Part shown: in pieces, positions 1 through 55,169 of the stretch | Layout of the letters: each line of letters opens with the position of its first letter | Numbering within the stretch: position 1 is the first letter of the stretch | Source of the DNA: Candidatus Saccharimonadota bacterium | GTDB taxonomy: Bacteria > Patescibacteriota > Saccharimonadia > CAILAD01 > BJGX01 | DNA: 55,169 nt | Direction of reading: 5' to 3' | Assembly (NCBI GenBank): GCA_035329105.1 | Contig: DAOLHK010000001.1 | Span: 27,955-83,123 of the forward strand | Position numbers and translations under genes: made by a program | The notes under the pieces: model-generated | Told to the model about the DNA's origin: nothing | What the model saw: the letters and a program-made list of their open reading frames with translations, nothing else | Databases searched by the model: none

Positions 1-1059
1 ATCGTCCACATCCTCACCCACGGGGGGCTCAGAGGCTTCGGGCGGCTCGGGCTCGTCGGGGGTTGTCGGAGGGGTTTCCTCCGGCTCATCCGAGTTGCTC
101 GTGTCGGCCGGTGCGTTCCTGCCCCTGCGCTCGTCGACGAAGCTGATGATCGGGAGCTGATCCCGACCCTCATAGTCATCGCCCTCGTTCAGGCGGCGGT
201 TGCCATAGGTCAGCGCACGCGCTGCCTGGCCTGCCCGGAAGGGCAGGTTGTCGACATCCGACTGCTCGCCGGAGCTCATGATCTCCATGTACCGCTCGTC
301 GTGCTTGAGCAGCTCCTCCAGCAGGAGGGTCTGCCGCAGCTTGGAGCGGTAGTCCGGGAACAGCTGATCGCTCGGGGCGGCCAGCTCGAACAGCACCAGG
401 CGAGCAAACTCCACCTCGAGATCGGCGATCTCGTTGCGAAGAGCGCTCACGGCGTCGTTCGGCTCCTTCGGGTCGAAGTTGCGCTCCTTGAACTGAGCGA
501 CACGCTCGTTGAGCCACGTGTCGATCTGGGACCAGTCACGGCCCTGCAGCTCATCGAGGTACTCACCGACACCGAGGTCATCGGGGTCATCTTGCGGCTC
601 CGGCTCGACCACCAACGGCTCCGAAGAGCTGGCGGTGGTGTCGACAGCGTGTTCACCGTCGATGTCGTCGTCGCTCTCGTCGTCCGCCGTGACAGGCGGG
701 TTGGTGAGAGCGTCGATCTTGGCCTGCGGAGCCTCGATGTACAGCCCACGCGGGTCATTGGCCCGCTTGAGCGCAGCCTTCACCTTCTTCTTCTCGACCT
801 TGGTGTTCGGACCGAGAAGTTCGGAATGCTGCTCGACGTCGTCGAGGCACCGGAGTTCGATGCCACTTCGGCGGTAGCCGTCCAGCATCAGGATCTCCTG
901 CCAGGTGAACTCCGTCATCTCCACACCGTTGGCCTGCATGCACAGGTTGTACCGCTCGGCCAGCTGCCAAGCGGTCCACTGCGCACCCAAGTCGGTGCGA
1001 GGCTGCGGCTCTTCGTCGGCCGCGTCGATCTTGCGATCGACTTGTTCGTCGGTCGTCAC
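1..1059 (-). CDS. Acidic hypothetical protein, distal end cut by window edge (353 codons visible), encoded in ~65% GC DNA
   Basis: Minus-strand frame checked codon by codon: no stop from 1059 to nt 1. GTG at 1057-1059 with GGAGGGAGG ending 9 nt upstream. G/C-rich third positions. Begins MTTDEQVDRKIDAADEEPQPRTDLGAQWTAWQLAERYNL. Absent from the ORF track because it has no in-window stop. Tracked ORFs 301..1068(+), 176..517(-), 447..758(-) and 755..1180(-) look like R/L/P-rich shadow frames. Confidence 0.7.
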   Translation of the reverse strand, partial: MTTDEQVDRKIDAADEEPQPRTDLGAQWTAWQLAERYNLCMQANGVEMTEFTWQEILMLDGYRRSGIELRCLDDVEQHSELLGPNTKVEKKKVKAALKRANDPRGLYIEAPQAKIDALTNPPVTADDESDDDIDGEHAVDTTASSSEPLVVEPEPQDDPDDLGVGEYLDELQGRDWSQIDTWLNERVAQFKERNFDPKEPNDAVSALRNEIADLEVEFARLVLFELAAPSDQLFPDYRSKLRQTLLLEELLKHDERYMEIMSSGEQSDVDNLPFRAGQAARALTYGNRRLNEGDDYEGRDQLPIISFVDERRGRNAPADTSNSDEPEETPPTTPDEPEPPEASEPPVGEDVDD

Positions 1060-1151
1060 TTAAAGTGACCTCCCTCCGCCATATTCTGGCGGGTAGTAGT
1101 TGGAAACATCTACGGACAGCGGGATTACTCCACACTATCTCGTCACGAAAG

Positions 1152-1180
1152 AGTCTACTACAAAACAGATAATTTGTCAA
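1152..1180 (-). promoter_or_regulatory. Candidate sigma70-type promoter in AT-rich DNA upstream of the GC-rich gene
   Basis: Minus strand reads TTGACA (1180-1175), a 17-nt spacer, then TAGACT (1157-1152), about 90 nt upstream of the GTG start. Confidence 0.4.
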
Positions 1181-1211
1181 TAACTACTAACCTTAAGCTT
1201 TTATAAATACT

Positions 1212-2933
1212 TTATTTTGGTTGCTTGATCCTAATAGCACTACTGCGATTAGCTACATCAAAACTACTGTCAAATGATCTCTGAGCTCTTATCATAGCTC
1301 CATCCTTATGGTATCTAGCGTGCTGAGTATAAGCACTTCCGTCACAGATCTGAGTGACACGTAATATAGCTGCAAACAGACCTGCTTGATTCTTGTTGGC
1401 AGGTTTAGACAATATGCCAGATGCTATATCTCTACTGTACTTCAACAGCTCTGATTGTTTGGACTTACTTACATGGACACTAGTAACTAGATCGCTGCCC
1501 TCACCCATCATCGATAGCATCAGCTCAACTGTTTCTTTGCGATAACCCATTTGCAAGAGCAATTTCTCAGCTACAAAGCTATTGTATAGAGCTTGACGTT
1601 GTTTATTACCATCAATCGCCACGCACAGCGACTTACCGACATCTTGCATGAATAGAAAAGTCTTGATAAATCCAACTATTTCGGCCGGAACTTTGCTGGC
1701 ATAGTATCGCTCAAACATACCCAGTACTGCCTCGGTATGTTCTTCTAAGGTATAGCCTTCCCAGGTACCAGTGCTAGACTCTAGTAGTAGCTTAAGATCA
1801 GGCGAGACTTCCTTGGCTGTGGCGATGATGTGCTCTGGTGAACTGTAGTAATCTTGTAAGACATTTCTCAGTCTCATGGCGCCATCTGCATCGAGTATCG
1901 TCTCGAATTTGTTGAGTTTATCAAATACATCTTTGAAGCTAGCGGGTACGCTTGGCTTTTCAGCTCTAGCGTGAGGGTTGGTGATAGTACTAAATTCTGA
2001 GAAGAATCCTTCAAATCCTTTGAGCATCGATGACTGCAGATCCTCTAGACTTTCTCGAGCTTCGATTTGCTGAATGGCACTTACATCCCACAATGCAACT
2101 ACGTCTTTGATACCTCTACCCAGATTGCCACTATGAAAATCTGACTGTATACCAGATATATGTGCTCTTCTAAATGTTTCCAATAAAAAGCTCTTGGATA
2201 GAGCAACGTTTAGTTTTTTCTTGGTATTCGGGCCTTGGATGCTTGCTACTGGTGGTCTATCTGTCAGAAATACAACACCAGCATCAGCTATTCTACCATC
2301 TGCTATCAATTGTCTACTATTGAACGCCTGTATATACCTGTCTATAGCTTTGTTCCAATCCGACAACTCAACATCTTTAGGCTTATAGTAAAGTGAAGTT
2401 TCACGAATAGTTTGTAGTGTATTTTTATCACGAGAGATATAGTGGGTGTTATTAATCTGTAGGGCCTGAGCGATGGTGGTCTCTATATAATTTGCAGCAA
2501 GTGATTGCCAAGGCTTGTCTGACTCCACTGGCAAACCTTCTGTCAGAGAGATGTCCGCTACCAATCTTTGACCTTCTTCAGGTGAACAATTGCTACGTAC
2601 TACAAATCTTTCTCTGTCTATCGCTTTTATTTGCTCTACAGTGGCATCCTGTGGCCTTGAGCCAGATCTGACCCTGGCAAAAGCTTCAGCGTCTTCTCGA
2701 TGTGGAGTGGCATAAAAAGTATAGCTATACACATTATGTGAACCCTTTGAATCATGAAATGGACCTACCTTCCAATGCTCACCTGTTCCGTTTTTTCTAC
2801 CATGCCACAACTCATGTATATCACTCAGTCGCGCCAGAGAGCCTTCCTGCACTAATCTCTCAGTAATATCTGGACGTACGACTTCAGTAGCCTCTTGAAA
2901 GACCGGGGAACTTACTTCGCTTCGTAGGGCCAT
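1212..2933 (-). CDS. Large hypothetical protein (573 aa) with C-terminal degenerate HD-like motif
   Basis: Long ORF, last gene of a tight four-gene minus-strand cluster (15-nt gap to 2949..3287). No family recognised. The spacing EEHTEAV ... FMQDVGKS resembles H...HD(I/V)GK of HD domains, but with Q in place of the His. Confidence 0.6.
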   Translation of the reverse strand: MALRSEVSSPVFQEATEVVRPDITERLVQEGSLARLSDIHELWHGRKNGTGEHWKVGPFHDSKGSHNVYSYTFYATPHREDAEAFARVRSGSRPQDATVEQIKAIDRERFVVRSNCSPEEGQRLVADISLTEGLPVESDKPWQSLAANYIETTIAQALQINNTHYISRDKNTLQTIRETSLYYKPKDVELSDWNKAIDRYIQAFNSRQLIADGRIADAGVVFLTDRPPVASIQGPNTKKKLNVALSKSFLLETFRRAHISGIQSDFHSGNLGRGIKDVVALWDVSAIQQIEARESLEDLQSSMLKGFEGFFSEFSTITNPHARAEKPSVPASFKDVFDKLNKFETILDADGAMRLRNVLQDYYSSPEHIIATAKEVSPDLKLLLESSTGTWEGYTLEEHTEAVLGMFERYYASKVPAEIVGFIKTFLFMQDVGKSLCVAIDGNKQRQALYNSFVAEKLLLQMGYRKETVELMLSMMGEGSDLVTSVHVSKSKQSELLKYSRDIASGILSKPANKNQAGLFAAILRVTQICDGSAYTQHARYHKDGAMIRAQRSFDSSFDVANRSSAIRIKQPK

Positions 2934-2948
2934 TGTGTCTATTTATCC

Positions 2949-3287
2949 TTAGTCGATGGGGGTTGTTTCTTTGAGCATAGCATCGACTTGCTCGTCCATG
3001 GCTAGTCGATTGTTTTCGAGTTCGTTGATGGTATCTTCTTCTATCTTGGCAGACCAGGTATCATAATTATCTATCTTGGAAATGATATAACTCTCTACTT
3101 CATCATCTTGACCAGCTTCAATCAGCTTTTCTAGCTCTGTCATATCTTCTTCGCTAAGTCTTTCACTTATCTTTTGCAATAATCTAGTCCACACTGTATC
3201 AGCAAGTTGCTGCAGCAAGTCGTCCTGGACAGCCTTGTCCATATCTTGTGCACCCAATTTTATTAATATTTGTTCACGTGTAAGCAT
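2949..3287 (-). CDS. Small acidic helical protein (112 aa), paralogue of 3306..3734
   Basis: ORF with an AGAAAGAG-like SD. Hand alignment to its neighbour: TRLLQKISERLSEEDMTELEKLIEAGQDDE versus TRVNAKLVEQMDQAQQDEYIRLIGEGDEAN. Resembles the small acidic DUF-type proteins common in CPR genomes (from memory, unverified). Confidence 0.7.
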   Translation of the reverse strand: MLTREQILIKLGAQDMDKAVQDDLLQQLADTVWTRLLQKISERLSEEDMTELEKLIEAGQDDEVESYIISKIDNYDTWSAKIEEDTINELENNRLAMDEQVDAMLKETTPID

Positions 3288-3305
3288 AGTTTACTCTTTC
3301 TTGTA

Positions 3306-3734
3306 TTAGGTATTACTTGTCACTCCAGGTGGTGGTTGAGGAGGTGGGGCTGAGCTCAAGGTCAAGAAGGGATCATTATCTACAGATGCTGAAGCACCGA
3401 CCATTTCTGTAGTGTCTTCCGTGATAGCTTCCGCACCCGATTTGATATCCGCTACGAGCCTTGATACTTCTGAATCAACTATAGATTTGAGATTGGGAAA
3501 CGATTTTTCCTTAAATGCTGTGATATTAGCCTCATCACCTTCACCAATTAGGCGGATGTATTCGTCTTGTTGAGCCTGGTCCATTTGTTCTACTAGCTTA
3601 GCGTTGACTCTGGTATTTAGTATCACAAAGAAAGTCTTAGAGAAATTCTCTTTTTCTGTTGGGCTCAAGTCATTCATGTCGAGCTGATCAAATATTTTGT
3701 CGTCTAGTATGTCTGATTTCATAGTTTGTACCAT
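3306..3734 (-). CDS. Small acidic helical protein (142 aa) with Pro-rich C-terminus, paralogue of 2949..3287
   Basis: ORF 17 nt downstream of the 750-aa gene. Shares the helical core with 2949..3287. C-terminal tail is SSAPPPQPPPGVTSNT. Confidence 0.7.
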   Translation of the reverse strand: MVQTMKSDILDDKIFDQLDMNDLSPTEKENFSKTFFVILNTRVNAKLVEQMDQAQQDEYIRLIGEGDEANITAFKEKSFPNLKSIVDSEVSRLVADIKSGAEAITEDTTEMVGASASVDNDPFLTLSSAPPPQPPPGVTSNT

Positions 3735-3751
3735 TTACCTTTCTGTATTCC

Positions 3752-6004
3752 TTATCCGAAATGTCCGGCGGTTAAATGCTGGAAATACTGGGGTGCTAGA
3801 TCGATTTGAGGGTTTTTGAGTAGGAGTAGTGCTTCGAGCTGCTGTCTGCCTGCAGGACCGGAATTTAATAAATTATTATATGCATTATTACCTATCACAC
3901 CCTTGAGTCTAGCAATAGCTTCCGTGCGCTCTGCACCAGATACAAAGTCTCCTTTTGCAAGCCTGTCAATGAGCTCTGGGTTGTTGATAGATCCATACCG
4001 ATGGTCAGTGTCTGGTCCGGGTGTTGGAGGATTATCAATGGCATTCACCAGCTTGTAGGCGCCTATGGCACCGACTATGCCCGCTAAGGCTGCTCCGGCA
4101 CGTTTGCTCCATCTACGTGTATTGGTTTGTTTTTCTTGAGCTGTAAGTTCTTGACCAATATTTTCTTTTCTTGTCTTGTCTCTATTTGGGTCGCCAGACT
4201 CTTTGAACTTCTGAGACCCTAGGCCGAATTTCTCACTACGGGCGCCTACCATTTCTCCTACACCTCTACTTGCATTGTATGCACCATACATTCCCACAGC
4301 AGTCCTACCTCCGAAACCTAATATTGCTAAGGGGGCTAAACCAGTTACTGTACCCGTGATACCAATACCAGTAAGAGCAAGTCCTGCAACCATTCTAGTC
4401 TTAGGGTGTTTCTTGAGCCATTCATTCATCTTGGCAAGTTTGGGGTGCTCTGCTGTACGTTGACGTAGCATCTCAGCATCCACTCTGGCTCGTACCTTCA
4501 ACAACTCTTCGACTTTGACCTGGTTGAATCTAACCAATTCTTGTTCGAGTAGACTCTCCATATTACGTTGGTAATCAGCTTGTTTAGCTTGATAGTCTAT
4601 CTGTTCTTGTATCTCAGCTGCAAATTGAGCATCTGTGTAATCGCGATATTTTGGATCTCTATCAGCAGGTGCAAGTAATCTTTGGTGGTCTAGAGTTCTT
4701 TGGATAGATTCGGACTGACTCACATAGTCTTTTGATAGCTCGGAATTTTGTAGACCATTTCGCATGTTTTCAACATGCTTTTGTGATAACGCAGCACAAT
4801 AAGCTTCGAAGGCTCGATCCATGTTTTCTTTTTCTCGAGCAAGATTTTCTTTGGCTTCTTTGCCAGCAAACATCTTCTCGGATCTTATTCGTGCTGCCGC
4901 CCATCGCTCAGTGGCTTCATCATAGGCAGCTTGTGCTTCGGTGATATCAGGTATGGGTTCAATTGGACGAGGTTCTGGTTGGGGTTGAGGCTCAGGCTGT
5001 GGTTCGGGCTCAGGCTGTGGTTCGGGCTCGGGCTGTGGTTCGGGCTCGGGCTGTGGTTCGGGCTCGGACGGTTTGATTTTAGTTTTTTGCTCTATAACTG
5101 GTACTTCTATCTTAAAGTCATTCCACTCTTGGCCCTTATCTCTAAGCTTGTCCATTTCTTCCCAACTAGCGCCGCCAGTCTCAAGCCATTCTTTCAAAAC
5201 AGCTTTGTCATATTTTTTTAACAATGCCAAATCTTCACTGATTCTTGCTTTCTCATCAACATCTTCTTTACCTAGAGATGCTCGTTGATCTTTGAGATAA
5301 GTTGTCATGGCAGCAATTTCTACTGGGCTAAGTCTAACTCCTTCTACATGTTCACCTGAAGTATCCAAAAGTGCTAGCCATTGTTCTTCCCTCCATCTAT
5401 CAAGGTGAGTAGCTACAATATCAGGATCATACTTGAGTTCACCTGTCCTGCCAGAAATAACCATCTCATCATGAAGAAGTGGCTTTTCTTTACGGCGCAA
5501 ATCTTTGAGTCTTTCCCAAGATGCTGCCATCTCTTCTTTGACTTGCTCTGGAGTAAGAGTTTCGAGCGCTACAGCTGCTGACCTTTCAGGCTTCGCAGGT
5601 GTTGGCTCTGTAGTTGAGGCCAAATCTGTTTCTAATATGCCCAAATAAGCTTCAAGGGACCTAGTGGAAAGCCCTTTAGCTCTACCTTCTTCGATGTCTT
5701 TTTTTACTCCGTCGATTTTGCCTTTTATTTCGGATCTCTTATCGGCTCTCTCAAGACCTGCTTCTGTATCTGTGGTTTCGGGAGTAGCAGTGGCAGGTTC
5801 TGGTGTTTCGGCGCTTGGCGTGGGAGGTGCTGCAGGTTCACCCGTGGTGTTTGAAGCTGCAGTAGGTGTAGATGGCTCTCTTGTACCAGTACCTGGTGGT
5901 GGTTCGGGTGGGGCCATTAGTCTGGCTGCTACCTCTTCTGGTGTAGGTGGATCGAATGATTCTGCTGAACTTCCACCTGGAGTCGTCTCTACACTATCTG
6001 CCAT
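3752..6004 (-). CDS. Large membrane-anchored hypothetical protein (750 aa) with low-complexity N-terminus and PEPEPQ repeats
   Basis: P/T/E-rich N-terminus, a (PEPEPQ)n tract and a long charged coiled-coil-like middle. Gly-rich hydrophobic segments (MVAGLALTGIGITGTVTGLAPLAILGFGG; AGAALAGIVGAIGAY). About 100-aa C-terminal domain. AAGGA SD upstream. Confidence 0.75.
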   Translation of the reverse strand: MADSVETTPGGSSAESFDPPTPEEVAARLMAPPEPPPGTGTREPSTPTAASNTTGEPAAPPTPSAETPEPATATPETTDTEAGLERADKRSEIKGKIDGVKKDIEEGRAKGLSTRSLEAYLGILETDLASTTEPTPAKPERSAAVALETLTPEQVKEEMAASWERLKDLRRKEKPLLHDEMVISGRTGELKYDPDIVATHLDRWREEQWLALLDTSGEHVEGVRLSPVEIAAMTTYLKDQRASLGKEDVDEKARISEDLALLKKYDKAVLKEWLETGGASWEEMDKLRDKGQEWNDFKIEVPVIEQKTKIKPSEPEPQPEPEPQPEPEPQPEPEPQPEPQPQPEPRPIEPIPDITEAQAAYDEATERWAAARIRSEKMFAGKEAKENLAREKENMDRAFEAYCAALSQKHVENMRNGLQNSELSKDYVSQSESIQRTLDHQRLLAPADRDPKYRDYTDAQFAAEIQEQIDYQAKQADYQRNMESLLEQELVRFNQVKVEELLKVRARVDAEMLRQRTAEHPKLAKMNEWLKKHPKTRMVAGLALTGIGITGTVTGLAPLAILGFGGRTAVGMYGAYNASRGVGEMVGARSEKFGLGSQKFKESGDPNRDKTRKENIGQELTAQEKQTNTRRWSKRAGAALAGIVGAIGAYKLVNAIDNPPTPGPDTDHRYGSINNPELIDRLAKGDFVSGAERTEAIARLKGVIGNNAYNNLLNSGPAGRQQLEALLLLKNPQIDLAPQYFQHLTAGHFG
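4991..5062. repeat. Four tandem 18-bp repeats (CTCRGGCTGTGGTTCGGG) inside the 750-aa CDS
   Basis: Read directly: units at 4991-5008, 5009-5026, 5027-5044 and 5045-5062, with degenerate copies flanking (4971-4990, 5063-5068). They encode PEPEPQ repeats on the minus strand. Confidence 0.9.
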
Positions 6005-6082
6005 GTTTTTCCTTATTATCCTTGATATCCTTTGAGGATTTAATATTTGTCATTGCAAGTTTTATACTTATGCTTAAATACT

Positions 6083-6111
6083 ATCATAAGAATTATCTAC
6101 ACTCAAGTCAA
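6083..6111 (-). promoter_or_regulatory. Candidate promoter of the 6004..1212 operon
   Basis: Minus strand reads TTGACT (6111-6106), a 17-nt spacer, then TATGAT (6088-6083), immediately downstream of the secA stop. Confidence 0.4.
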
Positions 6112-6118
6112 GCAATAC

Positions 6119-8722
6119 TTAGCGTCTTTTTTTCTTTTTGCGTTTGGATTTTTTGACTTTGCGCATAGGACTTAGCTTGACCTGTTTGCTCGCATCAATT
6201 TTTGCAGATTTGGATTTCTTGGTTTTTACTACCTCAGCTTCTGTGGCTTGGCTAGTAGCATGCTTAGCACCTTCGGTGATTTCAGTAGTAGGAGCTTCAA
6301 CTGCTTCCTGAGGCTGTATCTCGACCTTAAATATCGTTGTAGCTATCTCGTAGTTGATACCGTTTTGGAGTTGAGTAAATAGTCTAAACGCCTCGGACTT
6401 GTATTCTACCAGCGGGTCTCGCTGACCATATCCTCGCAAGCCTATACCATCACGCAGATGGTCCATAGTCTCGAGATGCTGTAGCCAGGCCGAATCTATC
6501 ACCTTAAAACACACCAGCCTATTGATAAGCTGCATAGTATCATCGCCAAACTGTTTAGCTCTCTCGGCATAGAAGTCTTGAGCAATATTCATGAGATTAG
6601 AGACAATATCTTGGGGTAGCTTACTGGTAATAGTCTTGGGCCAATCATTATGAACCGGAATGATCTTACGAGCACTCTTAGCCACTTCTTCTAGATCTAC
6701 CATTGAAGTGGAAGAGTTGGTATGAGTTGTTACTACTACCCCAAATTCTTGCTCCAGAGCCTCAAAAATATCCGGCTTGAGATCTTTGGACTCCAAATAT
6801 CTACGGCGTTTCTTGTAGATAATCTCGCGTTGTGAGTTCATAACGTCGTCATACTCAACTAGGTGTTTTCGGATATCAAAATTGTGTCCTTCGACTCGTT
6901 TTTGGGCTGTTTCGAGAGTCTTTGATATCATCTTGTTTTCAATTGGGACATCTTCTGGGACATTGAGTGTATTCATCAGTGAACCAATGCGGTCACCACC
7001 AAACACTCGCATCAAATCATCTTCTACGCTTACATAAAATTGGCTAGAACCAGGATCACCTTGTCGACCAGCTCTACCACGCAACTGATTGTCGATACGG
7101 CGCGATTCATGACGTTCGGTTCCAAGCACATGCAGACCGCCGAGTTCTTTGACTTTGTCGTCTAAAACAATGTCGGTACCTCGCCCGGCAATATTGGTAG
7201 CCAAGGTGACGGCACCTACTCTACCAGCTTCGGCAATGATACCGGCTTCAGCTTCGTTGTTTTTGGCATTTAGTACTGTATGATCGATACCTGCCTTTTT
7301 GAGCATCGTACTTAATATCTCGTTTTTCTCAATACTCACAGTACCAATTAGCACTGCTTGACCTTTTTGATGACGTTCTTTTACTTCTTGGACCACAGCC
7401 TTGAACTTGCCTAGCTCAGTCCTATAGATCTTGTCCTGAAGATCTTGTCTGATCATCGGGCGGTGTGTAGGTATTTGCGTGACTTCTAGTGAGTAAATCT
7501 TGGCAAATTCTTCAGCTTCGGTCATAGCAGTACCTGTCATACCGGCTAGCTTATTGTAAAGGCGGAATAAGTTTTGGAATGTAATAGTAGCAAGCGTCTG
7601 ACTCTCGGCTTGGATCTGAACACCCTCTTTTGCTTCGATGGCTTGATGCAATCCTTCGCTATATCGCCTACCAGGCAACATTCGTCCGGTAAATTCGTCT
7701 ACTATCACTATCTCTCCATCTGCAGATACCACATAGTCTTTGTCCTTAATAAATAATGCTTCAGCCTTGAGGGCGGCTTCTATATGATGCACATCTTCGA
7801 TACGGCCAGCTTCATAAATATTGTCTACACCTAGAGATTTTTCTATCTTCGCGATACCAGCTTCTGTGACACTGACAGCTTTTTGCTTCTCATCGACCGT
7901 ATAATCTGTCTTGGGGTCTAGTGATCTAGCAATTTTGGCAAATGTATAGTACCTATCGGTACCTTTATTGGCTTGCTGGGAAATAATAAGCGGGGTTCTT
8001 GCTTCATCTATCAATATAGAATCTACTTCATCGACAATGACGTAGTTGAGATCACGCTGTACTATCTGAGATAACTCTTGTACCATATTGTCACGTAAAT
8101 AATCAAAGCCAAATTCATTGTTGGTACCATATGTGATATCAGCATTGTAAGCTTCTTTGCGCTGTACAGGTCGAAGATGACGAAGTCTTTCGTCTTCATG
8201 ACTATCATCGGTGTATCCTGGATCATACATAAATGCACTATCGTGGGATATTACGCCTGTCGATAAACCTAGGAAATGATATATCTGCCCCATCCATCCG
8301 GCATGAAGTTTGGCTAAATAATCATTGACGGTAACCAGGTGAGCACCTTTTTTACTTAGTGCATTGAGATAAAGCGGTGCAGTTGCTACCAAAGTCTTGC
8401 CCTCGCCAGTTCTCATCTCAGCGATAGCTCCACTATGAAGCACTACACCACCTATCAGCTGAACATCAAAATGACGCTGATTGAGTACGCGTCGGCTAGC
8501 TTCTCTTACGACCGCAAAAGCCTCTTCTAGTATGCTATCGAGTGATGAATCGAGCTTTTTATGGTCTATACGATCCAAAAACTCGGCTGTTTTAGCCTTG
8601 AGTTTCTCATCCGAAAGCGCCTTTATCTCATCTTCAAGAGCATTGATCCGATCTACGCGAATCTTGGCTTTTTTGATCTCTCGTGCGTTGGGGTCACCAA
8701 ATATTTTTGAAATTATAGACAT
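6119..8722 (-). CDS. secA: Preprotein translocase ATPase SecA
   Basis: 867 aa. N-terminus MSIISKIFGDPNAREIKK. Motor motifs MRTGEGKTLVAT and VDEVDSILIDEARTPLIIS. Lys-rich C-terminal tail. Confidence 0.97.
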   Translation of the reverse strand: MSIISKIFGDPNAREIKKAKIRVDRINALEDEIKALSDEKLKAKTAEFLDRIDHKKLDSSLDSILEEAFAVVREASRRVLNQRHFDVQLIGGVVLHSGAIAEMRTGEGKTLVATAPLYLNALSKKGAHLVTVNDYLAKLHAGWMGQIYHFLGLSTGVISHDSAFMYDPGYTDDSHEDERLRHLRPVQRKEAYNADITYGTNNEFGFDYLRDNMVQELSQIVQRDLNYVIVDEVDSILIDEARTPLIISQQANKGTDRYYTFAKIARSLDPKTDYTVDEKQKAVSVTEAGIAKIEKSLGVDNIYEAGRIEDVHHIEAALKAEALFIKDKDYVVSADGEIVIVDEFTGRMLPGRRYSEGLHQAIEAKEGVQIQAESQTLATITFQNLFRLYNKLAGMTGTAMTEAEEFAKIYSLEVTQIPTHRPMIRQDLQDKIYRTELGKFKAVVQEVKERHQKGQAVLIGTVSIEKNEILSTMLKKAGIDHTVLNAKNNEAEAGIIAEAGRVGAVTLATNIAGRGTDIVLDDKVKELGGLHVLGTERHESRRIDNQLRGRAGRQGDPGSSQFYVSVEDDLMRVFGGDRIGSLMNTLNVPEDVPIENKMISKTLETAQKRVEGHNFDIRKHLVEYDDVMNSQREIIYKKRRRYLESKDLKPDIFEALEQEFGVVVTTHTNSSTSMVDLEEVAKSARKIIPVHNDWPKTITSKLPQDIVSNLMNIAQDFYAERAKQFGDDTMQLINRLVCFKVIDSAWLQHLETMDHLRDGIGLRGYGQRDPLVEYKSEAFRLFTQLQNGINYEIATTIFKVEIQPQEAVEAPTTEITEGAKHATSQATEAEVVKTKKSKSAKIDASKQVKLSPMRKVKKSKRKKKKRR

Positions 8723-8785
8723 AGCAAGCTCTTATACATCTGTTAATTATACCAGATTACATTATATACATGTAATCCGAATATT

Positions 8786-9139
8786 TTAGTCCCGAAATTT
8801 ATTCCACATCTCTTTGACGCGAAAACGACGTGGAGAATTCTTGTCTTTGTATTTTTTGATCTGTAGTCTAAGCTTTTGCTCTACTATATCTATTGCAGAG
8901 TGAGGATTGATAGTGGCGGTTTCAGCAACTATATCAGGACCGGGTACTTCAAGTACTGCAGTTACCTTGTATTTGTTGTCTTCTTTGCCGGATGGATCAC
9001 GAAATATCTCTACTGCCATACCGATAGCTTTGTGATCTTTTGGCATGTATTTGTCCAATCTACCAAGCTTTTTCTGGACATATTTACGCAAGCTGTCGTC
9101 TATCTCGTATTTTCTACTACTCAATTTTATATCTATCAT
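8786..9139 (-). CDS. hpf: Ribosome hibernation promoting factor / RaiA family (short form)
   Basis: 117 aa. Pattern LRKYVQKKLGRLDKY ... AIDIVEQKLRLQIKKYKDK is typical of HPF/RaiA. It sits directly upstream of secA, as in many Gram-positives. Confidence 0.85.
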   Translation of the reverse strand: MIDIKLSSRKYEIDDSLRKYVQKKLGRLDKYMPKDHKAIGMAVEIFRDPSGKEDNKYKVTAVLEVPGPDIVAETATINPHSAIDIVEQKLRLQIKKYKDKNSPRRFRVKEMWNKFRD

Positions 9140-9160
9140 ATTGCCTCCACTATGATTCTA

Positions 9161-10384
9161 TTATAACACTTCGGCGCCATAGTATTTTTGTAATACTTCC
9201 GGGATCTTCACAGTACCATCAACTTGCTGATAATTTTCAAGTATTGCTATTGTCATCCGACTACTAACTACGGTGGTACCATTGAGGGTGTGAACGTAGT
9301 CTAATTTACCATTCTCTGTGCGATACCTGATATTGAGATTACGTGCTTGAAAGTCCGTGCAATTACTACAGCTGGTCAACTCACGGTAGTCCTTCTCCGC
9401 GGGACTAAAGTATTCCAAATCATATTTTTCATATGCCGGAGTACTCATGTCTCCAGCCGCAATTCGTACCACACGATATGGTATATTCAATTCCTGGCAA
9501 ATTTTCTCTTCAATCTCGACTATCTTCTGAAGCCAATTATTACTTTGGTCTGGATGACAAAATACATACATCTCCAATTTTTCAAATTGATGGGTACGGT
9601 ACAACCCTTTGCTAAATTTACCGTATGCACCAGCCTCTAGACGATAGCTCGGACTTAAACCTGCGTATAGCTTGGGCTCCGCTAGGTCCAAAACATCATC
9701 CTTGTGATATCCGGTTATTGGTATCTCGGAGGTAGCTATCAGCACCAATTTCTGATCACTATCGATATAGTTTTGATTTTCTTCACCCCTAGGCATATAA
9801 CCAGTACCGGATGCTACATCGTAATTCACCATATGCGGTACACCCATCATTTCAAAACCTTCTTTTCTAACGATATTTTGTGCGAATAATTCGATTGCTT
9901 GCCACAGACGCAGCATTTTATCTTTTGTGAAATAAAATTTCGCTCCAGATACTTTTGCGCCAGCTTCAAAATCAAATAAATTATTAATCTCGCCAAGTTC
10001 TACATGATCTCTAGCTTCAAACTGCAATTCAGTCTTACCCCATCTACGCTCCTCTCTATTGTTATTTTCATCGCCATCCGGAGTATCGTTGGCTAACAGA
10101 TTGGGAACTTGACTTAAGATATCGTGGTATTTTGAAGTAATTTTATCTAAATTCTTACTGATAGATTCATATTCTTTTTTCTTAACTTTCAATGCTTCTA
10201 GCTCTTCTTCCGTTGGCTTGCCATCAATCTTGAGTTGAGATCTTAATGTCTCAGATTTTTGGATAAGTTCAGCCCTGTCTCTATCTAACTTTAGTAATTC
10301 TTCAATGTCTACTTCGACACCTCTTCGCACAGCACTCTCTTGATATGGCTGTGAGTTTTCACGTAATTTCTTGATATCTATCAT
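9161..10384 (-). CDS. serS: Seryl-tRNA synthetase
   Basis: 407 aa. N-terminal coiled-coil arm plus class II core (RTHQFEKLE, GTTVVSSRMTIAILENYQ). Confidence 0.95.
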   Translation of the reverse strand: MIDIKKLRENSQPYQESAVRRGVEVDIEELLKLDRDRAELIQKSETLRSQLKIDGKPTEEELEALKVKKKEYESISKNLDKITSKYHDILSQVPNLLANDTPDGDENNNREERRWGKTELQFEARDHVELGEINNLFDFEAGAKVSGAKFYFTKDKMLRLWQAIELFAQNIVRKEGFEMMGVPHMVNYDVASGTGYMPRGEENQNYIDSDQKLVLIATSEIPITGYHKDDVLDLAEPKLYAGLSPSYRLEAGAYGKFSKGLYRTHQFEKLEMYVFCHPDQSNNWLQKIVEIEEKICQELNIPYRVVRIAAGDMSTPAYEKYDLEYFSPAEKDYRELTSCSNCTDFQARNLNIRYRTENGKLDYVHTLNGTTVVSSRMTIAILENYQQVDGTVKIPEVLQKYYGAEVL

Positions 10385-11904
10385 TTGAGCTCCTCATCGA
10401 TAGTAAATTCAATCGGGTCTATTTCTTCTGGTCGGAGTGTAGGGAACAATATTACATCCTTGATGGCTGGTTGGTCCGCCAAAAATGATACAAATCTATC
10501 AATTCCCATACCCCAACCTGCAGTAGGCGGTAAGCCGATCTCTAACGCTCGGATATAGTCATAATCCAGCGGCTGAGCTTCTTCACTCTCGCCCTTATCG
10601 AGAGCTGACTGCTCGGTTTGCAATCTTTGTAATTGGTCTATCGGGTCATTGAGCTCATTATAAGCTTTGATAAGCTCAAAACCAGCACAGACCAGTTGCA
10701 TGCTGGCAATATGACTAGGCTTATCTTTCTTACGTTTGGCGAGGGGGATCATCTCGGCAGGATAATCTAATAGAAAAATTGGGTCAGTAATTTTTTCACG
10801 ACATGTTTGCTTGTAAAATTCATCAAACAAATCCTTCATGGGCGGATTAGTACTAAGATCAATTTTTAATTTACGCTTCTTAAATTCTTCAATTAGTTCA
10901 TCGCGCGTTACTTTTTCATAATTGATACCGGTCTCCTCCAGCACCAACTCATTGAGGGTAACCCTGCGGTATGGTGGTTTGAAATTTAGTTCTTGACCTT
11001 GATAGCTAAATTTCAATTGTCCATGGGTAGCCATTAAAACTTCAGAAATCATCTGTTCTGTAAGAAGCATCAAATCTTCATAGTTTGCATAGGCTTGATA
11101 CAATTCCAGCATCGTAAATTCAGGATTGTGGCTTCTATCGATTCCTTCATTCCGGAAATCTCGCGAAAACTCAAACACTCTTTCAAATCCTGCTACAATT
11201 GCTCGTTTGAGATATAACTCATTACTTATTCGCAGGTACAAATCTGACTCAAGTTTGTGATGATATGTAGTAAATGGTCTTGCGCTGGCGCCACCGTATA
11301 GTGGCTGCAATACTGGGGTCTCTAGCTCAATAAAACCGCGCGTAATTAGAAATTGGCGAATAACCTCTGTTACCTTGCTACGCATCTCAATATGTCTTTT
11401 TACTTCGGGGTTAATATGCAAGTCAATATACCTTTGCCTGTATCGACGCTCAACGTCTTTGAAGCCCTCATGTATATCAGGCATAGGTCGCAAGCTTTTT
11501 GCCAGAAATGTAATATTTTGAGCAAATACACTGACCTCTCCAGCATTTGTCTTTTGCAGAGCACCTGAAGCTTGTATGAAATCACCATTGTCTAATAACT
11601 TGAGCTGAGCAAAATCAAGTTGATTGCTTTTGGTATCAACATCAAGAGATTTCTTATTGATAACTGCCTGTATTTTACCCGACTCGTCTGTAATATCTAT
11701 AAAACACATCCCTCCCATCAAACGTATACTAGTAATTCTGCCGACTACTTTTACATCGCTGCCTTCGCGCTTATCAAATTCTTCTACCAATACCAAATTA
11801 TGGGCCGTTCGCTCACCCGCTTGTGGATATGGATCAATTCCGGCCCTTTTAAGGGCAGATAATTTATGGAGACGTTCGTCTCGTAGTTCTTTAAGATTAG
11901 CCAT
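10381..11904 (-). CDS. lysS: Lysyl-tRNA synthetase, class II
   Basis: 507 aa. OB-fold N-domain, FRNEGIDRSHNPEFTMLE and GMGIDRFV. 4-nt ATGA overlap with serS. Confidence 0.95.
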   Translation of the reverse strand: MANLKELRDERLHKLSALKRAGIDPYPQAGERTAHNLVLVEEFDKREGSDVKVVGRITSIRLMGGMCFIDITDESGKIQAVINKKSLDVDTKSNQLDFAQLKLLDNGDFIQASGALQKTNAGEVSVFAQNITFLAKSLRPMPDIHEGFKDVERRYRQRYIDLHINPEVKRHIEMRSKVTEVIRQFLITRGFIELETPVLQPLYGGASARPFTTYHHKLESDLYLRISNELYLKRAIVAGFERVFEFSRDFRNEGIDRSHNPEFTMLELYQAYANYEDLMLLTEQMISEVLMATHGQLKFSYQGQELNFKPPYRRVTLNELVLEETGINYEKVTRDELIEEFKKRKLKIDLSTNPPMKDLFDEFYKQTCREKITDPIFLLDYPAEMIPLAKRKKDKPSHIASMQLVCAGFELIKAYNELNDPIDQLQRLQTEQSALDKGESEEAQPLDYDYIRALEIGLPPTAGWGMGIDRFVSFLADQPAIKDVILFPTLRPEEIDPIEFTIDEELK

Positions 11905-11954
11905 ACTTTATAGTATACCGTCTTTGGGGCCACATTTAAATGCCGCAAAGTTTG

Positions 11955-12416
11955 TTATGCAACAGCGATTATTTTGTAGGCAATTGTGCCGGCTGGCACT
12001 TCTACCTCTGCAGTATCGCCAACTTTTTTCCCGAGTAGTGCTTGACCAATCGGAGACTCGTCGGAGATTTTACCGCTATCTGGATCTGCTTCGGTGCTTC
12101 CTACTATATGGAACATCTGCTTACCAGAATCAATCTCTACATGTACTTTCGATCCTACGGTAACAGTATCGCCGCCGTTATTTTTTATAGTCTTAGCTCT
12201 TTTGAGTATATTTTCAATTTCGGCTATACGACCCTCAACAAATCCTTGGCGCTCTTTGGCATCGTCCCAGCTAGAATTCTCGCTAAGATCACCTTGTTCT
12301 TTGGCTTCTTTTAACGATTTAGCTATTTCTTTGCGTTTATTTTTAGTTAGGTCTTCAAGCTCTAGCTTGAGATCTTTGATACCCTCTGGTGTTAAGTAAA
12401 AATCTTGTTGTTTCAT
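11955..12416 (-). CDS. greA: Transcription elongation factor GreA
   Basis: 153 aa. N-terminal coiled coil with the acidic tip region and a C-terminal globular domain (ISDESPIGQALLGKKVGD). Confidence 0.93.
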   Translation of the reverse strand: MKQQDFYLTPEGIKDLKLELEDLTKNKRKEIAKSLKEAKEQGDLSENSSWDDAKERQGFVEGRIAEIENILKRAKTIKNNGGDTVTVGSKVHVEIDSGKQMFHIVGSTEADPDSGKISDESPIGQALLGKKVGDTAEVEVPAGTIAYKIIAVA

Positions 12417-12601
12417 AATTTTATTTCCTCCCTCTCTGGAATCTCAGTATGATTTTGAGTATAATATCCCCAAGAAAAATGACCCCTTGTTTGACTTATT
12501 TTGACAAACGCTAAGGCCGATAATTTGTTGGAAAAATTCCTGTTTAGTTTGTTTTTATTCTCTCAAATATGACATATGGTGTCAAGTCCATGTACATACA
12601 A

Positions 12602-14578
12602 TTAATTGCGAAGGCTAGAAAAATACCATTTGAGGATGTTTTTTGCAGCTGGTAATGCAAATTCTGATCCTTCTCCAGCATTTTCCACCATGACCACTAA
12701 AGCTATTTTGGGGTTCTCTGCAGGAGCATAAGCTGTAAACCAAGCATGTGCTTTGGTACGAGGATTCTTTCCATCAAATCCTTCTGAGCTAGTTTCGGCG
12801 GTACCTGTTTTACCAGCCACTTTTACAGGTATCTCTTGTTTGATGGAGCAACATCCCGTACCAGACTCGACTACCCCCTCCATGCCTTGCTGGACTAGCT
12901 TGATATTGGCAGGACTTGCGATGCCACTAACTACTGCTTCTGGATCCACATTGCGTACCGTCTGTCCAGTATCGTTTTTGATAGCCGATACAAAACGTGG
13001 TTCATATAGAGTTCCGCCATTGGCAACTGCGGCTGTAGCCATGGCCAGCTGGATTGGTGTAGCTTTCATATCGCCTTGGCCAATCGATATATTGTATGTA
13101 TCACCAACAGTCCACTGCTCCTTAGAGTATGTTTTTTTATTATCTGGCGTAGGGACAAATCCCTTGGCACCTTCGCCGATATCAGATCCTGTAGGCTTAC
13201 CAAAACCAAATTTTTTATACCAATCAGTTAGCTTGGTGGGTCCGATGCCTTTAACTCCCTGATATCCACCGCCCAATATGTAATAGTAAATGTCCGAACT
13301 CCAACTAATAGCTCTAAATAGATTCACTACCCCTAGTCCTTCAGGTTTCCACCCCTTGTAGGTATAGACTATTGAAGGATTATATTGATTGGGAACTTCT
13401 ATCTTTCCCTTATCTACAACCGAAGTATTGGCGTTGATTGCTCCTTCTTGCAAACCAGCAATAGAAATAAAGGGCTTCACAGTGGAACCTATCGGATACT
13501 CTCCTGAATTTACTCTATTAAATAATGGCTTGGCTGGATCATTTAAAAGATTTTGGTAATCATTTTGACTAATACCATTGGCAAAAAGATTGCCATCGTA
13601 GCTTGGGTAGTTGACAGCTCCCAACACTTGCCCATTGCGCGGATCTACCGCTACCGCTACCCCAGCCTTGCTTCCAGCGGATTCAACTGCGGATTTTACA
13701 CTTTGTTGCATTACATCCTGCAATGGCTTATCAATACTCAACACCACACTATTGCCAGGCTTTGGCTCAACTCTCGCCAATGCACGTACTGGCAAACCAG
13801 TAGCATCTACTTCTGTCTGTTCTTTACCATATACTCCTCTGAGGTCTGATTCATAGGCCTTCTCAAGTCCTGTTTTACCAATCATATCGATTGGTCGATA
13901 TTCAGGATTGGCTTCAAACTCCTCAGCTGATATTCTACCTATATACCCCAGGAATGGCGCCAACCCTCCTCCATCTAGATACTCTCTTGTAGGATTAGTA
14001 TCTATGTTAAACCCAGTAAGTTCACTATGACGTTCTTCGATATTAAGAGCGGTGTCACGACTGATGTTGTCAACTACTACTATTGGTAAGCTATATCGCA
14101 ATGTTTTTGATTCAGCAATAGATTGAACCTCTTGTGGCGTTTTATTTGCTAGTGCGGCAATAATATCATATGTTGTCTTTCTTGATTGTTCATTTTGTGG
14201 TAGTTGAGCAGGTATAACTACTAAGTCAAAATGAGCGTTATTTCGCGCCAATATCAATCCATTCCTATCATATATAGCACCACGTGGAGCAGCAATAGCA
14301 TTATTTCGTATACGATTTCCACTAGCCAGCAAGCTATTTCTCTCTCCAGTAATTATTTGCAAATACGCCAATCGAGATATCATGACTGCACCAAGCAACA
14401 AAAATGCTAATGCCAATAAATAATAAATCCTCGATTTTATAGGTTCTTCAAGCTGAATCTTATCGTTACTACCAGAAAGTATCGCAGCAGACCAATCTTC
14501 TGCGGCCTGCATCCTCTGCTCTTTTTTTGAAGTTTGTAGCTTCAAAGTGTTATCGTAAAAATCCCCGAATATGTTCAT
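12602..14578 (-). CDS. mrdA: Penicillin-binding protein 2 (elongasome transpeptidase)
   Basis: 658 aa. N-terminal TM and transpeptidase motifs STVK (GSTVKPF) and KTGTA. 4-nt overlap with mreD. Confidence 0.9.
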   Translation of the reverse strand: MNIFGDFYDNTLKLQTSKKEQRMQAAEDWSAAILSGSNDKIQLEEPIKSRIYYLLALAFLLLGAVMISRLAYLQIITGERNSLLASGNRIRNNAIAAPRGAIYDRNGLILARNNAHFDLVVIPAQLPQNEQSRKTTYDIIAALANKTPQEVQSIAESKTLRYSLPIVVVDNISRDTALNIEERHSELTGFNIDTNPTREYLDGGGLAPFLGYIGRISAEEFEANPEYRPIDMIGKTGLEKAYESDLRGVYGKEQTEVDATGLPVRALARVEPKPGNSVVLSIDKPLQDVMQQSVKSAVESAGSKAGVAVAVDPRNGQVLGAVNYPSYDGNLFANGISQNDYQNLLNDPAKPLFNRVNSGEYPIGSTVKPFISIAGLQEGAINANTSVVDKGKIEVPNQYNPSIVYTYKGWKPEGLGVVNLFRAISWSSDIYYYILGGGYQGVKGIGPTKLTDWYKKFGFGKPTGSDIGEGAKGFVPTPDNKKTYSKEQWTVGDTYNISIGQGDMKATPIQLAMATAAVANGGTLYEPRFVSAIKNDTGQTVRNVDPEAVVSGIASPANIKLVQQGMEGVVESGTGCCSIKQEIPVKVAGKTGTAETSSEGFDGKNPRTKAHAWFTAYAPAENPKIALVVMVENAGEGSEFALPAAKNILKWYFSSLRN

Positions 14579-15099
14579 AGTCTATATTTATTAAATTTAA
14601 TTAAATTTTTATGCTGTAGTGATATTTGCATTCTCGAACCCTGCACTGCAAGATAGTACAAAACTATTGTCCATCCTATAGTAGCAACTAGCTGCAAACT
14701 TATTTGTGACAAATAGACGTTTAATCCAGCTAGCTGATCAGATGAAAAGACAGTAACAAAATTCAAAAACTCATAGAATATCACAAACAAACAAGTCAGC
14801 AATATTACAAGCGGTAGGCCAATCTCTCGTTTACCAAATTTCATTACTATTTTGCTAAATACTACAGTAAATATCAAAAAACTAATATTGAATCCGAATT
14901 CTTTACCACTTGCCATATCAAGTACAAATCCTGCTACCAGTGCCATATAAAGAAGCTGTTCTAGACTCAAAAAAAGTGAGAATACTATCAGTATTATTAC
15001 ACTTAGCGGTACTGCGAATACGAATCCAAAGCTTTGTGATACTATCACCTGCAATGTAGTTAATATCAATACTATCAACCATGACAAGAATGTTTTCAT
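14575..15099 (-). CDS. mreD: Rod shape-determining protein MreD (by position and topology)
   Basis: 174-aa polytopic membrane protein wedged between mreC and mrdA, with 4-nt overlaps on both sides. Confidence 0.6.
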   Translation of the reverse strand: MKTFLSWLIVLILTTLQVIVSQSFGFVFAVPLSVIILIVFSLFLSLEQLLYMALVAGFVLDMASGKEFGFNISFLIFTVVFSKIVMKFGKREIGLPLVILLTCLFVIFYEFLNFVTVFSSDQLAGLNVYLSQISLQLVATIGWTIVLYYLAVQGSRMQISLQHKNLIKFNKYRL

Positions 15100-15893
15100 T
15101 GTTTAAGTCCCGTTACTACAAATACCAATTCAAGCGAGTTGGTATTGACTAGTGGCTTGATGTTGGCAGACTGAAATACTGCGTTGTCTGACTTAGATAC
15201 TGAGTCCACAGTACCGATTAGTATACCTTGCGGGACTAGCCCAGAGCCTGCTGTTACGATTTGCTCCTTGAGAGAGATAGACTCATTTTGTGCTATCTTT
15301 TCAAACACATAGCCCCGACCTATCTGGCCACGAATGATTCCTTGAGCACGTCCGTCTTGTCCAATTCCTCGGATTCTAAAATCTGGGTCATTTATAAGCA
15401 ACACTTTAGAGCTATAATCATTTACTTCATCAATTGTACCGACTAATACTCCACTACTCACAACAGCTTGGCCTTTTTTTATACCACTAGCACCGCCCCG
15501 ATCGATAGTAAGAAACTGTCTCGTATTTTCAGGGTCTACACTTACCACTCTCGCCGGTGTAAGTTCTAGATTGAGCCTAGAATTGAAGTTTAGTTGCGCT
15601 CGTAAGATGTCATTTTCTCTAGATATTTCCTTTAGTGAAGCAAGTTGTTGCCGCAATTCCAACTCTTGTGAGCGCAATTGTTTGTTTTGCTTATTCAATT
15701 CATTGATTGAGCTCAAGAAACTTACTTGTTCACCTATACCATTTCGAACCCGCACTAATTGTGCACCTATGGGGTTAGTAATTTGATCCAAGATTAGCTG
15801 AAACGGCCAGAAAAGTCCGGATATTTTTAACAGAATTATCATAAGAGCGATAATACTAACAGTGATTATTGGTATCAATACTTGTTTTTTCAT
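15096..15893 (-). CDS. mreC: Rod shape-determining protein MreC
   Basis: 265 aa. N-terminal TM, coiled coil (LRSQELELRQQLASLKE) and a beta-rich C-domain. Follows mreB. Confidence 0.85.
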   Translation of the reverse strand: MKKQVLIPIITVSIIALMIILLKISGLFWPFQLILDQITNPIGAQLVRVRNGIGEQVSFLSSINELNKQNKQLRSQELELRQQLASLKEISRENDILRAQLNFNSRLNLELTPARVVSVDPENTRQFLTIDRGGASGIKKGQAVVSSGVLVGTIDEVNDYSSKVLLINDPDFRIRGIGQDGRAQGIIRGQIGRGYVFEKIAQNESISLKEQIVTAGSGLVPQGILIGTVDSVSKSDNAVFQSANIKPLVNTNSLELVFVVTGLKQ

Positions 15894-15914
15894 ATCTTTC
15901 TAGCAGTCCCAGAA

Positions 15915-16967
15915 CTAATAAGGCACTTTTTCATATTGAGTAGTAACAAGCACATCTTTGAGACTATCAATATCCTCTAAGACCATGCCTGTACCTCTTA
16001 CCACGGCGGTCAAAGGATCATCCGATACATGCACTGGCATTTTGGTCTGATTGGACAACAATACATCTAATCCCCTCAAGAGTGCTCCTCCCCCTGCAAG
16101 ATATACACCTTTATCCATGATATCCGCAAGAAGTTCCGGTGGAGTCTCCTCAATAGTGTGCTTTACAGCATCAACTATAGCTCGTACGCTACGAGCCAGT
16201 GCTTTACGCACCTGATCGGAGTCAATTTTCAATTCCTTGGGTAATCCACTCACCATATCTCTACCACGTATTGGAGCATCCAATACTTTATCTAGTTTGG
16301 CAGCAGAGCCGATATTGATCTTGATAGATTCTGCAGTTCGCTCACCTATCTGCAAGCTAAATTCCTCTTTGGCATAAGCTATGATATCTTCGGTCAACTC
16401 ATCTCCAGCTATGCGGATGCTACGACTTGAAACAATTCCCCCAAGAGAAATAACTGCTACCTCAGAGGTACCACCACCGATATCTACTATCATACTTCCT
16501 GCAGCATCGTGGACTGGCAAATTACTGCCCACTGCAGCGGCCATTGGTTCTTCTATCAAGAATGCCTGCCTAGCTCCGGCATTGGTGGCTGCATCTTCAA
16601 CAGCTCTTTTTTCTACCTCAGTAACTCCAGAAGGTATACCTATCACCACTCTTGGCCGTGGGAAAAGTACAAAACTTTCTTTGTGAACTTTTTCGATAAA
16701 ATATCTTAGCATTTGCTCGGTGATTTCAAAATCACTTACTACCCCATCGACCAATGGCCGCGTAGCAATAATATTGGCAGGGGTCTTGCCTACCATTCGC
16801 TTGGCTTCATCTCCGATAGCCAGTATTTGCTTGTTCTTGGTATTTATAGCGACTACTGATGGCTCATTGATCATGATACCTTTACCCCGCACATATACCA
16901 AAGTATTGGCCGTACCTAGGTCAATACCAATATCGTGACTAAAATTACCTAAAATTGAATTAATCAT
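15915..16967 (-). CDS. mreB: Actin-like rod shape protein MreB
   Basis: 350 aa. Actin-fold phosphate motifs IGIDLGTANTLV and DIGGGTSEVAV. Confidence 0.97.
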   Translation of the reverse strand: MINSILGNFSHDIGIDLGTANTLVYVRGKGIMINEPSVVAINTKNKQILAIGDEAKRMVGKTPANIIATRPLVDGVVSDFEITEQMLRYFIEKVHKESFVLFPRPRVVIGIPSGVTEVEKRAVEDAATNAGARQAFLIEEPMAAAVGSNLPVHDAAGSMIVDIGGGTSEVAVISLGGIVSSRSIRIAGDELTEDIIAYAKEEFSLQIGERTAESIKINIGSAAKLDKVLDAPIRGRDMVSGLPKELKIDSDQVRKALARSVRAIVDAVKHTIEETPPELLADIMDKGVYLAGGGALLRGLDVLLSNQTKMPVHVSDDPLTAVVRGTGMVLEDIDSLKDVLVTTQYEKVPY

Positions 16968-17102
16968 ATTATTAGTGTACCAAGCAAAGTTGCTTGCTAC
17001 TAGGTGTTATTGGCTCTTTTGTGCGGATATAAATGCAAAATTAATATCTTATATCGAAAATGAGTTTGTGATATATATCTCAGTCAAAATTTCTCAAGTG
17101 GT

Positions 17103-17837
17103 TTATTTTATCAGGCCAGCTATCAAGCTAAATGCAACAGCATTATTGATGATGTGAAATATTATACCGGGCACAATACTTTTGAGTCTGATATACATCA
17201 CGCATAATACACAGCCTAGAATAAATGTATAAATCATCACATTATACTGTCCGTGTAATACCGCAAATACCATACTTGATCCAGCTATCCCGATGATCCA
17301 ACCGAATCTCTTGGTGACCGCTGGAAAGATTATCCCGCGGAAATACAATTCCTCAATAATCGGTATTACTATGACAGTAAAGGCAAAACTTACCCACAGC
17401 CCCCAGCCAATTTTGCCAAATTCAAATCCCACCTCCTGAGATTGATTTGGATCAATACTTGGAGCTATCATGACAACAAGTACGAATGCAATACTTACTA
17501 GTATTAAGAATACTACAATACCTCCTACAATATATCCGATAGCTTTTAACACTGAAAATTTTCTAATACCTATATCAGATAGTTTGAGTCTGTATTTTTT
17601 TAGCAACCATATGATAAGTCCTACTTCGGTCAGTACTGTAACACCCGATAATATACTAGTGACTAAAGTATCTTCGTTTTTGATAGCTTCGCGAAAACTT
17701 TCAGGCAGTATTCCAAATCTCGATAATACAATCATTGAAATGAAAAAAAGTGTCGGTATCAAGAAGGTCAGAATGAGTAATCTCAATACATCTCGGACAC
17801 CCCATGGTACTTTTGCAATAGTTATATCTTTGCGCAT
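17103..17837 (-). CDS. CPBP (CAAX-type) intramembrane metalloprotease family protein
   Basis: 244-aa polytopic protein with the EELYFRG, FAVLHG and HIINN motifs. Confidence 0.85.
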   Translation of the reverse strand: MRKDITIAKVPWGVRDVLRLLILTFLIPTLFFISMIVLSRFGILPESFREAIKNEDTLVTSILSGVTVLTEVGLIIWLLKKYRLKLSDIGIRKFSVLKAIGYIVGGIVVFLILVSIAFVLVVMIAPSIDPNQSQEVGFEFGKIGWGLWVSFAFTVIVIPIIEELYFRGIIFPAVTKRFGWIIGIAGSSMVFAVLHGQYNVMIYTFILGCVLCVMYIRLKSIVPGIIFHIINNAVAFSLIAGLIK

Positions 17838-17855
17838 AGCCTAAATCAGTATTCC

Positions 17856-18941
17856 TTAGAGTAACTTGGATATGTCTGAGATACTTATTATTATCATCAG
17901 TCCGATAAGCGCGACGAAACCAATGATATGAACGAAATTTTCTTTTTCAGGCGTGATCTTTAGACCCATTTTTTGCAATATCAAAATAAATTGCCTACCG
18001 CCATCTAGTGCCGGTAGAGGTAATGCATTGATGACTGCTAGACTCAAAGATATTGATGCGATAAACAGCAAAATAAAGCGCGGGCCAAAATTGACCACTT
18101 GAGAAAACACGGAAACTATTCCGATAGGACCAGCTACTTGCTCGCTTACCTGACCTCGCGTGAAAATACCAAGTATCAGATTTCCAAATGCAGCCAGAGT
18201 AGCAACTACTAGCATCGCCATTATATAAAGTGCCGCAATAGGAGCTGCCCACCAACTATAGCGCTGCAAACTTATTTGCTGAGCACTGATGCCGAGTATC
18301 CCAGTTTGCTCATCGTTTCCAAGCGTCACAGAGTATTGCTTGGTGGCACCATTTTGTTTGACTGTAATTTCTACTGTTTTACCAGCATTTTGCTTGGTAA
18401 ATGACCGGAGTTCATCATTGTTTGTAAATTTTTGAGAATTAATCGAAAGGATGTTATCACCTTGTTTGATACCAGCTTTTTCAGCCGCACTGTTTTTCGT
18501 GACATTAAGTACAGTAAGCTCACTTGTTTCTATTGTGCTAGGCTTGATCGGTCCAAAGCTAGGCAACTGTTGGCCAATTGGGGGCATGCCTATCCAGAGT
18601 AAAACTGTAAATATCACATATGCTATCAAGAAGTTGACGACCACTCCGGCCATGATGATCTTGGTCTTTGATCTAAAGCTAGCACTGGCAAAACTACCTT
18701 TGCCTGTAACCGAGCCATCCTCTCCGCGCAGCCTTACAAATCCTCCTATCGGCAAGGCATTGATGCTATAAATAGTGCCGCCTTTTTTTCTATAAAATAC
18801 TTTGGGTGGAAATCCTATACCAAATTCATCTACCTTGACTCCATTGCGTCTAGCAGTAACAAAGTGACCATATTCGTGCGCTATCACTAAAAGCGAAAAG
18901 ACTATTATGACTCCGATGATACTTAGTATCAAAACTATCAT
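17856..18941 (-). CDS. rseP: Site-2 protease RseP (M50 family)
   Basis: 361 aa. HEYGH in the first TM, a PDZ-like middle and NALPLPALDGG near the C-terminus. Confidence 0.9.
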   Translation of the reverse strand: MIVLILSIIGVIIVFSLLVIAHEYGHFVTARRNGVKVDEFGIGFPPKVFYRKKGGTIYSINALPIGGFVRLRGEDGSVTGKGSFASASFRSKTKIIMAGVVVNFLIAYVIFTVLLWIGMPPIGQQLPSFGPIKPSTIETSELTVLNVTKNSAAEKAGIKQGDNILSINSQKFTNNDELRSFTKQNAGKTVEITVKQNGATKQYSVTLGNDEQTGILGISAQQISLQRYSWWAAPIAALYIMAMLVVATLAAFGNLILGIFTRGQVSEQVAGPIGIVSVFSQVVNFGPRFILLFIASISLSLAVINALPLPALDGGRQFILILQKMGLKITPEKENFVHIIGFVALIGLMIIISISDISKLL

Positions 18942-19630
18942 GAGCCAAAGCGCCTTTTACGCTTAGTGTAGTCACTCAATACATTATCTAGATCATTATC
19001 ATTGAAGTCAGGCCACAATTTATCTACAAAACTGAGTTCTGAGTATGCACTATCCCAGAGCAAGAAATTACTCAAGCGCTTCTCGCCAGAGGTCCGAACG
19101 ATTAGATCAGGGGCAGGAATATCTGCGGTGTATAAACTGCTCTTAATGAGTTCTTCATCAATATTTTCAGTTTTTACTCCTTGACCTACGATTTTTTTGA
19201 CAGCATCTACTATCTCATTGCGACCACCATAGTTAAAACAACCTATAAAAGTACCTGCAGTATTGTCTTTGGTCAATTCTTCAGCTTTCTCAATTAATTT
19301 TACTAGTTTTTTATCTAGTTTCTCTCTCGAACCAATGATCTTGAGTCTGACATTCTTGGCATGCAATTCCTTGGCATCTTTCAATATGACTCGCAATGTC
19401 AAGCTCATCAGATAGCTCACCTCCTCATTGCTCCTTCGCCAATTCTCAGTAGAAAAAAGATAACAGCTCATGTAAGAGATGCCTTTTTCCCAGCAAGATT
19501 CGGCTATTTTTTTGAGATTCTTATAGCCAGCCATATGCCCTTCGATAGTCTTGAGCCCATGCTGCTTTGCCCAACGTCTATTACCGTCTAGAATAAATCC
19601 GATGTGATCTAAGGGTGGTTTTTGTGTCAT
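18938..19630 (-). CDS. uppS: Undecaprenyl diphosphate synthase
   Basis: 230 aa. GFILDGNRRWA motif. 4-nt overlap with rseP. Confidence 0.95.
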   Translation of the reverse strand: MTQKPPLDHIGFILDGNRRWAKQHGLKTIEGHMAGYKNLKKIAESCWEKGISYMSCYLFSTENWRRSNEEVSYLMSLTLRVILKDAKELHAKNVRLKIIGSREKLDKKLVKLIEKAEELTKDNTAGTFIGCFNYGGRNEIVDAVKKIVGQGVKTENIDEELIKSSLYTADIPAPDLIVRTSGEKRLSNFLLWDSAYSELSFVDKLWPDFNDNDLDNVLSDYTKRKRRFGS

Positions 19631-19638
19631 AAAAAGTT

Positions 19639-20199
19639 TTAGGTCTTTAAAAGTTCAGCTTCTTTTTCGGCGATAGTATCATTGATCTGCTTTTGATATT
19701 TGTCTAGTAAGTTTGATATGTCTTTTTCAACTTTGGACAATTCGTCTTGGGACATGGTTTTGGCTTTTTCTGCCTTCTTGGCGTCGTTGATAGCTTCATG
19801 TCTAGCATTGCGCAAGCTAATATTGGCATTTTCTGCCTTTTCTCGAGTCAATTTGACCATTTGGTTTCTTGTTTCTTCGCTTAGAGTGGGTACATTGATA
19901 CGTACTACTCTCCCGTCACTACTAGGATTGAGACCCAGTGTATGATTCTCAGATATGGCTTTTTCGATAGCACTGATATTACTTACATCCCAGGGCTGTA
20001 TCTGTATAGTTTTGGCATCTGGTGTAGTAATAGTCGCTATAGTCTTGAGGGGAGATTCTTGTCCATACACATTGACCTTGATAGTATCTACCAATCCAGC
20101 ATTGGCACGACCAGATCGTACACCGGTAAGCTCTTCTTGCAGATGCTGCAAAGCAGCTTGCATCTTTGATTCTGCTGTTTTTATATATTGACCGTCCAT
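19639..20199 (-). CDS. frr: Ribosome recycling factor
   Basis: 186 aa. Typical RRF sequence (LTGVRSGRANAGLVDTIKV..). Confidence 0.95.
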   Translation of the reverse strand: MDGQYIKTAESKMQAALQHLQEELTGVRSGRANAGLVDTIKVNVYGQESPLKTIATITTPDAKTIQIQPWDVSNISAIEKAISENHTLGLNPSSDGRVVRINVPTLSEETRNQMVKLTREKAENANISLRNARHEAINDAKKAEKAKTMSQDELSKVEKDISNLLDKYQKQINDTIAEKEAELLKT

Positions 20200-20247
20200 A
20201 TGAATGTTTCTATTATAACCTGTCTTAAAAAATACACCAATTTATAT

Positions 20248-20838
20248 TTATTCGCCCAATTCCATTCTTGTAAATCGTTTGATTACAATGTTTTCGCCCA
20301 ACTTACCTATAACTTCTTTGGTAAGATCTCCGACAGTTTTATCGGGATTTTTTACAAATGGCTGATCGTACAGGCATACTTCTTGATACCATTTTTGTAG
20401 TTTCCCTTCTACTATCTTGTCAGCAAATTCGGCTGGTTTACCACTCTTTTCTACTTCTTTTTTGATAATATCTGATTCTTTTTGGAGTTCTTTGGGGTCT
20501 ACATCTTCTCGATTGACAAAGCTAGGATTGCTAGCGGCTATATGCATCGCGATATCATTGGTAAATTCCTTGAAATCATCTGTACGAGCTACAAAGTCAG
20601 TTTCACAATTTATCTCTACCAGTACACCTATCTTATCCCCGTGTACATAGCTTTTTATCACACCAGCACTAGCAGCTCGATCAGCTTTTTTACTGGCTTT
20701 GGCTATACCTTTTAGACGCATTAGCTCAACTGCTTTGTCAAAATCACCTTTGGCTTCAGTCAGTGCTGCCTTGGCATCCATCATACCTGCTCCAGTAGAT
20801 TCGCGTAGTTTTTTAATATCTTCGATTGATACTGTCAT
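20248..20838 (-). CDS. tsf: Elongation factor Ts (short form)
   Basis: 196 aa. UBA-like N-terminus IKKLRESTGAGMMDAKAAL. Follows rpsB. Confidence 0.93.
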   Translation of the reverse strand: MTVSIEDIKKLRESTGAGMMDAKAALTEAKGDFDKAVELMRLKGIAKASKKADRAASAGVIKSYVHGDKIGVLVEINCETDFVARTDDFKEFTNDIAMHIAASNPSFVNREDVDPKELQKESDIIKKEVEKSGKPAEFADKIVEGKLQKWYQEVCLYDQPFVKNPDKTVGDLTKEVIGKLGENIVIKRFTRMELGE

Positions 20839-20843
20839 TGTTG

Positions 20844-21638
20844 TTATTCCTCCGAGTTAGTTTCTTCGTTTTTTACTGCTTCTGCAGCGGCTTTGGCTTT
20901 GTATTCTGTGTAACCTTTGCTGCTTGCGCTGGCAATTCTTGAAGTAATAAGATCTACTGTCTTGATGGCATCGTCATTGGCAGCAATTGGAAAATCAGCA
21001 AACTCTGGATTGGCATTGGTATCTGCTATAGCGATGACAGGTATGTTGAGCTTATGAGCTTCCAAGATAGCGATATCTTCTCGTACCATATCTACTACAA
21101 ATATTGCAGAAGGTAGACCGTGCATTTCACGCACTCCATCAAATGTTTTAGCTAATTTTGACATCTGCTTCTCTAGTAATAGTTTCTCTTTCTTGATGGT
21201 GCCAGCAAAGTCGTTTTCAGCTTGCTGAGCTTCGAGCTTCTTGAGTCTTTGGATACGCAACTTGATAGTGTCTAGATTAGTAAGCATACCACCCAGCCAT
21301 CGATAAGTTACATATGGCATACCGGCTTCGGTTGCATACTTTTCTATGATTGGTTTGGCTTGTCGTTTGGTACCTACAAACAGTATTTGGCCACCTTGTT
21401 TGCAGATATCATAAGCTGCTTTTTCAGCTGCTTCGAGCTGGCTTGCTGTGATAGTCAGATCGATAATGTGCACTCCAGAACGCACACCGAAGATATATGG
21501 TTTCATTTTGGGATTCCAGCGATCGGTGCGTTGACCAAAGTGAGCTCCTGCTTCGAGTAGCTGTTTGAGTATCGGGTCTATTTTAGTTTTTGTAGTAGAT
21601 TTTACAGATTTATTATCTGTTTTTTTGGCAACTGCCAT
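20844..21638 (-). CDS. rpsB: 30S ribosomal protein S2
   Basis: 264 aa. LLEAGAHFGQRTDRWNPKM. rpsB-tsf-frr-uppS synteny. Confidence 0.96.
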   Translation of the reverse strand: MAVAKKTDNKSVKSTTKTKIDPILKQLLEAGAHFGQRTDRWNPKMKPYIFGVRSGVHIIDLTITASQLEAAEKAAYDICKQGGQILFVGTKRQAKPIIEKYATEAGMPYVTYRWLGGMLTNLDTIKLRIQRLKKLEAQQAENDFAGTIKKEKLLLEKQMSKLAKTFDGVREMHGLPSAIFVVDMVREDIAILEAHKLNIPVIAIADTNANPEFADFPIAANDDAIKTVDLITSRIASASSKGYTEYKAKAAAEAVKNEETNSEE

Positions 21639-21663
21639 TTATTGATATTCTCCTTCTATCGTT

Positions 21664-21702
21664 GTATTGGCTCCCCAAGTGGGAGGAGTCATTTGCCAAT
21701 AC
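21664..21702 (-). promoter_or_regulatory. Nested hairpin with CUCCUCCC (anti-SD-like) in the rpsB 5' leader
   Basis: GTATTGGC (21664-21671) pairs with GCCAATAC (21695-21702). Inner pairing CTCCC/GGGAG (21671-21675 with 21681-21685). On the mRNA strand the element contains ACUCCUCCCA just upstream of the AAGGAG SD of rpsB. Confidence 0.3.
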
Positions 21703-21873
21703 TGTTTCGTTAATTTTTTGACCTATCAATTCTATCAAGTTAATAGAGAATAGTCAATATACCGATGATACTCTACTTTTATCTATTTATTGATTTTATA
21801 CATACTATATGATATTATATCATCGCAACATTCGTACCTATTTGCCTACAAGTTTCCGAGAAAGGAAAACAAT

Positions 21874-22248
21874 ATGAGCAAAAAATATGGTTTTGGCGTT
21901 TTGAGCCTTGAGCTCACAATTACCGACGAAGAATATGGTATGTTCAGCGAAGGACGAAAGGCACGTATCTTCTGGTTCTGGTACATATTAACGTTGGCAA
22001 TTTTCATGTTCCCAGTTGCCATAGGAGCACTTATCGCCTCCTTTATTACCAATATCATACTTCCAGAAGGCGGCCACCCTTGGTTCATATTTCCCGCTGC
22101 ACTGCTAGCGATGCACATAATATTGGTCGTCTTCGGCAGGAAGGGCCTCGTCTACTGCGAGGAAGAAGTGGACGGAAATGTCCTGACTATCCAGGCTGGC
22201 ACATTTAAGTTTCGTGACATCTTCCGGAAGTCCAGCTCATCCAACTAG
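21874..22248 (+). CDS. Small two-TM membrane protein (124 aa), orphan, GC above local background
   Basis: ATG at 21874 preceded by AAAGGAAAACAAT, preferred over the tracked upstream start at 21790. Hydrophobic segments FWFWYILTLAIFMFPVAIGALIASFI and WFIFPAALLAMHIILVVF. Plus strand, against the backbone direction. Confidence 0.6.
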   Translation: MSKKYGFGVLSLELTITDEEYGMFSEGRKARIFWFWYILTLAIFMFPVAIGALIASFITNIILPEGGHPWFIFPAALLAMHIILVVFGRKGLVYCEEEVDGNVLTIQAGTFKFRDIFRKSSSSN

Positions 22249-22323
22249 CTCTCACGAGCCGTTTGCCAGTGCGAAAACTGGCATCACCCAAGCCCACAAC
22301 TATTTGTGTATTTAGGTGATAAA
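22249..22323 (+). repeat. Copy A of a ~75-nt hairpin-containing 3' module shared with 47912..47991
   Basis: TCACGAGCCGTTTGCCAG (22252-22269), identical 12-mer GCATCACCCAAG (22281-22292) and TTGTGTATTTAGGT (22304-22317). Imperfect stem ATCACCCAAG/TTTAGGTGAT plus a small stem GCCAGT/ACTGGC (22265-22282). It fills the whole gap between two converging stop codons. Confidence 0.45.
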
Positions 22324-24111
22324 TTAGCCGACCATATCAAGTTTCTTGAGCTTGGCCTTACCTACTGCTGTCTTGCTGATATTTTGCAGATCAAGTAGCT
22401 CTTTGTATATACCAGTCTTGCGTTTGGCGAGTTCTTGTGGAGAACCTATCTCCACGACTTGACCGTTTTTGATACCAACTATAGTATCTACACCTGAAAT
22501 AGTACTAAGTCGGTGAGCGATGATCATAGTAGTACGATTTGCCATCAGTCTTTCTAGTGCACCTTGTACCTCATGCTCGGCTTTGCTATCTAAACTGCTG
22601 GTAGCTTCGTCGAGGATCAGTATAGGAGGATTTTTCATGATGGCTCGAGCAATAGCTATACGTTGCTTTTGTCCTCCACTAAGCTTCACACCTCTCTCAC
22701 CTATCTCAGTATCAAATCCCTTGGGTAGTTTCTTGATAAAATCATAGGCATTGGCAGCTTTGGCAGCGGAAATTAGTTGTTTCTCGGTGGGCTTCTTGGA
22801 GCCATAGCCGATATTGTCTTTTACAGTACCGGAAAACAATTGTGGCTCCTGGAATACTACACCTATACTAGACCTCAAGCTTTCTTGAGTCACGCTATCT
22901 ACTGACTGACCATCTATCAGGATCTGACCTGCATTTAGCTCATAAAATCGCAACATTAGATTGGCAAGTGTGCTCTTACCTTCACCCGATTCTCCTACCA
23001 AAGCTAGCTTTTTACCTGGGTCTATCGTAAAGCTCACGTTTTTGAGTACATTTTTGCCTTTTTCATAAGCAAATCCAACATTTTGGTATTCTACCCTCGA
23101 ATTACGTATTTTGAGGGGTTTTGCACCTTCTTTGTCTACAATATCGGCTTTGGTGTCCATAATCTCAAAATAGTCTTTACTGCCTGCTGTTGCACGCTGT
23201 AAGGCATCTATGATGAAACTACTACCGAATAACGGGAATTGAGCCTGAACAGATAGAGTCAGCAGTAGAGTCATAGTACCTAGGTTGTAGACCCCAATAT
23301 ATGCCTGATAAATTATTACTCCCATAATAGCTGTAAATATAATGTTCAAAACAAGCCTGCGATAGACATCGTACTTGTGCCACTGCACTGATTGAACCTT
23401 GGTTTGGCTTTCTATCTTGATTCGTTTGTTGCCATAAAACATTCGTTCTGATGCTTCCATCACAAATGATTTGACTACTCTTACTTGCACAATTGATTCA
23501 ACAAAGCGACCATTGCCGATGTCGAGGTCTTTGTTGATTCCCTCCTGGTGCTTTTGCCAACTCTTACTGCTCAAGTGAGTTATCCAGATATATATTGGGA
23601 ATATCGCTGCTAGTAATAGTGCTACTGGCCAGCTGTAAAAAGCTATGACCACTAGAGTAATCACAGTAGTCAAGAAAAACTGCACAAACCCATTGGCTAG
23701 AGTCTGCATCAGTGTAGAAATAGTAGCGATTGAACGATCAAGACGAGCCGTAATCTTACCTGTTATCTCATTGTCATAATAGCTAATTGGTAACTTCATG
23801 AGATGTTCAAAATAGCGATTTGACATCAAGGTATTGAGCTTGACACTCATCATATCACCCCAATAACCGCTTAGATTTGACAGTAGGGTCAATACAATTG
23901 ATGCAATACCACCTAGTGCTACCAATCCAAATAAATACTGCAAACCAGGTGAATTGCCATTATTTGCCGCTACAATACCGTCTACTAACCCCTTGGTAAC
24001 AAATGGCGTTACTAGATTCAGGCCAGATGTAATAACAACAACTATCGCTATAGCTGTATAGTAAGGCCACAAAACCTTGGAATACTTTATAATCTTCCAG
24101 ATTGCTTTCAT
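22324..24111 (-). CDS. ABC exporter, fused permease/ATPase (ABCB/MsbA-like)
   Basis: 595 aa. Six-TM domain plus NBD with Walker A GESGEGKST, signature LSGGQKQRIAIARA and Walker B ILILDEATS. Confidence 0.92.
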   Translation of the reverse strand: MKAIWKIIKYSKVLWPYYTAIAIVVVITSGLNLVTPFVTKGLVDGIVAANNGNSPGLQYLFGLVALGGIASIVLTLLSNLSGYWGDMMSVKLNTLMSNRYFEHLMKLPISYYDNEITGKITARLDRSIATISTLMQTLANGFVQFFLTTVITLVVIAFYSWPVALLLAAIFPIYIWITHLSSKSWQKHQEGINKDLDIGNGRFVESIVQVRVVKSFVMEASERMFYGNKRIKIESQTKVQSVQWHKYDVYRRLVLNIIFTAIMGVIIYQAYIGVYNLGTMTLLLTLSVQAQFPLFGSSFIIDALQRATAGSKDYFEIMDTKADIVDKEGAKPLKIRNSRVEYQNVGFAYEKGKNVLKNVSFTIDPGKKLALVGESGEGKSTLANLMLRFYELNAGQILIDGQSVDSVTQESLRSSIGVVFQEPQLFSGTVKDNIGYGSKKPTEKQLISAAKAANAYDFIKKLPKGFDTEIGERGVKLSGGQKQRIAIARAIMKNPPILILDEATSSLDSKAEHEVQGALERLMANRTTMIIAHRLSTISGVDTIVGIKNGQVVEIGSPQELAKRKTGIYKELLDLQNISKTAVGKAKLKKLDMVG

Positions 24112-24155
24112 TTAATCTCAGTTTAGCATGTGTCGAAAATTAAAACGAGCCCACC

Positions 24156-24181
24156 GGCCAGACCCCCGCAGGGGTCTGGCC
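24156..24181 (-). terminator. GC-rich stem-loop (11-bp stem, 4-nt loop) at the edge of the GC-rich micro-island
   Basis: GGCCAGACCCC (24156-24166) pairs with GGGGTCTGGCC (24171-24181). On the minus strand a GTTTTAATTTT tract follows about 10 nt later. Confidence 0.55.
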
Positions 24182-24200
24182 AATGAGCCGTGTCGAGGCA

Positions 24201-24240
24201 TCGAACGTATGTGTGTCAGCCGTAGCTTACATACGTTCGA
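24201..24240 (-). other. Perfect 12-bp inverted repeat with 16-nt loop
   Basis: TCGAACGTATGT (24201-24212) pairs with ACATACGTTCGA (24229-24240). It lies between the 41-codon ORF and the GC-rich terminator-like hairpin. Confidence 0.5.
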
Positions 24241-24302
24241 GTACTGCTGTCGGGGCTTCAGCCGTGAGGCTTAGGCCGGTGTTGGTGTGTGACGGGTGAG
24301 CG

Positions 24303-24428
24303 TCAGGTGCAGAGCTGGTCGGTGGGCTCGCCGGCGGCCGTGATGGTCGAGCCCTTCTCGAACAGCCGGTTCGAGGTGTCGGGCGCGGTGGTCTCGGTGT
24401 GGTACCTCGTGAACCAGGTCTGGCGCAT
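24303..24428 (-). CDS. 41-aa ORF with actinobacterial-style codon usage (MRQTWFTRYHTETTAPDTSNRLFEKGSTITAAGEPTDQLCT)
   Basis: All 41 sense codons end in G or C (counted). AAGGGGGG SD 4 nt upstream of the ATG. Too short for the ORF track. The tracked 77-aa frame (24227..24460) is R/P-rich and looks off-frame. It could be a gene fragment. Confidence 0.5.
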   Translation of the reverse strand: MRQTWFTRYHTETTAPDTSNRLFEKGSTITAAGEPTDQLCT

Positions 24429-24488
24429 GGTGCCCCCCTTGGGGTGGTTGTGTTTGCCATACCTCAGCAGTTGCTGTAGGTTATATAC

Positions 24489-24516
24489 ATTATAATCCTA
24501 GTGTTTTGAGTGTCAA
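24489..24516 (-). promoter_or_regulatory. Near-consensus sigma70-type promoter reading into the GC-rich micro-island
   Basis: Minus strand reads TTGACA (24516-24511), a 16-nt spacer, then TATAAT (24494-24489). It lies in AT-rich DNA about 60 nt upstream of the 41-codon ORF. Confidence 0.5.
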
Positions 24517-24597
24517 AAGTTATTTATAGATTTTATTTCGACCATAAAAATAGCTCTTTTATAGCATTGGCTAGGCTACAAAAGAGCTGGTATTACC

Positions 24598-24864
24598 CTA
24601 TCTTTTGGTTTTTGACCGATAGAAGGCTGGCTGAAGCGGACCAGAAATACCATATGGTCGCCCAGCCTGCTCATAGCATTCGAAGTGATATTGCTCGACT
24701 CTATCCCACCTATCACCTTCGTATATATTGCATATTACCTTACGAGGCTTGTTTCTTGCCCTATATACAATTCGCTCACCACACTGTGTACATAGAGTAT
24801 AGCACCCTGTTTCTACAAATCGCACTACTGCTCGTGTACCAAGAACCGTCTCTGACGAATCCAT
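24598..24864 (-). CDS. Small Cys-containing (zinc-ribbon-like) hypothetical protein, 88 aa
   Basis: AGGAGG SD 6 nt upstream. GCYTLCTQCGERI plus further Cys at ICN and FECY. Basic C-terminus. Second gene of a bicistron with 24892..25185. Confidence 0.65.
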   Translation of the reverse strand: MDSSETVLGTRAVVRFVETGCYTLCTQCGERIVYRARNKPRKVICNIYEGDRWDRVEQYHFECYEQAGRPYGISGPLQPAFYRSKTKR

Positions 24865-24891
24865 TTCATACCTCCTGAACTCTTGATTGAC

Positions 24892-25185
24892 TTAGGTTGA
24901 GCTACGTGGCTTCATCAATAGAAAAACAGATACACACAGACTGAACAATAAATACACAAGTGCTTCCCTGTTGTTCTCTGCACTAATCATCGCGTATCCC
25001 ATAGTCAGATAAATCGCCCAAAGTACTCTAGGCATCATCTTGTCTATGACCCAGTCAGCTACCAACTGCTCTCTTGTCTCGGATCCAGTGGGCTCGGCAT
25101 ATCGAAGCTGACTCATAAGTCTCGGAGCCCACCAAGCCACATACAAGCTATAGAGTATCGTGATGACAATCTTGAAAAGTGGCAT
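24892..25185 (-). CDS. Small three-TM membrane protein, 97 aa
   Basis: AAGGAG SD 5 nt upstream. Hydrophobic segments at the N-terminus, middle (VLWAIYLTMGYAMI) and C-terminus (LVYLLFSLCVSVFLL). Confidence 0.65.
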   Translation of the reverse strand: MPLFKIVITILYSLYVAWWAPRLMSQLRYAEPTGSETREQLVADWVIDKMMPRVLWAIYLTMGYAMISAENNREALVYLLFSLCVSVFLLMKPRSST

Positions 25186-25380
25186 TTCAACTCCTTACGC
25201 TACTCGAAGCTGATAACTCCAAAAGGTGCGATAGTCATATAAAAATATCAGAGATAAGAGCAGCTGTCAAAGGTGGCGATACAGTATTTCGCTGAGTAAT
25301 TTGTTATGTTTTGGAGCTGTCAAGCATAACTATAAAACTCATCCCTATCTGTTGAGCGAATAATATGCACACAAAAACAC

Positions 25381-25409
25381 TTGACAAATACGCTTATGTT
25401 TGGTATACT
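25381..25409 (+). promoter_or_regulatory. Near-consensus sigma70-type promoter of the Rpf-like gene
   Basis: TTGACA (25381-25386), a 17-nt spacer, then TATACT (25404-25409). Confidence 0.6.
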
Positions 25410-25541
25410 AGCGGGCGTTCTGTGGATTGGTCGATTCCACTCCCCCGCAGAACAGTACATTACATAAGTAAAGAAAGGAGATACGACGCACTCTGAACCC
25501 GCGTAACTTCATCTATATGGTGAAGCACGTATCAGAATATT
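25410..25541 (+). promoter_or_regulatory. ~130-nt structured 5' leader with mutually exclusive pairings
   Basis: GCGGG (25411-25415) can pair with CCCGC at 25444-25448 or at 25498-25502. GTTCTG (25417-25422) pairs with CAGAAC (25448-25453), enclosing the TGGA/TCCA hairpin. There is no obvious SD in front of the ATG at 25542. Confidence 0.35.
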
Positions 25542-26123
25542 ATGCGCCTTCTCAGTCAAGCAGTTGTTGCATTTGCAATGATTGCCAACCAGGTGATAAG
25601 TACGGTACATATCCCTATCACCGATACAGCTAAGGCTGCCGAAGCCCAACCTGTAGTACCAAGTAACTACACATTGACAATCAACACTACACAACCCGAA
25701 GCTCTTGAGCTCAAAGCCAACAAAGGAAACTTCGATCAAGAAGTCGTTGCTCCTTTAAAAGCCGCTCAAGCGCTCAAGGCCGCTGCCGACGCTGCTGCAG
25801 CCCAGGAAGCTGCTAATCGAGCTGCTGCAATTGCTGCTACTCGAGTAAGCTCAGCCCCTGCTGCAAAACCTGTCGTAATAGGCGGTGATGATGCTTTCGC
25901 CAAGCTTCGATTCTGTGAAGCTGGTGGTGACTACACCAAGAATACCGGTAACGGATACTATGGTGCCTACCAGTACGACATGCGTACTTGGGCTAACTAT
26001 GGCGGTTATGCTCGACCTGACCTTGCACCTCCAGAGGTACAAGACGCCAAGGCTCGTGCTACCCAAGCCGCTCGTGGTTGGTCTCCATGGCCTGCATGTT
26101 CACGCAAGCTTGGTCTATTGTAA
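25542..26123 (+). CDS. Secreted Rpf-type (resuscitation-promoting-factor-like) transglycosylase-domain protein
   Basis: 193 aa. Hydrophobic N-terminus and an Ala-rich linker. C-terminal FCEAGGDYTKNTGNGYYGAYQYDMRTWANYGGYARPDLAPPEVQDAKARATQAARGWSPWPACS matches the Rpf domain pattern (CE[SA]GG catalytic Glu, NTGNGYYGxxQ, conserved Cys pair). Confidence 0.85.
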   Translation: MRLLSQAVVAFAMIANQVISTVHIPITDTAKAAEAQPVVPSNYTLTINTTQPEALELKANKGNFDQEVVAPLKAAQALKAAADAAAAQEAANRAAAIAATRVSSAPAAKPVVIGGDDAFAKLRFCEAGGDYTKNTGNGYYGAYQYDMRTWANYGGYARPDLAPPEVQDAKARATQAARGWSPWPACSRKLGLL

Positions 26124-26148
26124 GACTGTTCTAACAACTAAATAATAC

Positions 26149-26176
26149 AAAAGCCTCCTGTCAAAAGGAGGCTTTT
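26149..26176 (+). terminator. Rho-independent terminator after the Rpf-like gene
   Basis: AAAAGCCTCC (26149-26158) pairs with GGAGGCTTTT (26167-26176), followed by a T-rich run. Confidence 0.7.
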
Positions 26177-26177
26177 G

Positions 26178-26206
26178 TTGTACTAATTATTGTTTTGTTG
26201 TAGAAT
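26178..26206 (+). promoter_or_regulatory. Candidate promoter of the 26242..26662 bicistron
   Basis: TTGTAC (26178-26183), a 17-nt spacer, then TAGAAT (26201-26206). Confidence 0.45.
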
Positions 26207-26241
26207 TATCCAGCACCTATCGATACAACAAGGAGATTTCG

Positions 26242-26418
26242 TTGACCAATCAATCAACAACGCAGCCTGAGCGTTTTGTGTGTGCGTCTAATCTCAGGCC
26301 AACAATGGTCGTAGAAATAGAAATTACCCAAGGACTAATGGTCCAAAACGGTCGACTCATACCTTTTGTCGACTTGTTATACGGCCGGTGTCCTCTTCTA
26401 GAAGATTATGACAGGTGA
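26242..26418 (+). CDS. Candidate 58-aa ORF with TTG start, overlapping the next gene by 11 nt
   Basis: AAGGAG 6 nt upstream of TTG. Translation MTNQSTTQPERFVCASNLRPTMVVEIEITQGLMVQNGRLIPFVDLLYGRCPLLEDYDR. The downstream ATG (26408) has no SD of its own, which fits translational coupling. Below the ORF-track size cutoff. Confidence 0.35.
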   Translation: MTNQSTTQPERFVCASNLRPTMVVEIEITQGLMVQNGRLIPFVDLLYGRCPLLEDYDR

Positions 26419-26662
26419 GTGCACTGTACACATCATAGGTTACAACAGTAAACCTCAAGCCTATGCAACTATCGAGGTCCATTCGGTTGAAAGACTTTCT
26501 GATCCGGCGTCCAATCGAGCTGATCTAATATGTGTATACCACAGCCCAGAGAGGACTGATAGGCACTCTGTCTGGTTCTGGCCAGATGACGAGATCCTAG
26601 TAAAAGGAGCCTTCAATCCACATTCCTCCAAACGAAAGAAGAAAAGTCGTAAACTCCGATAA
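26408..26662 (+). CDS. Hypothetical protein, 84 aa, with basic C-terminal tail (SSKRKKKSRKLR)
   Basis: Tracked ORF. GC above background. No family recognised. Confidence 0.6.
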   Translation: MTGECTVHIIGYNSKPQAYATIEVHSVERLSDPASNRADLICVYHSPERTDRHSVWFWPDDEILVKGAFNPHSSKRKKKSRKLR

Positions 26663-26678
26663 TTACTCGGGATCCAAA

Positions 26679-26704
26679 ACACCCAAGCATCTATGCTTGG
26701 GTGT
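26679..26704 (+). terminator. Perfect 11-bp hairpin built on CACCCAAG/CTTGGGTG
   Basis: ACACCCAAGCA (26679-26689) pairs with TGCTTGGGTGT (26694-26704), 17 nt after the stop codon. No clear U-tract. Confidence 0.5.
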
Positions 26705-26734
26705 AAGTATATGAATTATCTAATAGTTAAAATC

Positions 26735-26765
26735 AAAAAATCCTCTTGAAAAAGAGGGTTTTTTG
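26735..26765. terminator. Bidirectional rho-independent terminator
   Basis: AAAAAA-TCCTCTT-GAAAA-AAGAGGG-TTTTTT. CCTCTT (26742-26747) pairs with AAGAGG (26752-26757), flanked by an A-run and a T-run. Confidence 0.65.
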
Positions 26766-26778
26766 TTGAATTATGTCT

Positions 26779-26880
26779 TTACTGACAAGCCTCACATTCG
26801 GCAAGTAGTTCTGGATCTATCGGACAAACCATTGGTTGATCCCAGTCTTTATCGGTTATTTTATTCTCTTTTGTTGCCAC
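26779..26880 (-). CDS. 33-aa Cys-containing small peptide gene missing from the ORF track (VATKENKITDKDWDQPMVCPIDPELLAECEACQ)
   Basis: GTG start with AAGGAGGG SD (GGAGG ends 4 nt upstream). Own promoter (26912-26941) and terminator (26735-26765). Missed by the ORF track because of its size. Confidence 0.5.
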   Translation of the reverse strand: MATKENKITDKDWDQPMVCPIDPELLAECEACQ

Positions 26881-26911
26881 TTTCCCTCCTTTTGTTTTTT
26901 ATCTGCTTATG

Positions 26912-26941
26912 ATTATACACCCATTCATTTTTATTTGTAAA
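26912..26941 (-). promoter_or_regulatory. Candidate promoter of the 33-codon peptide gene
   Basis: Minus strand reads TTTACA (26941-26936), an 18-nt spacer, then TATAAT (26917-26912). Confidence 0.5.
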
Positions 26942-27026
26942 TAGTGCTTATGAAAGATTTTATTACACCATATGTAGTGTATATAAAAGACTAGCATAAC
27001 CACATTAAAACCTATAAAATTAAAAC

Positions 27027-27725
27027 ATGCGCGACATCACCAAACCCCACTCCCTTGAAGAAATCATGCATGCCTGTAGTCTACAAAGCGACGACTCAAC
27101 AGATACTAAAGTATGCCTGATCAATGAAGAAATCACTCAGGGCCTCAATATCATCGAGAGATACCCCAAGAAAGTAAGCTTCTTTGGATCTACGAGGTTT
27201 ACCGAAGCCAATCCCTACTACCAACAAGCTCGTAGCCTAGCCTCTCGATTGGTCAAGGACCTAGACTATACTGTAGTGACTGGTGGAGGGCCAGGCATCA
27301 TGGAGGCTGCCAATCGCGGTGCCAAAGAAGCAGGTGGTCACTCTATCGGACTCAATATACAATTACCCAAAGAACAAGTAGCCAACCAATATCAGACAGT
27401 CTCTATACCTTTTCATTATTTCTTTACCCGCAAAGTCACACTGACCTTTGCATCTCGCTTATATATCTACTTTCCTGGTGGGTTTGGCACACTCGATGAA
27501 TTTTATGAAATACTTACTCTAGTCCAAAACAAGAAAATCCACAAAGTTCCAATAATACTAGTAGGTGCTAAATTTTGGGAGAGACTCGATATCGACTTTC
27601 ACCACAAAGAGATGCTTTCTGAAGAATTTCAGACAATTGAGCCTGAAGACACTAGCTTATACACCATCACTGACGATATTGATACTATTTTGCATATCGC
27701 CCATGATGCTCAAATGCGCATATAA
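27027..27725 (+). CDS. LOG-family (TIGR00730-type) nucleotide 5'-monophosphate nucleosidase/phosphoribohydrolase
   Basis: 232 aa. VTGGGPGIMEAANRGA and FPGGFGTLDE motifs. Confidence 0.88.
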   Translation: MRDITKPHSLEEIMHACSLQSDDSTDTKVCLINEEITQGLNIIERYPKKVSFFGSTRFTEANPYYQQARSLASRLVKDLDYTVVTGGGPGIMEAANRGAKEAGGHSIGLNIQLPKEQVANQYQTVSIPFHYFFTRKVTLTFASRLYIYFPGGFGTLDEFYEILTLVQNKKIHKVPIILVGAKFWERLDIDFHHKEMLSEEFQTIEPEDTSLYTITDDIDTILHIAHDAQMRI

Positions 27726-27738
27726 ACATATAAAATAA

Positions 27739-27764
27739 GCCCAAGTCTTGAATTTGACTTGGGC
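27739..27764. terminator. Hairpin between converging genes, stem GCCCAAGTC/GACTTGGGC
   Basis: 27739-27747 pairs with 27756-27764, with an 8-nt loop. It lies between the LOG stop (27725) and the minus-strand stop (27780). Confidence 0.6.
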
Positions 27765-27779
27765 CTGGTATGACAACTA

Positions 27780-28076
27780 TCATCGTGTCTCTCTCACGAG
27801 CTTAGCGAAAGCATCTTCGAATTTGCCGTTTTTACGTAGGTCATTCACAAATCGTCTGAGATCAGCTTGTGTCAACACAACGCCCTGCTCGACGCCGCTA
27901 GCCATGAGCAAATCTATTGTTCTTCTCTCTGCAGACTTAATGATTGTGACACGGCACTCAGGACATTTGTAGCTGTAAACACCTGATCCGTCTGACTCGA
28001 CGCTTCGCACCATTAGATCTTTGGTAGTGAGCTCCACATCTCCACAATCAGGGCAACTAGTACGTACTGTAGCCAT
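27780..28076 (-). CDS. Zinc-ribbon small protein, 98 aa
   Basis: AAGGAG SD 6 nt upstream. Two knuckles, CPDCG ... CPEC, about 30 residues apart. Helical C-terminal half. GC above background. Confidence 0.7.
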   Translation of the reverse strand: MATVRTSCPDCGDVELTTKDLMVRSVESDGSGVYSYKCPECRVTIIKSAERRTIDLLMASGVEQGVVLTQADLRRFVNDLRKNGKFEDAFAKLVRETR

Positions 28077-28100
28077 GGTACTCTCCTTTGTTTGCTGGAA

Positions 28101-28397
28101 TTATTGTTCAAGAGGGAAGGGTTTTTGTACTCGTAGTACAATGTCTTCGAAAAGATCTGGGTTTATCTTATATCGACTATAGATACGATTGGGATGTCGC
28201 TTGCGATGTAAAAATCCCAAGCGAAAGAGTCTCTCGCACGACTTGCTTACTTTGTAGATATCGCTTGTCATAGCAACATGACTCTTACCCTCAAATGATG
28301 GGTCTGAAGTAATTTCTACAGGCGAATTGGATTTGAGACGGTCACGAATCATGTACTCCAATACTTGATCGTCTAGCTTTCGTAGTCTACGCCTCAT
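28101..28397 (-). CDS. Small basic protein, possible winged-helix DNA-binding protein, 98 aa
   Basis: GGGAGA SD. The segment IYKVSKSCERLFRLGFLHRKRHPNRIYSRY resembles a recognition helix plus wing. First gene of a bicistron with 27780..28076 (24-nt gap). Confidence 0.55.
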   Translation of the reverse strand: MRRRLRKLDDQVLEYMIRDRLKSNSPVEITSDPSFEGKSHVAMTSDIYKVSKSCERLFRLGFLHRKRHPNRIYSRYKINPDLFEDIVLRVQKPFPLEQ

Positions 28398-28427
28398 GAT
28401 TTCTGTCTCCCGCTTGTTTTGGTTAGG

Positions 28428-28466
28428 TACTATCTATAGTATACAATCTTTTGTGATTATTGTAAA
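28428..28466 (-). promoter_or_regulatory. Candidate promoter with overlapping 6-2-6 inverted repeat (possible operator)
   Basis: Minus strand reads TTTACA (28466-28461), a 17-nt spacer, then TATACT (28443-28438). The inverted repeat TACTAT-CT-ATAGTA (28428-28441) overlaps the -10 and start region. Confidence 0.4.
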
Positions 28467-28562
28467 TCGTTTTTGAATTCTTTTGTTTAATTATGACGTT
28501 GTGCTTATGTATTTGTTATAATTAATATTTGCAATATCAACTAATCAAGAAATAGAGAGTAT

Positions 28563-28952
28563 ATGGAAGATAAAACTACACTACAAGCAATACACAGAAT
28601 CATGCCGGAACTGCGTGAATCAAAAGAAAAACTCAAGAATTTACGTGAACAGCTCAAAGACGTCATGGAACAAAACGACGAATACAAACAGATAGCCGAA
28701 GAAATAAAAGCACTCAGTGAAAAACGATTGGCAGCAAAGCGAGCACTACTAGACGACAAAGACTACCAAAAAGTAAGTGAAGACATGGATGATGAACGAA
28801 CAAAACAAAAAGACTTGCAAGAAATATTGAGTCATTATCTAGTGAGCTACTACCAAGAAACCAATGATACCAAAGTAACTGATGACCTCGGAGAGACACG
28901 CCAAGTGATCTTACAGGCCAAAGTCGGCAAACCAGAAGCTGATATCAAATAA
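28563..28952 (+). CDS. Coiled-coil hypothetical protein, 129 aa
   Basis: Tracked ORF. Charged heptad-like sequence. TGTTATAAT (28514-28522) is an extended -10 candidate upstream. Confidence 0.6.
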   Translation: MEDKTTLQAIHRIMPELRESKEKLKNLREQLKDVMEQNDEYKQIAEEIKALSEKRLAAKRALLDDKDYQKVSEDMDDERTKQKDLQEILSHYLVSYYQETNDTKVTDDLGETRQVILQAKVGKPEADIK

Positions 28953-28955
28953 TAT

Positions 28956-31900
28956 CTACTTAGATAACGGAGGCTGAGAATCGGCAGAGTTTGTATTGTC
29001 TGTATTCGATACAGTACTGCTTGGATTGACCTGTGAAACTGGCTGGGATGGACTAATGTCTAGAGTTGTATTGCTTGGATTTGGTGGCCTAGTTGATGTC
29101 AAGGTATTTGGATGTTGCAAATCAGAATTGGTGATTGGAGGTGCTGGTTGTTGAGCCGCCTCCTGAGCCGATGGAGCTGAGCTGGACATTGAGACTACAG
29201 GGTTCGTAGATATATTGGCTCCAATTGCCGGACCTTGAGATACGGATGAATCGCTAATAGGTGTTATCTGTGAAGGTTGAGGCGGTGGATTCTCAGTAGT
29301 ATTCGGAGTATAAACAGTTGAATTAGTTACAGGGGGCTGTGTAGAAGCGTTTGTATTGATTGGTTGATCAGGTAACGGCGGAAGTGATTTGGCCTTCTTA
29401 CGATGTCTTACGGTCATTATGATTACTATTACTAGCCCTACAATCAAGAGAATTATAAATAATAATACCAATACGGAAATCATTGGAGATATTTCTGGTA
29501 CATCGAGACCAGCAGCAATTTTAGCTTCTGCGACAGAGCTAAGCTGAGCTGCTAGATAATTGGCTGGATACTCAGTCTTGGCCTTGGTAAAGAGCTGATT
29601 GGCGGATTTGTAGTGAGCATTGGAGAATTTCTCAATTCCTTGATCCCAAGTACTGTCTACGGTACTACTGGTATTGAGAGTAATATTGTTCTTCTCAAGA
29701 AGTGACTTGACATCACTGACATCACGCAAAATACTCGAAGTTGCGAAGCTTTCTTTGCCAGACTTAGCACTAGCACCTGGATCAACATAAGTCACAAGCC
29801 CTATAATACTGCCATCTTCGGCAAAAGCAGGTCCTCCGGAATTACCCTGAGCTGCAGGCACATTTGTATCTATAAGACGATATTTGTTCTCGGCGATGCT
29901 CTCAACACCCAAGATTTTTCCCTGTGTAGCAGATGGGATAGTAGTATCTTTCTTGGTAGTCAAGCCGCCATCAACGAATCCCGGAAAACCCATTGCAGTA
30001 ACCAGTATGGTACTGCCACTATTGGGGTTGGAATTGTTTTGTTCATTCAGGCCACCTAGTGTAGAGATAGGATAATTACTTCCACTATCAAGCTTGAGGA
30101 TAGCTACATCTGATGTCTTGAGATCTTTGATATTAGCAATAAGAGATTGTCTGAGGGTTTGCTCATCAAAGTCTTTATCTATGAGCTGAGCAGATACCTT
30201 AGTATCACTGGTAGGTATTGTTATTACTGTCTTGTTGACTTCAGCTTTTATAGGATCGTTGCTTAGCTGAATGACGAATTTGCGATCAACCGAACTAGTC
30301 TTGTACTTGTCTGGACTTATTTTGGACGTAGTAGATAAGAATTTCTCAATTGCCTGTTTATTGCCGGCAGCAATCTGTCGCGCCAAAGCTTCTAGCTGAG
30401 GCCTGGTAAGCACCCCTGTATCTACCAAATATTGCAGATATGATCTGAGGTTGGCTGTATCTGTATTGAGACTAAGAAATGTTTGAAGAACAAGCTCTGG
30501 AATATCTGATACTACATGACCATTGGTAGATATATAGCCATCGCTTGATATGATAGAGCCGCTACCCACCACTGCATTGCAAGCATTTTTGGCCGAATAT
30601 CCGACTTGACCATTTGGCAATAATAAATCGATATTCATACAGGTATTGGTACCTACCCTAACAACCGTTGGTTGATTTTTGGCTACAACTTGCAATGCCG
30701 TATCGTTGACCAATGTCGTTGGAACATTGGTTGTAGATTGAGACAATATTTCCGGATTTGTTTGAGTCCCTCCCTTATCTTCGGCAGCATATGCAACATT
30801 GGAAAGTCGTGGATTAGCATTGCTGCTCAACTCTGCAACACTTCCATATTTAACTGAAGATATTACATTGCGCAGCAATTGTACCTGAGAAGGAATGGAC
30901 TGACTTGATTCACTCAGACTCATCGAGAAAGGCTGATTATTCACCACTAGAACATATTGGGTAAGCTTGCTAGTAGTGGTCACATACTCAGTGTTTACAA
31001 TTTTATACTCCACCGCTTGATATTTGACACCCGATATCTCTACCTCGGTTTGGTTGGTTTTCTCTACGAAATTATTGGCATCATTCTTGGGTGCGAAATG
31101 TCTGATTGCCAATTCTACTTGACTAAGGTTGCCATATTGAGTTTTTGCTGAGTCGAAAAAACCCTTATCAGCAGTAGTCTCAAACTTCAGATCAGTGTTC
31201 TGTACACTACTAGTACTAGTTATTGATGCACTATCGGCTTCACTAGGAGAAATCTTGACAATGGTATAGTCCGACACCTTAGTTAGCTCTTGCGAACTAA
31301 TAGGCTGACTATCTGGTGTTGTTTGTGCCGTAGTATCCAATAGATTGAAGTTGTATATCAGACTAAACCCGGCTGATGATATGATCTTTTTGTAACCTTG
31401 AGCTTCAAGCGCTGAGGATTCTAGATTTGCAGTATTTTGCACTATCTCATCACTTGCCCGAGAAATCCTCAAGACCAATATACCTATCAGGGCTACTACC
31501 AATACTCCACCTAATAATAGCCAGATATTTTCCCAAGGAGCACGATACTTGCTAATAGTATGAATCTTATTTGGCTTCGGCTCATTGTGATGAGATTTTT
31601 CGAAGTGGTGTTTGTGATATTTTCTTTGCTTACGATCTTTGTATAAATACACTATCAGGAATACTGTACCTGCTATAACAATGATAATAATTGCCAAAAA
31701 TTCCAATTGATTGGCTCTAAACACCTGCAAGAATCTTTCATACCCCGTAACATAACTCACTACATTGGCATTTCCCACCTCTACTTGTTGTTGAAGGGCG
31801 TTTTTGGCATCTATCTTGGCGCTTTCTGTCTGTACAAACAAGTAAGTCAGTATAGCTAATGAACCAAACAAAAGTGTAGACAGCAGTATAAGTAAAAAAT

Positions 31901-31973
31901 TGAGCTTTCTAGCCTTTTTTTTGTGTTTGGCATGGATATCTATACCGTTAGAATTGGGTTTACTTTTTTTCAT
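28956..31973 (-). CDS. Giant polytopic membrane protein (1005 aa) with extracytoplasmic trypsin-like (S1) serine protease domain and P/S/T/N-rich C-terminal tail
   Basis: Triad contexts ISTNGHVVSD (His), DVAILKLD (Asp) and GNSGGPAF (Ser). Hydrophobic segments near residues 26-46, 92-112, 150-170 and 828-850. His/Lys-rich loop KYHKHHFEKSHHNEPKPNK. About 150-aa low-complexity tail. Confidence 0.85.
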   Translation of the reverse strand: MKKSKPNSNGIDIHAKHKKKARKLNFLLILLSTLLFGSLAILTYLFVQTESAKIDAKNALQQQVEVGNANVVSYVTGYERFLQVFRANQLEFLAIIIIVIAGTVFLIVYLYKDRKQRKYHKHHFEKSHHNEPKPNKIHTISKYRAPWENIWLLLGGVLVVALIGILVLRISRASDEIVQNTANLESSALEAQGYKKIISSAGFSLIYNFNLLDTTAQTTPDSQPISSQELTKVSDYTIVKISPSEADSASITSTSSVQNTDLKFETTADKGFFDSAKTQYGNLSQVELAIRHFAPKNDANNFVEKTNQTEVEISGVKYQAVEYKIVNTEYVTTTSKLTQYVLVVNNQPFSMSLSESSQSIPSQVQLLRNVISSVKYGSVAELSSNANPRLSNVAYAAEDKGGTQTNPEILSQSTTNVPTTLVNDTALQVVAKNQPTVVRVGTNTCMNIDLLLPNGQVGYSAKNACNAVVGSGSIISSDGYISTNGHVVSDIPELVLQTFLSLNTDTANLRSYLQYLVDTGVLTRPQLEALARQIAAGNKQAIEKFLSTTSKISPDKYKTSSVDRKFVIQLSNDPIKAEVNKTVITIPTSDTKVSAQLIDKDFDEQTLRQSLIANIKDLKTSDVAILKLDSGSNYPISTLGGLNEQNNSNPNSGSTILVTAMGFPGFVDGGLTTKKDTTIPSATQGKILGVESIAENKYRLIDTNVPAAQGNSGGPAFAEDGSIIGLVTYVDPGASAKSGKESFATSSILRDVSDVKSLLEKNNITLNTSSTVDSTWDQGIEKFSNAHYKSANQLFTKAKTEYPANYLAAQLSSVAEAKIAAGLDVPEISPMISVLVLLFIILLIVGLVIVIIMTVRHRKKAKSLPPLPDQPINTNASTQPPVTNSTVYTPNTTENPPPQPSQITPISDSSVSQGPAIGANISTNPVVSMSSSAPSAQEAAQQPAPPITNSDLQHPNTLTSTRPPNPSNTTLDISPSQPVSQVNPSSTVSNTDNTNSADSQPPLSK

Positions 31974-32169
31974 ATGGTAGATTAAAGAAATTCATTTCTG
32001 TGATATAGAATTATTTAATATTATTCATTATTATACTTAAGCTTGATGAATATAACAATTCATCTAATTCGTGCATGAAACTATCTACATCAACTATGAA
32101 TACTAAGTGCTAAGGTAATCTTATTTTATACTTGTATTTAACCGAGCTTAATGCTATTATATTGATTAC

Positions 32170-32523
32170 ATGAAAACCAAGATTCACCCTGACTATATAG
32201 ATACCAAGGTTACCTGTAGCGGATGCGGGGCTACTTTTGATTCAAAATCGACTGTTGCAGAAATGAATGTAGATGTTTGTAGTAGCTGTCATCCATTCTA
32301 TACAGGCAAACAAAAATTAGTAGATACCGCTGGACGCGTCGATCGATTCAAGGCCAAGCGAGCTGCAGCTGAATCCAAAAAAGACGCACTTACTAAAAAA
32401 GCCGTAAAAGCGCTTAGCAAAAAAGAAGCTGCTGCTATGCTCAAAGCTGAAACAGAAATTAGCGAAAAAAACACCACTGAGATCAAAAAAGATCAAAAGT
32501 CTAAAGACCAAACAGAAAAATAA
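32170..32523 (+). CDS. rpmE: 50S ribosomal protein L31 (Zn-binding type A) with long K/A/E-rich C-terminal extension
   Basis: 117 aa. CSGCG and [11 protein letters not shown] motifs. The extension starts around [12 protein letters not shown]. Confidence 0.93.
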
Positions 32524-32586
32524 CTAAAACTATAAAAAACTGCTCTGGCTATATATAATAAGAGCAGTTTTTTAAATTATACGAAT

Positions 32587-33654
32587 ATGATAAATGATGA
32601 AAAAATAAATGAAGTCAAAGCCCAGCTACAAGAGATTGAAGCTCAATTAGCTGACCCGAAAGTGTATACCAGCTCCAAAAGTGCGGTATTGGTAGCATCT
32701 CAAAGAGACTTAATTGATAAGTTGACACTATTTGTAGAGCTTAAAAAAACCAGTGACGAGTTAGATGAAGCCAAGACTATGTTGAATGATCCAGAGATGA
32801 AACAGTTAGCCCAAGAAACTATCGATCAACTTGAGCCCAAACTTGCTGAGCTTGAAGACAAAGTCAAAGTTGCCATGTTGCCAGTCGACCCCAACGAACA
32901 CAAGAATGCAATTATTGAAATTCGAGCGGGGGCAGGCGGTGATGAATCAAGTATTTTTGCCGGTGATTTATTGAGGATGTATCTTAGATATGCTGAAACA
33001 CATGGATTACGTTCCGAGCTATTGAGTGAAAGTAGTAATACTTCTGGCGGGTACAAAGAAGTGATAGTTCAGATAAGTGGTGAAAATGCTTATGGGAGAC
33101 TCAAATACGAATCAGGAGTTCATCGAGTCCAAAGAATACCCGCCACCGAAAGTGCTGGTCGAATTCATACCAGCACTGCCACTGTTGCAGTGCTTCCCGA
33201 AGCCGAAGAATCCGATATAGAAATCAACCCGAATGATCTAAGGATCGATGTATTTCGCTCGGGTGGTCATGGTGGACAAAGCGTAAATACTACAGATAGC
33301 GCCGTACGCATCACCCACTTACCTACCGGTATAGTAGCAACTTGCCAAGACGAGAAATCTCAGCTCAAGAACAAACTCAAGGCCATGAACGTACTACGCT
33401 CAAGACTGCTTGATATGCGCATGCAAGAAGAAGAAAAGCAACTCAGCGATACACGCAAATCCCAAATTGGCACCGGAGATCGTTCTGAAAAAATCCGCAC
33501 CTACAATTATCCGCAAGATAGAGTGACCGATCATCGTATCAACTTCACCACGCATGGACTACAAAAGATAATTGATGGAGATCTAGATGTACTATTTGAA
33601 GCACTGCGAAATAGCGAGATACAAAAAAATCTAGATACCGATGAATCTAAATGA
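32587..33654 (+). CDS. prfA: Peptide chain release factor 1
   Basis: 355 aa. PAT tripeptide (RIPATES) and GGQ ([10 protein letters not shown]). Confidence 0.96.
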
Positions 33655-34466
33655 ACATTCGAAAGACACTTGAGTCTGCTCATGATAAACTGCGTGAAAA
33701 AGACATAGCTTCATTTCAACTAGATGCACAGTTGTTGCTGTCACATGTTCTGGGCAAAAGTCGAGAATTTCTATTAGCAAATCCAGAATATGTACTTACT
33801 AGCCGTGAAACTACTAAGTTTGAGCGGTGTATTTCACGCCGTATTGATAGAGAACCTATTTGCTATATAACCAATAGTATCGAATTTTATGGTAATAATT
33901 TCTTGATAGATAAGCGCGTACTTGCTCCACGCGTAGAAACAGAAACGATTGTCGAGAATGCAATCAAATCTGCGCCTAAACATTCCAGGCTTATCGATAT
34001 CGGTACGGGCTCAGGTGCTATTGCGATAAGTATAGCTAAAGAGAGGCCTGATCTAGAGATTACTGCCACTGAGATCTCTCAAGACGCACTAGATGTAGCG
34101 ACACAAAATGCTTCCAACCTCATCAAGAATCACAATATACAGTTTATAAAGTCAGACCTGTTTAATAATGTTGAAGGTGTATATGAAACAGTAGTAACCA
34201 ATCTGCCCTACGTTTCACTAGACAATATTGACAACATGAAGCCCGAGGTAAAGAAAGAGCCCGCAGTAGCTCTATATGGTGGTTCCGGGGATGGACTTGA
34301 CCTGTATCGTAAGTTCTACAAGCAACTTCCTGATTACATCAAACCTAGAAGTATGGTTTATCACGAGTCAGATCCGTGGCAGCACGAAGCACTGATCAAG
34401 CTAGCAAAATCCGCCAATTTATTATCGATACTTGAAGACTATTTTATATTGGGTTTTAAAAGATGA
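33651..34466 (+). CDS. prmC: Release factor glutamine methyltransferase PrmC/HemK
   Basis: 271 aa. SAM motif DIGTGSGAI and NLPY in the NPPY position. 4-nt overlap with prfA. Confidence 0.9.
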
Positions 34467-34505
34467 TAATTCACCAATAATAATTGGCTACATATTTTTT
34501 TGAAA

Positions 34506-35663
34506 CTATTCTTGCGGTGCTTCAGCCAATGTAGCTTCAAACTTTTGCTCTTTTCCATCTCGATAGACCACCAAAGTCACTTTGTCTCCCGCAGATTTTT
34601 GTCCGATAAGTGTAGATAAGCTATTGTTCGCATCGATAGTTTGATTATCAAGCTTTAATATAATATCACCTGATTTCAAGCCAGCCTTGTCAGCCGGACT
34701 TCCTGCTACTACACCGCTCTCACCACTCTGTGAGGTAGCTATATAGGCCCCATTTTCCACAGCCAAATTATTGGCCTTAGCTGATTCTGCATCCAAAATC
34801 ACGTATCTTACGCCTAAGTATGCTCTGGTGATTTTGCCATTATCGGTAACAGACCGGATATCCTTGATAGCTTCATTGATGGGTATAGCAAACCCAATGT
34901 TTTCAGAGCCCTGACCTGCTACAGCGGTATTGATTCCTATCACTTGCCCATCGATATTCACCAGGGGGCCTCCAGAATTACCGGGATTGATTGCAGCATC
35001 GGTTTGGAATAGGTTTTGCAAACTTTCTGACCCCGCATCGTCCGATGCGATGACTGGGCGGCTCTTGCCCGAAATTACTCCAGTAGTAACAGTATTTTGA
35101 TATTGGCCCAGTGCATTACCTATAGCCACCACAAAAGACCCTACTTGCATCTTAGAACTATCGCCTATTTCGGCTGGCTTAAAATCATTGGCTCCTCCAA
35201 CTCTTAGAAAAGCAATGTCATTAACTGGATCTTTAGCTATCAATTTTACATCCTTGTAAGACTTACCATCAGATGTTACCACCTCAAATGAATTACCATC
35301 TTCTACAACATGCTTATTGGTCAAAATCAGTCCGTCTTTGGAAATAATGATTCCCGTACCAGCTCCTTGTTGCTGCCTTGACCGTCCAAATATATCCCGA
35401 GCAGTCGCATTCGTCGTGATACTGACTACACTTGGTCCAACTTTCTTCGCAATCTCAATAGTAGCGTTCTGTTCATTGATGACTATATTTTTACTTTGAG
35501 CCATGCCTAGACTAGTAGTAGTTCGTGATGACCACCAAGAGTATAAAAATGCTCCTAGAAACCCAAATACTACAGATAATACAATAACTCCTCCGACTAG
35601 CGCGGGGTTGAAAGAGTTCTTACGTTCTTTATTGATTTTGGTAGTTTTTGATGTGTTAGTCAT
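34506..35663 (-). CDS. htrA: HtrA/DegP-family serine protease with PDZ domain
   Basis: 385 aa. N-terminal TM. LTNKHVVED, DIAFLRV and GNSGGPLVN. C-terminal PDZ-like segment (GSPADKAGLKSGDIILKLDN). Confidence 0.92.
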   Translation of the reverse strand: MTNTSKTTKINKERKNSFNPALVGGVIVLSVVFGFLGAFLYSWWSSRTTTSLGMAQSKNIVINEQNATIEIAKKVGPSVVSITTNATARDIFGRSRQQQGAGTGIIISKDGLILTNKHVVEDGNSFEVVTSDGKSYKDVKLIAKDPVNDIAFLRVGGANDFKPAEIGDSSKMQVGSFVVAIGNALGQYQNTVTTGVISGKSRPVIASDDAGSESLQNLFQTDAAINPGNSGGPLVNIDGQVIGINTAVAGQGSENIGFAIPINEAIKDIRSVTDNGKITRAYLGVRYVILDAESAKANNLAVENGAYIATSQSGESGVVAGSPADKAGLKSGDIILKLDNQTIDANNSLSTLIGQKSAGDKVTLVVYRDGKEQKFEATLAEAPQE

Positions 35664-35681
35664 AAGATTAAAGAAAATATG

Positions 35682-36503
35682 TTAAACAGCTACAGACCAT
35701 TTACTTAGTAGCATTAACGCCATAAACACTACGGCTGTGACCAAAATATATTCAAAAATTAAAGTTAGTTTGAGCGTCTTGTTCTTGTAATGAAAATACA
35801 ATCCACCAAATCCATACCCCAACGCCCCAACGATAAGCGCAGATTGACTTACTAGTAACGAAGTCTTTGGAATATGATATAGATTGATCCAACGACTAGT
35901 TATCCAAAATATTTCCACTACTATAAGGGCCCAAATAGAAGCTATGATATATGGCTTATTGGTGAAGCTAATAAGCCACGTTATTGCTAAATACAATACA
36001 CTCAACCACAAAACTGCCATCACTATAACCGTAGACCAGTGCCAGTAAGCTAGCGCAAGACTAGCAAAGCTAACTCCAAGGATTAGAAGAATTATTTGCA
36101 ATATATTATTTAGTATAACATTCGGTTTACTAGTGAATTCTTGCAGCAAGATACCATAATAACCCAGACCAATCACTATACAGGCCACTACAAACCACAA
36201 TATTGGTATTAGAAATATGATATGGATTGTAAATATGTATCCATAAAGTATCAAAAGCCAAAGACTAGGTCTGATAAGTCTGGTGATAATGTGCGATTGT
36301 TTTCGATTGACCAATATCTTGGACAGTAGAAAATAATTTACCACTAAGACTATAGGTAATATCAATAGCTGGAATGGAGTGTAATACATGATTCCTATTG
36401 CAAGTACTGTAATAATCACACTACCAAAAACTCCCAGTCTTTGGTCGTGGGTAAATATCTCTATTCTTTTTAGTTGATCACGAAGTTTTATAATCAGCTC
36501 CAA
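35682..36503 (-). CDS. Polytopic membrane protein of unknown function, 273 aa
   Basis: Tracked ORF with a TTG start that overlaps the LCP gene end by 26 nt, so the start is uncertain. About 8 hydrophobic segments. Confidence 0.55.
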   Translation of the reverse strand: MELIIKLRDQLKRIEIFTHDQRLGVFGSVIITVLAIGIMYYTPFQLLILPIVLVVNYFLLSKILVNRKQSHIITRLIRPSLWLLILYGYIFTIHIIFLIPILWFVVACIVIGLGYYGILLQEFTSKPNVILNNILQIILLILGVSFASLALAYWHWSTVIVMAVLWLSVLYLAITWLISFTNKPYIIASIWALIVVEIFWITSRWINLYHIPKTSLLVSQSALIVGALGYGFGGLYFHYKNKTLKLTLIFEYILVTAVVFMALMLLSKWSVAV

Positions 36504-37836
36504 TTATTATTTGAATATCAGTTGCAGGTGGGACGTTTGGATCGGGTTGAGCTATGGTAGCCTTTACACCCAAACGCTTTTCCAGAAGCGATACAGTATA
36601 CGGCTTCTTGCCTCCACTATAGTCAATTATCTGGGTTGTTTTGACGGTAGTTGTCTCGGCAGGGCCAGATGTGACTATATTGTAATTATAACTTTTTAAC
36701 TCCTGTGATACTAGATTTGTAAGGTTGGTAGTTTTGGTACCGTTTAATAGCCCAATGGTAGCAGCTTCTTTTTTGATATAGCCATCAGCAAATATTGTCC
36801 TTACATAGGCCTGAATCGCTTTGTGATTGCCAACACCTGCAATTGGAACTACTACACTGGCACCACCAATATTGGAGTCCGTGACGAGTTGGGAGGTTTT
36901 GTTATCAATGACCTTAGAATTGATAAAGTTCGGATCTATATCTTTGAGTATTTTGCTCAATCGTTCTATCTCCCAAGCAGCCAGATCGGTACGCACATTA
37001 TTCCCCACAATACTCAACAGTTCATTTATCTTGATAGGATTTGTCAGTATATTTTGCGCATTTGCCTTCTCTCTTAATGCTACCAAGATATCTTGCTGTC
37101 GTTTGGCACGACCGTAATCATCTCCGCAATCACCCTTTCTGCATCTGGCGTATTTAAGAGCCGCGCTACCATTGAAATGCTGTTGGCCCGCCATGATGCT
37201 AAAACCGCAAGAAATATTTTCATTCTTTTCACAAGGATATTCAGGATCAGTTAGATTTTGTTCAACCTTGACATCTACTCCACCTACCAAATCCACGGCT
37301 TGTTTTAGGGCAGAAAAATCCGTGCGTAAATAATAATGGATAGGTATGTCCAGGAATTCTGATACTGTTCTTTTTGCAAGCTCTGGTCCACCGCCATCTT
37401 TGAGTTGCTCTCCAAAAGCATGTGCATTGTTTATCCTAGAATAACCTTCACCTGGGATTTTTACGTACATATCACGCGGTATGCTTAGCATAGCGGTATC
37501 TTTGGTTGCTGGATCATAGCTAGCTACTATCATAGTGTCGCTAAGTTGCTCACCGGCGTGACCGGCATCGCCCACACCTAATAGCAAGATATTAATACGT
37601 CCTTCTCCTTCGCCCTTGAGTTTTTCAGGCTCTACTGCTTCACTTTTTAGCCCAACAGCCGAAGGCCCTAGATTCTTTACCAATACTTTATTGTATGATC
37701 TATAAAGTCGATAGCCTATCAACCCTGCGATAATAGCTAATATTACAATTATAACCAGCAAAACGCGAAGCCAAACTCGTTTTCGCTTTGGTTTTGGAGA
37801 CAAATCATGATTGGGTGAATACGAATCTGTAGTCAT
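36478..37836 (-). CDS. LytR-CpsA-Psr (LCP) family cell-wall glycopolymer ligase
   Basis: 452 aa. N-terminal TM. LLLGVGDAGHAGEQLSDTMIVASYDP and MLSIPRDMYV core. Extra C-terminal domain. Confidence 0.88.
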   Translation of the reverse strand: MTTDSYSPNHDLSPKPKRKRVWLRVLLVIIVILAIIAGLIGYRLYRSYNKVLVKNLGPSAVGLKSEAVEPEKLKGEGEGRINILLLGVGDAGHAGEQLSDTMIVASYDPATKDTAMLSIPRDMYVKIPGEGYSRINNAHAFGEQLKDGGGPELAKRTVSEFLDIPIHYYLRTDFSALKQAVDLVGGVDVKVEQNLTDPEYPCEKNENISCGFSIMAGQQHFNGSAALKYARCRKGDCGDDYGRAKRQQDILVALREKANAQNILTNPIKINELLSIVGNNVRTDLAAWEIERLSKILKDIDPNFINSKVIDNKTSQLVTDSNIGGASVVVPIAGVGNHKAIQAYVRTIFADGYIKKEAATIGLLNGTKTTNLTNLVSQELKSYNYNIVTSGPAETTTVKTTQIIDYSGGKKPYTVSLLEKRLGVKATIAQPDPNVPPATDIQIIIGADYKTS

Positions 37837-37979
37837 AATTCTATATAGCTAATCCAAGTAAATTGTACATTAAAAACGTCAGCATCAATTTATTATAACT
37901 CAAATATAGCGATTATATGAGCTTGTTCTAGACTTGTTGCTTGTGGTAGCAAGCTAAACCATCGTATAATCTATAAAAG

Positions 37980-38801
37980 ATGAAAAACAGCACAGACCCC
38001 AACCAATCCATCGAGTCGGAGGACAACAATTCTACGCATCAAGTTCTTGAACCCGGTCAAACAGTAAAGCCTCAAACACCTGAGCAGATTCAAGCCGAAC
38101 AGAATCGCGCCAACCAATTACAGCACGACACAGACCAATACAATTCTGATATCGAAAATATAAATGAGTCTACGATCCAAGAAAATGATGCATCACAAGA
38201 TTTTGAGCCTGAAAAAAAGCGCTCAATATTTAAAGAGCTATTGATATGGGCCGGTGTAACCATAGCCATAGTCCTAATCATTCAGAATTTTATTTTCCAA
38301 GCATTCTATGTATCTGGCAGCAGTATGGAGCCTGACTTTCGTAATGAAGATTATCTGATAATATCCAAGATACCCCTTACTTCATACAATGTTGCAAAAT
38401 TATTTGGGCAAAAGAATATGGATATCAAACGTGGTGATGTGCTTGTATTTCGATACCCCAATTCTCCAGAAACTTTTTTTATCAAGCGTGCTATCGCCTT
38501 GCCTGGTGAACGTATTACCATTAAAGACGGGGTGATTACTATTTATAACGAAGAAAATCCCGACGGACTTGTTCTCAAAGAAGACTATATCGATCCACAA
38601 TACACTACGCTTGGTGATATAGATGAAGTGATAGAAGATGGAAAAGTATTTGTTGTTGGAGACAATCGCTCAGAAGGAGGTAGTTTTGATAGCCGAGAAT
38701 GGGGTCAGCTTCCTCAGCAAAACATCACAGGATTTGCAAAATTTAGATTGCTACCAATCAGTGAATTTATTTTTATCGGAGATCCTGAATACACTAAATA
38801 G
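37980..38801 (+). CDS. lepB: Signal peptidase I
   Basis: 273 aa. Long polar N-extension and a TM. SGSSMEP (Ser box), IKRAIALPGE (Lys box) and GDNRSEGGSFDSREWG. Confidence 0.92.
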   Translation: MKNSTDPNQSIESEDNNSTHQVLEPGQTVKPQTPEQIQAEQNRANQLQHDTDQYNSDIENINESTIQENDASQDFEPEKKRSIFKELLIWAGVTIAIVLIIQNFIFQAFYVSGSSMEPDFRNEDYLIISKIPLTSYNVAKLFGQKNMDIKRGDVLVFRYPNSPETFFIKRAIALPGERITIKDGVITIYNEENPDGLVLKEDYIDPQYTTLGDIDEVIEDGKVFVVGDNRSEGGSFDSREWGQLPQQNITGFAKFRLLPISEFIFIGDPEYTK

Positions 38802-38811
38802 CTTTTAGTAA

Positions 38812-39720
38812 TTAGTAAGTTGGTTCTTTACCCGTAATTTGTGCATATAGTCTAGCCAACTCTTCGTCAGAATAATATTCTATCTGCAGTTTTCCGCCCT
38901 TGGCAGTTTTGTATATATTGACCTTAGTACCAAGATATTCGCCGAGATCATGGGTCAACTTCTTTTGCGGTGCTTCGGCCTCAACTACCTTCTTGCGTTT
39001 GATCTCTACTCCACCCTTGAATTCTCGCACTAGGTTTTCGGCATGACGTACTGTCAAATTGTGCTTGATGATATAATCCAAAAATTTATCTTGTTGCTGT
39101 GGGTCAGTCAGAGATAAAACCGTACGAGCATGCCCCTCGGTAATCGTTCCTTCATTTAATGCAAGCTTGGCTTTGCGGGTAAGATTTTGTAATCGTAATA
39201 TATTGGTAATTGTAGAAGTAGCTTTGCCGACAGATTCACCTATTTTCTCATGAGTAAGATTGAATTGATCGACTAACTTCTGGTAGGCAACTGCCAATTC
39301 TAGAGGACTTAGATTCTTTCTCTGAATATTCTCAATAAGAGCAACTTCCAACTGCTGTTGCTGAGTAAAAGAACGTACTATAACAGGTACTTTTGCAATG
39401 CCGGCCATCTTGGCAGCTCGCAGTCTTCTCTCTCCCGCAATGAGCTGGTATTTCCAGTCATTGATACTACTCACTACTAATGGCTGGAGTATGCCGAATT
39501 TCTTGATACTATCAGCTAGCTGCTCTAGCTCTTCAGCCTCAAATTCAGTTCGTGGTTGGTATGGATTGGTTGAGATATTTTCGATAGGGACTTCATTGAC
39601 AGATTTATCGCTAGCAATTACAGCTTGAGGTATGCTATCACCTGCAAATTCGTCCAATGATTCGATCTGCTCGGGAATTAGAGAATCCAGTCCTTTTCCA
39701 AGTCTATTGTTGTTCGACAC
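38812..39720 (-). CDS. parB: Chromosome partitioning protein ParB
   Basis: 302 aa. LIAGERRLRAAK box and an HTH region. Confidence 0.93.
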   Translation of the reverse strand: MSNNNRLGKGLDSLIPEQIESLDEFAGDSIPQAVIASDKSVNEVPIENISTNPYQPRTEFEAEELEQLADSIKKFGILQPLVVSSINDWKYQLIAGERRLRAAKMAGIAKVPVIVRSFTQQQQLEVALIENIQRKNLSPLELAVAYQKLVDQFNLTHEKIGESVGKATSTITNILRLQNLTRKAKLALNEGTITEGHARTVLSLTDPQQQDKFLDYIIKHNLTVRHAENLVREFKGGVEIKRKKVVEAEAPQKKLTHDLGEYLGTKVNIYKTAKGGKLQIEYYSDEELARLYAQITGKEPTY

Positions 39721-40468
39721 GTTTAATTACCTCCTTTGCAAGCTTTTTATATGCAAATGCACCTCTGCAAAATCTGTCATAAGCCAGTATTGGCTTACCG
39801 TGTGATGGCGCTTCTGCTAATCGTATATTGCGAGGTACCGTGGTGTCAAATAATAACTTTCCAAAATGCTTTTGCAATTCCTTAATGACTGCCCCAGACA
39901 GACTATTCCTACTATCATACATAGTAACTATTACTCCAAGCAGTCTCAGATTGGGATTGAGCGCCGCCCTGACCCTTTTGACTGTGTTGAGCAATTGACC
40001 CAAGCCTTCTAAGGCATAGTATTCAGCCTGTGCGGGTATAAGTAGCAAATTGGCAGCCACTAGACCATTGATAGTCAAAAGGCCAAGTGATGGCGGACAA
40101 TCTATGATGATGTATTGATAATTCAATCCCTCCAGAGCTGTTTTTAACACGAACTCACGTCTTACCATACTACTAAGTTCTATCTCCGAAGCCGCCATAT
40201 CACCACTTGATGGTAAAATATCAAGATTTTTGTATTGTGTCTGTTTGATACAGTCTCGTGCAATTACTTGACCACGCAACACGTCATATAGACTATATTG
40301 GAGTTTGCTTTTTTGTATTCCAACACCAGAGGTACTATTGGCTTGAGGGTCTAAATCTAGAAGAAGTACTGTTTTGCCAAGTTTAGCCAAATAAGCCGCA
40401 ATATTTATTGCGGTTGTTGTCTTTCCGACCCCTCCTTTTTGATTTGTAACAGCAATAATACTGCTCAC
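39704..40468 (-). CDS. parA: Chromosome partitioning ATPase ParA/Soj
   Basis: 254 aa. Deviant Walker A KGGVGKTTT. 17-nt overlap with parB. Confidence 0.95.
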   Translation of the reverse strand: MSSIIAVTNQKGGVGKTTTAINIAAYLAKLGKTVLLLDLDPQANSTSGVGIQKSKLQYSLYDVLRGQVIARDCIKQTQYKNLDILPSSGDMAASEIELSSMVRREFVLKTALEGLNYQYIIIDCPPSLGLLTINGLVAANLLLIPAQAEYYALEGLGQLLNTVKRVRAALNPNLRLLGVIVTMYDSRNSLSGAVIKELQKHFGKLLFDTTVPRNIRLAEAPSHGKPILAYDRFCRGAFAYKKLAKEVIKRVEQQ

Positions 40469-40569
40469 TCACCCTCCGACTTTATAGATATAATTATAGC
40501 ATATCTATAGATAGTGAATACACAAATAAATCTGTATTATATATTACTTTGATGTATTGCCAATAATCA

Positions 40570-40598
40570 TTTACAAATAGAGTAATATTTGCTACAAT
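40570..40598 (+). promoter_or_regulatory. Candidate rplU promoter
   Basis: TTTACA (40570-40575), a 17-nt spacer, then TACAAT (40593-40598). This implies a very short leader. Confidence 0.45.
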
Positions 40599-40624
40599 AT
40601 CTTAATTCAACTAATATTAAATAT

Positions 40625-40933
40625 ATGCAAGCAGTAATAGAAACCGGATCAAAACAATACATCGTCTCTGTAGGCCAAGTCCTAGAGGTTGAACTTTTGC
40701 ATTCCGACAAGAACAAGATAGAATTCAAACCATTATTAATAATTGATGGAGACAACGTCAAGGTAGGCAAACCCGTTATTGAAAGTGCTGTAGTCAAAGC
40801 CGATATCAATCCTGATATTGTAAAAGGCGAAAAACTAAAAATTCTTCACTACAAGCCCAAGAAAAGACAATCCACCAAGACTGGCCATCGCCAAAAGTAC
40901 TCACAAATCACAATTACTGATATAAAATCCTAA
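40625..40933 (+). CDS. rplU: 50S ribosomal protein L21
   Basis: 102 aa starting MQAVIETGSKQYIVSVGQ. The tracked TTG start at 40589 would add a non-conserved extension. No rpmA follows. Confidence 0.93.
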   Translation: MQAVIETGSKQYIVSVGQVLEVELLHSDKNKIEFKPLLIIDGDNVKVGKPVIESAVVKADINPDIVKGEKLKILHYKPKKRQSTKTGHRQKYSQITITDIKS

Positions 40934-40936
40934 AGC

Positions 40937-42427
40937 TTAGTTACAAGCTGGTTTGTTTGAGCCTGTTCTTATTTCATTAAACCAGCTAATAGTGTCATTG
41001 ATACTAGCATTCATTGTCTGATAATGATCAACCAAACCCCTAGGGTTGTAGGTCTGCACAGCAAACGGACTTGTATTGTACTCTCGCAGAGTTGTTTTAT
41101 TACCAGAAGCACAAAGTCGCTCATAGGCTGATTTGCTTTGGCCCACCAAGACAACGTTGTCGTGTATTCCATGGTTTATCAACTTTGGAGTGTTGGTTTT
41201 GACGGAACCTATCAGATTGGCATCCATATCAGAAGCAAATTGTGCATAGATAGGATTGCTAGCAATATTTCCAGTCTTTGCAGCATTGATAAACTCAGGT
41301 GTATATAATGCAGCAGATCTATTGGCGCCAATGTTGGATGGATAAAACTGGTTTACATTGTCAATACAGACATTTGCGACATCATTATTTAGATTGTTGA
41401 CCCATTTTGGTAACAATATCCTACTGACGGGATAATTCCTCTTATACCAATCTTGATAACTACTGATAACAAATGGTCCAAACCAATTGATATTGGCGCC
41501 ACTAGTGATTGCACTGGTCAGGGTTTCTTTGACGCTTGTTACTGGCCCAAACCCAACAGCTCCGGCTATTTTGATGTTGGGAGCATATTTGGAAGCTAGA
41601 GCATCTGCCCAATATGCGGCGTGCCCACCTTGACTATACCCGGCAACAAAAATAGCATCCTTATCTACATTGCTTTTTGTGATTTCTAGATTGTTTAATG
41701 CTTGGATGGAGTCTAGAACTACCTTGCCCTCTAATTCACCCACCATATAGTGGTGCATCCTGGTATCATCACGCATGCCCTCATAGTCAGTTACTACCAC
41801 TATATATCCCTGGCTCACATAGGCAGCCAGTTGCGAGTCATAGTTGGCCCAATTTCGTTTGTTGGGCTGCTCTATACTGGAGGCACATAAGTCACCTATC
41901 CCAGTAGTACCTGTGGCAAATGACATGACCGGCGTCTTGCCAGCTACAGCATTGTCTGGAACATAAACTCTAGCATACACCAGTACTTGATCCGATGATC
42001 CATCTGATGTATTGAATCGTATGACTTGTTTTTTGTGACCATAATTTACCGGCAGATTGAAGGCTTTGTTGGTCTGTCTGATAAGAGCTAATGTTTGTGC
42101 AGCAGTAAATGACTGTACTGGCTCGGATGAAATAATCTTGCCTGTTTGAATTTCTGGAGGCTTAGTAAGCTCTACTTGTTTGACTGGCGAGACTGCCTTA
42201 TGTGCCTGATAAAAATATTTGCTCCATACGAACACAGCCAATCCCACTATCGCAATGATAGATAAGAATATAATAATCACACTTAGCCATATTCGACTTT
42301 TCTTGGGCTTTTGCATATTACTATCGTCCATTATCTCATGACTCATGCCACTTTGCATCGGTTCGATGATCTGATGAGATTTTCTATGGATTACTGGTTT
42401 TCTATGTGATTTATTACTCTTTTTCAT
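40937..42427 (-). CDS. Membrane-anchored/secreted alpha/beta-hydrolase, secretory-lipase-like
   Basis: 496 aa. N-terminal TM (IWLSVIIIFLSIIAIVGLAVFVW). Nucleophile elbow VAGYSQGGHAA. The overall layout is reminiscent of the LIP secretory-lipase family (unverified). Confidence 0.7.
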   Translation of the reverse strand: MKKSNKSHRKPVIHRKSHQIIEPMQSGMSHEIMDDSNMQKPKKSRIWLSVIIIFLSIIAIVGLAVFVWSKYFYQAHKAVSPVKQVELTKPPEIQTGKIISSEPVQSFTAAQTLALIRQTNKAFNLPVNYGHKKQVIRFNTSDGSSDQVLVYARVYVPDNAVAGKTPVMSFATGTTGIGDLCASSIEQPNKRNWANYDSQLAAYVSQGYIVVVTDYEGMRDDTRMHHYMVGELEGKVVLDSIQALNNLEITKSNVDKDAIFVAGYSQGGHAAYWADALASKYAPNIKIAGAVGFGPVTSVKETLTSAITSGANINWFGPFVISSYQDWYKRNYPVSRILLPKWVNNLNNDVANVCIDNVNQFYPSNIGANRSAALYTPEFINAAKTGNIASNPIYAQFASDMDANLIGSVKTNTPKLINHGIHDNVVLVGQSKSAYERLCASGNKTTLREYNTSPFAVQTYNPRGLVDHYQTMNASINDTISWFNEIRTGSNKPACN

Positions 42428-42906
42428 ATTGATACCAATTTCTTTTTCATGACATACATATCCACATCAGACACTACTTCGGGCAATATCTTATCAAGCT
42501 CATAGTCTTGATGTTCATAAAACTTCTGCTGATTGTGTGTAACCAATGACAATGTCTCCACTCCACGCATTTTAAGTCTTTTTTCTGTCTCGCCCAAAAG
42601 TTTTTTACCTAGTTTTTTATTTCTAATATCGGGATGTATGAAAAGCCAATACAAGAATCCTTGATTCGAAGACTGAATACCGCTCAAACTATACCCGGCA
42701 AGGCGATTGTTATAATAAAGCCCCACATACAGCCGCGAAGGATTGAGAGAGCCCATATACATCTTGAATAGATTATTGCTATTCAATACTTTCTGCCTGT
42801 AGCCTGATGAAAAATAATTGAAGTCCGTAATAAGTGCATCCGAGAAAAGCCTGTGTAGATGAGTGACGTGTCGCACTGGTATTTTTCTAATCTTTACCTG
42901 ACTCAT
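42424..42906 (-). CDS. GNAT-family N-acetyltransferase
   Basis: 160 aa. IRNKKLGKKLL acetyl-CoA loop. 4-nt overlap with the lipase-like gene. Confidence 0.8.
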   Translation of the reverse strand: MSQVKIRKIPVRHVTHLHRLFSDALITDFNYFSSGYRQKVLNSNNLFKMYMGSLNPSRLYVGLYYNNRLAGYSLSGIQSSNQGFLYWLFIHPDIRNKKLGKKLLGETEKRLKMRGVETLSLVTHNQQKFYEHQDYELDKILPEVVSDVDMYVMKKKLVSI

Positions 42907-42929
42907 AGATTTTTGTCTGATATTATCAT

Positions 42930-43865
42930 CTATGCATTGGCGATGTAGTGCTCAGCTTCAAGCGCAGCCTTACATCCCTCTCCAGCAGCAGTTATTGCCT
43001 GTCTGTATCTCTTGTCTGATACATCTCCTGCAGCAAACACACCTGATATCTTGGTAGTAGTATCTGGATTGGCTATCAGATATTTTTTCTCATCTAGGTC
43101 TATTATGCCTTCAAAGAGCTTGGTGGCTGGAGTGTGTCCAATCGCTACAAACAATCCACCGCACTCTAGCTTGGTTTCTTTGTTGTTTTGGGTATCTTTT
43201 AAGACCACACCTTCCACAAAATCTTTACCTAGCACATCTATCACTTCGGCATTGTAGATGATATCGATTTTTTCATGATTCTTGACTCGATCTTGCATGA
43301 TTTTACTTGCCCGAAACTCATCACGTCGATGTACTACAGTTACCTTATCGGCAAATTTAGCAAGTGTGAGTGCTTCCTCCATAGCACTATCCCCGCCTCC
43401 TGCTACAACTACGTGCTTATTAGTGAAAAAGAATCCATCACAAGTAGCACAGGCCGATATACCTTTGCCCATCAGGCGCTGTTCGTTTTTGAGTCCTAGC
43501 CAATTGGCACTTGCACCGGTCGATATGATAACTGTCTTAGATTCATATACATCATTTGCGACCCACACCTTTTTGATATCACCATCTAGTTCGACTTTGG
43601 TCACAAAGTCGGCCCTAAACTCCGTACCAAATCTCAGCGCTTGAGCTTTCATCTCTTCCATCAGTTCTGGCCCCATTATGCCGTCTTTAAATCCTGGGAA
43701 ATTTTCTACCTCGGAAGTTAGTAGCAACTGACCGCCAGGTGTATCGCCAGCTATCATCATAGTCTTCAGGCTTGCTCTAGCGGTATAAATAGCAGCCGTA
43801 TAGCCGGCTGGACCAGCCCCGATAATTATAACGTCGTAGATAGTTTTAGTTTTGTTCATAAACAT
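42930..43865 (-). CDS. trxB: Thioredoxin reductase
   Basis: 311 aa. GAGPAGYTAA and the CATCDG redox centre. Confidence 0.95.
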   Translation of the reverse strand: MFMNKTKTIYDVIIIGAGPAGYTAAIYTARASLKTMMIAGDTPGGQLLLTSEVENFPGFKDGIMGPELMEEMKAQALRFGTEFRADFVTKVELDGDIKKVWVANDVYESKTVIISTGASANWLGLKNEQRLMGKGISACATCDGFFFTNKHVVVAGGGDSAMEEALTLAKFADKVTVVHRRDEFRASKIMQDRVKNHEKIDIIYNAEVIDVLGKDFVEGVVLKDTQNNKETKLECGGLFVAIGHTPATKLFEGIIDLDEKKYLIANPDTTTKISGVFAAGDVSDKRYRQAITAAGEGCKAALEAEHYIANA

Positions 43866-43936
43866 TAATTATAGCAAATTTTTAGGGGCAGTTTTTGGTT
43901 ATGGTATAATAAAAGTACATAAAAAAGGAGAATGAC

Positions 43937-44308
43937 ATGGTAGGATTCGTAACAAATATTGAACAAGATACGCTTGAAAATGAGAATTTTCGTAAGGTAC
44001 TCTACACTGCAAAAAATATGCAACTAGTGGTAATGAGTATTGCTGCAGGAGAAGAGATAGGTCTAGAAACACACCCCGAGCATGATCAATTCATCAGAGT
44101 AGATGTAGGAAGCGCCAAGGCAATCTTGAACGGTGAAGAATCAGAATTGATGGACGGATCTTGTGTGATCATACCCGCTGGAGTCGAGCACAATATCGTA
44201 AATACTGGTGAAAACGCTCTCAAACTATACACTATCTACTCACCTCCAGAACACGCCGACGGTACTGTTCACGCTACCAAGGCCGATGCCGAAGCAGCCG
44301 AGCATTAA
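43937..44308 (+). CDS. Cupin-domain protein
   Basis: 123 aa. GLETHPEHDQFIRV and PAGVEHNIVNTG cupin motifs. AAAGGAG SD. TGGTATAAT extended -10 upstream. Confidence 0.8.
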   Translation: MVGFVTNIEQDTLENENFRKVLYTAKNMQLVVMSIAAGEEIGLETHPEHDQFIRVDVGSAKAILNGEESELMDGSCVIIPAGVEHNIVNTGENALKLYTIYSPPEHADGTVHATKADAEAAEH

Positions 44309-44349
44309 AATATTTTCTACTTTTGATGTAGTGATACAATAGTATTGCT

Positions 44350-45516
44350 ATGCAAAAACTCTCAAATCAACAAGCTAATGCTATTAGCTCGATTGGAGCT
44401 TGGCTCAAAAACAACGACCAACCATACATCACTCTCGGTGGCTATGCTGGTACTGGCAAGACTACTGTAATCGCAGCGCTTAGAAAGATACTTGCCGAGA
44501 ACAGACCTGATATGAAGCTGGCTTTTTGTGCCTATACAGGCAAAGCTACTCAGGTACTCAAAAAACACCTGAACTCTCACAAGTCAGTCGGCAGAAGTGA
44601 TACCGTATCTACATTGCATGGACTGATATATTATTCCAACTCCAAAAAAGACCAGCCACTTTCGTGGAAGAAACGCGAGAATCTCAATTACGACCTAGTA
44701 ATAGTCGACGAGGCTAGTATGCTTAGTGAAGACTTGTGGAACGACCTACTCAGCTTCGGCAAGCCAGTGATAGCTGTCGGAGACCATGGACAATTGCCAC
44801 CGATCAACTCTAGCTTCAACCTCATGGCCGAGCCAGAGATCAGACTAGAGCAAATATTTCGCCAATCTGTTGATAGCCCTATTATTAGTCTTGCTACCAG
44901 TGCTCGAACCACCGGTGAAATACCCATAAATTATTATTCTGACAAAGTACAGAAGCTAGACAAGGCTCAAGCCGAGACTGGTGATAAGGTAGAGGAGATA
45001 CTCCGGCAATACAATAGTGATAATTTAGTATTGTGTGGTTACAATCACACAAGGCGCAAGCTCAACAAATACATTCGTAAGCTAAAAGAATTTGAATCAG
45101 AAGATCCTCAAGTAGGTGATGTCATAGTCTGCCTTCGCAACAGTAGAGAAAGCGGCCTGAGCAACGGACAGGTGGGTACTATCCGGGCCATATCCGATGC
45201 TGATGATGACACCAAAAAAAATTGGTGGTACATCAGTGCTGACTTTGATGGGCGAAATTTCGAGGGCTATGCACCCAGGGAACAGTTTGGTTCACTTACT
45301 ACCATGTCACGCTTACCCAAACGCAAGAAAACTGATCTCATCGGCTTATTTGACTTTGGCTATGCCTTGACTGTACACAAAGCTCAGGGATCTCAAGCTC
45401 GGCGAGTACTTATATTTGAAGAACGATTTTCACAGATGAGCGACGAGGACTGGCGCCGCTGGCTATACACTGCTGTAACTCGAGCCGAAGAAGAGCTCTA
45501 TATAGTTGGGAATTAA
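44350..45516 (+). CDS. Compact SF1B RecD/Dda-like DNA helicase
   Basis: 388 aa. Walker A GGYAGTGKTT and Walker B LVIVDEASML. VGDHGQLPPI and YALTVHKAQGSQ. Confidence 0.85.
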   Translation: MQKLSNQQANAISSIGAWLKNNDQPYITLGGYAGTGKTTVIAALRKILAENRPDMKLAFCAYTGKATQVLKKHLNSHKSVGRSDTVSTLHGLIYYSNSKKDQPLSWKKRENLNYDLVIVDEASMLSEDLWNDLLSFGKPVIAVGDHGQLPPINSSFNLMAEPEIRLEQIFRQSVDSPIISLATSARTTGEIPINYYSDKVQKLDKAQAETGDKVEEILRQYNSDNLVLCGYNHTRRKLNKYIRKLKEFESEDPQVGDVIVCLRNSRESGLSNGQVGTIRAISDADDDTKKNWWYISADFDGRNFEGYAPREQFGSLTTMSRLPKRKKTDLIGLFDFGYALTVHKAQGSQARRVLIFEERFSQMSDEDWRRWLYTAVTRAEEELYIVGN

Positions 45517-45531
45517 GGACTGAGTAAATAC

Positions 45532-47358
45532 CTATTTACGCTTACGCTTGTTTGGATCGAGCTCTTTTTTACGTAGTCGCAGAGATTTTGGTGTGACCTC
45601 CAAGAGTTCATCATCTTCAATAAAATCTATACATTCTTCTAGGCTCATCTTGACCGGTGGCATGAGTTGTACGATACCATCACTAGAGCTAGTACGCATA
45701 TTGGTAAGTTGCTTGCCCTTGCAGACATTGATCTCCATGTCTTCGGATCTGTTATTGAGCCCGATGATTTGGCCTGCGTAGACCTTGACATTCGGCTCTA
45801 CAAAACAAACTCCACGTTCCTCAGCCTTTTGCAGTGAGTAAGCAGTGGTAGTGCCAGTCTCAAATGCTATAAGTGCACCGCTGCGTAACTGTTTGAGTGC
45901 GCTACCTTGTTCTTGGTAGCCTATCATCAGGCTGTTGATCACAGCCGCACCCTTGGTGCTCGTCATCAGTACACTACGCAATCCTAGAAGCGCTCGTGTA
46001 GGCAACTCATAGACCAACTTTGTCACACCCTTTGATGTACTGAACTGCTCATTGAGCGTAGCTCGGCGCGTCCCCAGCTCCATTTGAACGGCTCCGACAT
46101 GCTCAGGAGGCACTTCTATACTTAGCTCCTCTAGTGGCTCTAATGTCTTGTCGCCATCTTGCTTGGTCACGACTTGTGGACGGCCAACTTCTAGCTCATA
46201 GCCCTCTCGCCTAAGTGATTCTATGAGTACACTCAAGTGCAATTCGCCTCTACCACTCACCAAGAACCCTATGTCGCTTGCTTCTACCTGCAATCCGACG
46301 TTGGTTTCGAGCTCTTTTTGTAATCTATTACCAATTTGACGTGATGTAGTGAATTCGCCTTCTGTACCTTTTACGGGGCTAGTATTGGGACCGATATAAA
46401 TTTTAAGAGTTGGAGCTTCTACTTCCAAAACCGGCATGGCCTCGGGATTATTTACATCAGCAATAGTTTCACCAATTTGTGCATCAGCGACACCAGTAAG
46501 CTGCACAATATCGCCAGCAATAGCCGATTTTGCCTCGATAGTAGTTAGTCCTCTACTAATAAAAACATTGTCTATGCTGGTTTTGGTTTGAGTGCCATCT
46601 TTTTTACATAACATTATAGTATCACCTGGTTTAACTTGGCCACGATTTACTCTTCCAATAGCATACTTACCCTTGTAGTTATCCCAGCGCAGTGCTGTCA
46701 CAAGCATCTGAAAATCACCACCTAGTTCTACATCTGGAGCTGGAATATTATCTATAATTGCCTTGAATAAAACGTCTAAATTGCTATCTAAATTCATGTC
46801 AGCTGGCATTTGCGACCAAGCTTTGCCCTCACGGCTTATTGCGTAATAGACGGGGTAATGCAACTGATCTTCGTGCACGGCTAGCTCAAGGAATAAATCC
46901 GCAAGTTCATCTTCTACTTCAGCAACTCGACTACCTGACTTGTCTATCTTATTAATCACCACAATTGGTTTGAGCCCACCAATAAGAGCCTTTTGCAATA
47001 CAAATTTAGTTTGTGGCATCGGGCCTTCTTGGGCATCTACTATCAACAGACATCCGTCAGCCATATTGAGGGTGCGCTCTACCTCGCCGCTAAAGTCTGC
47101 GTGTCCTGGGGTATCGATAATGTTTATGCGGTAGTCATTATAATTTACGGCCGTGGTTTTGGCTGTGATAGTAATACCACGCTCACGCTCTTGATCGCCA
47201 CTATCCATTATTAAGCTTTGGCTCATCTCGGCTTGGTTATCTCTAAATGTCTGAGATTGCTTAAGTAGCCCATCTACCAGGGTAGTCTTGCCATGGTCTA
47301 CGTGAGCGATAATAGCGATATTGCGTATTTTGGTGGGGTCTTGGGTTTGGTCTGACAT
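45532..47358 (-). CDS. typA: Translational GTPase TypA/BipA
   Basis: 608 aa from MSDQTQDPTKIRNIAIIAHVDHGKTTLVD. The tracked start at 47469 adds 37 non-conserved residues. Confidence 0.95.
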   Translation of the reverse strand: MSDQTQDPTKIRNIAIIAHVDHGKTTLVDGLLKQSQTFRDNQAEMSQSLIMDSGDQERERGITITAKTTAVNYNDYRINIIDTPGHADFSGEVERTLNMADGCLLIVDAQEGPMPQTKFVLQKALIGGLKPIVVINKIDKSGSRVAEVEDELADLFLELAVHEDQLHYPVYYAISREGKAWSQMPADMNLDSNLDVLFKAIIDNIPAPDVELGGDFQMLVTALRWDNYKGKYAIGRVNRGQVKPGDTIMLCKKDGTQTKTSIDNVFISRGLTTIEAKSAIAGDIVQLTGVADAQIGETIADVNNPEAMPVLEVEAPTLKIYIGPNTSPVKGTEGEFTTSRQIGNRLQKELETNVGLQVEASDIGFLVSGRGELHLSVLIESLRREGYELEVGRPQVVTKQDGDKTLEPLEELSIEVPPEHVGAVQMELGTRRATLNEQFSTSKGVTKLVYELPTRALLGLRSVLMTSTKGAAVINSLMIGYQEQGSALKQLRSGALIAFETGTTTAYSLQKAEERGVCFVEPNVKVYAGQIIGLNNRSEDMEINVCKGKQLTNMRTSSSDGIVQLMPPVKMSLEECIDFIEDDELLEVTPKSLRLRKKELDPNKRKRK

Positions 47359-47472
47359 AAAGTCCTTCTGATCTTTTGAGTAAAAAATAATAGCGCTTAG
47401 CAACTGTAAATGCTCTCGCGCTACATATTCTTTCACTATAGCATCATATAAGATAAAACACAAGCACATATA

Positions 47473-47501
47473 TTGACATAATTAATGTTTAATGTTAATA
47501 T
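47473..47501 (+). promoter_or_regulatory. Candidate promoter of the GC-rich orphan 47573..47911
   Basis: TTGACA (47473-47478), a 17-nt spacer, then TAATAT (47496-47501). Confidence 0.5.
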
Positions 47502-47572
47502 AGTTTCAATTCCTGCATGGATGTGCAGGTGGCTCACGAGATAGTGAGTATCAGAGCAAGGAGATGAGACGG

Positions 47573-47911
47573 ATGTCTTATCATCACGCAGTTGAAATCA
47601 CCAACGGACCGTCGCTACATGACATGAATGGCTCGGTCATGTACGGGCCCAAGATGAGGCCAGTATCTCTCCGCCTTCACTACACCCACACGGGTGAAGG
47701 CGAGGAGCTAAAGGGCTGGGTCGAGGCAATGGTGCTTACCAGGCCTGTTGCCGATCGTTGTCGGTGGTTCATCCGCTTCAGGATCGCTCAAGAACGTGGT
47801 GACTTAGGGCCGCGCTACCGGCACTTCTACTACGACTCGTACAACCGCGAGGGGTTCGAGCTGCCAGACGATCACCCGATGTGCCTGCTCGAGCAGTTCC
47901 TCTACTGCTGA
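47573..47911 (+). CDS. Orphan hypothetical protein (112 aa) in ~57-60% GC DNA
   Basis: AAGGAG lies 9 nt upstream of the ATG at 47573, whereas the tracked ATG at 47564 abuts the SD. One 60-nt line (47641-47700) counts 36 G+C. No family recognised. Confidence 0.6.
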   Translation: MSYHHAVEITNGPSLHDMNGSVMYGPKMRPVSLRLHYTHTGEGEELKGWVEAMVLTRPVADRCRWFIRFRIAQERGDLGPRYRHFYYDSYNREGFELPDDHPMCLLEQFLYC

Positions 47912-47991
47912 TATCATCAGCCGCCCGCCGGGAGCGTTATCTCGGTGCATCACCCAAGTCTATAATATTATTGTAGATTTAGGTATTTGCA
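47912..47991 (+). repeat. Copy B of the ~75-nt 3' module shared with 22249..22323
   Basis: TCATCAGCCGCCCGCCGG (47914-47931), GCATCACCCAAG (47947-47958) and TTGTAGATTTAGGT (47971-47984). Imperfect stem ACCCAAGTCTA/TAGATTTAGGT. It fills the gap between two converging stop codons. Confidence 0.45.
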
Positions 47992-49566
47992 CTAAAACAA
48001 TGACTGTTGCTCAAACGACTTATTACTGGCTGGTAAGCCTATAGCATTTCCCTGCAAAACTTCACCCCTAGTCAGAGCTATTAAGAATTCAAAGATACGC
48101 ACCATGGCATAGGTATCAAGCTCACAGTATTGTCGAAGACTCTCCATTAGCTTGGCCTTCTCAGCTTCACTATTCTTGTCAGTATAGACAGCCTCCATCC
48201 ATAGCCTTTGAGCGGTAGCTCCCTCAGATATGTCCATATCCTTGTAGCTTAGTTCTGGTGCTAATACTGGCAGTACATTCTTGATGCTTGCCGACCCCAT
48301 GAAGTCCTTGTCTACATAGTGACCATTCTTGAACGGCAACATCAGGTCCAATACTCTGTCATTGACTTGAGCCAAAAATACAGCATAGTCAGGTTGCAGT
48401 TCTGCCATGAGATTATTACAAGTTTTCTCAAATCCCTCATACCACACTAGTACGCTTCCCTTGTCACCAATATCACTTTGCAATTGTGCAAGTAGCTCTG
48501 GTACTGGATTGGTATCGAGCGTATGTAAGAATTCTCGATGCTCTAGATCAGCATCTAGGCTCTTAAGTATGTGTAATGAATACTGAAAAGGTAGTTGTTG
48601 GTATGGTTTCAGACCATCAAAAGGCGGAACTATAGAGGATAGTGTCTCATAGTCTAGAAAATATATAGGATATTCTAGCTTATCTATAAACTTAGCTATT
48701 TTGCCAGTATCTACTAGCGGCTCACCTAGCCTGGTAGCTTCAATCTGTCGTTTCTGTACGGGCTTGAGCTCGAATGTATCTGGGATATCGACAATCGAAC
48801 TAATATGCATATCCTCAAGATTCCCAATCTGCTCGGGTGTAACTTGTGCCAAACTATAGATAGAATACTTATCGTCTGTAGGCTTGATACTCAATAAGAT
48901 ATCAATCCACTCTTTATATCCACCAAGTTTGACTCGCCTAGGAGTAGGATCCGGCATCGACTCAAGTCCTATCGTATTGATCGCTGCTACAATATTACGT
49001 CTAGTTGATTCTAATTTGGATTTGACTTGTATGGTTACATCTTCTTTGCAAGTCATTTGCTTAGCATCAATTTCACCATGACGCACGTAGCTATTGTTGC
49101 AATATATCACTGATATATTTCTTACCTTATAGCCAGCTCCTTCTAATACAATTACCTGAAATGCCAAATCCTCAATATGATCAGGCTTGACCTTGGTGCT
49201 AGACTTGATCTCATATAAATCGAAAGTATTTTCTTCCACCAACTCGATCACATCCACTATACAAGTGATGCTATATCTATCTATATCAGCTTCAAATCTT
49301 CCTTGAGTCAGCACCTTGGCTCCGTCCGCCAAAGCTTTCTTGGTCCTATCAGGCATCGAGAGATACTCATTGTAGTTTTCAAACCCTACTCTGACTATGT
49401 CGCTAAATAATTCTTCAGCATACTTTTCAAATAAGTTACCGGCATCAAACATAGCTTGCAAGTTGGCATCTGGTTCGGGAAGCTTCTTCTTGTCATGTCG
49501 TTTGAGCCATAGCCAAGCAGGATGCTTCAAGAACATCATATATTCTGATTTGCTCAAGGTAATCAT
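47992..49566 (-). CDS. DUF2779-like protein (putative nuclease-fold protein)
   Basis: 524 aa. N-terminal LSKSEYMMFLKHPAWLWLK matches my recollection of the DUF2779 start. Assignment unverified. Confidence 0.6.
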   Translation of the reverse strand: MITLSKSEYMMFLKHPAWLWLKRHDKKKLPEPDANLQAMFDAGNLFEKYAEELFSDIVRVGFENYNEYLSMPDRTKKALADGAKVLTQGRFEADIDRYSITCIVDVIELVEENTFDLYEIKSSTKVKPDHIEDLAFQVIVLEGAGYKVRNISVIYCNNSYVRHGEIDAKQMTCKEDVTIQVKSKLESTRRNIVAAINTIGLESMPDPTPRRVKLGGYKEWIDILLSIKPTDDKYSIYSLAQVTPEQIGNLEDMHISSIVDIPDTFELKPVQKRQIEATRLGEPLVDTGKIAKFIDKLEYPIYFLDYETLSSIVPPFDGLKPYQQLPFQYSLHILKSLDADLEHREFLHTLDTNPVPELLAQLQSDIGDKGSVLVWYEGFEKTCNNLMAELQPDYAVFLAQVNDRVLDLMLPFKNGHYVDKDFMGSASIKNVLPVLAPELSYKDMDISEGATAQRLWMEAVYTDKNSEAEKAKLMESLRQYCELDTYAMVRIFEFLIALTRGEVLQGNAIGLPASNKSFEQQSLF

Positions 49567-49607
49567 ATTAACAATTATACCTCAGTTTGCTTATATCGTT
49601 GATAAAC

Positions 49608-49647
49608 AGCTTAAATCGTTGTCAATTTAAGCTAATTAATATAGAAT
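49608..49647 (+). promoter_or_regulatory. Perfect 9-bp inverted repeat overlapping a candidate promoter of the J-domain gene
   Basis: AGCTTAAAT (49608-49616), an 8-nt spacer, then ATTTAAGCT (49625-49633). TTGTCA (49619-24), a 17-nt spacer, then TAGAAT (49642-47). Confidence 0.4.
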
Positions 49648-49687
49648 ATTTACGATCATTTCATACTCAACCAGAGGTGATGGACCT

Positions 49688-50119
49688 ATGACACAACAGC
49701 TCAAGAAAACCTTGTATGAGATATTGGGTGTTAGCCCAGACGCTACATGCGAAGAGATTAAAACTAAATATCGCTTGTTAGTCAAGCAGCTACACCCCGA
49801 TACTGGCAGTAAGACAACTACAGAAGAATTTAGGGATATAACCTATGCATACCACACACTCTCAGATCCTTCACTACGCGAAGCATACGACAAAAGTATC
49901 GCTGGGAGTGCTGGGAATGCATACTCAGTTACTAATCCATCCAAGAATGATACAAAACGTCGCGCTTTTGAGGTACTGAGACAAACCATACTAAGCAGTA
50001 TCAATGTCGTTTTTGCCTACGGTTCTGAGTTGTTTTGGATTATCCGAGCCTATGCCATATATGCATTGATTGTTGCGCTGTTGCTAGCTGTAGTCTTTGT
50101 TGTCCTGCTAATTCAATAA
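49688..50119 (+). CDS. J-domain protein with C-terminal membrane anchor
   Basis: 143 aa. LYEILGVSPDATCEEIKTKYRLLVKQLHPDTG (HPD present). C-terminal hydrophobic segment IYALIVALLLAVVFVVLLI. Confidence 0.85.
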   Translation: MTQQLKKTLYEILGVSPDATCEEIKTKYRLLVKQLHPDTGSKTTTEEFRDITYAYHTLSDPSLREAYDKSIAGSAGNAYSVTNPSKNDTKRRAFEVLRQTILSSINVVFAYGSELFWIIRAYAIYALIVALLLAVVFVVLLIQ

Positions 50120-50137
50120 GGCGCTGATACTACCTGC

Positions 50138-50162
50138 AGACCTACACCTTTCGTGTAGGTCT
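50138..50162. terminator. Hairpin between converging genes
   Basis: AGACCTACAC (50138-50147) pairs with GTGTAGGTCT (50153-50162). Confidence 0.6.
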
Positions 50163-50164
50163 CA

Positions 50165-51004
50165 TTATTTACCACTCACAAACTTCTCTACCACATGAGC
50201 AATAATGTTACTATATCCCTTAGTCAGGTCATGCCGAGAATTGGTCTTGTAGACCTTGATATTGTCATATTTACTTAGTGCTTCAATATGTTGAGATATG
50301 ATAAGTACATCAAACTTGCCGTAAATGATACTAATCGGTATCTTTAGTTTTTTGATATCTGACTCTACATTTTGATGTTCTATAGTATTTTTCAAGCTCT
50401 CACTAAATGCGTACCAACTATGTTCCTGGAGCTCTATTTGGCGTATACCTAGCTTGTGCAACATCGCAGCTGTCTTCATAGCAAAGTCTTTTTGTTCCCG
50501 CAACATTCTATATACCCGGAAGTAAATGTTCTCCGAATCTTTCTGCCAGAACCTTAGCTTCTGATCGCTTAGTTCACTTCGTTTGTATATCGGTAATGAA
50601 CACAATACCAGATCCAAAACTTTTTCTGGATACGTAACTGCATAGTGAGTAGCTACAATCGAGCCCATCGAATGTCCTACAAAATGAGCTGGTTTTCTGA
50701 TGCCGCTTTTTTTCAGACTATAGTGCACCGCGTAAGTATGATCATCAACATCATATTTGATATTGGTAGGAGCTGGAGAAAGCCCAAACCCAAGTAGATC
50801 TACCAGCACAATCTTGTGCTTACCTATTAATGGCTCTACGACTAGCTCCCATACAGTAGTGTTGCTGGCGATACCGTGCAAGAACACTATTGGATTACCT
50901 GGTCCATCGATGATTTCTACATTGAGCTTTTTTTTGACTTTGAGCCGATAACTCAGCCATCGCTTGAATAGGGAGTATTTAACTGAAAACTTTATGTAGC
51001 TCAT
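50165..51004 (-). CDS. Alpha/beta hydrolase
   Basis: 279 aa. IVFLHGIASN and the GHSMGS nucleophile elbow. Confidence 0.8.
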   Translation of the reverse strand: MSYIKFSVKYSLFKRWLSYRLKVKKKLNVEIIDGPGNPIVFLHGIASNTTVWELVVEPLIGKHKIVLVDLLGFGLSPAPTNIKYDVDDHTYAVHYSLKKSGIRKPAHFVGHSMGSIVATHYAVTYPEKVLDLVLCSLPIYKRSELSDQKLRFWQKDSENIYFRVYRMLREQKDFAMKTAAMLHKLGIRQIELQEHSWYAFSESLKNTIEHQNVESDIKKLKIPISIIYGKFDVLIISQHIEALSKYDNIKVYKTNSRHDLTKGYSNIIAHVVEKFVSGK

Positions 51005-51044
51005 GATTATATTGTACAGCTAGTCAGGCATTATATGCCAATAT

Positions 51045-51092
51045 AAAAAAGCCTACTATGCATTTTCTCCTTCTAGTTAATGCATAATAGGC
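51045..51092 (-). terminator. Rho-independent terminator of 51099..51485
   Basis: GCCTACTATGCATT (51051-51064) pairs with AATGCATAATAGGC (51079-51092) with one mismatch. The A-run at 51045-51050 becomes the U-tract on the minus strand. Confidence 0.6.
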
Positions 51093-51098
51093 TATAGC

Positions 51099-51485
51099 TT
51101 AGGGGTGGATAAATTCGGGAAGTTCAATCCCCTCAACATGCCTAGGGTCAAGTCTGCACCCGTCAGCAGGGTACAAGAAGATCTCATCCTCATATGGGTC
51201 AGTCGGGACGAACAACCTCAGTATGCCTGTTTCCGTGAGTTCTTCCTCATCATAGCGATAAAGTCTTTCTTGATAACAGAATGAATTGACCTGACATTTT
51301 AACCATGTGTGGGAATTTGGACCCAAGACATTCTTGGAGGCAACCCAGAAGCACACCACCTCTAGTGTGCCGTCGTTTAGTACTATTATCTCGATATCGC
51401 CCCTAAGGACATACTGCCGACCACGCTTACGTGTCTCTATCTGCCCGTAGGCAAATCTAGAAAGAACGATTTGTGTAAGGTGCAT
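51099..51485 (-). CDS. Orphan hypothetical protein, 128 aa
   Basis: ATG at 51485 with an AGGGGAG SD, preferred over the tracked TTG at 51521. C-terminus ends HVEGIELPEFIHP. GC above background. Confidence 0.6.
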   Translation of the reverse strand: MHLTQIVLSRFAYGQIETRKRGRQYVLRGDIEIIVLNDGTLEVVCFWVASKNVLGPNSHTWLKCQVNSFCYQERLYRYDEEELTETGILRLFVPTDPYEDEIFLYPADGCRLDPRHVEGIELPEFIHP

Positions 51486-51580
51486 TTTTCTCCCCTTATC
51501 GCTGGAACTATTGAGGCGCAAATTGCTGCTTGAGATTCTACTTCAAATTCAAGTTCCAGTCAATCAACACTCTCTGGATA

Positions 51581-52090
51581 TTAATTCACCAATTCCCAGT
51601 TAACAGATATGTTATTTTTATAGTCCTGCTCACTAGTGGGATTGATAAAGATTGTAATGAGTTGATCTGCCTTTTTGTATTCTTTGATATATTGCTCAGT
51701 GCTTATTTGACCGACTCCAACGGTAGCAGTCCATCCCTTTGCTACTAGCTCGTCATCATAGTATTTTGCAATAGTTGCCAAGTCGTCATTGGTATTAACC
51801 GTCACATTGATACCTTCATTTACAGTGTCAGTTTTTTTACTGAGGCTGATTAATTCTCCATTGGGATATTGTGGCAATCCAGCCGATATATATGCATCGG
51901 GATAGACCTCGATATCTTTAGCCAGCTCTACCACGGCCTGCTGCTCTTTGGTCAGTACTGGCTTAGAAAGATATTTGATTGCAAAATAAGCTATGCCACC
52001 AAAAAATACCAACACGCCCAATACTATTACAAATACAATGACTACAATGTGTTTGGACGATTTTGCAGTGTTACTATTGGATTTGCTCAT
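51581..52090 (-). CDS. Membrane-anchored extracytoplasmic small protein, 169 aa
   Basis: N-terminal TM (IVVIVFVIVLGVLVFFGGIAYFAI) followed by a ~120-aa domain. No family recognised. Confidence 0.65.
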   Translation of the reverse strand: MSKSNSNTAKSSKHIVVIVFVIVLGVLVFFGGIAYFAIKYLSKPVLTKEQQAVVELAKDIEVYPDAYISAGLPQYPNGELISLSKKTDTVNEGINVTVNTNDDLATIAKYYDDELVAKGWTATVGVGQISTEQYIKEYKKADQLITIFINPTSEQDYKNNISVNWELVN

Positions 52091-52155
52091 GTATTTATTT
52101 TAACACAAGCACTAACTTCCAAACCTATAAGATAGATTTATAGACTTAGAAATTC

Positions 52156-52182
52156 ATCTCACTGCATAGTTTGCAGTGAGAT
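52156..52182 (-). terminator. Perfect 11-bp hairpin abutting the stop of 52184..52546
   Basis: ATCTCACTGCA (52156-52166) pairs with TGCAGTGAGAT (52172-52182). Confidence 0.55.
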
Positions 52183-52183
52183 A

Positions 52184-52546
52184 CTAAGATATCTGTGCCC
52201 ACATGAAATTGCAATTCTCTGGATTGCTATAAAGCTTGACTCGACCAATAGCCACGCCCAACACGAGTATCATATTGACAAAGCTCATATCGGACGCCCA
52301 AATGTTGCCTGCCCGATCGTAGCAAGCTTCAGAAATGGGTGCTCCTGGTCCGTTTACTGCGTAAAACTTGGCTGGGAACATCTCCAATATTGCCTCGATA
52401 TCCCCTAGATGACTACCAACCCTTGCTGGATGAAGAGTTATACGCACACCATCAGGGTTTATCACTACCCAGTACAATCTATCTGCATCCGTGAAACTAT
52501 AGATGCAGTTAAGATATATCGCTTCCACGCGTTCAGCATAGATCAT
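52184..52546 (-). CDS. Orphan hypothetical protein, 120 aa
   Basis: AAGGAG SD 6 nt upstream of the ATG. No family recognised. GC above background. Confidence 0.6.
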   Translation of the reverse strand: MIYAERVEAIYLNCIYSFTDADRLYWVVINPDGVRITLHPARVGSHLGDIEAILEMFPAKFYAVNGPGAPISEACYDRAGNIWASDMSFVNMILVLGVAIGRVKLYSNPENCNFMWAQIS

Positions 52547-52657
52547 TGCAAGCTCCTTTGTATTGCGAGCAAGGTACGAAATCTCTTCTAGAGTTATGCG
52601 CGATATTTTAGCATAAAAATTTATTATTTTCTATATCTAGAACATCATCAATTCATA

Positions 52658-55168
52658 CTAGGTAGTATGTTTAATCGGAATAAGTCTTTTCAATATATCG
52701 CCAGTGACCAAAATCAATATAAATACACCCACAACAACAATTATTTGATTTGAATTCAATGGCTGGGTATTGAGGTACTTTGCAAACCCGGTATAAATCA
52801 CTAGTACCTGTAGTATAAATGCCATACTTATCCCTCCGAATAATAGCCAATTGGTTCTTTTGAATCCCTCTATAAATGACTGATTGTCACTTCTGGAATT
52901 AATAGAGTTTGCCCACTGTGCCACTACCAGAGATGCAAACGCTATTGCTTGTGCGCTGCTAGTACCATTCGGCAGGGATAAATAATAAACCACAAGGGTC
53001 GTTACGGCCATCACAGATGCCATCACTATTATTCTTTGAAACCTTTTTCTACCTATTATAGGCGACGAAGGACTGGCCGGCGGTTCATTCATCAGATTTC
53101 GCTCGGCTTTTTCAAATCCCAATGGAATCATTGTAAAGCTATCAGTCACAAAATTGATCCATAGTATCTGCAATGCAGTAATAGGTAAAGGCAAAGCAAA
53201 TATTAGCGCCCCTACTATAGTGAATATTTCACCTAGATTTGTGGCCAGTACGTAAGTAAGCATTTTCTTTACATTACGAACTATAGCTCTCCCCTGACTT
53301 ACAGCATCAACAATAGTTGCGAAGTTGTTATCTAACACTACCATATCAGATGCTTCTTTGGCGGCATCATTGCCTGAGCCAACAGCAACCCCTACATTCG
53401 CCATTCTAAGTGCAGGTACATCATTGATGCCATCTCCAGTCATAGATGTAATATGAGTCCTATGTAATGCATCCAGGATTTTGAACTTATGTTCGGGTAA
53501 TACTCTACCAAATACTTTGTGGGTCTTAATCAATCGTCTTATTTGGGTATTATCGGATTCCGCTATAGCAACTCCCAGTTCAGCTTGACGATTATTCGAT
53601 ATTCCAGAGATATTTGCAAAATATCCCGCAGCTTCCTTGTGGTCACCGGTTAAAAGTATTACATCTATACCGGCGTTGTGAGCAGTCTTTACCGCTTCAA
53701 CGACTCTCGGTCTTAATTCGTCACCAAAGGCCACCAATCCACCAAAAAAGTAGCCTTTGAGTTTGGCTTTTTTTAGGTCTTGTATATTTTCGTTTTTGGC
53801 TGCAATACCGAGCACCCTCATGCCTTCAGATGCCATTGTAGCTATCTGTTTATCAATCGTTTTTCGTGCATTTAGACTCAAATCACAGATATCCAATACA
53901 GCTTCGGCTGACCCTTTTATATATGTAGTATATACATTCTTGTATTTCCATACAGCACCGCTCATTCTCATGTTCTGTACGAATGGCAGTCTATGCTCAA
54001 GCTTCCCTATGGTCTTTGATTTGTCCAAATACTCGGAATAAATAATATCATCTATTTCATCGCTTTTTCCTTCATCGTGAGTTGAAGATTTGAATGTAGC
54101 TGCTACTAAGTCAGTCTTTGCAGATGGAGACCATGTCTGTGCAATATGTAGCTTGTTCTTGGTGATAGTCCCCGTCTTGTCTGTCGCTATAAGAGTCACT
54201 TGCCCCAATGTCTCAACAGCACTCAAATTACGAACCAAAGCATTTTTTTTGGCCATATTCTTTACTCCAAACACCAGAACTATGACTACTGCAATAGGTA
54301 ACCCTTCAGGAATTGCCGATACTATCAAGGATAATACAAACCTTAAAGCCTCAAAAGGATCGTGCCCTCTGTAGATTTTTAATGCGAATGTACATCCCGC
54401 AATCACAAATACTATTAGTATTAGTTTGCGTGTCAGATTATCTATCTTGTTTTGAAGAGGACTTTTAGTTTTGTGCTTTTGAGAGAGCTTTGCTATCCGA
54501 CCAAACTCAGTTTCCATGCCTATAGCAGTAATAACCATCTCTCCATCACCCTCACTTACGAAAGTCCCTTTAAAGGCCATATTGGTTTGATTGTATAAAG
54601 GCAACTTCTTCTCTAGCGCATCAGTGTATTTATGTTGCTGTTCTGACTCGCCAGTCAAAATTGACTCGTCTATATGTAGATTATTTGAAACTACCAACCT
54701 TCCATCTGCCGGTATCTTGACGCCCTCTTTGAGTATCACCACATCTCCAGGTACTAGTTCGGAAGTCAAAACCCTCGTAATCTTTCCATTTCTTCTTGTA
54801 AAACAACTCAACTCGCCCTGTTTCTGTAGAGATTTCATCACCCTATTTGCGGAAATATTTTGTACATAATATATAATTGCGTTCACCATCAGTATTGCCA
54901 AAATCACCAATGATTCGATGATCTTGCCTATGGCGACACTAATGATGGCTGAGATAAACAGTATCAGTACAAACCAGCTCGCAAAGGGCTCTACCAATGT
55001 CTTAAGCCATTGCCAGGGATTCCTGATGACTACTTCATTCTTACCATACTTACGCACTCTTTGTTCTACAACAAAGTCCTTCAGTCCGATCTGTAGAGAA
55101 TCTACTTGCAAAGACTCCAGGGCCTGTTCAACAGTTTGCTGTGAATAATCCAGTCTATTGGGGGTCAT
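52658..55168 (-). CDS. P2-type cation-transporting ATPase (Ca2+-ATPase-like)
   Basis: 836 aa. DKTGTIT phosphorylation site, TGDGINDVPAL and IPEGLP in M4. The start codon at 55166-55168 is 1 nt from the window edge. Confidence 0.93.
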   Translation of the reverse strand: MTPNRLDYSQQTVEQALESLQVDSLQIGLKDFVVEQRVRKYGKNEVVIRNPWQWLKTLVEPFASWFVLILFISAIISVAIGKIIESLVILAILMVNAIIYYVQNISANRVMKSLQKQGELSCFTRRNGKITRVLTSELVPGDVVILKEGVKIPADGRLVVSNNLHIDESILTGESEQQHKYTDALEKKLPLYNQTNMAFKGTFVSEGDGEMVITAIGMETEFGRIAKLSQKHKTKSPLQNKIDNLTRKLILIVFVIAGCTFALKIYRGHDPFEALRFVLSLIVSAIPEGLPIAVVIVLVFGVKNMAKKNALVRNLSAVETLGQVTLIATDKTGTITKNKLHIAQTWSPSAKTDLVAATFKSSTHDEGKSDEIDDIIYSEYLDKSKTIGKLEHRLPFVQNMRMSGAVWKYKNVYTTYIKGSAEAVLDICDLSLNARKTIDKQIATMASEGMRVLGIAAKNENIQDLKKAKLKGYFFGGLVAFGDELRPRVVEAVKTAHNAGIDVILLTGDHKEAAGYFANISGISNNRQAELGVAIAESDNTQIRRLIKTHKVFGRVLPEHKFKILDALHRTHITSMTGDGINDVPALRMANVGVAVGSGNDAAKEASDMVVLDNNFATIVDAVSQGRAIVRNVKKMLTYVLATNLGEIFTIVGALIFALPLPITALQILWINFVTDSFTMIPLGFEKAERNLMNEPPASPSSPIIGRKRFQRIIVMASVMAVTTLVVYYLSLPNGTSSAQAIAFASLVVAQWANSINSRSDNQSFIEGFKRTNWLLFGGISMAFILQVLVIYTGFAKYLNTQPLNSNQIIVVVGVFILILVTGDILKRLIPIKHTT

Positions 55169-55169
55169 A

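Follow-up and report, generated by a model that had tools for sequence, protein, structure and literature searches.

Two stretches of about 75 bases, each lying directly behind a small gene unrelated to the other, are homologous copies of one module built of two genuine hairpins, which is tied to unrelated ORFs with promoters of their own and is transcribed, with RNA ends just past it. The window, i.e., the whole 55-kb stretch of DNA analysed here (~40% GC), is a chromosome segment of a member of Candidatus Saccharibacteria (Patescibacteria) from activated sludge. With roughly even confidence, the module can be read as the conserved 3' end of small, self-contained accessory cassettes, where it would form or protect the transcript end and insulate the neighbouring genes.

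The two copies in the window and their hairpins

The window carries rpsB, tsf, frr, uppS, mreBC, a PBP gene, secA, serS, typA/bipA, parAB, prfA, and a sortase-containing neighbourhood. Proteins closely related to its ABC transporter bear the label Candidatus Saccharibacteria or Patescibacteria, and the sequence of the window is present in runs from activated-sludge and wastewater metagenomes. Since no DNA match was found among 50,697 phage records, the window is regarded as a chromosome segment and not as a phage. A phage origin of the locus or module was rejected on this ground and for want of a PHROG match, and two viral-contig pattern scans for the module were empty. Moreover, the window holds no tRNA genes, so that a tRNA or tmRNA fragment serving as an att site was discarded, as were a DGR, a retron, and a group II intron, since neither a reverse transcriptase nor a template/variable repeat pair is found in it.

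The module copies span 22249-22323 and 47912-47991, both with two hairpins, and the features of their loci are as follows:

21790-21818, plus strand: promoter of orphan 1, TTGATT-17 nt-TATTAT, with TG before the -10 box
21874-22248, plus strand: orphan 1 ORF, 124 aa, predicted membrane protein, GC3 0.57, Shine-Dalgarno site GAAAGGA upstream
22249-22263, plus strand: leader of copy 1, CTCTCACGAGCCGTT, with the shared YRAGCCG motif
22264-22283, plus strand: hairpin 1 of copy 1, TGCCAGT-GCGAAA-ACTGGCA, 7 bp, GC-rich
22284-22319, plus strand: hairpin 2 of copy 1, TCACCCAAG...TTTAGGTGA, AT-rich apex, conserved C.A and G.T positions
22324-24111, minus strand: converging backbone gene, ABC transporter, 595 aa, stop codon 4 nt past hairpin 2 of copy 1
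47473-47501, plus strand: promoter of orphan 2, TTGACA-17 nt-TAATAT
47508-47572, plus strand: 5' UTR of orphan 2, two small hairpins and Shine-Dalgarno site AAGGAG
47573-47911, plus strand: orphan 2 ORF, 112 aa, GC3 0.71, predicted all-beta fold
47912-47927, plus strand: leader of copy 2, TATCATCAGCCGCCCG
47928-47945, plus strand: hairpin 1 of copy 2, CCGGGA-GCGTTA-TCTCGG
47950-47986, plus strand: hairpin 2 of copy 2, TCACCCAAGTCTATAAT-ATT-ATTGTAGATTTAGGTAT
47992-49566, minus strand: converging backbone gene, DUF2779 protein, 524 aa

The sequence-only reading had placed both modules correctly: each begins right behind the stop codon of a plus-strand ORF (21874-22248; 47573-47911) and ends 3-7 nt short of the stop codon of a converging gene (ABC transporter; DUF2779 protein), and the two ORFs upstream show no similarity to each other. 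Its label of orphan genes, however, holds only in a softened form, as both ORFs have relatives elsewhere and are lineage-restricted rather than strict orphans. A word-indexed search returned no homologue of orphan 1, and the relatives of orphan 2 (61-86% identity) lie at the same locus, between BipA and DUF2779. At 61% protein identity, the frame and length of orphan 2 are kept and third-position changes are in excess. Its predicted structure is all-beta (pLDDT 78), with no match at E below 0.2 when the model was compared with the PDB, and a profile search of 1.8 billion representatives yielded only five small, remote relatives. The second hairpin of its 5' UTR shows a compensatory replacement in the related contig L039.

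Three collinear blocks are shared by the two copies. Block 1 (TCACGAGCCGTTTGCCAG vs TCATCAGCCGCCCGCCGG) is identical at 12 of 18 positions, with transitions accounting for five of the six differences, while block 2, the 12-mer GCATCACCCAAG, has just two occurrences in the window, 22281-22292 and 47947-47958, on the plus strand in both cases. Block 3 follows 11 and 12 nt after block 2 as TTGTGTATTTAGGT (22304-22317) and TTGTAGATTTAGGT (47971-47984), with 12 of 14 positions identical; TTGTNNATTTAGGT is found at 22304 and 47971 and nowhere else in the window. The former description of block 3 as the decayed arm of a hairpin fits as regards the block itself but not its decay, since the hairpin is conserved and imperfect, with one fixed C.A and one fixed G.T position.

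The combined pattern of blocks 2 and 3 is present twice in the window and in none of 100 dinucleotide-preserving shuffles. Furthermore, the two 3' regions align locally with a score of 35, far above all controls, which reach at most 24 (mean 13.3, sd 2.3) in 10,900 comparisons of either module with 80-nt tiles of the window and 25 in 5,000 shuffles. Although lone 11-12-mers may recur in 55 kb and, with one mismatch allowed, at least two matches appear in 2 of 100 shuffles, a likeness due to chance or to the independent convergence of two terminators has next to no probability and is already refuted by the shuffles, the alignment controls, and a covariance-model search that finds nine more homologous copies in other genomes (E 1e-7 to 1e-18) plus weaker variants. 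The copies thus belong to one sequence family that accompanies unrelated genes, as had been supposed when two independently evolved terminators were set aside. A third copy within the window was found neither by nhmmer nor by the covariance model.

From 5' to 3', the module consists of a leader of 15-16 nt behind the stop codon, a GC-rich hairpin 1, and an AT-rich hairpin 2. The leader motif YRAGCCG is common to copy 1, copy 2, L043, and L048B (one of the two copies in the contig L048). Hairpin 1 lies inside what had been called block 1, just upstream of hairpin 2, and the gap between the two hairpins is 0-4 nt. Six unrelated stem sequences occur in hairpin 1 across the copies and all of them pair; in the orthologues of copy 2, the 5' arm reads CCGAGA, which makes a perfect stem. 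Hairpin 2 measures 36-44 nt; its stem is continuous, with 16-17 pairs, and its loop has 3 to 10 nt. Its base is conserved as TCACCYAAR/YTTRGGTGA (TCACCCAAG/TTTAGGTGA in the window), whereas the AT-rich apex is variable.

Both window copies fold better than their shuffles (z = -4.3 and -3.2). The pairing of hairpin 2 holds in 89.6% of the alignment cells, and sliding the partners lowers this figure to 43% at best. Changes on both sides occur at three pairs, e.g., from U-A to C-G in four of nine copies, and the covariation score is matched by 2 of 500 shuffles; at the base of the hairpin, an A-T pair becomes G.T and then G-C in the two copies of L048. The covariation analysis that had been proposed thus bears the structure out, by compensatory changes in hairpin 2 and by the six pairing stems of hairpin 1. 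The non-Watson-Crick positions of hairpin 2 are also conserved, C.A in seven and G.T in eight of nine copies. Read as sense RNA, hairpin 2 has 17 G.U pairs and 15 mismatches over the copies, compared with 11 and 21 for the antisense, a difference that weakly favours a role in the sense RNA; the folding energies are similar on both strands, the sense strand being better in six of 10 copies.

No U-tract follows either hairpin on either strand, hairpin 1 being followed by UCACCCAAG and hairpin 2 by mixed sequence, and thus the module is not a canonical intrinsic terminator. A terminator scan passed over the modules while listing canonical terminators nearby, and terminators of the canonical kind are in use in the module-bearing genomes. 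Against Rfam 15, the whole window gave no match at the gathering threshold and the modules none at E up to 10; the cassette of copy 1 had no hit at all, and five weak hits fell in the cassette of copy 2, in its 5' UTR and ORF (47499-47714). Two other roles were considered and rejected. A likeness of the hairpin 2 base (ATCACC/GGTGAT) to Shine-Dalgarno and anti-Shine-Dalgarno sequences fails because the variants in L048, L050, and L037 keep the pairing only, and stop-codon read-through or a SECIS element fails because the in-frame extension shows no synonymous bias between orthologues.

Cassettes with the module in related genomes

In Saccharibacteria-like metagenome contigs and the window together, 11 copies of the module stand behind eight unrelated ORF families, which is the outcome of the tabulation of preceding genes that the sequence-only reading had called for. 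The copies were obtained with a pattern scan and a covariance model (R1) and lie in L043, L044, L047, L048 (two), and L050, with variants in L037 and L039. Between the eight families there is no detectable similarity, remote homology included, and no Pfam or PHROG match was found for any of them. All cassettes come with a near-consensus sigma-70-type promoter of their own, a Shine-Dalgarno site, and a small ORF that is usually GC3-rich, and no copy of the module was found that lacks such an ORF ahead of it. No shared 5' module was detected, as an all-against-all comparison of the upstream sequences gave only orthologous matches and promoter hexamers.

The pattern scan of metagenomes returned few hits, among them two further true copies (L043 and L044), each behind another unrelated ORF and each with the promoter of the next gene in the same direction downstream; one of the two comes from a groundwater 0.1-µm fraction. 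A scan of a genome collection for GCATCACCCAAG-N(8-30)-ATTTAGGT hit 14 genomes of unrelated phyla once each, but not the source species, and the spacing of these hits is wrong. The hits are considered noise, since an estimated ~25 were expected by chance.

Syntenic loci, gathered via homologues of the ABC transporter, reveal the intergenic space between this gene and rpsB to be a hypervariable hotspot. In L045, where the ABC transporter is 97% identical, a 264-aa gene occupies the site and there is neither cassette nor module, so that the module belongs to the small gene and not to the backbone gene. In L046 (93%), the site holds a 187-aa secreted protein with a canonical bidirectional terminator, again with no module. 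The comparison of loci with and without the cassette thus yields highly similar ABC genes beside other genes and no module. By contrast, L047 (87%) carries a 37% identical orthologue of orphan 1 at the same site together with the module, and L048 (83%) carries two tandem cassettes adjoining the ABC stop codon, each with a promoter, a 5' hairpin, a Shine-Dalgarno site, small GC-rich ORF(s), and a module, the two modules being each other's closest relatives. In L050 (87%), a cassette with a divergent module lies in the opposite orientation. In three lineages, 3-10 nt separate the module edge from the ABC stop codon. A relaxed structural scan added one more variant. The GC-rich 137-aa gene in front of it separates BipA from the orphan 2 homologue of L037 and L039 and is absent from the window; one border of this indel falls within the hairpin 2 of the 137-aa cassette. 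Outside cassettes, no copy of the module was found in ~300 kb of related loci, backbone intergenic regions included.

Where a cassette is inherited at the same locus, which is the case across 61-86% protein identity, conservation is higher in the module than in its ORF and no lower than in housekeeping coding sequence. Between the window and L039, identity amounts to 82% in the module (89% in leader and hairpin 1), 69% in the ORF, and 74% in BipA, and between the window and L047 to 69% in the module and 54% in the ORF. In the orthologues of orphan 2, the leader and hairpin 1 are nearly unchanged, and the C.A position of hairpin 2 has become T.G. These comparisons show that the module is under purifying selection. 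Moreover, the 3' arm ATTGTRGATTTAGGTGA hardly varies between genomes of different origin (sludge, groundwater, and other sites). The sequence conservation of hairpin 2 exceeds what pairing needs, and a plain block to exonucleases does not account for the fixed C.A and G.T positions or for ATTGTRGATTTAGGTGA.

Patescibacteria have tiny genomes in which most accessory genes are unannotated. In those of the Saccharibacteria and their relatives, a cassette end of 75 nt offers a sequence handle for accessory genes that turn over fast and carry their own promoters.

Transcripts and the proposed formation of the RNA end

The RNA evidence consists of assembled metatranscriptome contigs, not reads, which carry neither strand information nor true end mapping, and hence all RNA end positions given here are indicative only. 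Words of the module occur in only three metatranscriptomic RNA-seq runs (X45, X46, and X52) and in a compost run labelled WGS (X61). Orphan 1 is transcribed in at least eight metatranscriptomes; across 21300-22900, the only contigs in eight of them are those of orphan 1, save for an rpsB piece (21300-21355) in X51. They begin at 21836-21849, ~10-25 nt past the predicted transcription start. Five of them end at 22203-22259, before the module or just into it, with most contigs stopping at 22242-22259, while three traverse the module and end at 22330-22333, i.e., 10-13 nt past hairpin 2, with no continuation into the ABC gene. The earlier suggestion of a terminator that travels with its gene fits the three longer contigs; in view of the shorter ones, the main 3' end may lie upstream of the module, or the hairpins may be under-sampled. 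A recurrent break in the RNA at 22242/22243 is not a strain variant, since the DNA metagenomes are monomorphic here. Contigs of orphan 2 (47513-47852) occur in eight runs, start at 47513-47525, and mostly lack the flanks. Few genes of this organism assemble from activated-sludge metatranscriptomes, and orphan 1 is one of them; the cassette genes are therefore candidates for roles in the epibiotic lifestyle.

According to the RNA-end reading, a cassette would comprise a near-consensus sigma-70-type promoter, a 5' UTR that often opens with a hairpin, a Shine-Dalgarno site, a lineage-restricted and mostly GC3-rich ORF, and the module. The latter would be transcribed as a 3' UTR, with the transcript ending ~10-15 nt past hairpin 2. 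The two adjoining hairpins may halt or pause the polymerase with no need of a U-tract, possibly helped by a factor that recognises the conserved hairpin 2 base, and both hairpins would also bar 3'-to-5' exonucleases. Termination and stabilisation are the function that we infer, together with the existence of a reader acting in trans; the proposed polymerase stop and exonuclease block would keep the cassette RNA abundant and prevent it from running antisense into the backbone gene. The copies are homologous by descent, the module having stayed in place while the ORFs were swapped or diverged beyond recognition, and cassettes are gained and lost at intergenic hotspots, probably via recombination in the conserved flanks.

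Several known systems show parts of this arrangement. Sequence-conserved terminators, such as the inverted DNA-uptake sequences of Neisseria and Haemophilus or the mycobacterial TRIT and 'I-shaped' hairpins, likewise place a conserved hairpin with no canonical U-tract behind unrelated genes. However, DNA-uptake and TRIT motifs number hundreds per genome and also follow core genes, whereas the module is rare and cassette-specific; a DNA-uptake sequence was rejected because the copy number is far too low. Phage morons and the RNase III signals of T7 also resemble the cassettes, with an autonomous promoter, a small ORF, and a 3' hairpin between backbone genes, and the conserved 3' hairpins of the T7 type define and protect mRNA ends, as is proposed for the module. 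In contrast to these, the cassettes lie outside any prophage, and neither PHROG nor phage DNA gave a match. Should the module prove to be a 3'-end element that dispenses with a U-tract and has a dedicated reader, it would represent a new mode of forming transcript ends in the phylum and a useful part for the nascent genetics of these bacteria.

Possible recombination sites, regulatory elements, and mobile palindromes

That one module follows eight unrelated ORFs is a fact whose origin the RNA-end reading alone leaves unaccounted for. This pattern of unrelated ORFs with one common end would be expected if hairpin 2, as single-stranded DNA, were a structure-specific recombination site, analogous to attC, IS200/IS605/REP, or dif, with the recombinase encoded elsewhere in the genome, a reading that is unlikely but far from negligible. 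The tandem cassettes of L048, in one orientation and with mutually closest modules, fit it, as does the position of the module at the very edge of the hypervariable hotspot in three lineages. In addition, six of seven positions of the attC core heptamers are matched by the hairpin 2 arms in most copies, and all of them (ACCCAAC/GTTGGGT) in the L050 variant, the conserved mismatches could mark one strand, the U-tract is absent, and the 137-aa cassette has an indel border inside its hairpin 2. Against these points, no tyrosine or serine recombinase, Y1/HUH transposase, or reverse transcriptase was found in the 55 kb or in the annotated 10-kb flanks, a search that combined our own scan of some ORFs with precomputed Pfam listings for the remaining window and the flanks of the other copies. 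The continuous hairpin 2 of 36-44 nt has neither the inner L boxes and unpaired spacer of attC nor its length of 57-141 nt, and the AAC/GTT triplets are AAG/TTT in nine of 11 copies. Each cassette has its own promoter and the orientation varies. The distance from the hairpin to the backbone junction is variable, with no target duplication or fixed junction at the hotspot borders, and four DNA metagenomes contain no sign of skipping, excision, or circular joints. Stable inheritance at the same locus, at 61-86% protein identity, also speaks against such a site, which moreover would leave hairpin 1 without a role although it is always there. A dif/Xer-like site was rejected, because the loop of 3-10 nt contrasts with a fixed central region of 6-8 bp.

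Therefore, the portable cassette end proposed by the sequence-only reading stands insofar as one end occurs behind unrelated genes, in tandem and in either orientation, while its option of a recombination or insertion site is so far unsupported, as no recombinase, fixed junctions, target duplications, or excision joints were found. Should the module prove to be a recombination site, it would represent a new gene-capture system in ultrasmall epibiotic bacteria.

It has also been considered, as a distinctly unlikely reading, that the module acts in cis as a regulatory RNA element in the 3' UTR, is recognised by a specific factor, and sets the expression of a regulon of accessory cassettes. It might, e.g., be an RNase III-type processing site from which a protective hairpin is left, as between the cistrons of phage T7, bind an RNA chaperone, or form the body of a small RNA derived from the 3' UTR. 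The conservation beyond pairing, with fixed C.A and G.T and a near-invariant 3' arm, points in this direction, and so does the better conservation of the module than of the ORFs. The two adjacent helices could stack to ~25 bp, and the two classes of RNA ends, at ~22243 and ~22331 over monomorphic DNA, hint at processing. However, no Rfam family matches, and contig ends are weak evidence. This reading largely overlaps the RNA-end reading and does not exclude it.

A combination of RNA-end and DNA-site functions, namely an integron-like cassette system with no linked integrase, in which single-stranded hairpin 2 would be the capture site while hairpin 1 and the leader would act as the terminator, is improbable. 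Cassettes would be captured, stacked, and exchanged at hotspots beside core genes, with the single-stranded DNA provided, e.g., by natural transformation. The module does resemble the attC cassettes of integrons, above all of sedentary chromosomal ones such as the VCR arrays of Vibrio: unrelated, mostly orphan small ORFs each precede a member of one family of imperfect palindromes, the palindrome ends are conserved and the centre is variable, cassettes are stacked in tandem (L048), neighbours are most alike, and the arms resemble RYYYAAC/GTTRRRY. The attC core consensus is RYYYAAC for R'' and GTTRRRY for R', with AAC/GTT invariant. Nine of the 11 copies read (A/G)CC(C/T)AA(G/A) and TTT(A/G)GG(T/C), i.e., six of seven positions, and GTTGGGT is confined to the divergent variants in L050 and L037/L039. 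Unlike attC, hairpin 2 has half the minimum length and no L boxes, spacer, or extrahelical bases, its sole irregularities being one C.A and one G.T; AAC/GTT is mostly lost, an extra GC-rich hairpin is present, and no excision was seen. Unlike integrons, the cassettes have strong promoters of their own and variable orientation, with no integrase (intI), attI, or common promoter (Pc) near the module and no promoterless cluster in one orientation; tandem sites occur in L048 only. If this reading were true, the module might offer a view of how attC-like sites become joined to unrelated genes.

Finally, hairpin 2 could be a selfish REP-like or MITE-like palindrome that was inserted independently behind GC-rich, terminator-like hairpins already in place, its link to the ORFs being a matter of target preference. 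This is a highly improbable reading, although hairpin 2 is an imperfect, extragenic palindrome of 36-44 nt at gene 3' ends, the model matches both strands, and hairpin 1 is wholly different between non-orthologous copies. Similarly, REP/BIME and mRNA-stabilising palindromes of E. coli and Pseudomonas measure ~35-45 nt, lie at gene 3' ends and often between convergent genes, are transcribed in the 3' UTR, and plausibly block exonucleases. However, homology reaches upstream of hairpin 1, to the YRAGCCG motif of copy 1, copy 2, L043, and L048B, and the copy number is very low (two in 55 kb, and none outside cassettes in ~300 kb). Furthermore, no presence/absence polymorphism occurs behind orthologous ORFs, and the module never appears without a self-promoted small ORF ahead. 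The module also differs from REP/BIME in being coupled to a GC-rich hairpin and a leader and in following accessory ORFs only; no RAYT-like gene was seen, and there is no Y1 transposase in the window.

As to the cassette genes themselves, they resemble type I toxin-antitoxin loci (hok/sok, ldr, fst, and txpA/ratA) in being small and intergenic, in encoding some short membrane proteins, in their occasional tandem arrangement and strong promoters, and in having structured UTRs better conserved than the peptide. In contrast to these systems, most cassette ORFs encode 95-180 aa, several products being soluble, and only the ORF of L048B (47 aa) is below the 60 aa of type I toxins. No antisense RNA was detected, and no convincing antisense promoter is found, because the region past the window copies is the coding sequence of the converging gene. 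GC3 ranges from 0.54 to 0.85 in cassette ORFs, compared with 0.35-0.42 in backbone genes, and stays at 0.65-0.71 in the orthologues of orphan 2; it is thus high within a genome of 40% GC even between orthologues whose synonymous sites are probably saturated.

Gene turnover between the ABC transporter gene and rpsB

The intergenic space between the gene of the ABC transporter and rpsB (21745–22323 in the window, and its counterparts in the six related metagenome loci L045–L050) is a hotspot of gene turnover. Across seven related lineages, this space ranges from 0.6 to 6.5 kb and has entirely different content, which is bordered by the stop codon of the ABC transporter gene and by the promoter region of rpsB. 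Depending on the lineage, the content includes cassettes (small ORFs with their own promoter and the ~75-nt module at the 3' end), a 264-aa gene, a sortase-type secreted protein, or a Y-family polymerase together with SRAP and EamA genes.

In the window, this space holds orphan 1, the cassette ORF at 21874–22248, where RNA contigs from three runs in two studies share an exact end point at 22242–22243, 3–4 nt upstream of the stop codon. DNA contigs from four metagenomes are uninterrupted and identical across this position. The shared RNA ends could mark a site where the RNA is processed, or be an artefact of coverage caused by the hairpins.

An additional cassette and the base of hairpin 2

A further GC-rich cassette, encoding 137 aa and carrying its own promoter, a 5' hairpin and a variant of the module, is found back to back with the cassette of orphan 2 in two relatives (L037, 501–1000; L039, 1997–2501) and is missing from the window (47400–47500). 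The borders of this indel have the microhomology ATGTT in common, and one of them falls within hairpin 2 of the cassette itself.

The base helix of hairpin 2, the AT-rich hairpin of the module, pairs ATCACC with GGTGAT in both copies in the window (22283–22320 and 47949–47984), and is identical to the duplex formed by the Shine–Dalgarno sequence and the anti-Shine–Dalgarno sequence of the 16S rRNA 3' tail. This likeness is probably a coincidence, since variants of hairpin 2 at other loci keep the base pairing and not the sequence.

Other genes and repeats in the window

Several further features were observed:
1–1180, minus strand: ORF of 64% GC and >353 codons, starting at GTG 1059 and continuing beyond the window start
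4953–5072: tandem repeat of at least five 18-nt units resembling GGCTCRGGCTGTGGTTCG, internal to a 750-aa ORF (3752–6004)
24148–24516, minus strand: high-GC stretch between a consensus promoter and a terminator
24598–25185, minus strand: two small ORFs of 88 and 97 aa without known family
25542–26123, plus strand: Rpf-like transglycosylase (PF06737 in the precomputed listing), 51% GC

The ORF starting at GTG 1059 has the Shine–Dalgarno site GGAGGGAGG, and visual inspection suggests an AT-rich promoter of the TTGACA type around 1150–1180; Pfam, PHROG and phage comparisons gave no match. It looks like another gene of foreign composition under a native promoter.

The region at 24148–24516 has a perfect consensus promoter (TTGACA-16-TATAAT, 12 of 12 positions) driving ~300 nt of 61–64% GC, which contain a possible 41-aa ORF (MRQTWFTRYH...) and close with a strong canonical terminator, GGCCAGACCCC-TGCG-GGGGTCTGGCC followed by a U-tract. 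No Rfam family matched the stretch, and four metatranscriptomes yielded no contig of it; it could encode a small protein or be a structured RNA of unknown kind.

The 18-nt repeat encodes a Pro/Glu-rich repeat with a weak PARP-repeat match. Rpf-like transglycosylases of the PF06737 family are known mainly from Actinomycetota, and the one encoded in this Saccharibacteria genome may have been acquired from actinobacterial hosts or be aimed at them. Finally, metatranscriptome contigs also contain the 88- and 97-aa ORFs, and several single-base variants occur among them; the module cassettes are, therefore, not the sole strongly expressed small genes of unknown function.

Follow-up and report, generated by a model that had tools for sequence, protein, structure and literature searches.

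A GC-rich candidate micro-gene upstream of an ABC exporter gene in Candidatus Saccharimonadota

Saccharibacteria, which are ultrasmall and live as parasites on Actinobacteria, carry many accessory genes that have yet to be explained. The 55,169-nt stretch of Candidatus Saccharimonadota DNA analysed here (hereafter the window) holds a small example: immediately upstream of an ABC exporter gene, an island of about 340 bp carries a short open reading frame (ORF) with codons unlike those of the genes around it. Is this island an assembly error, captured host DNA, a leader of the exporter gene, a functional RNA or a gene in its own right?

The GC island and its genomic setting

The island, at approximately 24130-24462, has a GC content of 62-72% within a window of 41% GC. 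In 100-nt windows, GC was 0.69-0.71 at 24250-24399 vs. 0.30-0.42 on either side, and in 40-nt windows it peaked at 0.75 over a whole-window background of 0.41; sliding-window GC thus bears out the original prediction of a GC-rich micro-island between AT-rich flanks. Two other orphan genes of high GC content are also found in the window, at 1..1059 (GC3 0.84) and 47564..47911 (GC3 0.71).

Such abrupt composition steps at both island edges could also mean that foreign high-GC reads were misjoined into a low-GC contig. However, the independent contigs L001 (ERZ15185866) and L003 (ERZ27258486) were 99.98-100% identical to the window across the island junctions, and the same junctions were found across projects and assemblers (also JGI 3300043411, JGI 3300006092, SRR35185575, SRR17318456, SRR29005681, SRR25435850, and ERZ1026805) and in diverged alleles. 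As far as assemblies can show, a chimera is already refuted, and its probability is negligible. The original prediction had discounted a contig-end artefact and had named misassembly as a hazard to itself; the junctions reproduced in independent assemblies speak against a misassembly. No second copy or related repeat of the island was found in the window, no paralog among the 17 loci compared, and no transposase or reverse transcriptase near the island. A mobile element (MITE or IS remnant) was rejected given the single copy in the window and no transposase nearby, and the target of a diversity-generating retroelement was rejected given neither a template repeat nor a reverse transcriptase.

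The island occupies the same site in at least nine other assemblies from different samples (L001, L003, L007-L010, and L015-L017). Among the loci compared there are four diverged island alleles, all with a GC3 of 100%, and the promoter, Shine-Dalgarno (SD) sequence, start, stop and hairpins described below are conserved across the island-carrying loci. Because independent alleles are few, the comparative tests are shallow, resting on four alleles of which three are mutually close. The distribution among relatives is patchy: by identity of the ABC exporter, the island is absent in relatives at 97, 93, 83, 80, and 76% and present at 86-87%.

On the upstream side of the island lies an orphan gene for an 88-aa Cys/His-rich, zinc-ribbon-like protein (24598..24864, minus strand), whose only match was a weak one to Zn_ribbon (E 0.02) and which appears, as read from the sequence, to be served by a separate hairpin terminator near 24552-24588. 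This gene co-occurs with the island: the L007/L010 lineages have both, and L004/L005 have neither. Given that the two are jointly missing in close relatives, they constitute a swappable accessory cassette, whose recombination-prone slot is flanked by an Rpf-like transglycosylase gene on one side and the ABC exporter gene on the other. Upstream of the cassette, a gene for a 97-aa small membrane protein (24892..25185, minus strand) has homologs both in island-carrying and in island-less relatives. The loci are recombination mosaics among relatives, and the ABC gene was for that reason dropped as a molecular clock. The first 100 residues of the exporter are hypervariable between otherwise close lineages. 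The slot as a whole (peptide, zinc-ribbon gene and exporter N-terminus) is hypervariable and may have a role in host or strain specificity. That the window is part of a Saccharibacteria chromosome is borne out by the ribosomal-protein marker S2, with EF-Ts and RRF downstream in the loci of relatives, and by the names of the best exporter homologs (see below).

Signals of the minus-strand unit and of the exporter

A sigma-70-type promoter with a 12/12 consensus match is found on the minus strand at 24489..24516 (TTGACA at 24516-24511, a 16-nt spacer and TATAAT at 24494-24489), and both hexamers and their spacing are kept in L007, L015, and L017. Transcription is predicted to start near 24482. 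At about +6 of the putative transcript is a short palindrome read from the sequence, CAGCAACTGCTG (24465..24476, minus strand), which is retained in the three variants having letters there and could serve as a 5' hairpin or an operator-like site; an operator regulon was rejected, as no other copy of the palindrome is found in the window. The ribosome-binding site AAGGGGGG (24433..24440, minus strand) is an SD sequence positioned 4 nt before the ATG. Its block is CAACAACCACCCC in the L007, L010, and L015 alleles and CACAACCACCCC in the window, and its G run can pair with CCCC at 24444-24441 to give a 4-bp mini-hairpin that is invariant in all four variants.

The ORF is followed by a C-rich first part of the 3' UTR (24241..24302, minus strand), which is GC-rich in every allele although only about 45-50% identical between alleles, with a 23-nt indel relative to the L007 type; no significant fold was found in it (z -0.6). 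Beyond it are two hairpins. Hairpin B (24201..24240, minus strand) has a perfect 12-bp stem (24201-24212/24229-24240, arms TCGAACGTATGT and ACATACGTTCGA) around a 16-nt loop and a fold z-score of -3.7; its outer 8 bp (TCGAACG.) are kept in all alleles, and its two helices show one compensatory pair and several wobble-preserving changes. The second hairpin (24136..24189, minus strand) has a 19-pair stem (24189-24148) followed by a T tract (24145-24136). Its core consists of 11 perfect GC-rich pairs, GGCCAGACCCC and GGGGTCTGGCC, with the loop TGCG, and is followed by CGTTTTAATTTT; the predicted free energy is -42.5 kcal/mol (fold z -7.2). Three fully compensatory pairs distinguish the window from the other alleles, and 100% of cells of this helix in the comparison are paired. 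The element thus has the features of an intrinsic terminator: a GC-rich stem-loop, a U tract directly after it and a stem that evolution has preserved. The minus-strand unit of promoter, SD, ORF, hairpins and terminator that the original prediction had laid out is therefore recovered in each of its parts. The UTRs of the unit are 60-65% GC and the transcript consists of 37-40% C and 11-14% U.

The downstream neighbor, outside the unit, is the gene for an MsbA-like half-transporter (22324..24111, minus strand) with the Pfam domains ABC_membrane and ABC_tran. Its NCBIfam matches were below cut-offs, its best homologs are named Saccharibacteria or Patescibacteria, and all relatives have it, both the island carriers and the others. 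An extended -10-like element, TGcTAAACT (24120..24128, minus strand), lies 8 nt before the exporter ATG and is conserved as TGATAAACT in L004, L005, L007, L010, and L015, island or not. Its distance from the ATG implies that the exporter mRNA would be leaderless or near-leaderless; a similar layout is found at many genes of the window, where 29 of 48 genes have no SD. The last 45 nt or so before the exporter ATG, which comprise the 3' half of the terminator, the T tract, TGnTAAACT and the 8 nt to the ATG, are conserved in island-less relatives. The suggestion that the island had displaced the promoter of the exporter gene is thus not upheld, because that gene keeps its own conserved extended -10 element and leaderless start.

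The same observations bear on whether the unit is a leader-peptide attenuator, in which translation of the ORF would decide whether the terminator forms and hence whether transcription reads through into the exporter gene. The order of promoter, short ORF, hairpins, terminator and gene resembles that of a classical attenuator, the encoded peptide is rich in threonine (10 of 41 residues) and the exporter ATG comes just 25 nt after the T tract. However, 62 nt (window) to approximately 85 nt (L007 type) lie between the stop codon and hairpin B, and over 110 nt between the stop codon and the terminator, so that neither hairpin is within reach of a terminating ribosome. Nascent folds of the four alleles contained no conserved antiterminator pairing for the 5' arm of the terminator, whose stability is itself extreme, and the exporter gene has its conserved extended -10 element at leaderless distance. 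Moreover, relatives that do not have the ORF keep the exporter and the same proximal 45 nt, and the sequence-level evidence does not make the exporter dependent on the leader promoter. An 8-nt identity between codons 2-5 of the ORF and a terminator arm was taken as coincidence since it occurs in the window allele only. We consider an attenuator very improbable, and the terminator would instead insulate the exporter gene from the unit.

The reading frame, the peptide and the transcript

The ORF, MRQTWFTRYHTETTAPDTSNRLFEKGSTITAAGEPTDQLCT plus a TGA stop (24303..24428, minus strand, ATG at 24428), has 41 codons, and all 41 sense codons end in G or C, as had been claimed for it. GC by codon position is 0.46/0.59/1.00, GC3 being 1.00 vs. 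0.38 +/- 0.07 in resident genes, and its codon-adaptation index against the resident genes is 0.47 vs. 0.745 +/- 0.019 for those genes themselves. The codon usage is thus foreign to the resident genome and high-GC-like, in agreement with the original prediction. The period-3 signal is confined to the ORF, from ATG to stop, in all five sequences; in the same phase, the third positions that are G or C number only 6-10 of 12 (50-83%) upstream and 11-16 of 20 (55-80%) downstream. Alleles of 40-41 aa in L007-9, L010, L015, and L017 share start, TGA stop and frame, and all indels within the ORF are of 3 nt vs. mixed lengths in the UTRs. This constraint is frame-specific. An open 41-codon frame would not by itself be surprising, as its occurrence by chance in so U-poor and GC-rich a sequence is not improbable and, by our estimate, falls only a little short of an even chance.

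Several other frames were considered and rejected. The ATG of an alternative 77-aa ORF (24227..24460) is absent in other alleles, an antisense 68-aa ORF (24289..24495) only shares wobble sites with the real frame, and the frame beyond the TGA is not conserved as it would be under selenocysteine insertion or read-through.

The peptide is hydrophilic and near neutral in addition to being threonine-rich. Among alleles, 22 of 41 residues are invariant and concentrated at both ends, the C-terminal half being conserved as GST...A.E.TDQL.T before the stop. The window allele shares 49-57% peptide identity with the others (ORF, about 70% nucleotide identity), and diversification is quick at a few positions, such as NL, QT or LN at residues 3-4. 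The dN/dS ratio is 1.5-2.3 for the window vs. other alleles and about 0.9-1.9 among close alleles; it thus reveals no synonymous excess of the kind left by purifying selection on a peptide. The dS itself is 0.15-0.24 in the ORF vs. 1.6-1.7 in the ABC gene; lineages may have exchanged the island later on, and part of the low value could be due to this and not to constraint. AlphaFold2 predicted no fold for the peptide (pLDDT 51), which is predicted to be disordered.

A small peptide gene, a small membrane protein and an ABC exporter resemble a bacteriocin locus, and the peptide might be a secreted bacteriocin, pheromone or effector exported by the ABC transporter, with the 97-aa membrane protein for immunity or as an accessory and with diversification setting strain or host specificity. 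The quick diversification of the peptide at a few positions and the hypervariable N-terminus of the exporter would fit. However, neither a double-glycine leader nor any other known one is present in the peptide, which also lacks a hydrophobic or cationic core; a C39 peptidase domain is missing from the exporter, and no modification enzymes are found nearby. The exporter and the membrane protein also persist in relatives that do not have the peptide, and no Pfam, NCBIfam or PADLOC matches were obtained. With no leader motif in the alignment and orphan genes for neighbors, the ORF does not qualify as a RiPP or bacteriocin precursor, and a lasso peptide (Gly1...Glu9 core) was rejected because position -2 is not Thr and B/C enzymes are missing. 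A secreted peptide of this kind is unlikely.

Alternatively, the active product could be the transcript itself, GC-rich and with 3' hairpins as well as C-rich single-stranded stretches: a small regulatory or dual-function RNA, to which the ORF would be incidental or a side function. The whole transcript folds far better than shuffled sequences (z -6.5), hairpin B and the terminator show compensatory changes, and the C-rich, U-poor composition, the strong promoter and a terminator typical of sRNA genes would all suit an RNA. So would the dN/dS values above 1, with no overall protein-level constraint, and the lack of a predicted peptide fold. On the other hand, the structure signal lies wholly in the two 3' hairpins. 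The ORF region folds with z-scores near zero (-0.7, +0.4, and -1.1) and contains no compensatory pairs, on which account a structured-ORF model was rejected; the 5' UTR and ORF are no more structured than shuffles and show pair-breaking changes only. No Rfam 15 family was matched in the whole window at gathering thresholds, a permissive scan of 23900-24750 (E <= 10) returned chance-level matches only (E >= 1.1), and no tRNA or tmRNA was found; the original prediction had conceded that a match to a conserved structured RNA would count against coding DNA, and there is no such match in Rfam. Furthermore, an RNA-only model leaves unexplained the ATG-to-stop period-3 signal, the well-spaced conserved SD and the 3-nt indels. 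We regard a functional RNA of this kind as unlikely.

On balance, and with slightly better than even confidence, we read the island as an autonomous, conserved accessory micro-gene of the Saccharibacteria chromosome, so that among the identities offered by the original prediction a small peptide gene is retained as the best. From the signals described above we infer that the micro-gene is transcribed and translated. The consensus sigma-70 promoter would drive a transcript of about 340 nt with a 54-nt leader and a partly paired ribosome-binding site. The 40-41-codon ORF would be translated into the hydrophilic, threonine-rich, predicted disordered peptide, and the GC-rich 3' UTR after it would carry the two conserved hairpins, of which the second would act as a very strong intrinsic terminator insulating the ABC exporter gene. 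The latter would be transcribed from its own extended -10 promoter with a leaderless start, and the micro-gene would travel with the 88-aa zinc-ribbon gene as a cassette that is present or absent. Given the fast amino-acid divergence, our guess is that the peptide takes part in strain-specific interaction with the host or with competitors. If the peptide or the RNA is functional, it would give a handle on the epibiont-host interaction in a group whose genetics has only recently become possible.

Ancestry, maintained GC-richness and relation to known systems

Where such a gene came from was addressed by donor searches. Neither blastn nor tblastn with two alleles found a homolog in phages and plasmids. 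Word-indexed protein searches, with the peptide and a three-allele profile, and an exhaustive phmmer search over 1.84 billion representatives, covering 15 billion proteins in all, returned only the peptide itself and members of its clade, and hence no homolog outside this narrow clade; a 41-aa query is blind to relatives below about 55% identity. In a codon-degenerate pattern scan of 185,579 GTDB species genomes, with a motif of nine residues later found to be allele-specific, the sole match was by chance, to a Zetaproteobacteria MAG that shares only the nine queried residues. Pattern scans found no donor in IMG/VR or in JGI metagenome contigs, the latter collection evidently being without the known contigs L007 and L017. 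The original prediction of a host-like origin thus found no actinobacterial, phage or plasmid homolog in the searches run, and its alternative of a remnant N-terminal gene fragment is at odds with the conserved start, stop and frame and with there being no longer homolog. As a transfer from Actinomycetota, the ORF deviates in composition and codons toward the donor type but has no identifiable homolog in the donor group.

These results bear on whether actinobacterial host or host-phage DNA was captured recently and essentially passively behind a resident promoter, and is maybe expressed, with no time for compositional adaptation. Saccharibacteria, whose hosts are Actinobacteria, have natural competence (PMC10633639), a gene taken with its flank from a genome of approximately 70% GC would combine, as here, a GC3 of 100% with non-coding sequence of 60-65% GC, there are other high-GC orphan genes in the window, and the distribution among relatives is patchy. 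However, the four diverged alleles occupy an identical position and have homologous promoters, UTRs and terminators, so that they represent one old insertion and not recent captures. The island has diverged substantially, yet no A or T is found at any third position, and no donor was found among the proteins, in phage and plasmid records or by the GTDB pattern scan. The idea of a recently captured fragment, as the original prediction put it, therefore sits poorly with four diverged alleles that share one locus and each have a GC3 of 100%, and we consider a recent capture distinctly unlikely. Because the GC3 of 100% and the UTRs of 60-65% GC resemble a gene of a high-GC organism, an old acquisition from a high-GC donor is the likeliest origin of the micro-gene. 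The best reading is thus of a fast-evolving and probably strongly transcribed micro-gene of probable high-GC ancestry.

The GC-richness has also been kept. All 11 third-position events among alleles of the ORF are G<->C changes, while in the adjacent ABC gene G<->C accounts for only about 9-10% of changes touching G/C (P about 2e-12 to 8e-12, on the order of 1e-11, for 11 of 11 given the ABC-gene expectation). The island-less L004, on the other hand, keeps a remnant of the terminator that is AT-shifted and weaker (-22.7 kcal/mol) and that departs from every one of the four alleles at 13 sites, each time (13/13) by a change from G/C to A/T, which also argues against recent capture. Together, the 11/11 and the 13/13 indicate that the GC-richness is maintained and not merely recent, and the wobble pattern points to selection or recurrent templated repair at the synonymous sites of the micro-gene. 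We give little credence, as very improbable, to the further idea of a host "codon dialect" kept for episymbiosis, either through gene-conversion refresh from host DNA acquired by competence or because the transcript or DNA acts in or against the high-GC actinobacterial host, in which case selection would hold every wobble at G/C. Either route, if true, would amount to a novel form of compositional mimicry linking epibiont and host. A selection-like effect on the synonymous sites of a micro-gene is rarely demonstrable, and this locus offers a clean case with a built-in control, as the gene is undrifted while its leftover in a relative that lost it has drifted to A/T.

Four kinds of known systems invite comparison. 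The thr, trp and erm-type leaders are leader-peptide transcription attenuators. Like them, the micro-gene places a short ORF, hairpins and a terminator, in that order, close before a gene. In contrast to them, its ORF ends at too great a distance from the hairpins, no alternative pairing was found, and the exporter, which keeps a conserved promoter of its own, occurs in relatives without the leader. Class II and leaderless bacteriocin loci consist of a peptide, a small membrane immunity protein and an ABC exporter, and are similar to the locus in gene neighborhood, peptide size and rapid allelic diversification. In contrast to them, the peptide here has a hydrophilic, threonine-rich make-up with no overall charge, neither a leader motif nor a peptidase domain is found, and the exporter is independent of the presence of the peptide.

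SgrS/SgrT, RNAIII/delta-hemolysin and SR1/SR1P are dual-function small RNAs or small-protein genes with structured 3' ends. The micro-gene has no sequence or Rfam relationship to them, no target or base-pairing seed is identified for it, and its extreme codon bias has no counterpart among them; it nevertheless resembles them in its putative short, autonomous and strongly terminated transcript, its SD-led ORF of about 40 codons and its conserved 3' hairpins.

The high-GC genes that episymbiotic Saccharibacteria acquired horizontally, through natural competence and gene flow from their Actinobacteria hosts (PMC10633639), finally, are matched in the sharp compositional island, the host-like codon usage, the patchy presence and the recombination-prone accessory slot. 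In contrast, no donor or homolog was found for the micro-gene; it is a complete 340-bp unit on a resident-type promoter, and it keeps a GC3 of 100% through divergence, with no drift.

Anatomy and genomic setting of the micro-gene

The GC-rich island at ~24130-24462 is sharply bounded on both edges and has a GC content of 60-75% in 40-nt windows, compared with a window mean of 41%. On the minus strand it contains the micro-gene, which consists of a TTGACA-16 nt-TATAAT promoter (24516..24489) that matches the consensus at 12 of 12 positions, a 54-nt leader with the short palindrome CAGCAACTGCTG between promoter and ORF, the ribosome-binding site AAGGGGGG upstream of the ATG, an ORF of 41 codons (ATG at 24428, TGA at 24303), a perfect 12-bp inverted repeat (24201-24212/24229-24240, hairpin B) and a GC-rich hairpin of 19 pairs (24189..24148) followed by a T tract. 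G or C occupies the third position of all 41 sense codons, and the GC content of the three codon positions is 0.46, 0.59 and 1.00, respectively, while GC3 of the resident long ORFs is 0.38 ± 0.07. Calculated against the resident genes, the codon-adaptation index of this ORF is 0.47, and that of the resident genes themselves 0.745 ± 0.019. The period-3 pattern is bounded by the ATG and stop codon. The island originally described, with promoter, Shine-Dalgarno (SD) sequence, ORF, hairpins and G/C-ending codons, is thus found at this site.

The neighbors in the window include ribosomal protein S2 and an Rpf-like transglycosylase, EF-Ts and RRF are found downstream in the loci of relatives, and the nearest homologs of the adjacent ABC exporter carry Saccharibacteria or Patescibacteria labels. 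The window is part of a Saccharibacteria chromosome. The island and its junctions are reproduced at 99.98-100% identity in two independent ENA contigs, one spanning both junctions (L001) and the other the exporter-side junction (L003), so that misassembly is ruled out to the extent that assemblies can tell.

Other compositionally odd regions are also found in the window. A second, larger high-GC island (1-1093, 64% GC) carries an ORF of 353 aa (1..1059, minus strand; GC3 0.84) that runs off the window start, begins at a GTG preceded by an SD, lies behind an AT-rich TTGACA promoter near 1170, and had no match in Pfam, PHROGs, NCBIfam, PADLOC, phages or plasmids. A third, at 47564-47911, is a 115-aa orphan ORF (59% GC, GC3 0.71, codon index 0.54) that is also preceded by an AT-rich TTGACA promoter. 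An 18-nt unit (GGCTCAGGCTGTGGTTCG-like) repeated five times in tandem at 4953-5072, inside the long ORF 3752..6004 (minus strand), probably encodes a repetitive Pro/Glu-rich linker.

Distribution among related loci

Exporter loci of relatives were compared at decreasing exporter identity. A homologous GC-rich island is found at the identical position where exporter identity is 86-87% (the identical loci L007, L008 and L009; L010, L016 and L017; and the short contig L015). These relatives share the promoter, CCCC/GGGG ribosome-binding-site region, ATG, TGA, hairpin B and terminator, and their ORFs have 40-41 codons. The window allele encodes MRQTWFTRYHTETTAPDTSNRLFEKGSTITAAGEPTDQLCT; further peptide alleles are MRNLWFDTRQTETTQPTTRADVGQGSTFATAAETTDQLRT, MRQTWFDTRHRTETTQPTDRADVGQGSTFATAAETTDQLRT and MRLNWFDTRHRTETTQPTDPADVGQGSTFATAAETTDQLRT, of one of which the L017 peptide is a near-copy. 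Neither the island nor the neighboring 88-aa zinc-ribbon-like gene (24598..24864, minus strand) is found at exporter identities of 97% (L004), 93% (L005, L006), 83, 80 or 76%. Between the window and L004, high-identity homology stops at 25298 and restarts at 24156; a small membrane-protein gene between these breakpoints is common to both but only ~69% identical, while the zinc-ribbon gene, promoter and micro-gene are in the window only. As this pattern of presence and absence shows, the island belongs to an accessory cassette that occupies a variable slot. Thus, the first interpretation is supported for the foreign composition and the small ORF unit, but not for a singular recent capture, given the homologous islands at the same place in several lineages.

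The loci are recombination mosaics; for example, some lineages have transglycosylase genes of 95-99% identity, while identity in their other genes is 50-85%. Therefore, the micro-gene alleles cannot be dated. When the window is compared with the L007 and L010 lineages, the transglycosylase gene (25542..26123; region 25430-26214) is 86-99% identical, mostly at least 94%, and its flanking genes are only 50-85% identical, which points to a recent exchange or sweep. The N-terminal/transmembrane part of the exporter (23812-24111, first 100 codons) is hypervariable between otherwise close lineages: in L007 vs. L010 (2501-3330), amino acid identity is 78% in residues 1-100 and 95% in the ATPase domain. 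The island-less locus L011 (700-1540) contains other GC-rich small ORFs upstream of the exporter as well as GC-rich hairpin terminators, one of which, at 867-885, has a motif that resembles the island terminator arm (CACGGCTC..GGCC..CCCC).

Coding capacity and maintained G/C wobble

All alleles conserve the ribosome-binding site, the start and stop codons and the reading frame. All indels within the ORF are of 3 nt (three between the window and L007 types and a fourth between L007 and L010), while those in the UTR are of 1, 2, 3, 8-9 and 23 nt, and the G/C-only wobble pattern is limited to the ORF in all alleles. These observations suggest that the small ORF is translated and that a structured 3' end follows it. 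A dN/dS of 1.5-2.3 for the window allele vs. the others argues against strong protein constraint; 22 of 41 residues, at both peptide ends, are invariant. AlphaFold2 predicted no secondary structure (pLDDT 51). An RNA-level function of the transcript is possible, as the whole transcript folds with a z of -6.5 and compensatory pairs occur in the 3' hairpins. This signal, however, lies entirely in hairpin B (-3.7) and the terminator (-7.2); the ORF with its leader folds no better than shuffles (z of -1.1 to +0.9), ORF helices have breaking changes only, and the island matches no Rfam family, so that a conserved structured RNA in place of coding DNA is not borne out. In every allele (24290-24305 in the window, and equivalents in L007, L010 and L015), the TGA stop lies in the base of a small hairpin (UGACG...CGUCA), whose loops vary between alleles and which has one mismatch in L007.

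GC3 is 100% in each allele. On a minimal tree of four alleles, all 11 third-position changes are G<->C, whereas G<->C accounts for only 9-10% of the changes involving G or C at four-fold sites of the exporter, the remainder being to or from A/T; the probability of 11/11 by chance is ~2e-12 to 8e-12. The first part of the 3' UTR, poorly alignable at ~45-50% identity, is still GC-rich in each allele. L004 retains a remnant, the 3' arm of hairpin B plus the terminator, and at all 13 sites where it differs from the four island alleles the islands have G/C and L004 has A/T. The wobble positions are thus held at G/C through divergence: either selection bars A/T from these sites in the intact unit, or a high-GC genome was where the alleles diverged or is a source that refreshes them. 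A GC3 of 100% with non-coding GC of 60-65% looks more like high-GC-genome ancestry than general selection for GC. The low dS of the micro-gene (0.15-0.24, vs. 1.6-1.7 in the exporter) may reflect a mix of constraint and later exchange.

Relation to the exporter, origin and known kinds

The ~45 nt directly before the exporter ATG, which comprise the terminator 3' arm, T tract, TGnTAAACT and 8 nt, are conserved with or without the island, so that the suggested displacement of the exporter promoter is not upheld. The commonest start layout in the window has a -10-like box 6-10 nt before the start codon and no ribosome-binding site (e.g., starts at 11904, 14578, 16967, 33654-side 32587, 43865 and 51004), SD is absent at 29 of 48 genes, and as a rule the mRNAs of the source genome seem to be leaderless. 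Therefore, the exporter (22324..24111, minus strand) is most likely transcribed from an extended -10 promoter of its own into a leaderless mRNA. The terminator remnant of L004 is far weaker (-22.7 kcal/mol), consistent with the strong terminator serving to shield the exporter from the consensus promoter.

No donor was found in protein, phage, plasmid, genome or viral-contig searches, so that of the marks of horizontal transfer the micro-gene has the composition but not a donor. The peptide, and then a three-allele profile, matched only the clade's own three entries among 5.8 billion protein clusters; exhaustive phmmer against 1.84 billion representatives returned the query itself only and also missed the L007 allele, a 41-aa query being blind to relatives below ~55% identity. 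Phage and plasmid BLAST gave chance-level matches only. When 185,579 species genomes were scanned with a codon-degenerate form of the motif TWFTRYHTE, which only the window allele has, one chance match resulted, and scans of viral and JGI contigs found nothing. Saccharibacteria have natural competence and live on Actinobacteria (PMC10633639), through which host DNA could plausibly have been taken up; this is background rather than evidence for this locus. Maintenance of a "host-dialect" gene through a link with the host is a further reading, to which we give a low probability.

A leader-peptide attenuator was rejected, as the ORF stop lies 62-85 nt away from hairpin B, folding of nascent transcripts found no antiterminator common to the four alleles, and the terminator is very stable (-42.5 kcal/mol). 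The micro-gene also differs from RiPP/bacteriocin precursors, having no leader motif, processing domain or enzymes and a hydrophilic peptide, and from mobile elements, having no second copy in the window and no paralog in the 17 loci compared; it belongs to no described family. What is new is a unit that is both conserved and accessory, independent of the exporter, and with G/C wobble kept through divergence, for which the decayed remnant in a relative serves as a natural control. With its promoter, SD-led short ORF, structured 3' end and intrinsic terminator, the micro-gene resembles small-protein and dual-function sRNA genes and would work like an ordinary member of either; it represents a new orphan family of this well-known kind that is unusual in a single evolutionary respect.

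Follow-up and report, generated by a model that had tools for sequence, protein, structure and literature searches.

Ribosome-mediated attenuation is known from bmrB-bmrCD of Bacillus subtilis. Saccharibacteria are naturally competent, and DNA integrates with 0.5–1 kb of flanking homology (PMC10633639). We analyzed a 55,169-nucleotide stretch of DNA (the window) from an uncultured Saccharibacterium (Patescibacteria) of activated sludge, with a GC content of about 41%, and focused on a block of small genes at 24112–28952, which an earlier note, made from the letters alone, had read as one accessory island interrupting a co-directional backbone. Our analysis indicates that the block is probably an ordinary piece of Saccharibacterium chromosome, consisting of a conserved small-gene scaffold with variable slots, rather than one mobile island.

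As described earlier, the block lies between an ABC exporter gene and a giant protease gene, the right neighbor encoding a 1005-aa trypsin-domain protein, and ORF calling recovered all of the listed small ORFs at their positions (Table 1). The chromosomal neighbors include rseP-uppS-frr-tsf-rpsB, rpmE-prfA-prmC, parAB and the genes for HtrA and an LCP-family (LytR-CpsA-Psr) protein. The absence of mobility genes was confirmed: no integrase, transposase or tRNA gene is present, and the block flanks are housekeeping genes without repeats, tRNA or integrase.

Table 1 Features of the small-gene block and its right neighbor (positions are those of the window)
Feature	Coordinates	Strand	Description
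High-GC segment	24143..24450	-	about 310 bp with about 66% GC, compared with 41% for the genome; carries the gc41 ORF and 3′ UTR
gc41-unit intrinsic terminator	24146..24189	-	strong; the ABC start codon lies 37 nt downstream
gc41	24303..24428	-	41-codon Thr-rich ORF, GC3 0.98, SD AAGGGGGG
gc41-unit promoter	24489..24516	-	consensus sigma-70 TTGACA-16-TATAAT, 12/12 match, in AT-rich native sequence
cys88 hairpin terminator	24545..24595	-	inverted repeat I3 then T run
cys88	24598..24864	-	88-aa five-Cys protein; second gene of the mem97-cys88 bicistron
mem97	24892..25185	-	97-aa protein, three hydrophobic helices
mem97-cys88 promoter-like site	25242..25270	-	10/12 match, TG extension
rpf promoter	25381..25409	+	TTGACA-17-TGGTATACT, 11/12 match, conserved across the family
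rpf 5′ leader	25416..25541	+	structured; helices P1, P2, P3; invariant GAAAGGAGAUACGACGC stretch
rpf	25542..26123	+	secreted Rpf-type transglycosylase: signal peptide, Ala-rich linker, Rpf domain
rpf-unit terminator	26147..26178		perfect 13-bp hairpin; bounds the rpf unit on the right and the swappable cassette on the left
Replaceable cassette	26181..26778	+	o58, o84 and hairpins at 26679–26704 and 26742–26757
o58	26242..26418	+	58-aa ORF, 5′ part of the split gene
o84	26408..26662	+	84-aa ORF, 3′ part of the split gene
c33	26779..26880	-	33-aa acidic three-Cys micro-protein; conserved end WDKPMVCPIDPxxLxECExCQ, then stop
LOG	27027..27725	+	LOG / TIGR00730-family enzyme
LOG/zn98 hairpin terminator	27737..27766		between convergent LOG and zn98
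zn98	27780..28076	-	N-terminal four-Cys zinc ribbon, then helical tail
hth98	28101..28397	-	basic 98-aa protein, putative wHTH; first gene of the hth98-zn98 bicistron
cc129	28563..28952	+	conserved 129-aa coiled-coil protein
Protease	28956..31973	-	1005-aa membrane-anchored trypsin-domain protein; outside the block

The genes are indeed small and separately transcribed, and a promoter, an SD and a hairpin terminator belong to most of them individually. Terminator-like hairpins number 9 in the block against 3.3±2.0 in shuffled sequences, and promoter-like sites 16 against 10.6±3.2, which upholds the claim that promoters and terminators are present. RNA contigs, which are strandless contig-level data and could include some DNA, agree with the boundaries of the units; none lies over the ABC gene or over the part of the protease gene that was sampled, its 3′ end. 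They cover cys88 and 26255–26479 in the o58/o84 region, and are deepest over the hth98 unit. A strong SD, which most of the genes were said to have, precedes gc41, cys88, mem97, o58, c33, zn98 and hth98 but not rpf, o84 or LOG.

We compared the locus with its counterparts in relatives by tblastn and clustering of 36 species-representative loci. Within the species, eight/nine contigs (nine different samples) are 99.6–100% identical over 22324–32523, and the sister species L051 has every ORF of the block in unchanged order. Fixation in the species and completeness in its sister also argue against acquisition of the block as a unit. Across the family, the scaffold, comprising rpf with its leader, c33, LOG, cc129 and, downstream, rpmE-prfA-prmC, keeps its order and appears to be vertically inherited. 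Rpf, c33, LOG and cc129 are thus syntenic core genes (50–96% identity) and not parts of one accessory island. Family-level relatives lack roughly half of the genes, namely gc41, mem97, cys88, o58/o84, hth98 and, in part, zn98.

The variable genes occupy slots bounded by promoters and hairpin terminators: gc41 and mem97-cys88 lie between the ABC exporter gene and rpf, a frameshift-split o58/o84 between rpf and c33, hth98-zn98 between LOG and cc129, and the protease gene between cc129 and rpmE. Two relatives, L055 and L026, have a compact rpf-c33-LOG-cc129-rpmE arrangement with no room for slot genes, and cc129 directly adjoins rpmE in these two and in L009 and L015. Cargo found at the same gaps in relatives includes pyrE/pyrF-like genes and genes for a His phosphatase, a DinG-like helicase, a DndB-like protein and a GHKL ATPase. 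Since the same gaps hold other cargo in relatives, the locus is a hotspot of gene turnover. The protease, taken earlier for a backbone gene, was found only in the host species and L051 (65% identity); it is lineage-specific cargo of the slot after cc129.

Among the scaffold genes, rpf is syntenic in relatives, and its product matches Pfam PF06737 (score 66.7 bits, cutoff 27) and RpfB chain 3eo5 (E 1e-17, in an alignment that includes the CEAGG motif). The rpf leader, which has no match in Rfam, occurs in 19 distinct sequences, each directly 5′ of an rpf homolog; paired cells make up 91.6%, compared with 28–44% when the partners are slid, and nine pairs have changes on both sides. The c33 gene is kept in 12 or more related loci, with a dN/dS of 0.06 and a promoter at 26941–26912. 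LOG, also syntenic in relatives, scores above the cutoffs of both PF03641 (90.7 bits) and TIGR00730 (117.7 bits), and carries recognizable GGGPGIM and PGGFGTLDE motifs. The cc129 protein, 96% identical in L051 and 72–77% identical in family relatives, always adjoins LOG or rpmE and passed no threshold in family searches.

Selection on the small genes is purifying: their dN/dS values are 0.06–0.24, while pS in the backbone is saturated (0.66–0.83). For cys88 (75% identity to the L051 ortholog; no match in family and profile searches) dN/dS is 0.24, for mem97 0.19 and for zn98 0.17. The zn98 family comprises only 8 clusters; in its AF2 model (pLDDT 83.7) the ribbon weakly resembles the RPA12 and NrdR ribbons. 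The hth98 protein shares 57% identity with its L051 ortholog; its model has a pLDDT of 42 and is unusable, and the promoter of the gene lies at 28466–28438.

The cassette between rpf and c33 had been described as an overlapping pair of 58- and 84-aa genes. It is instead a single gene, broken in two by a +1-nt frameshift near 26400, and L051 has an intact 133-aa ortholog of it. In strain L047, the cassette holds an unalignable 134-aa allele while the flanks are 98.5–99.8% identical; the replacement spans 26181–26778 exactly, from the rpf terminator to the c33 stop codon. The L047 allele shares 31% amino acid identity with o58, compared with 70% for the L051 ortholog. An allele far more divergent than the ortholog of a sister species, between flanks more than 98% identical, indicates allele replacement and not vertical divergence. 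In the adjacent rpf unit (25340–26185), identity to L051 is 91–98% and pS 0.147, whereas the flanks are 60–85% identical with a pS of about 0.7. This unit records one recent inter-species exchange.

Composition and codon usage of the block are native except for the gc41 segment. Of the several genes said to exceed the backbone in GC, only this segment does so: GC3 is 0.378±0.066 in the backbone and 0.29–0.51 in the remaining genes, and the 51% GC of rpf (GC3 0.38) comes from Ala-rich codons. The segment is identical across independent assemblies, and the orthologous L051 segment has likewise 58–70% GC. The GC of these segments is retained despite saturated neutral sites. A search of 5.8 billion protein clusters gave no homolog of gc41, and the GC-rich segment had no match in BLAST against phages and plasmids.

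It is possible, though doubtful, that the gc41 segment is a cis-acting leader and not an independent foreign gene. Translation of the short ORF would then choose between the terminator and an alternative pairing, gating read-through into the ABC exporter gene by ribosome-mediated attenuation, as in bmrB-bmrCD. The layout agrees with this: a perfect promoter is followed by the ORF and then by a terminator whose end is 37 nt away from the start codon of the ABC gene. The terminator 3′ arm (24146–24161) is complementary at 15/16 positions to the 3′ end of the ORF (24315–24330), with a duplex energy of −29.8 kcal/mol, and 0/5000 Markov shuffles reached 15/16. Conserved gc41 blocks are kept at the nucleotide level, with one synonymous third-position change between species and pN > pS. 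RNA contigs, ending at 24457–24467, cover the leader in three runs (X7, X14 and X2) and the ABC gene in none. Start, stop and frame of gc41 are retained in L051, where all indels are in-frame, the −35 box is conserved and the terminator stem carries compensatory changes (AGA/TCT to GAG/CTC). However, the comparison rests on n=2 sequences, the alternative pairing has a less favorable energy in L051 (−18.6 kcal/mol), it occupies the 3′ arm rather than, as usual, the 5′ arm, and the GC3 of 0.98 is left unexplained. Moreover, L001 and L051 both conserve a −10-like box (TGnTAAACT) downstream of the terminator and ahead of the ABC start, and in relatives the corresponding position, behind an unrelated small gene with a terminator, also carries a −10 box; a separate promoter for the ABC gene is therefore probable.

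We consider it improbable that the block is plain core genome, in which all genes are vertical and the absences in relatives reflect tiny proteins diverged past BLAST detection. Complete synteny with L051 would fit, as would the low identities even there (57–59% for hth98 and zn98, 55% for mem97, whose copy is truncated to 46 aa), the full-length L054 homolog of mem97 (40%), an L004 match resembling cys88 (41%) and the residual similarity of the L047 allele to o58. Nevertheless, L055, L026, L009 and L015 have little or no slot space (for example, a LOG-cc129 gap of 178 nt), the slot cargo of relatives belongs to unrelated Pfam families, and the L047 cassette departs from vertical descent. Very fast divergence of tiny proteins could still pass for gene replacement in some slots; the ABC-rpf gap measures about 1.4 kb in the window and L002 alike.

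The resemblance to actinophage or conflict-system gene pools did not hold up, and a prophage remnant or a defense or toxin–antitoxin island, acquired as a unit or built from mobile conflict genes, is highly unlikely: the many tiny bicistrons, zinc ribbons, putative wHTH protein and lysin-like enzyme, the DndB-like DGQHR protein, GHKL ATPase (weak TmtA similarity) and DinG-like helicase of relatives, and two weak PHROG matches (zn98, E 5e-4; hth98, a regulator and its sole family match, E 4e-3) are set against native codon usage, housekeeping flanks, purifying selection, completeness in L051, and a "lysin" (Rpf) and LOG that are syntenic core genes whose own PHROG matches are to generic domains. 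In PADLOC, no window gene matches a system, the small proteins have no match and those of LOG and cc129 are weak and partial; three viral-contig scans, with zn98, hth98 and cys88, found no match. The slot genes, to which no function is assigned, may still have some part in conflict.

For the reading we favor, a conserved scaffold with variable slots, the recombination instances seen are one strain-level cassette swap (L047) and one exchanged unit (rpf, relative to L051). We infer that the slot genes are small regulators, membrane proteins or envelope proteins. Slot contents would turn over by homologous recombination via the conserved flanks, with the recombining DNA probably taken up by natural transformation, a route that would account for the absent integrase.

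The stretch of small genes between the ABC exporter gene and the gene for a 1005-amino-acid protease, which the earlier note had presented as one accessory island interrupting the backbone, consists of a conserved scaffold and several small slots of gene turnover, all in ordinary chromosome of a Saccharibacterium. We mapped its genes over related loci by tblastn and ORF clustering. Four of them, rpf (a putative muralytic enzyme of the Rpf type), c33 (a 33-residue Cys peptide), LOG (a LOG-family enzyme) and cc129 (a coiled-coil protein), keep a common order and orientation in 11 loci (L002–L005, L007, L009–L011, L015, L026 and L055), with 40–86% identity. In L055 and L026 the arrangement is compact, rpf-c33-LOG-cc129-rpmE, with a LOG-cc129 gap of 60–180 nt and cc129 directly adjoining rpmE; the protease gene that had been counted as backbone is therefore itself an insertion. 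The genes between the scaffold members behave differently from the scaffold in the same family-level map: zn98 (zinc ribbon) occurs in the nearest clade only, cys88 (a Cys-containing protein) gave one weak match (L004), and gc41 (the GC-rich micro-ORF), mem97 (a membrane protein), o58/o84 and hth98 (wHTH-like) were not found. Where relatives have additional DNA in these gaps, the cargo is unrelated and comprises proteins resembling OMP decarboxylase or a phosphoribosyltransferase, a histidine phosphatase and a DinG-like helicase, as well as a DndB-like DGQHR protein and a GHKL ATPase; TypA is encoded there in one case.

At closer range the block is stable. Within the species it is present in nine contigs from nine samples, eight of which are 99.6–100% identical over the region compared, the ninth being the strain L047. 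The sister species L051 (ABC protein 87% identical) has all the block ORFs in the same order, the GC-rich ORF included. Presence or absence of the block as a single unit was not seen among close relatives; variation at the family level goes slot by slot. Thus, part of the island proposal stands, as about half of the content is lineage-specific cargo, albeit in several separate slots, while the block is syntenic and native in composition in close relatives and the other half or so is conserved in all relatives. The reported lack of mobility genes was borne out by Pfam, NCBIfam and PHROG searches of all ORFs and the flanking genes, which revealed no integrase, transposase or relaxase in or beside the block. 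Direct repeats flanking it, as candidate att-like borders, did not go beyond chance 13–24-mers.

Coordinates of the features discussed, in the window or in the related locus named
Feature	Sequence	Coordinates	Strand
N-terminal 353 codons of the 463-aa gene	window	1-1059	-
124-aa hydrophobic ORF	window	21874-22248	+
Region compared among contigs of the species	window	22324-32523	
Block of small genes	window	24112-28952	
GC-rich segment of the gc41 unit	window	24143-24450	-
rpf unit, promoter to terminator	window	~25340-26185	+
rpf unit, counterpart in sister species	L051	10000-10760	
rpf promoter plus leader	window	25381-25541	+
rpf leader with helices P1, P2 and P3	window	25416-25541	+
Leader-proximal RNA contig	window	25473-25686	
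Stretch replaced in the strain L047	window	26181-26778	
Replacing DNA	L047	9174-9752	
Frameshift site of o58/o84	window	~26395-26408	+
c33-LOG divergent intergenic region	window	26881-27026	
Most conserved bin of that region	window	26901-27000	
1005-aa protease gene	window	28956-31973	-
115-aa ORF	window	47564-47911	+
Contig end at expected GC-rich segment	L001	1-37	
c33-LOG gap cargo, DndB-like	L002	3328-5840	
c33-LOG gap cargo, GHKL ATPase	L003/L005	1680-4159	
Second ABC half-transporter	L007, L009, L010, L011, L015, L026	~7700-10000	
High-GC patch with the 463-aa gene	L040/L041	10001-13500	

The surroundings are those of a housekeeping region. The window has a GC content of ~41%; rseP-uppS-frr-tsf-rpsB and the ABC exporter gene are minus-strand neighbours, rpmE-prfA-prmC, an HtrA protease and an LCP-family (LytR-CpsA-Psr) protein lie to the right of the block, and a signal peptidase, parAB, thioredoxin reductase, TypA and a P-type ATPase lie farther right. 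The 55-kb window contains no tRNA or tmRNA gene and no Rfam family at the gathering level. Searching species-representative genomes with the ABC exporter retrieved 36 loci, and its relatives above ~48% identity all come from Saccharibacteria/Patescibacteria MAGs. In the assembly collection 91 blocks contain the exact LOG sequence; RNA runs with the stretch are labelled sludge or wastewater.

Some further features of this neighbourhood deserve mention. The protease, a trypsin-domain protein with TM segments and a Pro/Thr/Ser-rich tail, is lineage-specific, being present in the window and L051 (65% identity) and absent from L009, L015, L026 and L055, where cc129 adjoins rpmE. Between rpsB and the ABC gene lies a 124-aa hydrophobic ORF (GC3 0.57, low codon adaptation) that had no counterpart in any relative; it is a further lineage-specific slot gene, outside the block. 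In six more distant relatives the ABC gene is immediately preceded by one for a second ABC half-transporter (556–562 aa), which points to a heterodimeric exporter. Only one ABC half is present at this locus in the window's clade, and unrelated small genes occupy the position of the second half.

How cargo changes in the slots could be seen in two comparisons. Both flanks of L047 are 98.5–99.8% identical to the window, and the stretch between them, from just past the rpf terminator to the c33 stop codon, is replaced by unalignable DNA. The replacing cassette encodes one intact 134-aa protein. Its N-terminal part shares only ~31% identity with o58 (pairwise E 7e-6), with a mid-motif that matches and a basic tail; the sister-species ortholog (70%) is much less distant than this allele. 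The second comparison concerns the rpf unit, which from promoter to terminator is 91–98% identical to its L051 counterpart with a pS of 0.147, in surroundings that are only 60–85% identical and have saturated pS (~0.7). This disparity indicates that the rpf unit was recently exchanged between species. Together, the swap in L047 and the exchange of the rpf unit point to homologous recombination via conserved flanks. Saccharibacteria are naturally competent and integrate linear DNA with homology arms of 0.5–1 kb in a comEC-dependent manner (PMC10633639). In the window's organism, transformation would be the source of the DNA for slot turnover.

Gene turnover between conserved core genes is a hallmark of chromosomal hotspots, the integration or plasticity hotspots of bacterial pangenomes. 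The slots share with them fixed core genes around short intervals and lineage-dependent cargo that consists mostly of small genes of no known function, with occasional defence-type genes in relatives. They differ in being tiny (0.6–1.2 kb), interleaved with single core genes and bounded by terminators and promoters, in lacking integrase, tRNA and repeats, and in holding cargo that is native in composition and fixed in the species.

All the small ORFs that had been described are present. In comparisons between the window and L051, in which ordinary genes have saturated synonymous sites (pS 0.66–0.83), dN/dS was 0.24 for cys88, 0.19 for mem97, 0.17 for zn98, 0.08 for o84 and 0.06 for c33, and pN was far under the saturated pS for hth98, o58, LOG and cc129; these nine are under purifying selection. 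The C-terminal end of c33, WDKPMVCPIDPxxLxECExCQ followed by the stop codon, is kept in every relative found. Neither a family (Pfam, NCBIfam) nor a solved structure matched c33, PDB sequence searches with c33 and cc129 gave nothing meaningful, and exact look-up of c33 returned no record, as gene callers rarely call it. The zn98 family comprises eight clusters only; its model (pLDDT 84) shows a zinc ribbon plus helices, for which a fold search gave generic zinc-ribbon neighbours only (E≥0.04). A structure model of hth98 was unusable (pLDDT 42), and the wHTH call is based on a weak PHROG match. What had been read as an overlapping 58/84-aa pair turned out to be two halves of one gene, whose L051 ortholog is intact with 133 aa. 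Where L051 has 12 nt the window has 13; the second half is therefore read in the +1 frame, and the o84 ATG lies 8 nt before the o58 stop. Constraint is still apparent in both halves, which may mean that the split product is functional or that the frameshift is recent.

The expression signals that had been described were confirmed. Strong SD sequences precede most of the genes, of the AGGAGG type before cys88, mem97, o58, c33, zn98 and hth98 and AAGGGGGG before gc41, but there is none before rpf, o84 and LOG. Terminator-like hairpins are clearly in excess (9 versus 3.3 ± 2.0 in shuffles) and promoter-like sites mildly so (16 versus 10.6 ± 3.2), with near-perfect promoters upstream of gc41 and rpf. 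Several sludge studies provided metatranscriptome contigs over gc41, cys88, mem97, rpf, o58/o84, LOG, zn98, hth98 and cc129, and the ends of these contigs, which carry no strand information, lie near predicted transcription-unit boundaries. Neither the ABC gene nor the part of the protease gene that was sampled, its 3′ end, had an RNA contig over it, which makes uniform DNA contamination unlikely. The intergenic region that separates the divergent genes c33 and LOG is unusually conserved, with one 100-nt bin 93% identical to the sister species in surroundings of ~70–80%; this region probably holds shared promoter or operator sequences.

The window's own genes gave no positive evidence for the phage or conflict-system flavour ascribed to them. 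The small proteins were without match in PADLOC-DB 2.0, apart from weak partial matches of LOG to the PsyrA/ThsA SLOG region and of the cc129 coiled coil (E ~1e-3). PHROGs yielded generic transglycosylase (Rpf) and SLOG domains and two weak matches only. Viral-contig scans with zn98, hth98 and cys88, which detect close relatives only, came back empty, as did a phage BLAST with the GC-rich segment of gc41. Searches of Pfam, NCBIfam and PADLOC placed neither of the two bicistrons, mem97-cys88 and hth98-zn98, in a toxin or antitoxin family. The hotspot does take defence-flavoured cargo in other lineages: in L002 the c33-LOG gap encodes a DndB-like DGQHR protein and a partner of 445 aa, and in L003/L005 a GHKL ATPase (HATPase_c_3) weakly similar to TmtA and a partner of 270 aa. 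These are possible defence genes at the same hotspot.

Two scaffold genes could be assigned to enzyme families. The LOG protein passes the curated cutoffs of PF03641 (90.7 versus 27 bits) and of TIGR00730 (117.7 versus 96.35 bits), which covers nucleotide N-glycosidases resembling cytokinin riboside 5′-monophosphate phosphoribohydrolase, and has the PGGxGTxxE motif (as FPGGFGTLDE) and the GGGxGxM motif. It stays well under the specific equivalogs CtkRMPhLog (32 versus 300 bits) and PpnN (22.7 versus 450) and differs from the family in an N-terminal extension of ~45 residues. In the Rpf protein, named after the resuscitation-promoting factors, an N-terminal signal peptide is followed by a linker rich in Ala and by the Rpf domain (transglycosylase-like, PF06737, 66.7 bits versus a gathering cutoff of 27). 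Its C-terminal 70–95 residues align with the catalytic domain of Mycobacterium tuberculosis RpfB (PDB 3eo5, 1xsf; E 1e-17), including, against 3eo5_A, the WPxC motif and the CEAGG motif, whose Glu is the catalytic residue of this family; the flanking Cys pair is aligned as well. Unlike RpfB, it has no DUF348 or G5 domains and is preceded by a conserved leader RNA of its own, and it scores far under the NCBIfam RpfC/Rpf equivalog cutoffs (57 versus 200 bits). Being encoded by an epibiont of Actinobacteria, the enzyme may act on the wall of the host as well as on its own.

Upstream of rpf lie a family-wide promoter and a leader of ~125 nt. The predicted structure contains a helix P1 (GUUCUGUGG/CCGCAGAAC), an invariant single-stranded stretch (GAAAGGAGAUACGACGC), a helix P2 (GAUACG/CGUAUC) and a variable hairpin P3 that is fully supported by compensatory changes. 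A covariance model built on it found one copy per genome, always directly upstream of an rpf homolog, and a pattern scan of metagenomes added nine copies, giving 19 distinct sequences. Among these, in an alignment that was fitted to the model and with the added sequences retrieved by the pattern of the conserved stretch, 91.6% of cells pair, compared with 28–44% with slid partners; nine pairs show double changes, and the covariation score of 0.267, as against 0.160 in shuffles, was reached by 0 of 500. The leader thus has what generically defines a structured cis-RNA, that is, a fixed position before one gene family and compensatory changes. No covariance model of Rfam 15, ydaO included, matched it even at E≤5, and we found no paper on Rpf, this leader or such slots in Saccharibacteria.

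Two known systems bear comparison with this leader. The ydaO-type c-di-AMP riboswitch lies upstream of actinobacterial rpf and cell-wall hydrolase genes; the window's leader likewise is a conserved structured 5′ leader of an Rpf-type gene, but is smaller and differs in architecture (~125 nt, three helices). Hairpin-bridged, or split, ribosome-binding sites are exemplified by phage T4 gene 38. The sole SD-like element of the rpf leader, GGAG, directly adjoins P2 on its 5′ side, and the AUG follows P2 after 8 nt. P2 folding may thus be needed for the ribosome-binding site: the predicted folding would bring SD and AUG to normal spacing, as in T4 gene 38. Unlike that case, the rpf leader also has the conserved P1 and the invariant stretch, which suggest a role beyond spacing. 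In one metatranscriptome the leader-proximal contig had a depth of 64, with no contig over rpf downstream of its end.

In composition, only one gene of the block stands apart. GC had been described as above the backbone in several genes; only gc41 deviates, over ~310 bp and with a GC3 of 0.98, the backbone GC3 being 0.378 ± 0.066 and that of the other ten block ORFs 0.29–0.51. Its codon-adaptation index, scored against backbone codon usage, is 6.7 SD under the backbone mean. The 51% GC of rpf is due to the first and second codon positions of its Ala-rich linker. The gc41 unit starts with a 12/12 promoter in AT-rich DNA, followed by a stretch of 66% GC that contains the SD, a 41-codon Thr-rich ORF, a 3′ UTR of ~115 nt and a terminator of −41 kcal/mol with a U tract, the end of which is 37 nt upstream of the ABC start codon. 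A short contig from the closest species-representative genome (L001; ABC protein 87% identical) breaks exactly where the GC-rich segment is expected to start; high-GC patches may fragment assemblies of Saccharibacteria genomes.

We considered four readings of this unit. That gc41 is an independent micro-gene is roughly an even call. In L051 its start, stop and frame are kept with two in-frame indels, and GC3 is again ~1.0; the third base is the same in 21 of the 22 codons with identical amino acids, and all five third-position differences are C<->G, with pN (0.257) exceeding pS (0.160). No homolog was found among proteins.

A second reading, possible but doubtful, makes gc41 a leader-peptide attenuator of the ABC exporter. 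It would account for a 16-nt stretch at the 3′ end of the ORF that is 15/16 complementary to the 3′ arm of the terminator, a match reached by 0 of 5000 Markov shuffles, and for RNA contigs that cover the leader and never the ABC gene. Both ORF and terminator are conserved across species. The alternative pairing is, however, weaker in L051 and unusual in geometry, and the interval from the terminator to the ABC start contains a conserved -10-like box, also found in relatives that have an unrelated small membrane-peptide gene plus terminator in the slot. Leader-peptide attenuation of an ABC multidrug exporter is known from Bacillus subtilis bmrB-bmrCD. There, as here, the gene for a type-I ABC exporter is immediately preceded by a short ORF with an intrinsic terminator, and a segment of the ORF is complementary to the terminator; the gc41 pairing departs from that precedent in its atypical and weakly conserved geometry, and the ABC gene in its probable own promoter. 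The extreme GC3 of gc41 has no parallel in bmrB-bmrCD.

That gc41 works as RNA only we regard as unlikely. In L051 the terminator stem shows compensatory changes, and both species have kept a high GC content in the non-coding 3′ part. Searches for a known ncRNA returned no tRNA or tmRNA, no Rfam family at the gathering level and only chance-level hairpin matches at E≤10. A decaying remnant is more improbable still. Neutral sites elsewhere are saturated between the two species, so that the GC of gc41 is maintained rather than decaying. Nucleotide searches of phages and plasmids were without match and the sister species already carries gc41, which argues against recent actinobacterial, phage or plasmid DNA; an assembly chimera is refuted by an independent 590-nt contig that spans both junctions and by equal spacing of the segment in the contigs from nine samples.

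The genome has at least three high-GC patches, of which the gc41 segment is one. The second lies at the left edge of the window, where the N-terminal part of a 463-aa acidic protein is encoded at 64% GC (GC3 0.83); the gene, which continues left of the window, belongs to a high-GC patch of ~3.5 kb at the same spot in related Saccharibacteria. Its GC3 is 0.82–0.83 in three species, with orthologs 73–78% identical and a pS of 0.28–0.39, compared with 0.76 in neighbouring genes. No Pfam domain was detected in the 463-aa protein. An actinobacterial or phage origin was rejected for its 353-codon portion, which has eight homolog clusters only, all three of those examined in context lying at the syntenic Saccharibacteria spot. 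The third patch is a 115-aa ORF between TypA and a DUF2779 gene (GC 0.57, GC3 0.71), with no Pfam domain and five unnamed metagenomic relatives only. No similarity was found between gc41 and the other GC-rich island, and a first metagenome scan with a gc41 pattern gave no match.

In two of the three patches GC3 is kept in orthologs of neutrally saturated species, and third-position changes are almost only C<->G. A far-reaching reading, which we hold to be a long shot, is that the patches are not fading foreign DNA but functional genes of a host-directed or RNA-level kind, in which selection would hold 57–68% GC (GC3 0.7–0.98) in a genome of 41% GC. Messages that work in or mimic the high-GC Actinobacteria host would be one form of this, and regulatory RNAs rich in GC, for example one that attenuates the ABC exporter, another. 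If this were true, the locus would, together with the rpf leader absent from Rfam, contain two regulatory RNA classes that are new, and a compositional constraint of a new kind. That small high-GC genes hold their GC against the mutational drift of the genome is in itself a compositional puzzle, now testable because Saccharibacteria can be transformed.

The block offers a worked example of how gene content changes in a reduced, naturally competent CPR genome without mobile-element machinery, by terminator-bounded cassettes that are swapped through conserved flanks. The claimed island itself matters little; worth following are the putatively selection-maintained high-GC micro-genes and the rpf leader. 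A secreted Rpf-type enzyme, conserved in a parasite of Actinobacteria that themselves use Rpf and recently exchanged between species, stands behind an undescribed leader RNA, and the rpf unit is thereby a concrete handle on how an epibiont controls its wall-active enzymes.

Follow-up and report, generated by a model that had tools for sequence, protein, structure and literature searches.

The stretch of DNA analysed here, hereafter the window (55,169 nucleotides), carries a small GC-rich gene of 112 codons, orf112 (47573..47911, + strand; product P0001), between two genes of the backbone. One of these is typA/BipA (45532..47358, − strand), recognized by its Pfam domains GTP_EFTU and BipA_C, and the other is a DUF2779 gene (47992..49566, − strand; Pfam PF11074, E = 8e-39). 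Since both flanking genes lie on the − strand, orf112 is divergent from typA and convergent with the DUF2779 gene. The orf112 product is a soluble protein with a predicted alpha+beta fold. An in-frame ATG at 47564, upstream of the start codon at 47573, abuts the Shine–Dalgarno sequence and is not used by the homologues. The DUF2779 flank has its relatives in Saccharibacteria MAGs, and the sequencing runs that contain the locus come from sludge and wastewater; the host is a Candidatus Saccharibacteria of activated sludge. The junctions withstood a check: the same neighbours were found beside orf112 in 10 out of 10 independent assemblies, and both junctions were spanned, with even depth and no joints, in four sludge DNA runs.

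The GC content of the orf112 CDS is 0.569 and its peak 300-nt stretch reaches 0.59, against a window median of ~0.41. GC3 is 0.708, compared to 0.370 ± 0.029 for 23 backbone genes (z = 11.6), and codon choice is shifted for Arg, Leu, Pro and Thr. These values, together with the flanking genes, the promoter and the Shine–Dalgarno sequence described below, bear out the layout proposed in an earlier reading of this DNA from its letters (the sequence-only reading), which had described a GC-rich (~57–60%) 112-codon ORF with non-resident codon usage. The genome carrying orf112 has a GC content of 41%. A known RNA gene was considered as the source of the GC island and rejected, as searches with Rfam (gathering and E-value thresholds) and ARAGORN came back empty. 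In the whole window there was no Rfam match at the gathering threshold, and the sub-threshold matches in 47440–48010 were just one miRNA and one snoRNA, both at chance level; the window contains no tRNA. A repeat search of the window revealed no direct or flanking repeats around the orf112 site, and no recombinase, integrase or transposase domain was present among the neighbour genes within ±10 kb (precomputed Pfam lists).

A sigma-70-type promoter precedes the gene (47473..47501, + strand; TTGACA at 47473–47478, a 17-nt spacer with TG, TAATAT at 47496–47501). It matches the consensus at 10 out of 12 positions and has an extended −10 TG. Taken alone, such a match is at chance level (1 found vs 1.3 expected from shuffles), but the geometry (−35, 17 nt, −10, 6 nt, AATTCC) is kept in 8 out of 8 divergent loci compared. 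The 5′ leader of ~65 nt (47508..47572, + strand) has AATTCC at its start, which is the predicted transcription start; the prediction is based on promoter geometry and on RNA contig ends at 47513 (contigs begin there in runs X2 and X3; in X6 the first position is 47523). This leader occurs once in the window, and it is 78–94% identical between loci whose CDS identity is 58–93%. It can form two hairpins. P1 (47512..47529, + strand; CCTGCAT/GTGCAGG, 7 bp) lies 4 nt from the predicted 5′ end; 100% of its cells are paired across eight sequences, the sole changes are wobble-compatible, and RNAfold predicts it in most loci. P2 (47532..47549, + strand; GCTCAC/GTGAGT) shows compensatory double changes in three pairs and a covariation score matched by 0 out of 500 shuffles, while slid controls pair at only 22–56%. 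The Shine–Dalgarno sequence AAGGAG (47558..47563, + strand), 9 nt 5′ of the ATG, is kept in all loci. An 11-nt identity (ACGAGATAGTG) between the orf112 leader and that of another GC-rich island, at the window start (island 1), was discarded as being at chance level (E = 6.3), with no hairpin in island 1.

The trailer of orf112 is 75 nt long, contains three hairpins and abuts the convergent DUF2779 gene. H1 (47907..47921, + strand; GCTGA...TCAGC) spans the stop codon, with 94% of cells paired and one compensatory change, G-C to A-U, in L048. H2 (47926..47947, + strand; CGCCGGGA / TCTCGGTG, loop GCGTTA) has 100% of cells paired and is near-invariant in six loci. H3 (47951..47985, + strand; CACCCAAGTCTA...TAGATTTAGGT) leaves 6 nt between its end and the DUF2779 stop codon; 92% of its cells are paired, with two compensatory pairs, and it is also predicted by RNAfold. 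No canonical U-tract terminator was found, and H3 is presumed to be a terminator or 3′ stabiliser common to orf112 and the DUF2779 gene. The sequence-only reading had taken this region for copy B of a 3′ module shared within the window. That claim fell: neither a repeat search of the window, nor blastn-short of 47400–48000 against it, nor searches allowing three mismatches for two 3′ hairpin segments gave a second copy. Among orthologous loci of other strains, this 3′ element hardly varies. Conservation of the hairpins in leader and trailer far exceeds that of the orf112 protein, and could partly be due to recent spread rather than to selection.

RNA contigs cover orf112 at 47513–47894 in seven RNA runs (X2–X4 and X6–X9), in line with the expression supposed in the sequence-only reading, and the same runs leave typA and the DUF2779 gene almost uncovered; these are assembled contigs without strand information, so that DNA carry-over or GC bias may contribute. 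The folding z-score of the whole orf112 mRNA is −3.2 relative to shuffles. It appears that 47473–47985 is a self-contained, monocistronic, actively transcribed gene module. The 5′-proximal and 3′ hairpins would most likely shield the mRNA from exonucleolytic decay, and such protection would raise its steady-state level. In its leader the module would resemble the 5′-terminal stem-loop mRNA stabilisers known from the E. coli ompA and the B. subtilis ermC and aprE leaders: between the predicted 5′ end and P1 there are ~4 nt, P2 is supported by covariation and the transcript is relatively abundant. It differs from them in that its start is deduced from promoter geometry and RNA contig ends.

The protein is a true orphan, as had been supposed. 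Its family comprises 12 clusters among 5.8 billion proteins, to which HMMER added five distant relatives; the HMMER homologues are 107–115 aa long, with E down to 1e-25. No match was obtained in Pfam, PHROG, PADLOC or NCBIfam, and the best match to PDB by sequence had E = 0.65. The AlphaFold model computed from 13 sequences is a confident one, with a pLDDT of 86.8, yet Foldseek searches related it to no known fold, the best E-values being 0.43 (PDB) and 0.022 (BFVD), with TM ≤ 0.4 in both. A weak likeness to CBF-beta (E = 0.13), seen with a first AlphaFold model (4 sequences, pLDDT 70), was lost with the 13-sequence model. Among close orf112 alleles dN/dS is 0.21–0.80, third positions change in excess, and an indel of 3 nt leaves the frame intact; even alleles only 33% identical retain frame and length.

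Seven relatives (P0002, P0003, P0004, P0007, P0011, P0012 and P0014), 33–86% identical to P0001, are all encoded between typA and the DUF2779 gene, and their GC3 is 0.57–0.74 vs 0.32–0.47 for their backbone. P0009 is not at this site and belongs to a contig of 0.48 GC. Nearly all relatives with readable context, down to 33% identity, therefore share the typA-DUF2779 site; these counts cover the clusters with readable context, and the NCBI-derived relative P0006 is outside them. Synonymous sites of typA are saturated between orf112 carriers (pS 0.74–0.81). The site is also variable. None of the nearest GTDB representatives (L015, L016, L017, L018 and L042) carries the family, the interval holds another GC-rich ORF in one relative (L015) and an AT-rich ORF in another, and typA is inverted in three relatives.

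The second gene of the site is p137, a divergent GC-rich gene of 133–137 aa that relatives carry where the window has only a junction (47440..47472). Aligned with L013, the window and L011 both lack ~600 nt, and tblastn found no p137 homologue in the whole window. The gene is present in L013, L014, L044, L048, L049 and L052; among these loci, ascertained via orf112, it is next to orf112 in five allele groups, and it is linked to it across typA in L046. Where present, p137 is a transcription unit divergent from orf112 and is not co-transcribed with it. Paralogy of the two genes, suggested by a common ELKGW pentapeptide, was dismissed (hhalign probability 0.1%), and searches for known families of orf112, p137, the island-1 protein and the L015 ORF were empty in Pfam, PHROGs, PADLOC, NCBIfam and PDB profiles. 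Identities of the two genes differ between pairs of loci: L013 and L048 have p137 products that are 91% identical and orf112 products only 40% identical, and for L048 and L044 the values are 26% and 68%, respectively. The window and L013 share 96% nucleotide identity in the DUF2779 gene and only 85% in typA; the window and L011 are 93% identical in orf112 and 81% in typA. As judged from these alignments, alleles have been reassorted between lineages and flank identities are mosaic, which shows orf112 and p137 to behave as independently exchangeable modules. The window gene is one allele of a fast-evolving accessory gene at a DUF2779-typA hotspot across a Saccharibacteria clade, and the window strain would have lost p137, the usual divergent GC-rich partner. 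The conserved promoter, leader and trailer would be the stretches in which homologous recombination brings about the exchange. Natural competence, with integration of DNA via homologous recombination, has been described in Saccharibacteria (PMC10633639) and would make such exchange of modules possible.

We polarised the substitutions in orf112 and in backbone genes. The GC→AT to AT→GC ratio was 18:3 in orf112, compared to 5:6 and 17:27 in flanking backbone genes (Fisher p ~0.001), and counts of 12:1 and 22:1 were observed as well; these numbers are low, and where composition is biased, polarisation by parsimony scores too many changes from common to rare. Because of saturation typA is compromised as an outgroup-polarised control, and we replaced it with closer backbone pairs. 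The excess is suggestive of what is expected of a decaying high-GC import. The high GC content of orf112 would then reflect ancestry in a high-GC source, eroded by AT-biased mutation; the import would be older than the window strain and the module would have spread later among lineages. With typA synonymous sites saturated between carriers, an import handed down passively should by now have reached equilibrium. A donor was sought in several collections. Neither an Actinomycetota nor a phage donor of orf112 or of the island-1 gene was found among 5.8 billion clusters and 1.8 billion representatives, no homologue of orf112 or of the island-1 protein was found outside the narrow metagenomic family, and every orf112 cluster with readable context lies in low-GC DNA. 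For p137, searches of phages, family libraries and JGI metagenomes yielded no donor. A phage or plasmid origin was likewise discarded, as tblastn gave no match in 50,697 phages or, for the island-1 protein, in 72,556 plasmids. Searches with the leader (JGI metagenomes and IMG/VR) and with p137 (JGI metagenomes) gave zero matches, these collections evidently being without this organism.

What, then, is the origin of the module? The reading that we lean towards, with modest confidence, is that of a module in a clade-wide recombination hotspot, with a resident-type promoter, structured UTRs, high-GC ancestry and, as a guess, a role in conflict or host interaction. A foreign origin of orf112 is plausible; a recent insertion is not. 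The sequence-only reading had inferred the capture of foreign genes and a cassette inserted between typA and the DUF2779 gene. The first part agrees with the compositional outlier status and with the 18:3 ratio, though the searches found no Actinomycetota or phage donor. The second part, taken as a fresh insertion in this genome, fails, since homologues 33–46% identical occupy the same site, all of them GC-rich, in carriers whose typA synonymous sites are saturated. Conservation of the ORF at this position with similar GC in all relatives had been named in advance as speaking against a cassette; the GC-rich homologues go part of the way there, yet the site is variable. A strain-specific insertion would account for the atypical composition and for the family being missing from the nearest GTDB representatives, but orthologues down to 33% identity hold the site in many lineages, the window allele is found identical in 101 index blocks (samples dated 2016–2025), and there is neither integrase, transposase nor tRNA within ±10 kb, nor any flanking direct repeat. 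We regard it as highly improbable, and the comparison of loci largely refutes it. Even less credible is the idea of a structured non-coding RNA, or of an artefact of assembly or contamination, in which the ORF is incidental. In AT-rich genomes a GC-rich island often turns out to be an RNA gene, and this one is rich in hairpins with a folding z-score of −3.2; against this, frame and length persist at 33% identity, the 3-nt indel is in frame, third-position changes are in excess, no meaningful Rfam match exists at gathering or at E ≤ 1, and many independent assemblies span the junctions.

More attention is due, albeit as a rather unlikely explanation, to a resident family, born in Saccharibacteria or long established there, in which selection keeps the GC high, for instance so that the mRNA is compact and stable or so that GC-ending codons are decoded slowly or conditionally. 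Both the site and the high GC are kept in lineages with saturated backbone synonymous divergence. No search has found a donor, the UTRs are structured and the mRNA is predicted to fold tightly, and island 1 is also syntenic, with GC3 still at 0.8 in a relative whose product is 70% identical. Stationarity, however, expects equal numbers of GC→AT and AT→GC changes rather than the skewed counts given above; ribosomal and other expressed backbone genes are not GC-rich; and we know of no precedent for a GC3 shift of +0.35 by selection on mRNA stability. As for function, PADLOC, Pfam, PDB and Foldseek offer no clue to orf112, and an immunity-, antitoxin- or effector-like role in conflict or host interaction, possibly with or against p137, is our guess. 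A specific form of it, in which orf112 would act as antidote to p137 or give immunity against it (toxin-antitoxin or effector-immunity) and was orphaned here after p137 loss, seems to us unlikely. It draws on the adjacency of the two genes in five allele groups and their linkage across typA in L046, on the persistence of orf112 without p137 in the window and L011, on the fast evolution and reassortment of both, and on a dN/dS of 0.80 on the window/L011 branch, which suggests relaxed constraint. Opposed to it are the divergent units with no operon, the lack of a match to any toxin-antitoxin or defence model (neither orf112 nor p137 matches such families in Pfam, PADLOC or NCBIfam), the reshuffling of alleles, which argues against tight co-adaptation, and the ascertainment of the loci via orf112. 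We also considered, as a long shot, that those orphan modules of these low-GC epibionts that are GC-rich and strongly expressed (orf112, p137, the L015 GC-rich ORF and the three genes of island 1) keep a host-like composition through a standing exchange with the high-GC actinobacterial host. In one version, natural transformation would continually bring them in, at landing sites defined by the UTRs, from an unsampled reservoir that the host or its mobile elements provide. In the other, their DNA or mRNA would pass into the host and be expressed there, in analogy to T-DNA genes with their host-type expression features.

The favoured reading, an exchangeable module of high-GC ancestry, can be set beside known systems. 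Horizontally acquired ORFan islets undergo amelioration according to the model of Lawrence and Ochman, and orf112 resembles such an islet in its atypical GC and codon usage, bounded sharply by the gene, its orphan family, patchy among relatives, and substitutions skewed GC→AT. Unlike such islets, it has no mobility genes, att sites, tRNA flank or detectable donor, its family is at one chromosomal site despite saturated backbone divergence, and it comes with a strong promoter of its own, of resident type, and with structured UTRs that are conserved. Integron cassettes are similar in being small single-ORF modules swapped at one fixed locus, with a conserved hairpin-forming element 3′ of the gene and with other cargo at the same site (here in L015 and L018). 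In contrast to them, no IntI integrase or tyrosine recombinase lies within ±10 kb, every module brings its own promoter and leader, the window has neither an array nor a repeated attC-like element, and exchange at the site resembles homologous recombination in conserved flanks. With core-gene-flanked defence or conflict hotspots the site shares core genes on both sides, content that varies between relatives, fast-evolving proteins, mosaic flanks and reassorted alleles; it differs in being tiny (one or two genes), in having no known defence or anti-defence family, and in its uniformly GC-rich cargo in an AT-rich genome.

Saccharibacteria are obligate epibionts of high-GC Actinobacteria, and the genes behind this lifestyle are, to our knowledge, mostly unknown. 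In a genome of 41% GC, the modules define a small class of orphan genes that are GC-rich, equipped with promoters and transcribed wherever RNA is readable, with positions fixed across species, fast evolution, modular reassortment and RNA structures conserved better than the proteins. If they are imports from the host world, they are a record of repeated host-to-epibiont transfer and could help to find the hosts of uncultured lineages; if their GC is held by selection, they represent a compositional constraint on individual genes, which is unusual. In both cases the orf112 module provides candidate interaction or conflict factors. Saccharibacteria have become genetically tractable, and the natural strong promoter, leader and trailer of orf112 would be usable for expression in them.

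Our literature searches turned up no account of such GC-rich orphan islands in Saccharibacteria. The sequence-only reading had counted three cases of a native-type promoter driving a high-GC ORF in this window, and all three GC-rich islands are indeed present. The one at 24101–24540, with a putative 41-codon ORF, is found in DNA assemblies and has no RNA contig in four runs. The island at the window start (1–1180), which comprises three genes, has the promoter predicted for it and very high RNA depth, and shows the same design as orf112.

The GC-rich gene orf112 (47573-47911, forward strand; 112 codons) lies behind a sigma-70-type promoter, consisting of TTGACA at 47473-47478, a 17-nt spacer and TAATAT at 47496-47501 (10/12 match, with an extended-10 TG), and the Shine-Dalgarno sequence AAGGAG at 47558-47563, as had been proposed in the sequence-only reading. 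A mechanical ORF list pushes its start up to the ATG at 47564, abutting the Shine-Dalgarno; the start is at the MS(S/Y) position in every homologue. The GC content of the coding sequence is 56.9% (300-nt peak, 59%; window median, 41%) and its GC3 is 0.708 versus 0.370±0.029 (maximum 0.44) in 23 backbone genes (z = 11.6), from which its choice of Arg, Leu, Pro, Thr and Val codons is clearly different. The Pfam-named neighbours, typA/BipA on the left (45532-47358) and a gene for a DUF2779 protein on the right (47992-49566), are both on the reverse strand; orf112 therefore points away from typA and towards DUF2779, which upholds the proposed opposition to both flanks. The proposed "copy B" of a shared 3' module did not survive: a repeat search, blastn-short and 3-mismatch patterns found that no part of 47912-47991 recurs in the window.

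GTDB species representatives contain 29 relatives of the DUF2779 flank, nearly all of them in MAGs of Candidatus Saccharibacteria or other Patescibacteria; the best reaches 76% identity. The runs containing the stretch derive from activated sludge and wastewater (many studies, dated 2016-2025), and the identical 112-aa protein is present in 101 indexed blocks of the assembly collection. The stretch is no assembly chimera: ten independent assemblies (MEGAHIT, SPAdes, Logan) agree on the gene order over as much as 10 kb to either side, and validation of the junctions, advised at the outset, came from contigs of four sludge DNA runs which span both ends at even depth and without a joint.

orf112 is a transcribed protein-coding gene. 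Among four close alleles third-position changes prevail (dN/dS 0.21-0.80) and the sole length difference is one in-frame codon; searching 1.84 billion representatives with a profile added five relatives (107-115 aa, E 3e-25 to 2e-8), which have the motifs GPS, W[FY][IV][RK] and FYYDS..R.G.EL...HP in common. The search for expression data was positive in seven RNA runs, since assembled (unstranded) RNA contigs were found on 47513-47894 in five metatranscriptomes (X4, X6, X7, X8 and X9) and two cDNA libraries (X2 and X3). Two of these contigs begin at 47513 and one at 47523, 5-15 nt past the start predicted from the promoter (47508). In the runs where orf112 is covered, typA and DUF2779 are essentially without RNA contigs, depth being crude and a GC bias possible; many AT-rich window genes also give contigs in these runs.

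The protein is soluble (GRAVY -0.6, no hydrophobic segment), with a pI ranging from 6.4 to 9.9 across alleles. An AlphaFold model built on a 13-sequence alignment (pLDDT 86.8, pTM 0.79) predicts the topology beta1-alpha1-beta2-beta3-beta4-beta5-beta6-alpha2, for which Foldseek returned nothing significant (best E = 0.43 in PDB; best E = 0.022, TM 0.35, in BFVD). Residues G12, P13, R83, Y87, G94, L97, H101 and P102 are invariant.

This family is confined to 12 clusters among 5.8 billion 90%-identity clusters, with no Pfam domain and no informative name. Where context is readable, members P0002, P0003, P0004, P0007, P0011, P0012 and P0014, like the query P0001, are at the typA-DUF2779 site in the same orientation, as alleles with 33-86% identity to the protein of the window; the outer genes differ from locus to locus, so these loci belong to different genomes. 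The sole member found elsewhere is the most divergent, P0009, whose leader (5' UTR) is still similar. Its locus (L051 229-720) adjoins glycosyltransferases and keeps the AATTCC...GGTGGC-hairpin leader. Relatives are GC-rich in every case (GC 0.53-0.60 and GC3 0.57-0.74; backbone GC3 0.32-0.47). At most loci a second GC-rich gene, p137 (124-137 aa, GC3 0.58-0.82), is divergent from orf112 across a common intergenic region of ~160 nt. It is absent in the window strain and in L011, where the alignment shows ~600 nt missing beside 47446, and it has no homologue elsewhere within the 55-kb window. An A/T polymorphism is found at 47446 itself, T being fixed in DNA and RNA runs X1, X2, X26, X29 and X35.

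The site can hold other genes. In a different Saccharibacteria species (L015 1776-2290) the DUF2779-typA interval contains an unrelated GC-rich 111-aa ORF (1878-2213) in the opposite orientation, with its own TTGACA promoter, hairpin-rich leader and terminator and no phage homologue; in L018 its place is taken by an AT-rich 133-aa membrane-like ORF, and typA is inverted in L016, L017 and L042. Comparison of the interval among relatives, as had been suggested, thus gives a divided answer: the family persists at the site, GC-rich, down to 33% identity, and the content of the interval still varies.

Conservation is higher in the untranslated regions than in the protein. The leader, AATTCCTGCATGGATGTGCAGGTGGC-hairpin-GTATCAGAGCAAGGAG, and the 75-nt trailer (3' UTR) are nearly invariant among loci whose proteins are just 33-50% identical; identity is 78-94% for the leader, 75-92% for the trailer and 58-93% for the coding sequence, the first 360 nt of typA being 80-85% identical between most lineages. 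The geometry -35, 17 nt, -10, 6 nt, AATTCC is unchanged in 8/8 loci. Of the two leader hairpins, P1 (47512-47529, forward strand) shows wobble-compatible variation only and P2 (47532-47549, forward strand) shows compensatory double changes in three of its pairs; overall, 95% of cells pair versus 22-56% in slid controls, and the covariation score was reached by 0/500 shuffles. The trailer folds into three hairpins: H1 over the stop codon, then H2, then H3, whose end is 6 nt short of the DUF2779 stop. Pairing is seen in 94.6% of their cells, three of the pairs being compensatory, with weaker covariation support (40/500 shuffles reach the score) because most trailer pairs never vary. The full 483-nt transcript outdoes shuffles in folding by 3.2 SD and its region matches no Rfam family. 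A hairpin is present in the p137 leader too, where one change is compensatory (GATCGAA/TTCGATC versus GATAGAA/TTCTATC). Protection of mRNA by hairpins is established in principle from the ompA, ermC and aprE leaders, and by analogy the 5'-proximal and 3' hairpins may shield orf112 mRNA from 5'-end-dependent and 3' exonucleolytic decay. The typA leader (47376-47425, reverse strand; TGTAGCGCGAGAGCATTTACA.TTGCTAAGCGCTATTATTTTTTAC), found also at L015 2340-2400 and L018 8040-8100, is likewise conserved among species with saturated synonymous sites; it folds into a hairpin with a U-run behind it and resembles a terminator or attenuator ahead of the start codon and has no Rfam match.

Flank identities at the site are mosaic. 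Between the window and L013, DUF2779 is 96% identical over 800 nt, typA 85% and orf112 87%; between the window and L011, orf112 is 93% and typA 81% identical, and typA is 94% identical between L011 and L013. Alleles of p137 and orf112 reassort (L013 versus L048, p137 91% and orf112 40%; L048 versus L044, orf112 68% and p137 26%), so that each gene, along with its UTRs, acts as a module that can be exchanged independently. For homologous recombination, the obvious candidate substrate would be the conserved DNA of promoter, leader and trailer. Saccharibacteria have natural competence and integrate DNA through homologous recombination (PMC10633639). In L046 (2029-2448) a p137-like gene is found across typA from the usual site; together with the other neighbourhood of P0009 (L051), this indicates that modules can relocate.

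A host-like donor had been proposed for these genes, and the homology searches name no source lineage: none was found for orf112 among 5.8 billion clusters and 1.84 billion representatives, for the island-1 protein (see below) among 5.8 billion clusters, or for p137 and the L015 ORF in phages and family libraries. Synonymous sites of typA are saturated between orf112 carriers (pS 0.74-0.81), and a passive, vertically inherited import would therefore be expected at resident GC3 already. Substitution patterns pull the opposite way. Outgroup-polarised changes in the window/L011/L013 group are 18 GC→AT versus 3 AT→GC (sub-pairs, 12:1 and 6:2), and third positions in a second allele group give 22:1 to 18:9, compared with backbone controls of 5:6 (DUF2779, window versus L013) and 17:27 (typA), with Fisher p ~0.001; the counts are small, and parsimony over-counts common-to-rare changes in compositionally biased sequences, which applies to this excess. 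Taken at face value, the skew suggests that orf112-type genes have not reached compositional equilibrium and that every lineage is losing GC from them, even though the alleles are old. The simplest reconciliation of saturation and skew would combine a high-GC ancestry of the modules, alleles that diverged earlier than or outside of their present hosts, and a comparatively recent, recombination-borne spread among Saccharibacteria lineages. The main rival explanation is that gene-specific selection for GC keeps genes of this type GC-rich.

The view of the locus as a captured foreign cassette is partly supported: the ORFan status and outlying composition stand, whereas a donor is wanting. The module behaves as a horizontally acquired ORFan islet would in a hotspot flanked by core genes; it differs in having no mobility signature and no donor found. 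An integron cassette was rejected, as there is no integrase, the module has its own promoter and attC does not recur. The module belongs to no described protein, RNA, TA or defence family, and one combination of its features appears undescribed, no paper on it having been found: cargo that stays GC-rich within the genome of an epibiont of 41% GC, UTR structures with higher conservation than the protein, and reassortment module by module. Our guess is a role in conflict or host interaction, possibly as partner or antidote of p137, given the hotspot site, fast evolution, a linked partner that is present or absent, allele reassortment and strong expression.

A recurring arrangement of three such cases had been described in the window, and it holds for two of the three GC-rich islands. 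Island 1 (1-1180, reverse strand) opens a three-gene island of ~3.4 kb (66-67% GC, GC3 0.76-0.84); this first gene encodes 463 aa (pI 4.1, net charge -80). Its product belongs to an orphan family of 8 clusters, and the island is syntenic and still GC-rich in a relative (L055 6001-9411; product 70% identical). The predicted promoter, TTGACA-N17-TAGACT, agrees with an RNA contig ending at 1135, and RNA depth in X7 (60-280) is by far the top of the window. Island 2 (24101-24540, reverse strand) was found in four DNA runs, lies behind a TTGACA/TATAAT match and comprises a putative 41-codon ORF (24303-24428, GC3 0.98) followed by ~180 nt of GC-rich hairpins; four metatranscriptomes gave no RNA contig for it, and Rfam gave no match. 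Run X29 has six SNPs clustered at 24430-24459.

In RNA contigs, the number of Pro/Glu-rich C-terminal repeats of the island-1 protein varies at 1-113, through a 31-nt insert. A Pro/Glu-rich repeat is also encoded by at least five tandem 18-nt repeats (GGCTCAGGCTGTGGTTCG) at 4953-5072, within a 750-aa ORF (3752-6004, reverse strand) with no Pfam domain; near these, at 5631-5793, an RNA contig of a related strain is strongly divergent. At 28068-28397 (reverse strand), a 98-aa ORF (28101-28397) has an X7 RNA depth of 43, the RNA being that of a related strain with 14 mismatches; in coverage it ranks second in the window, behind island 1.
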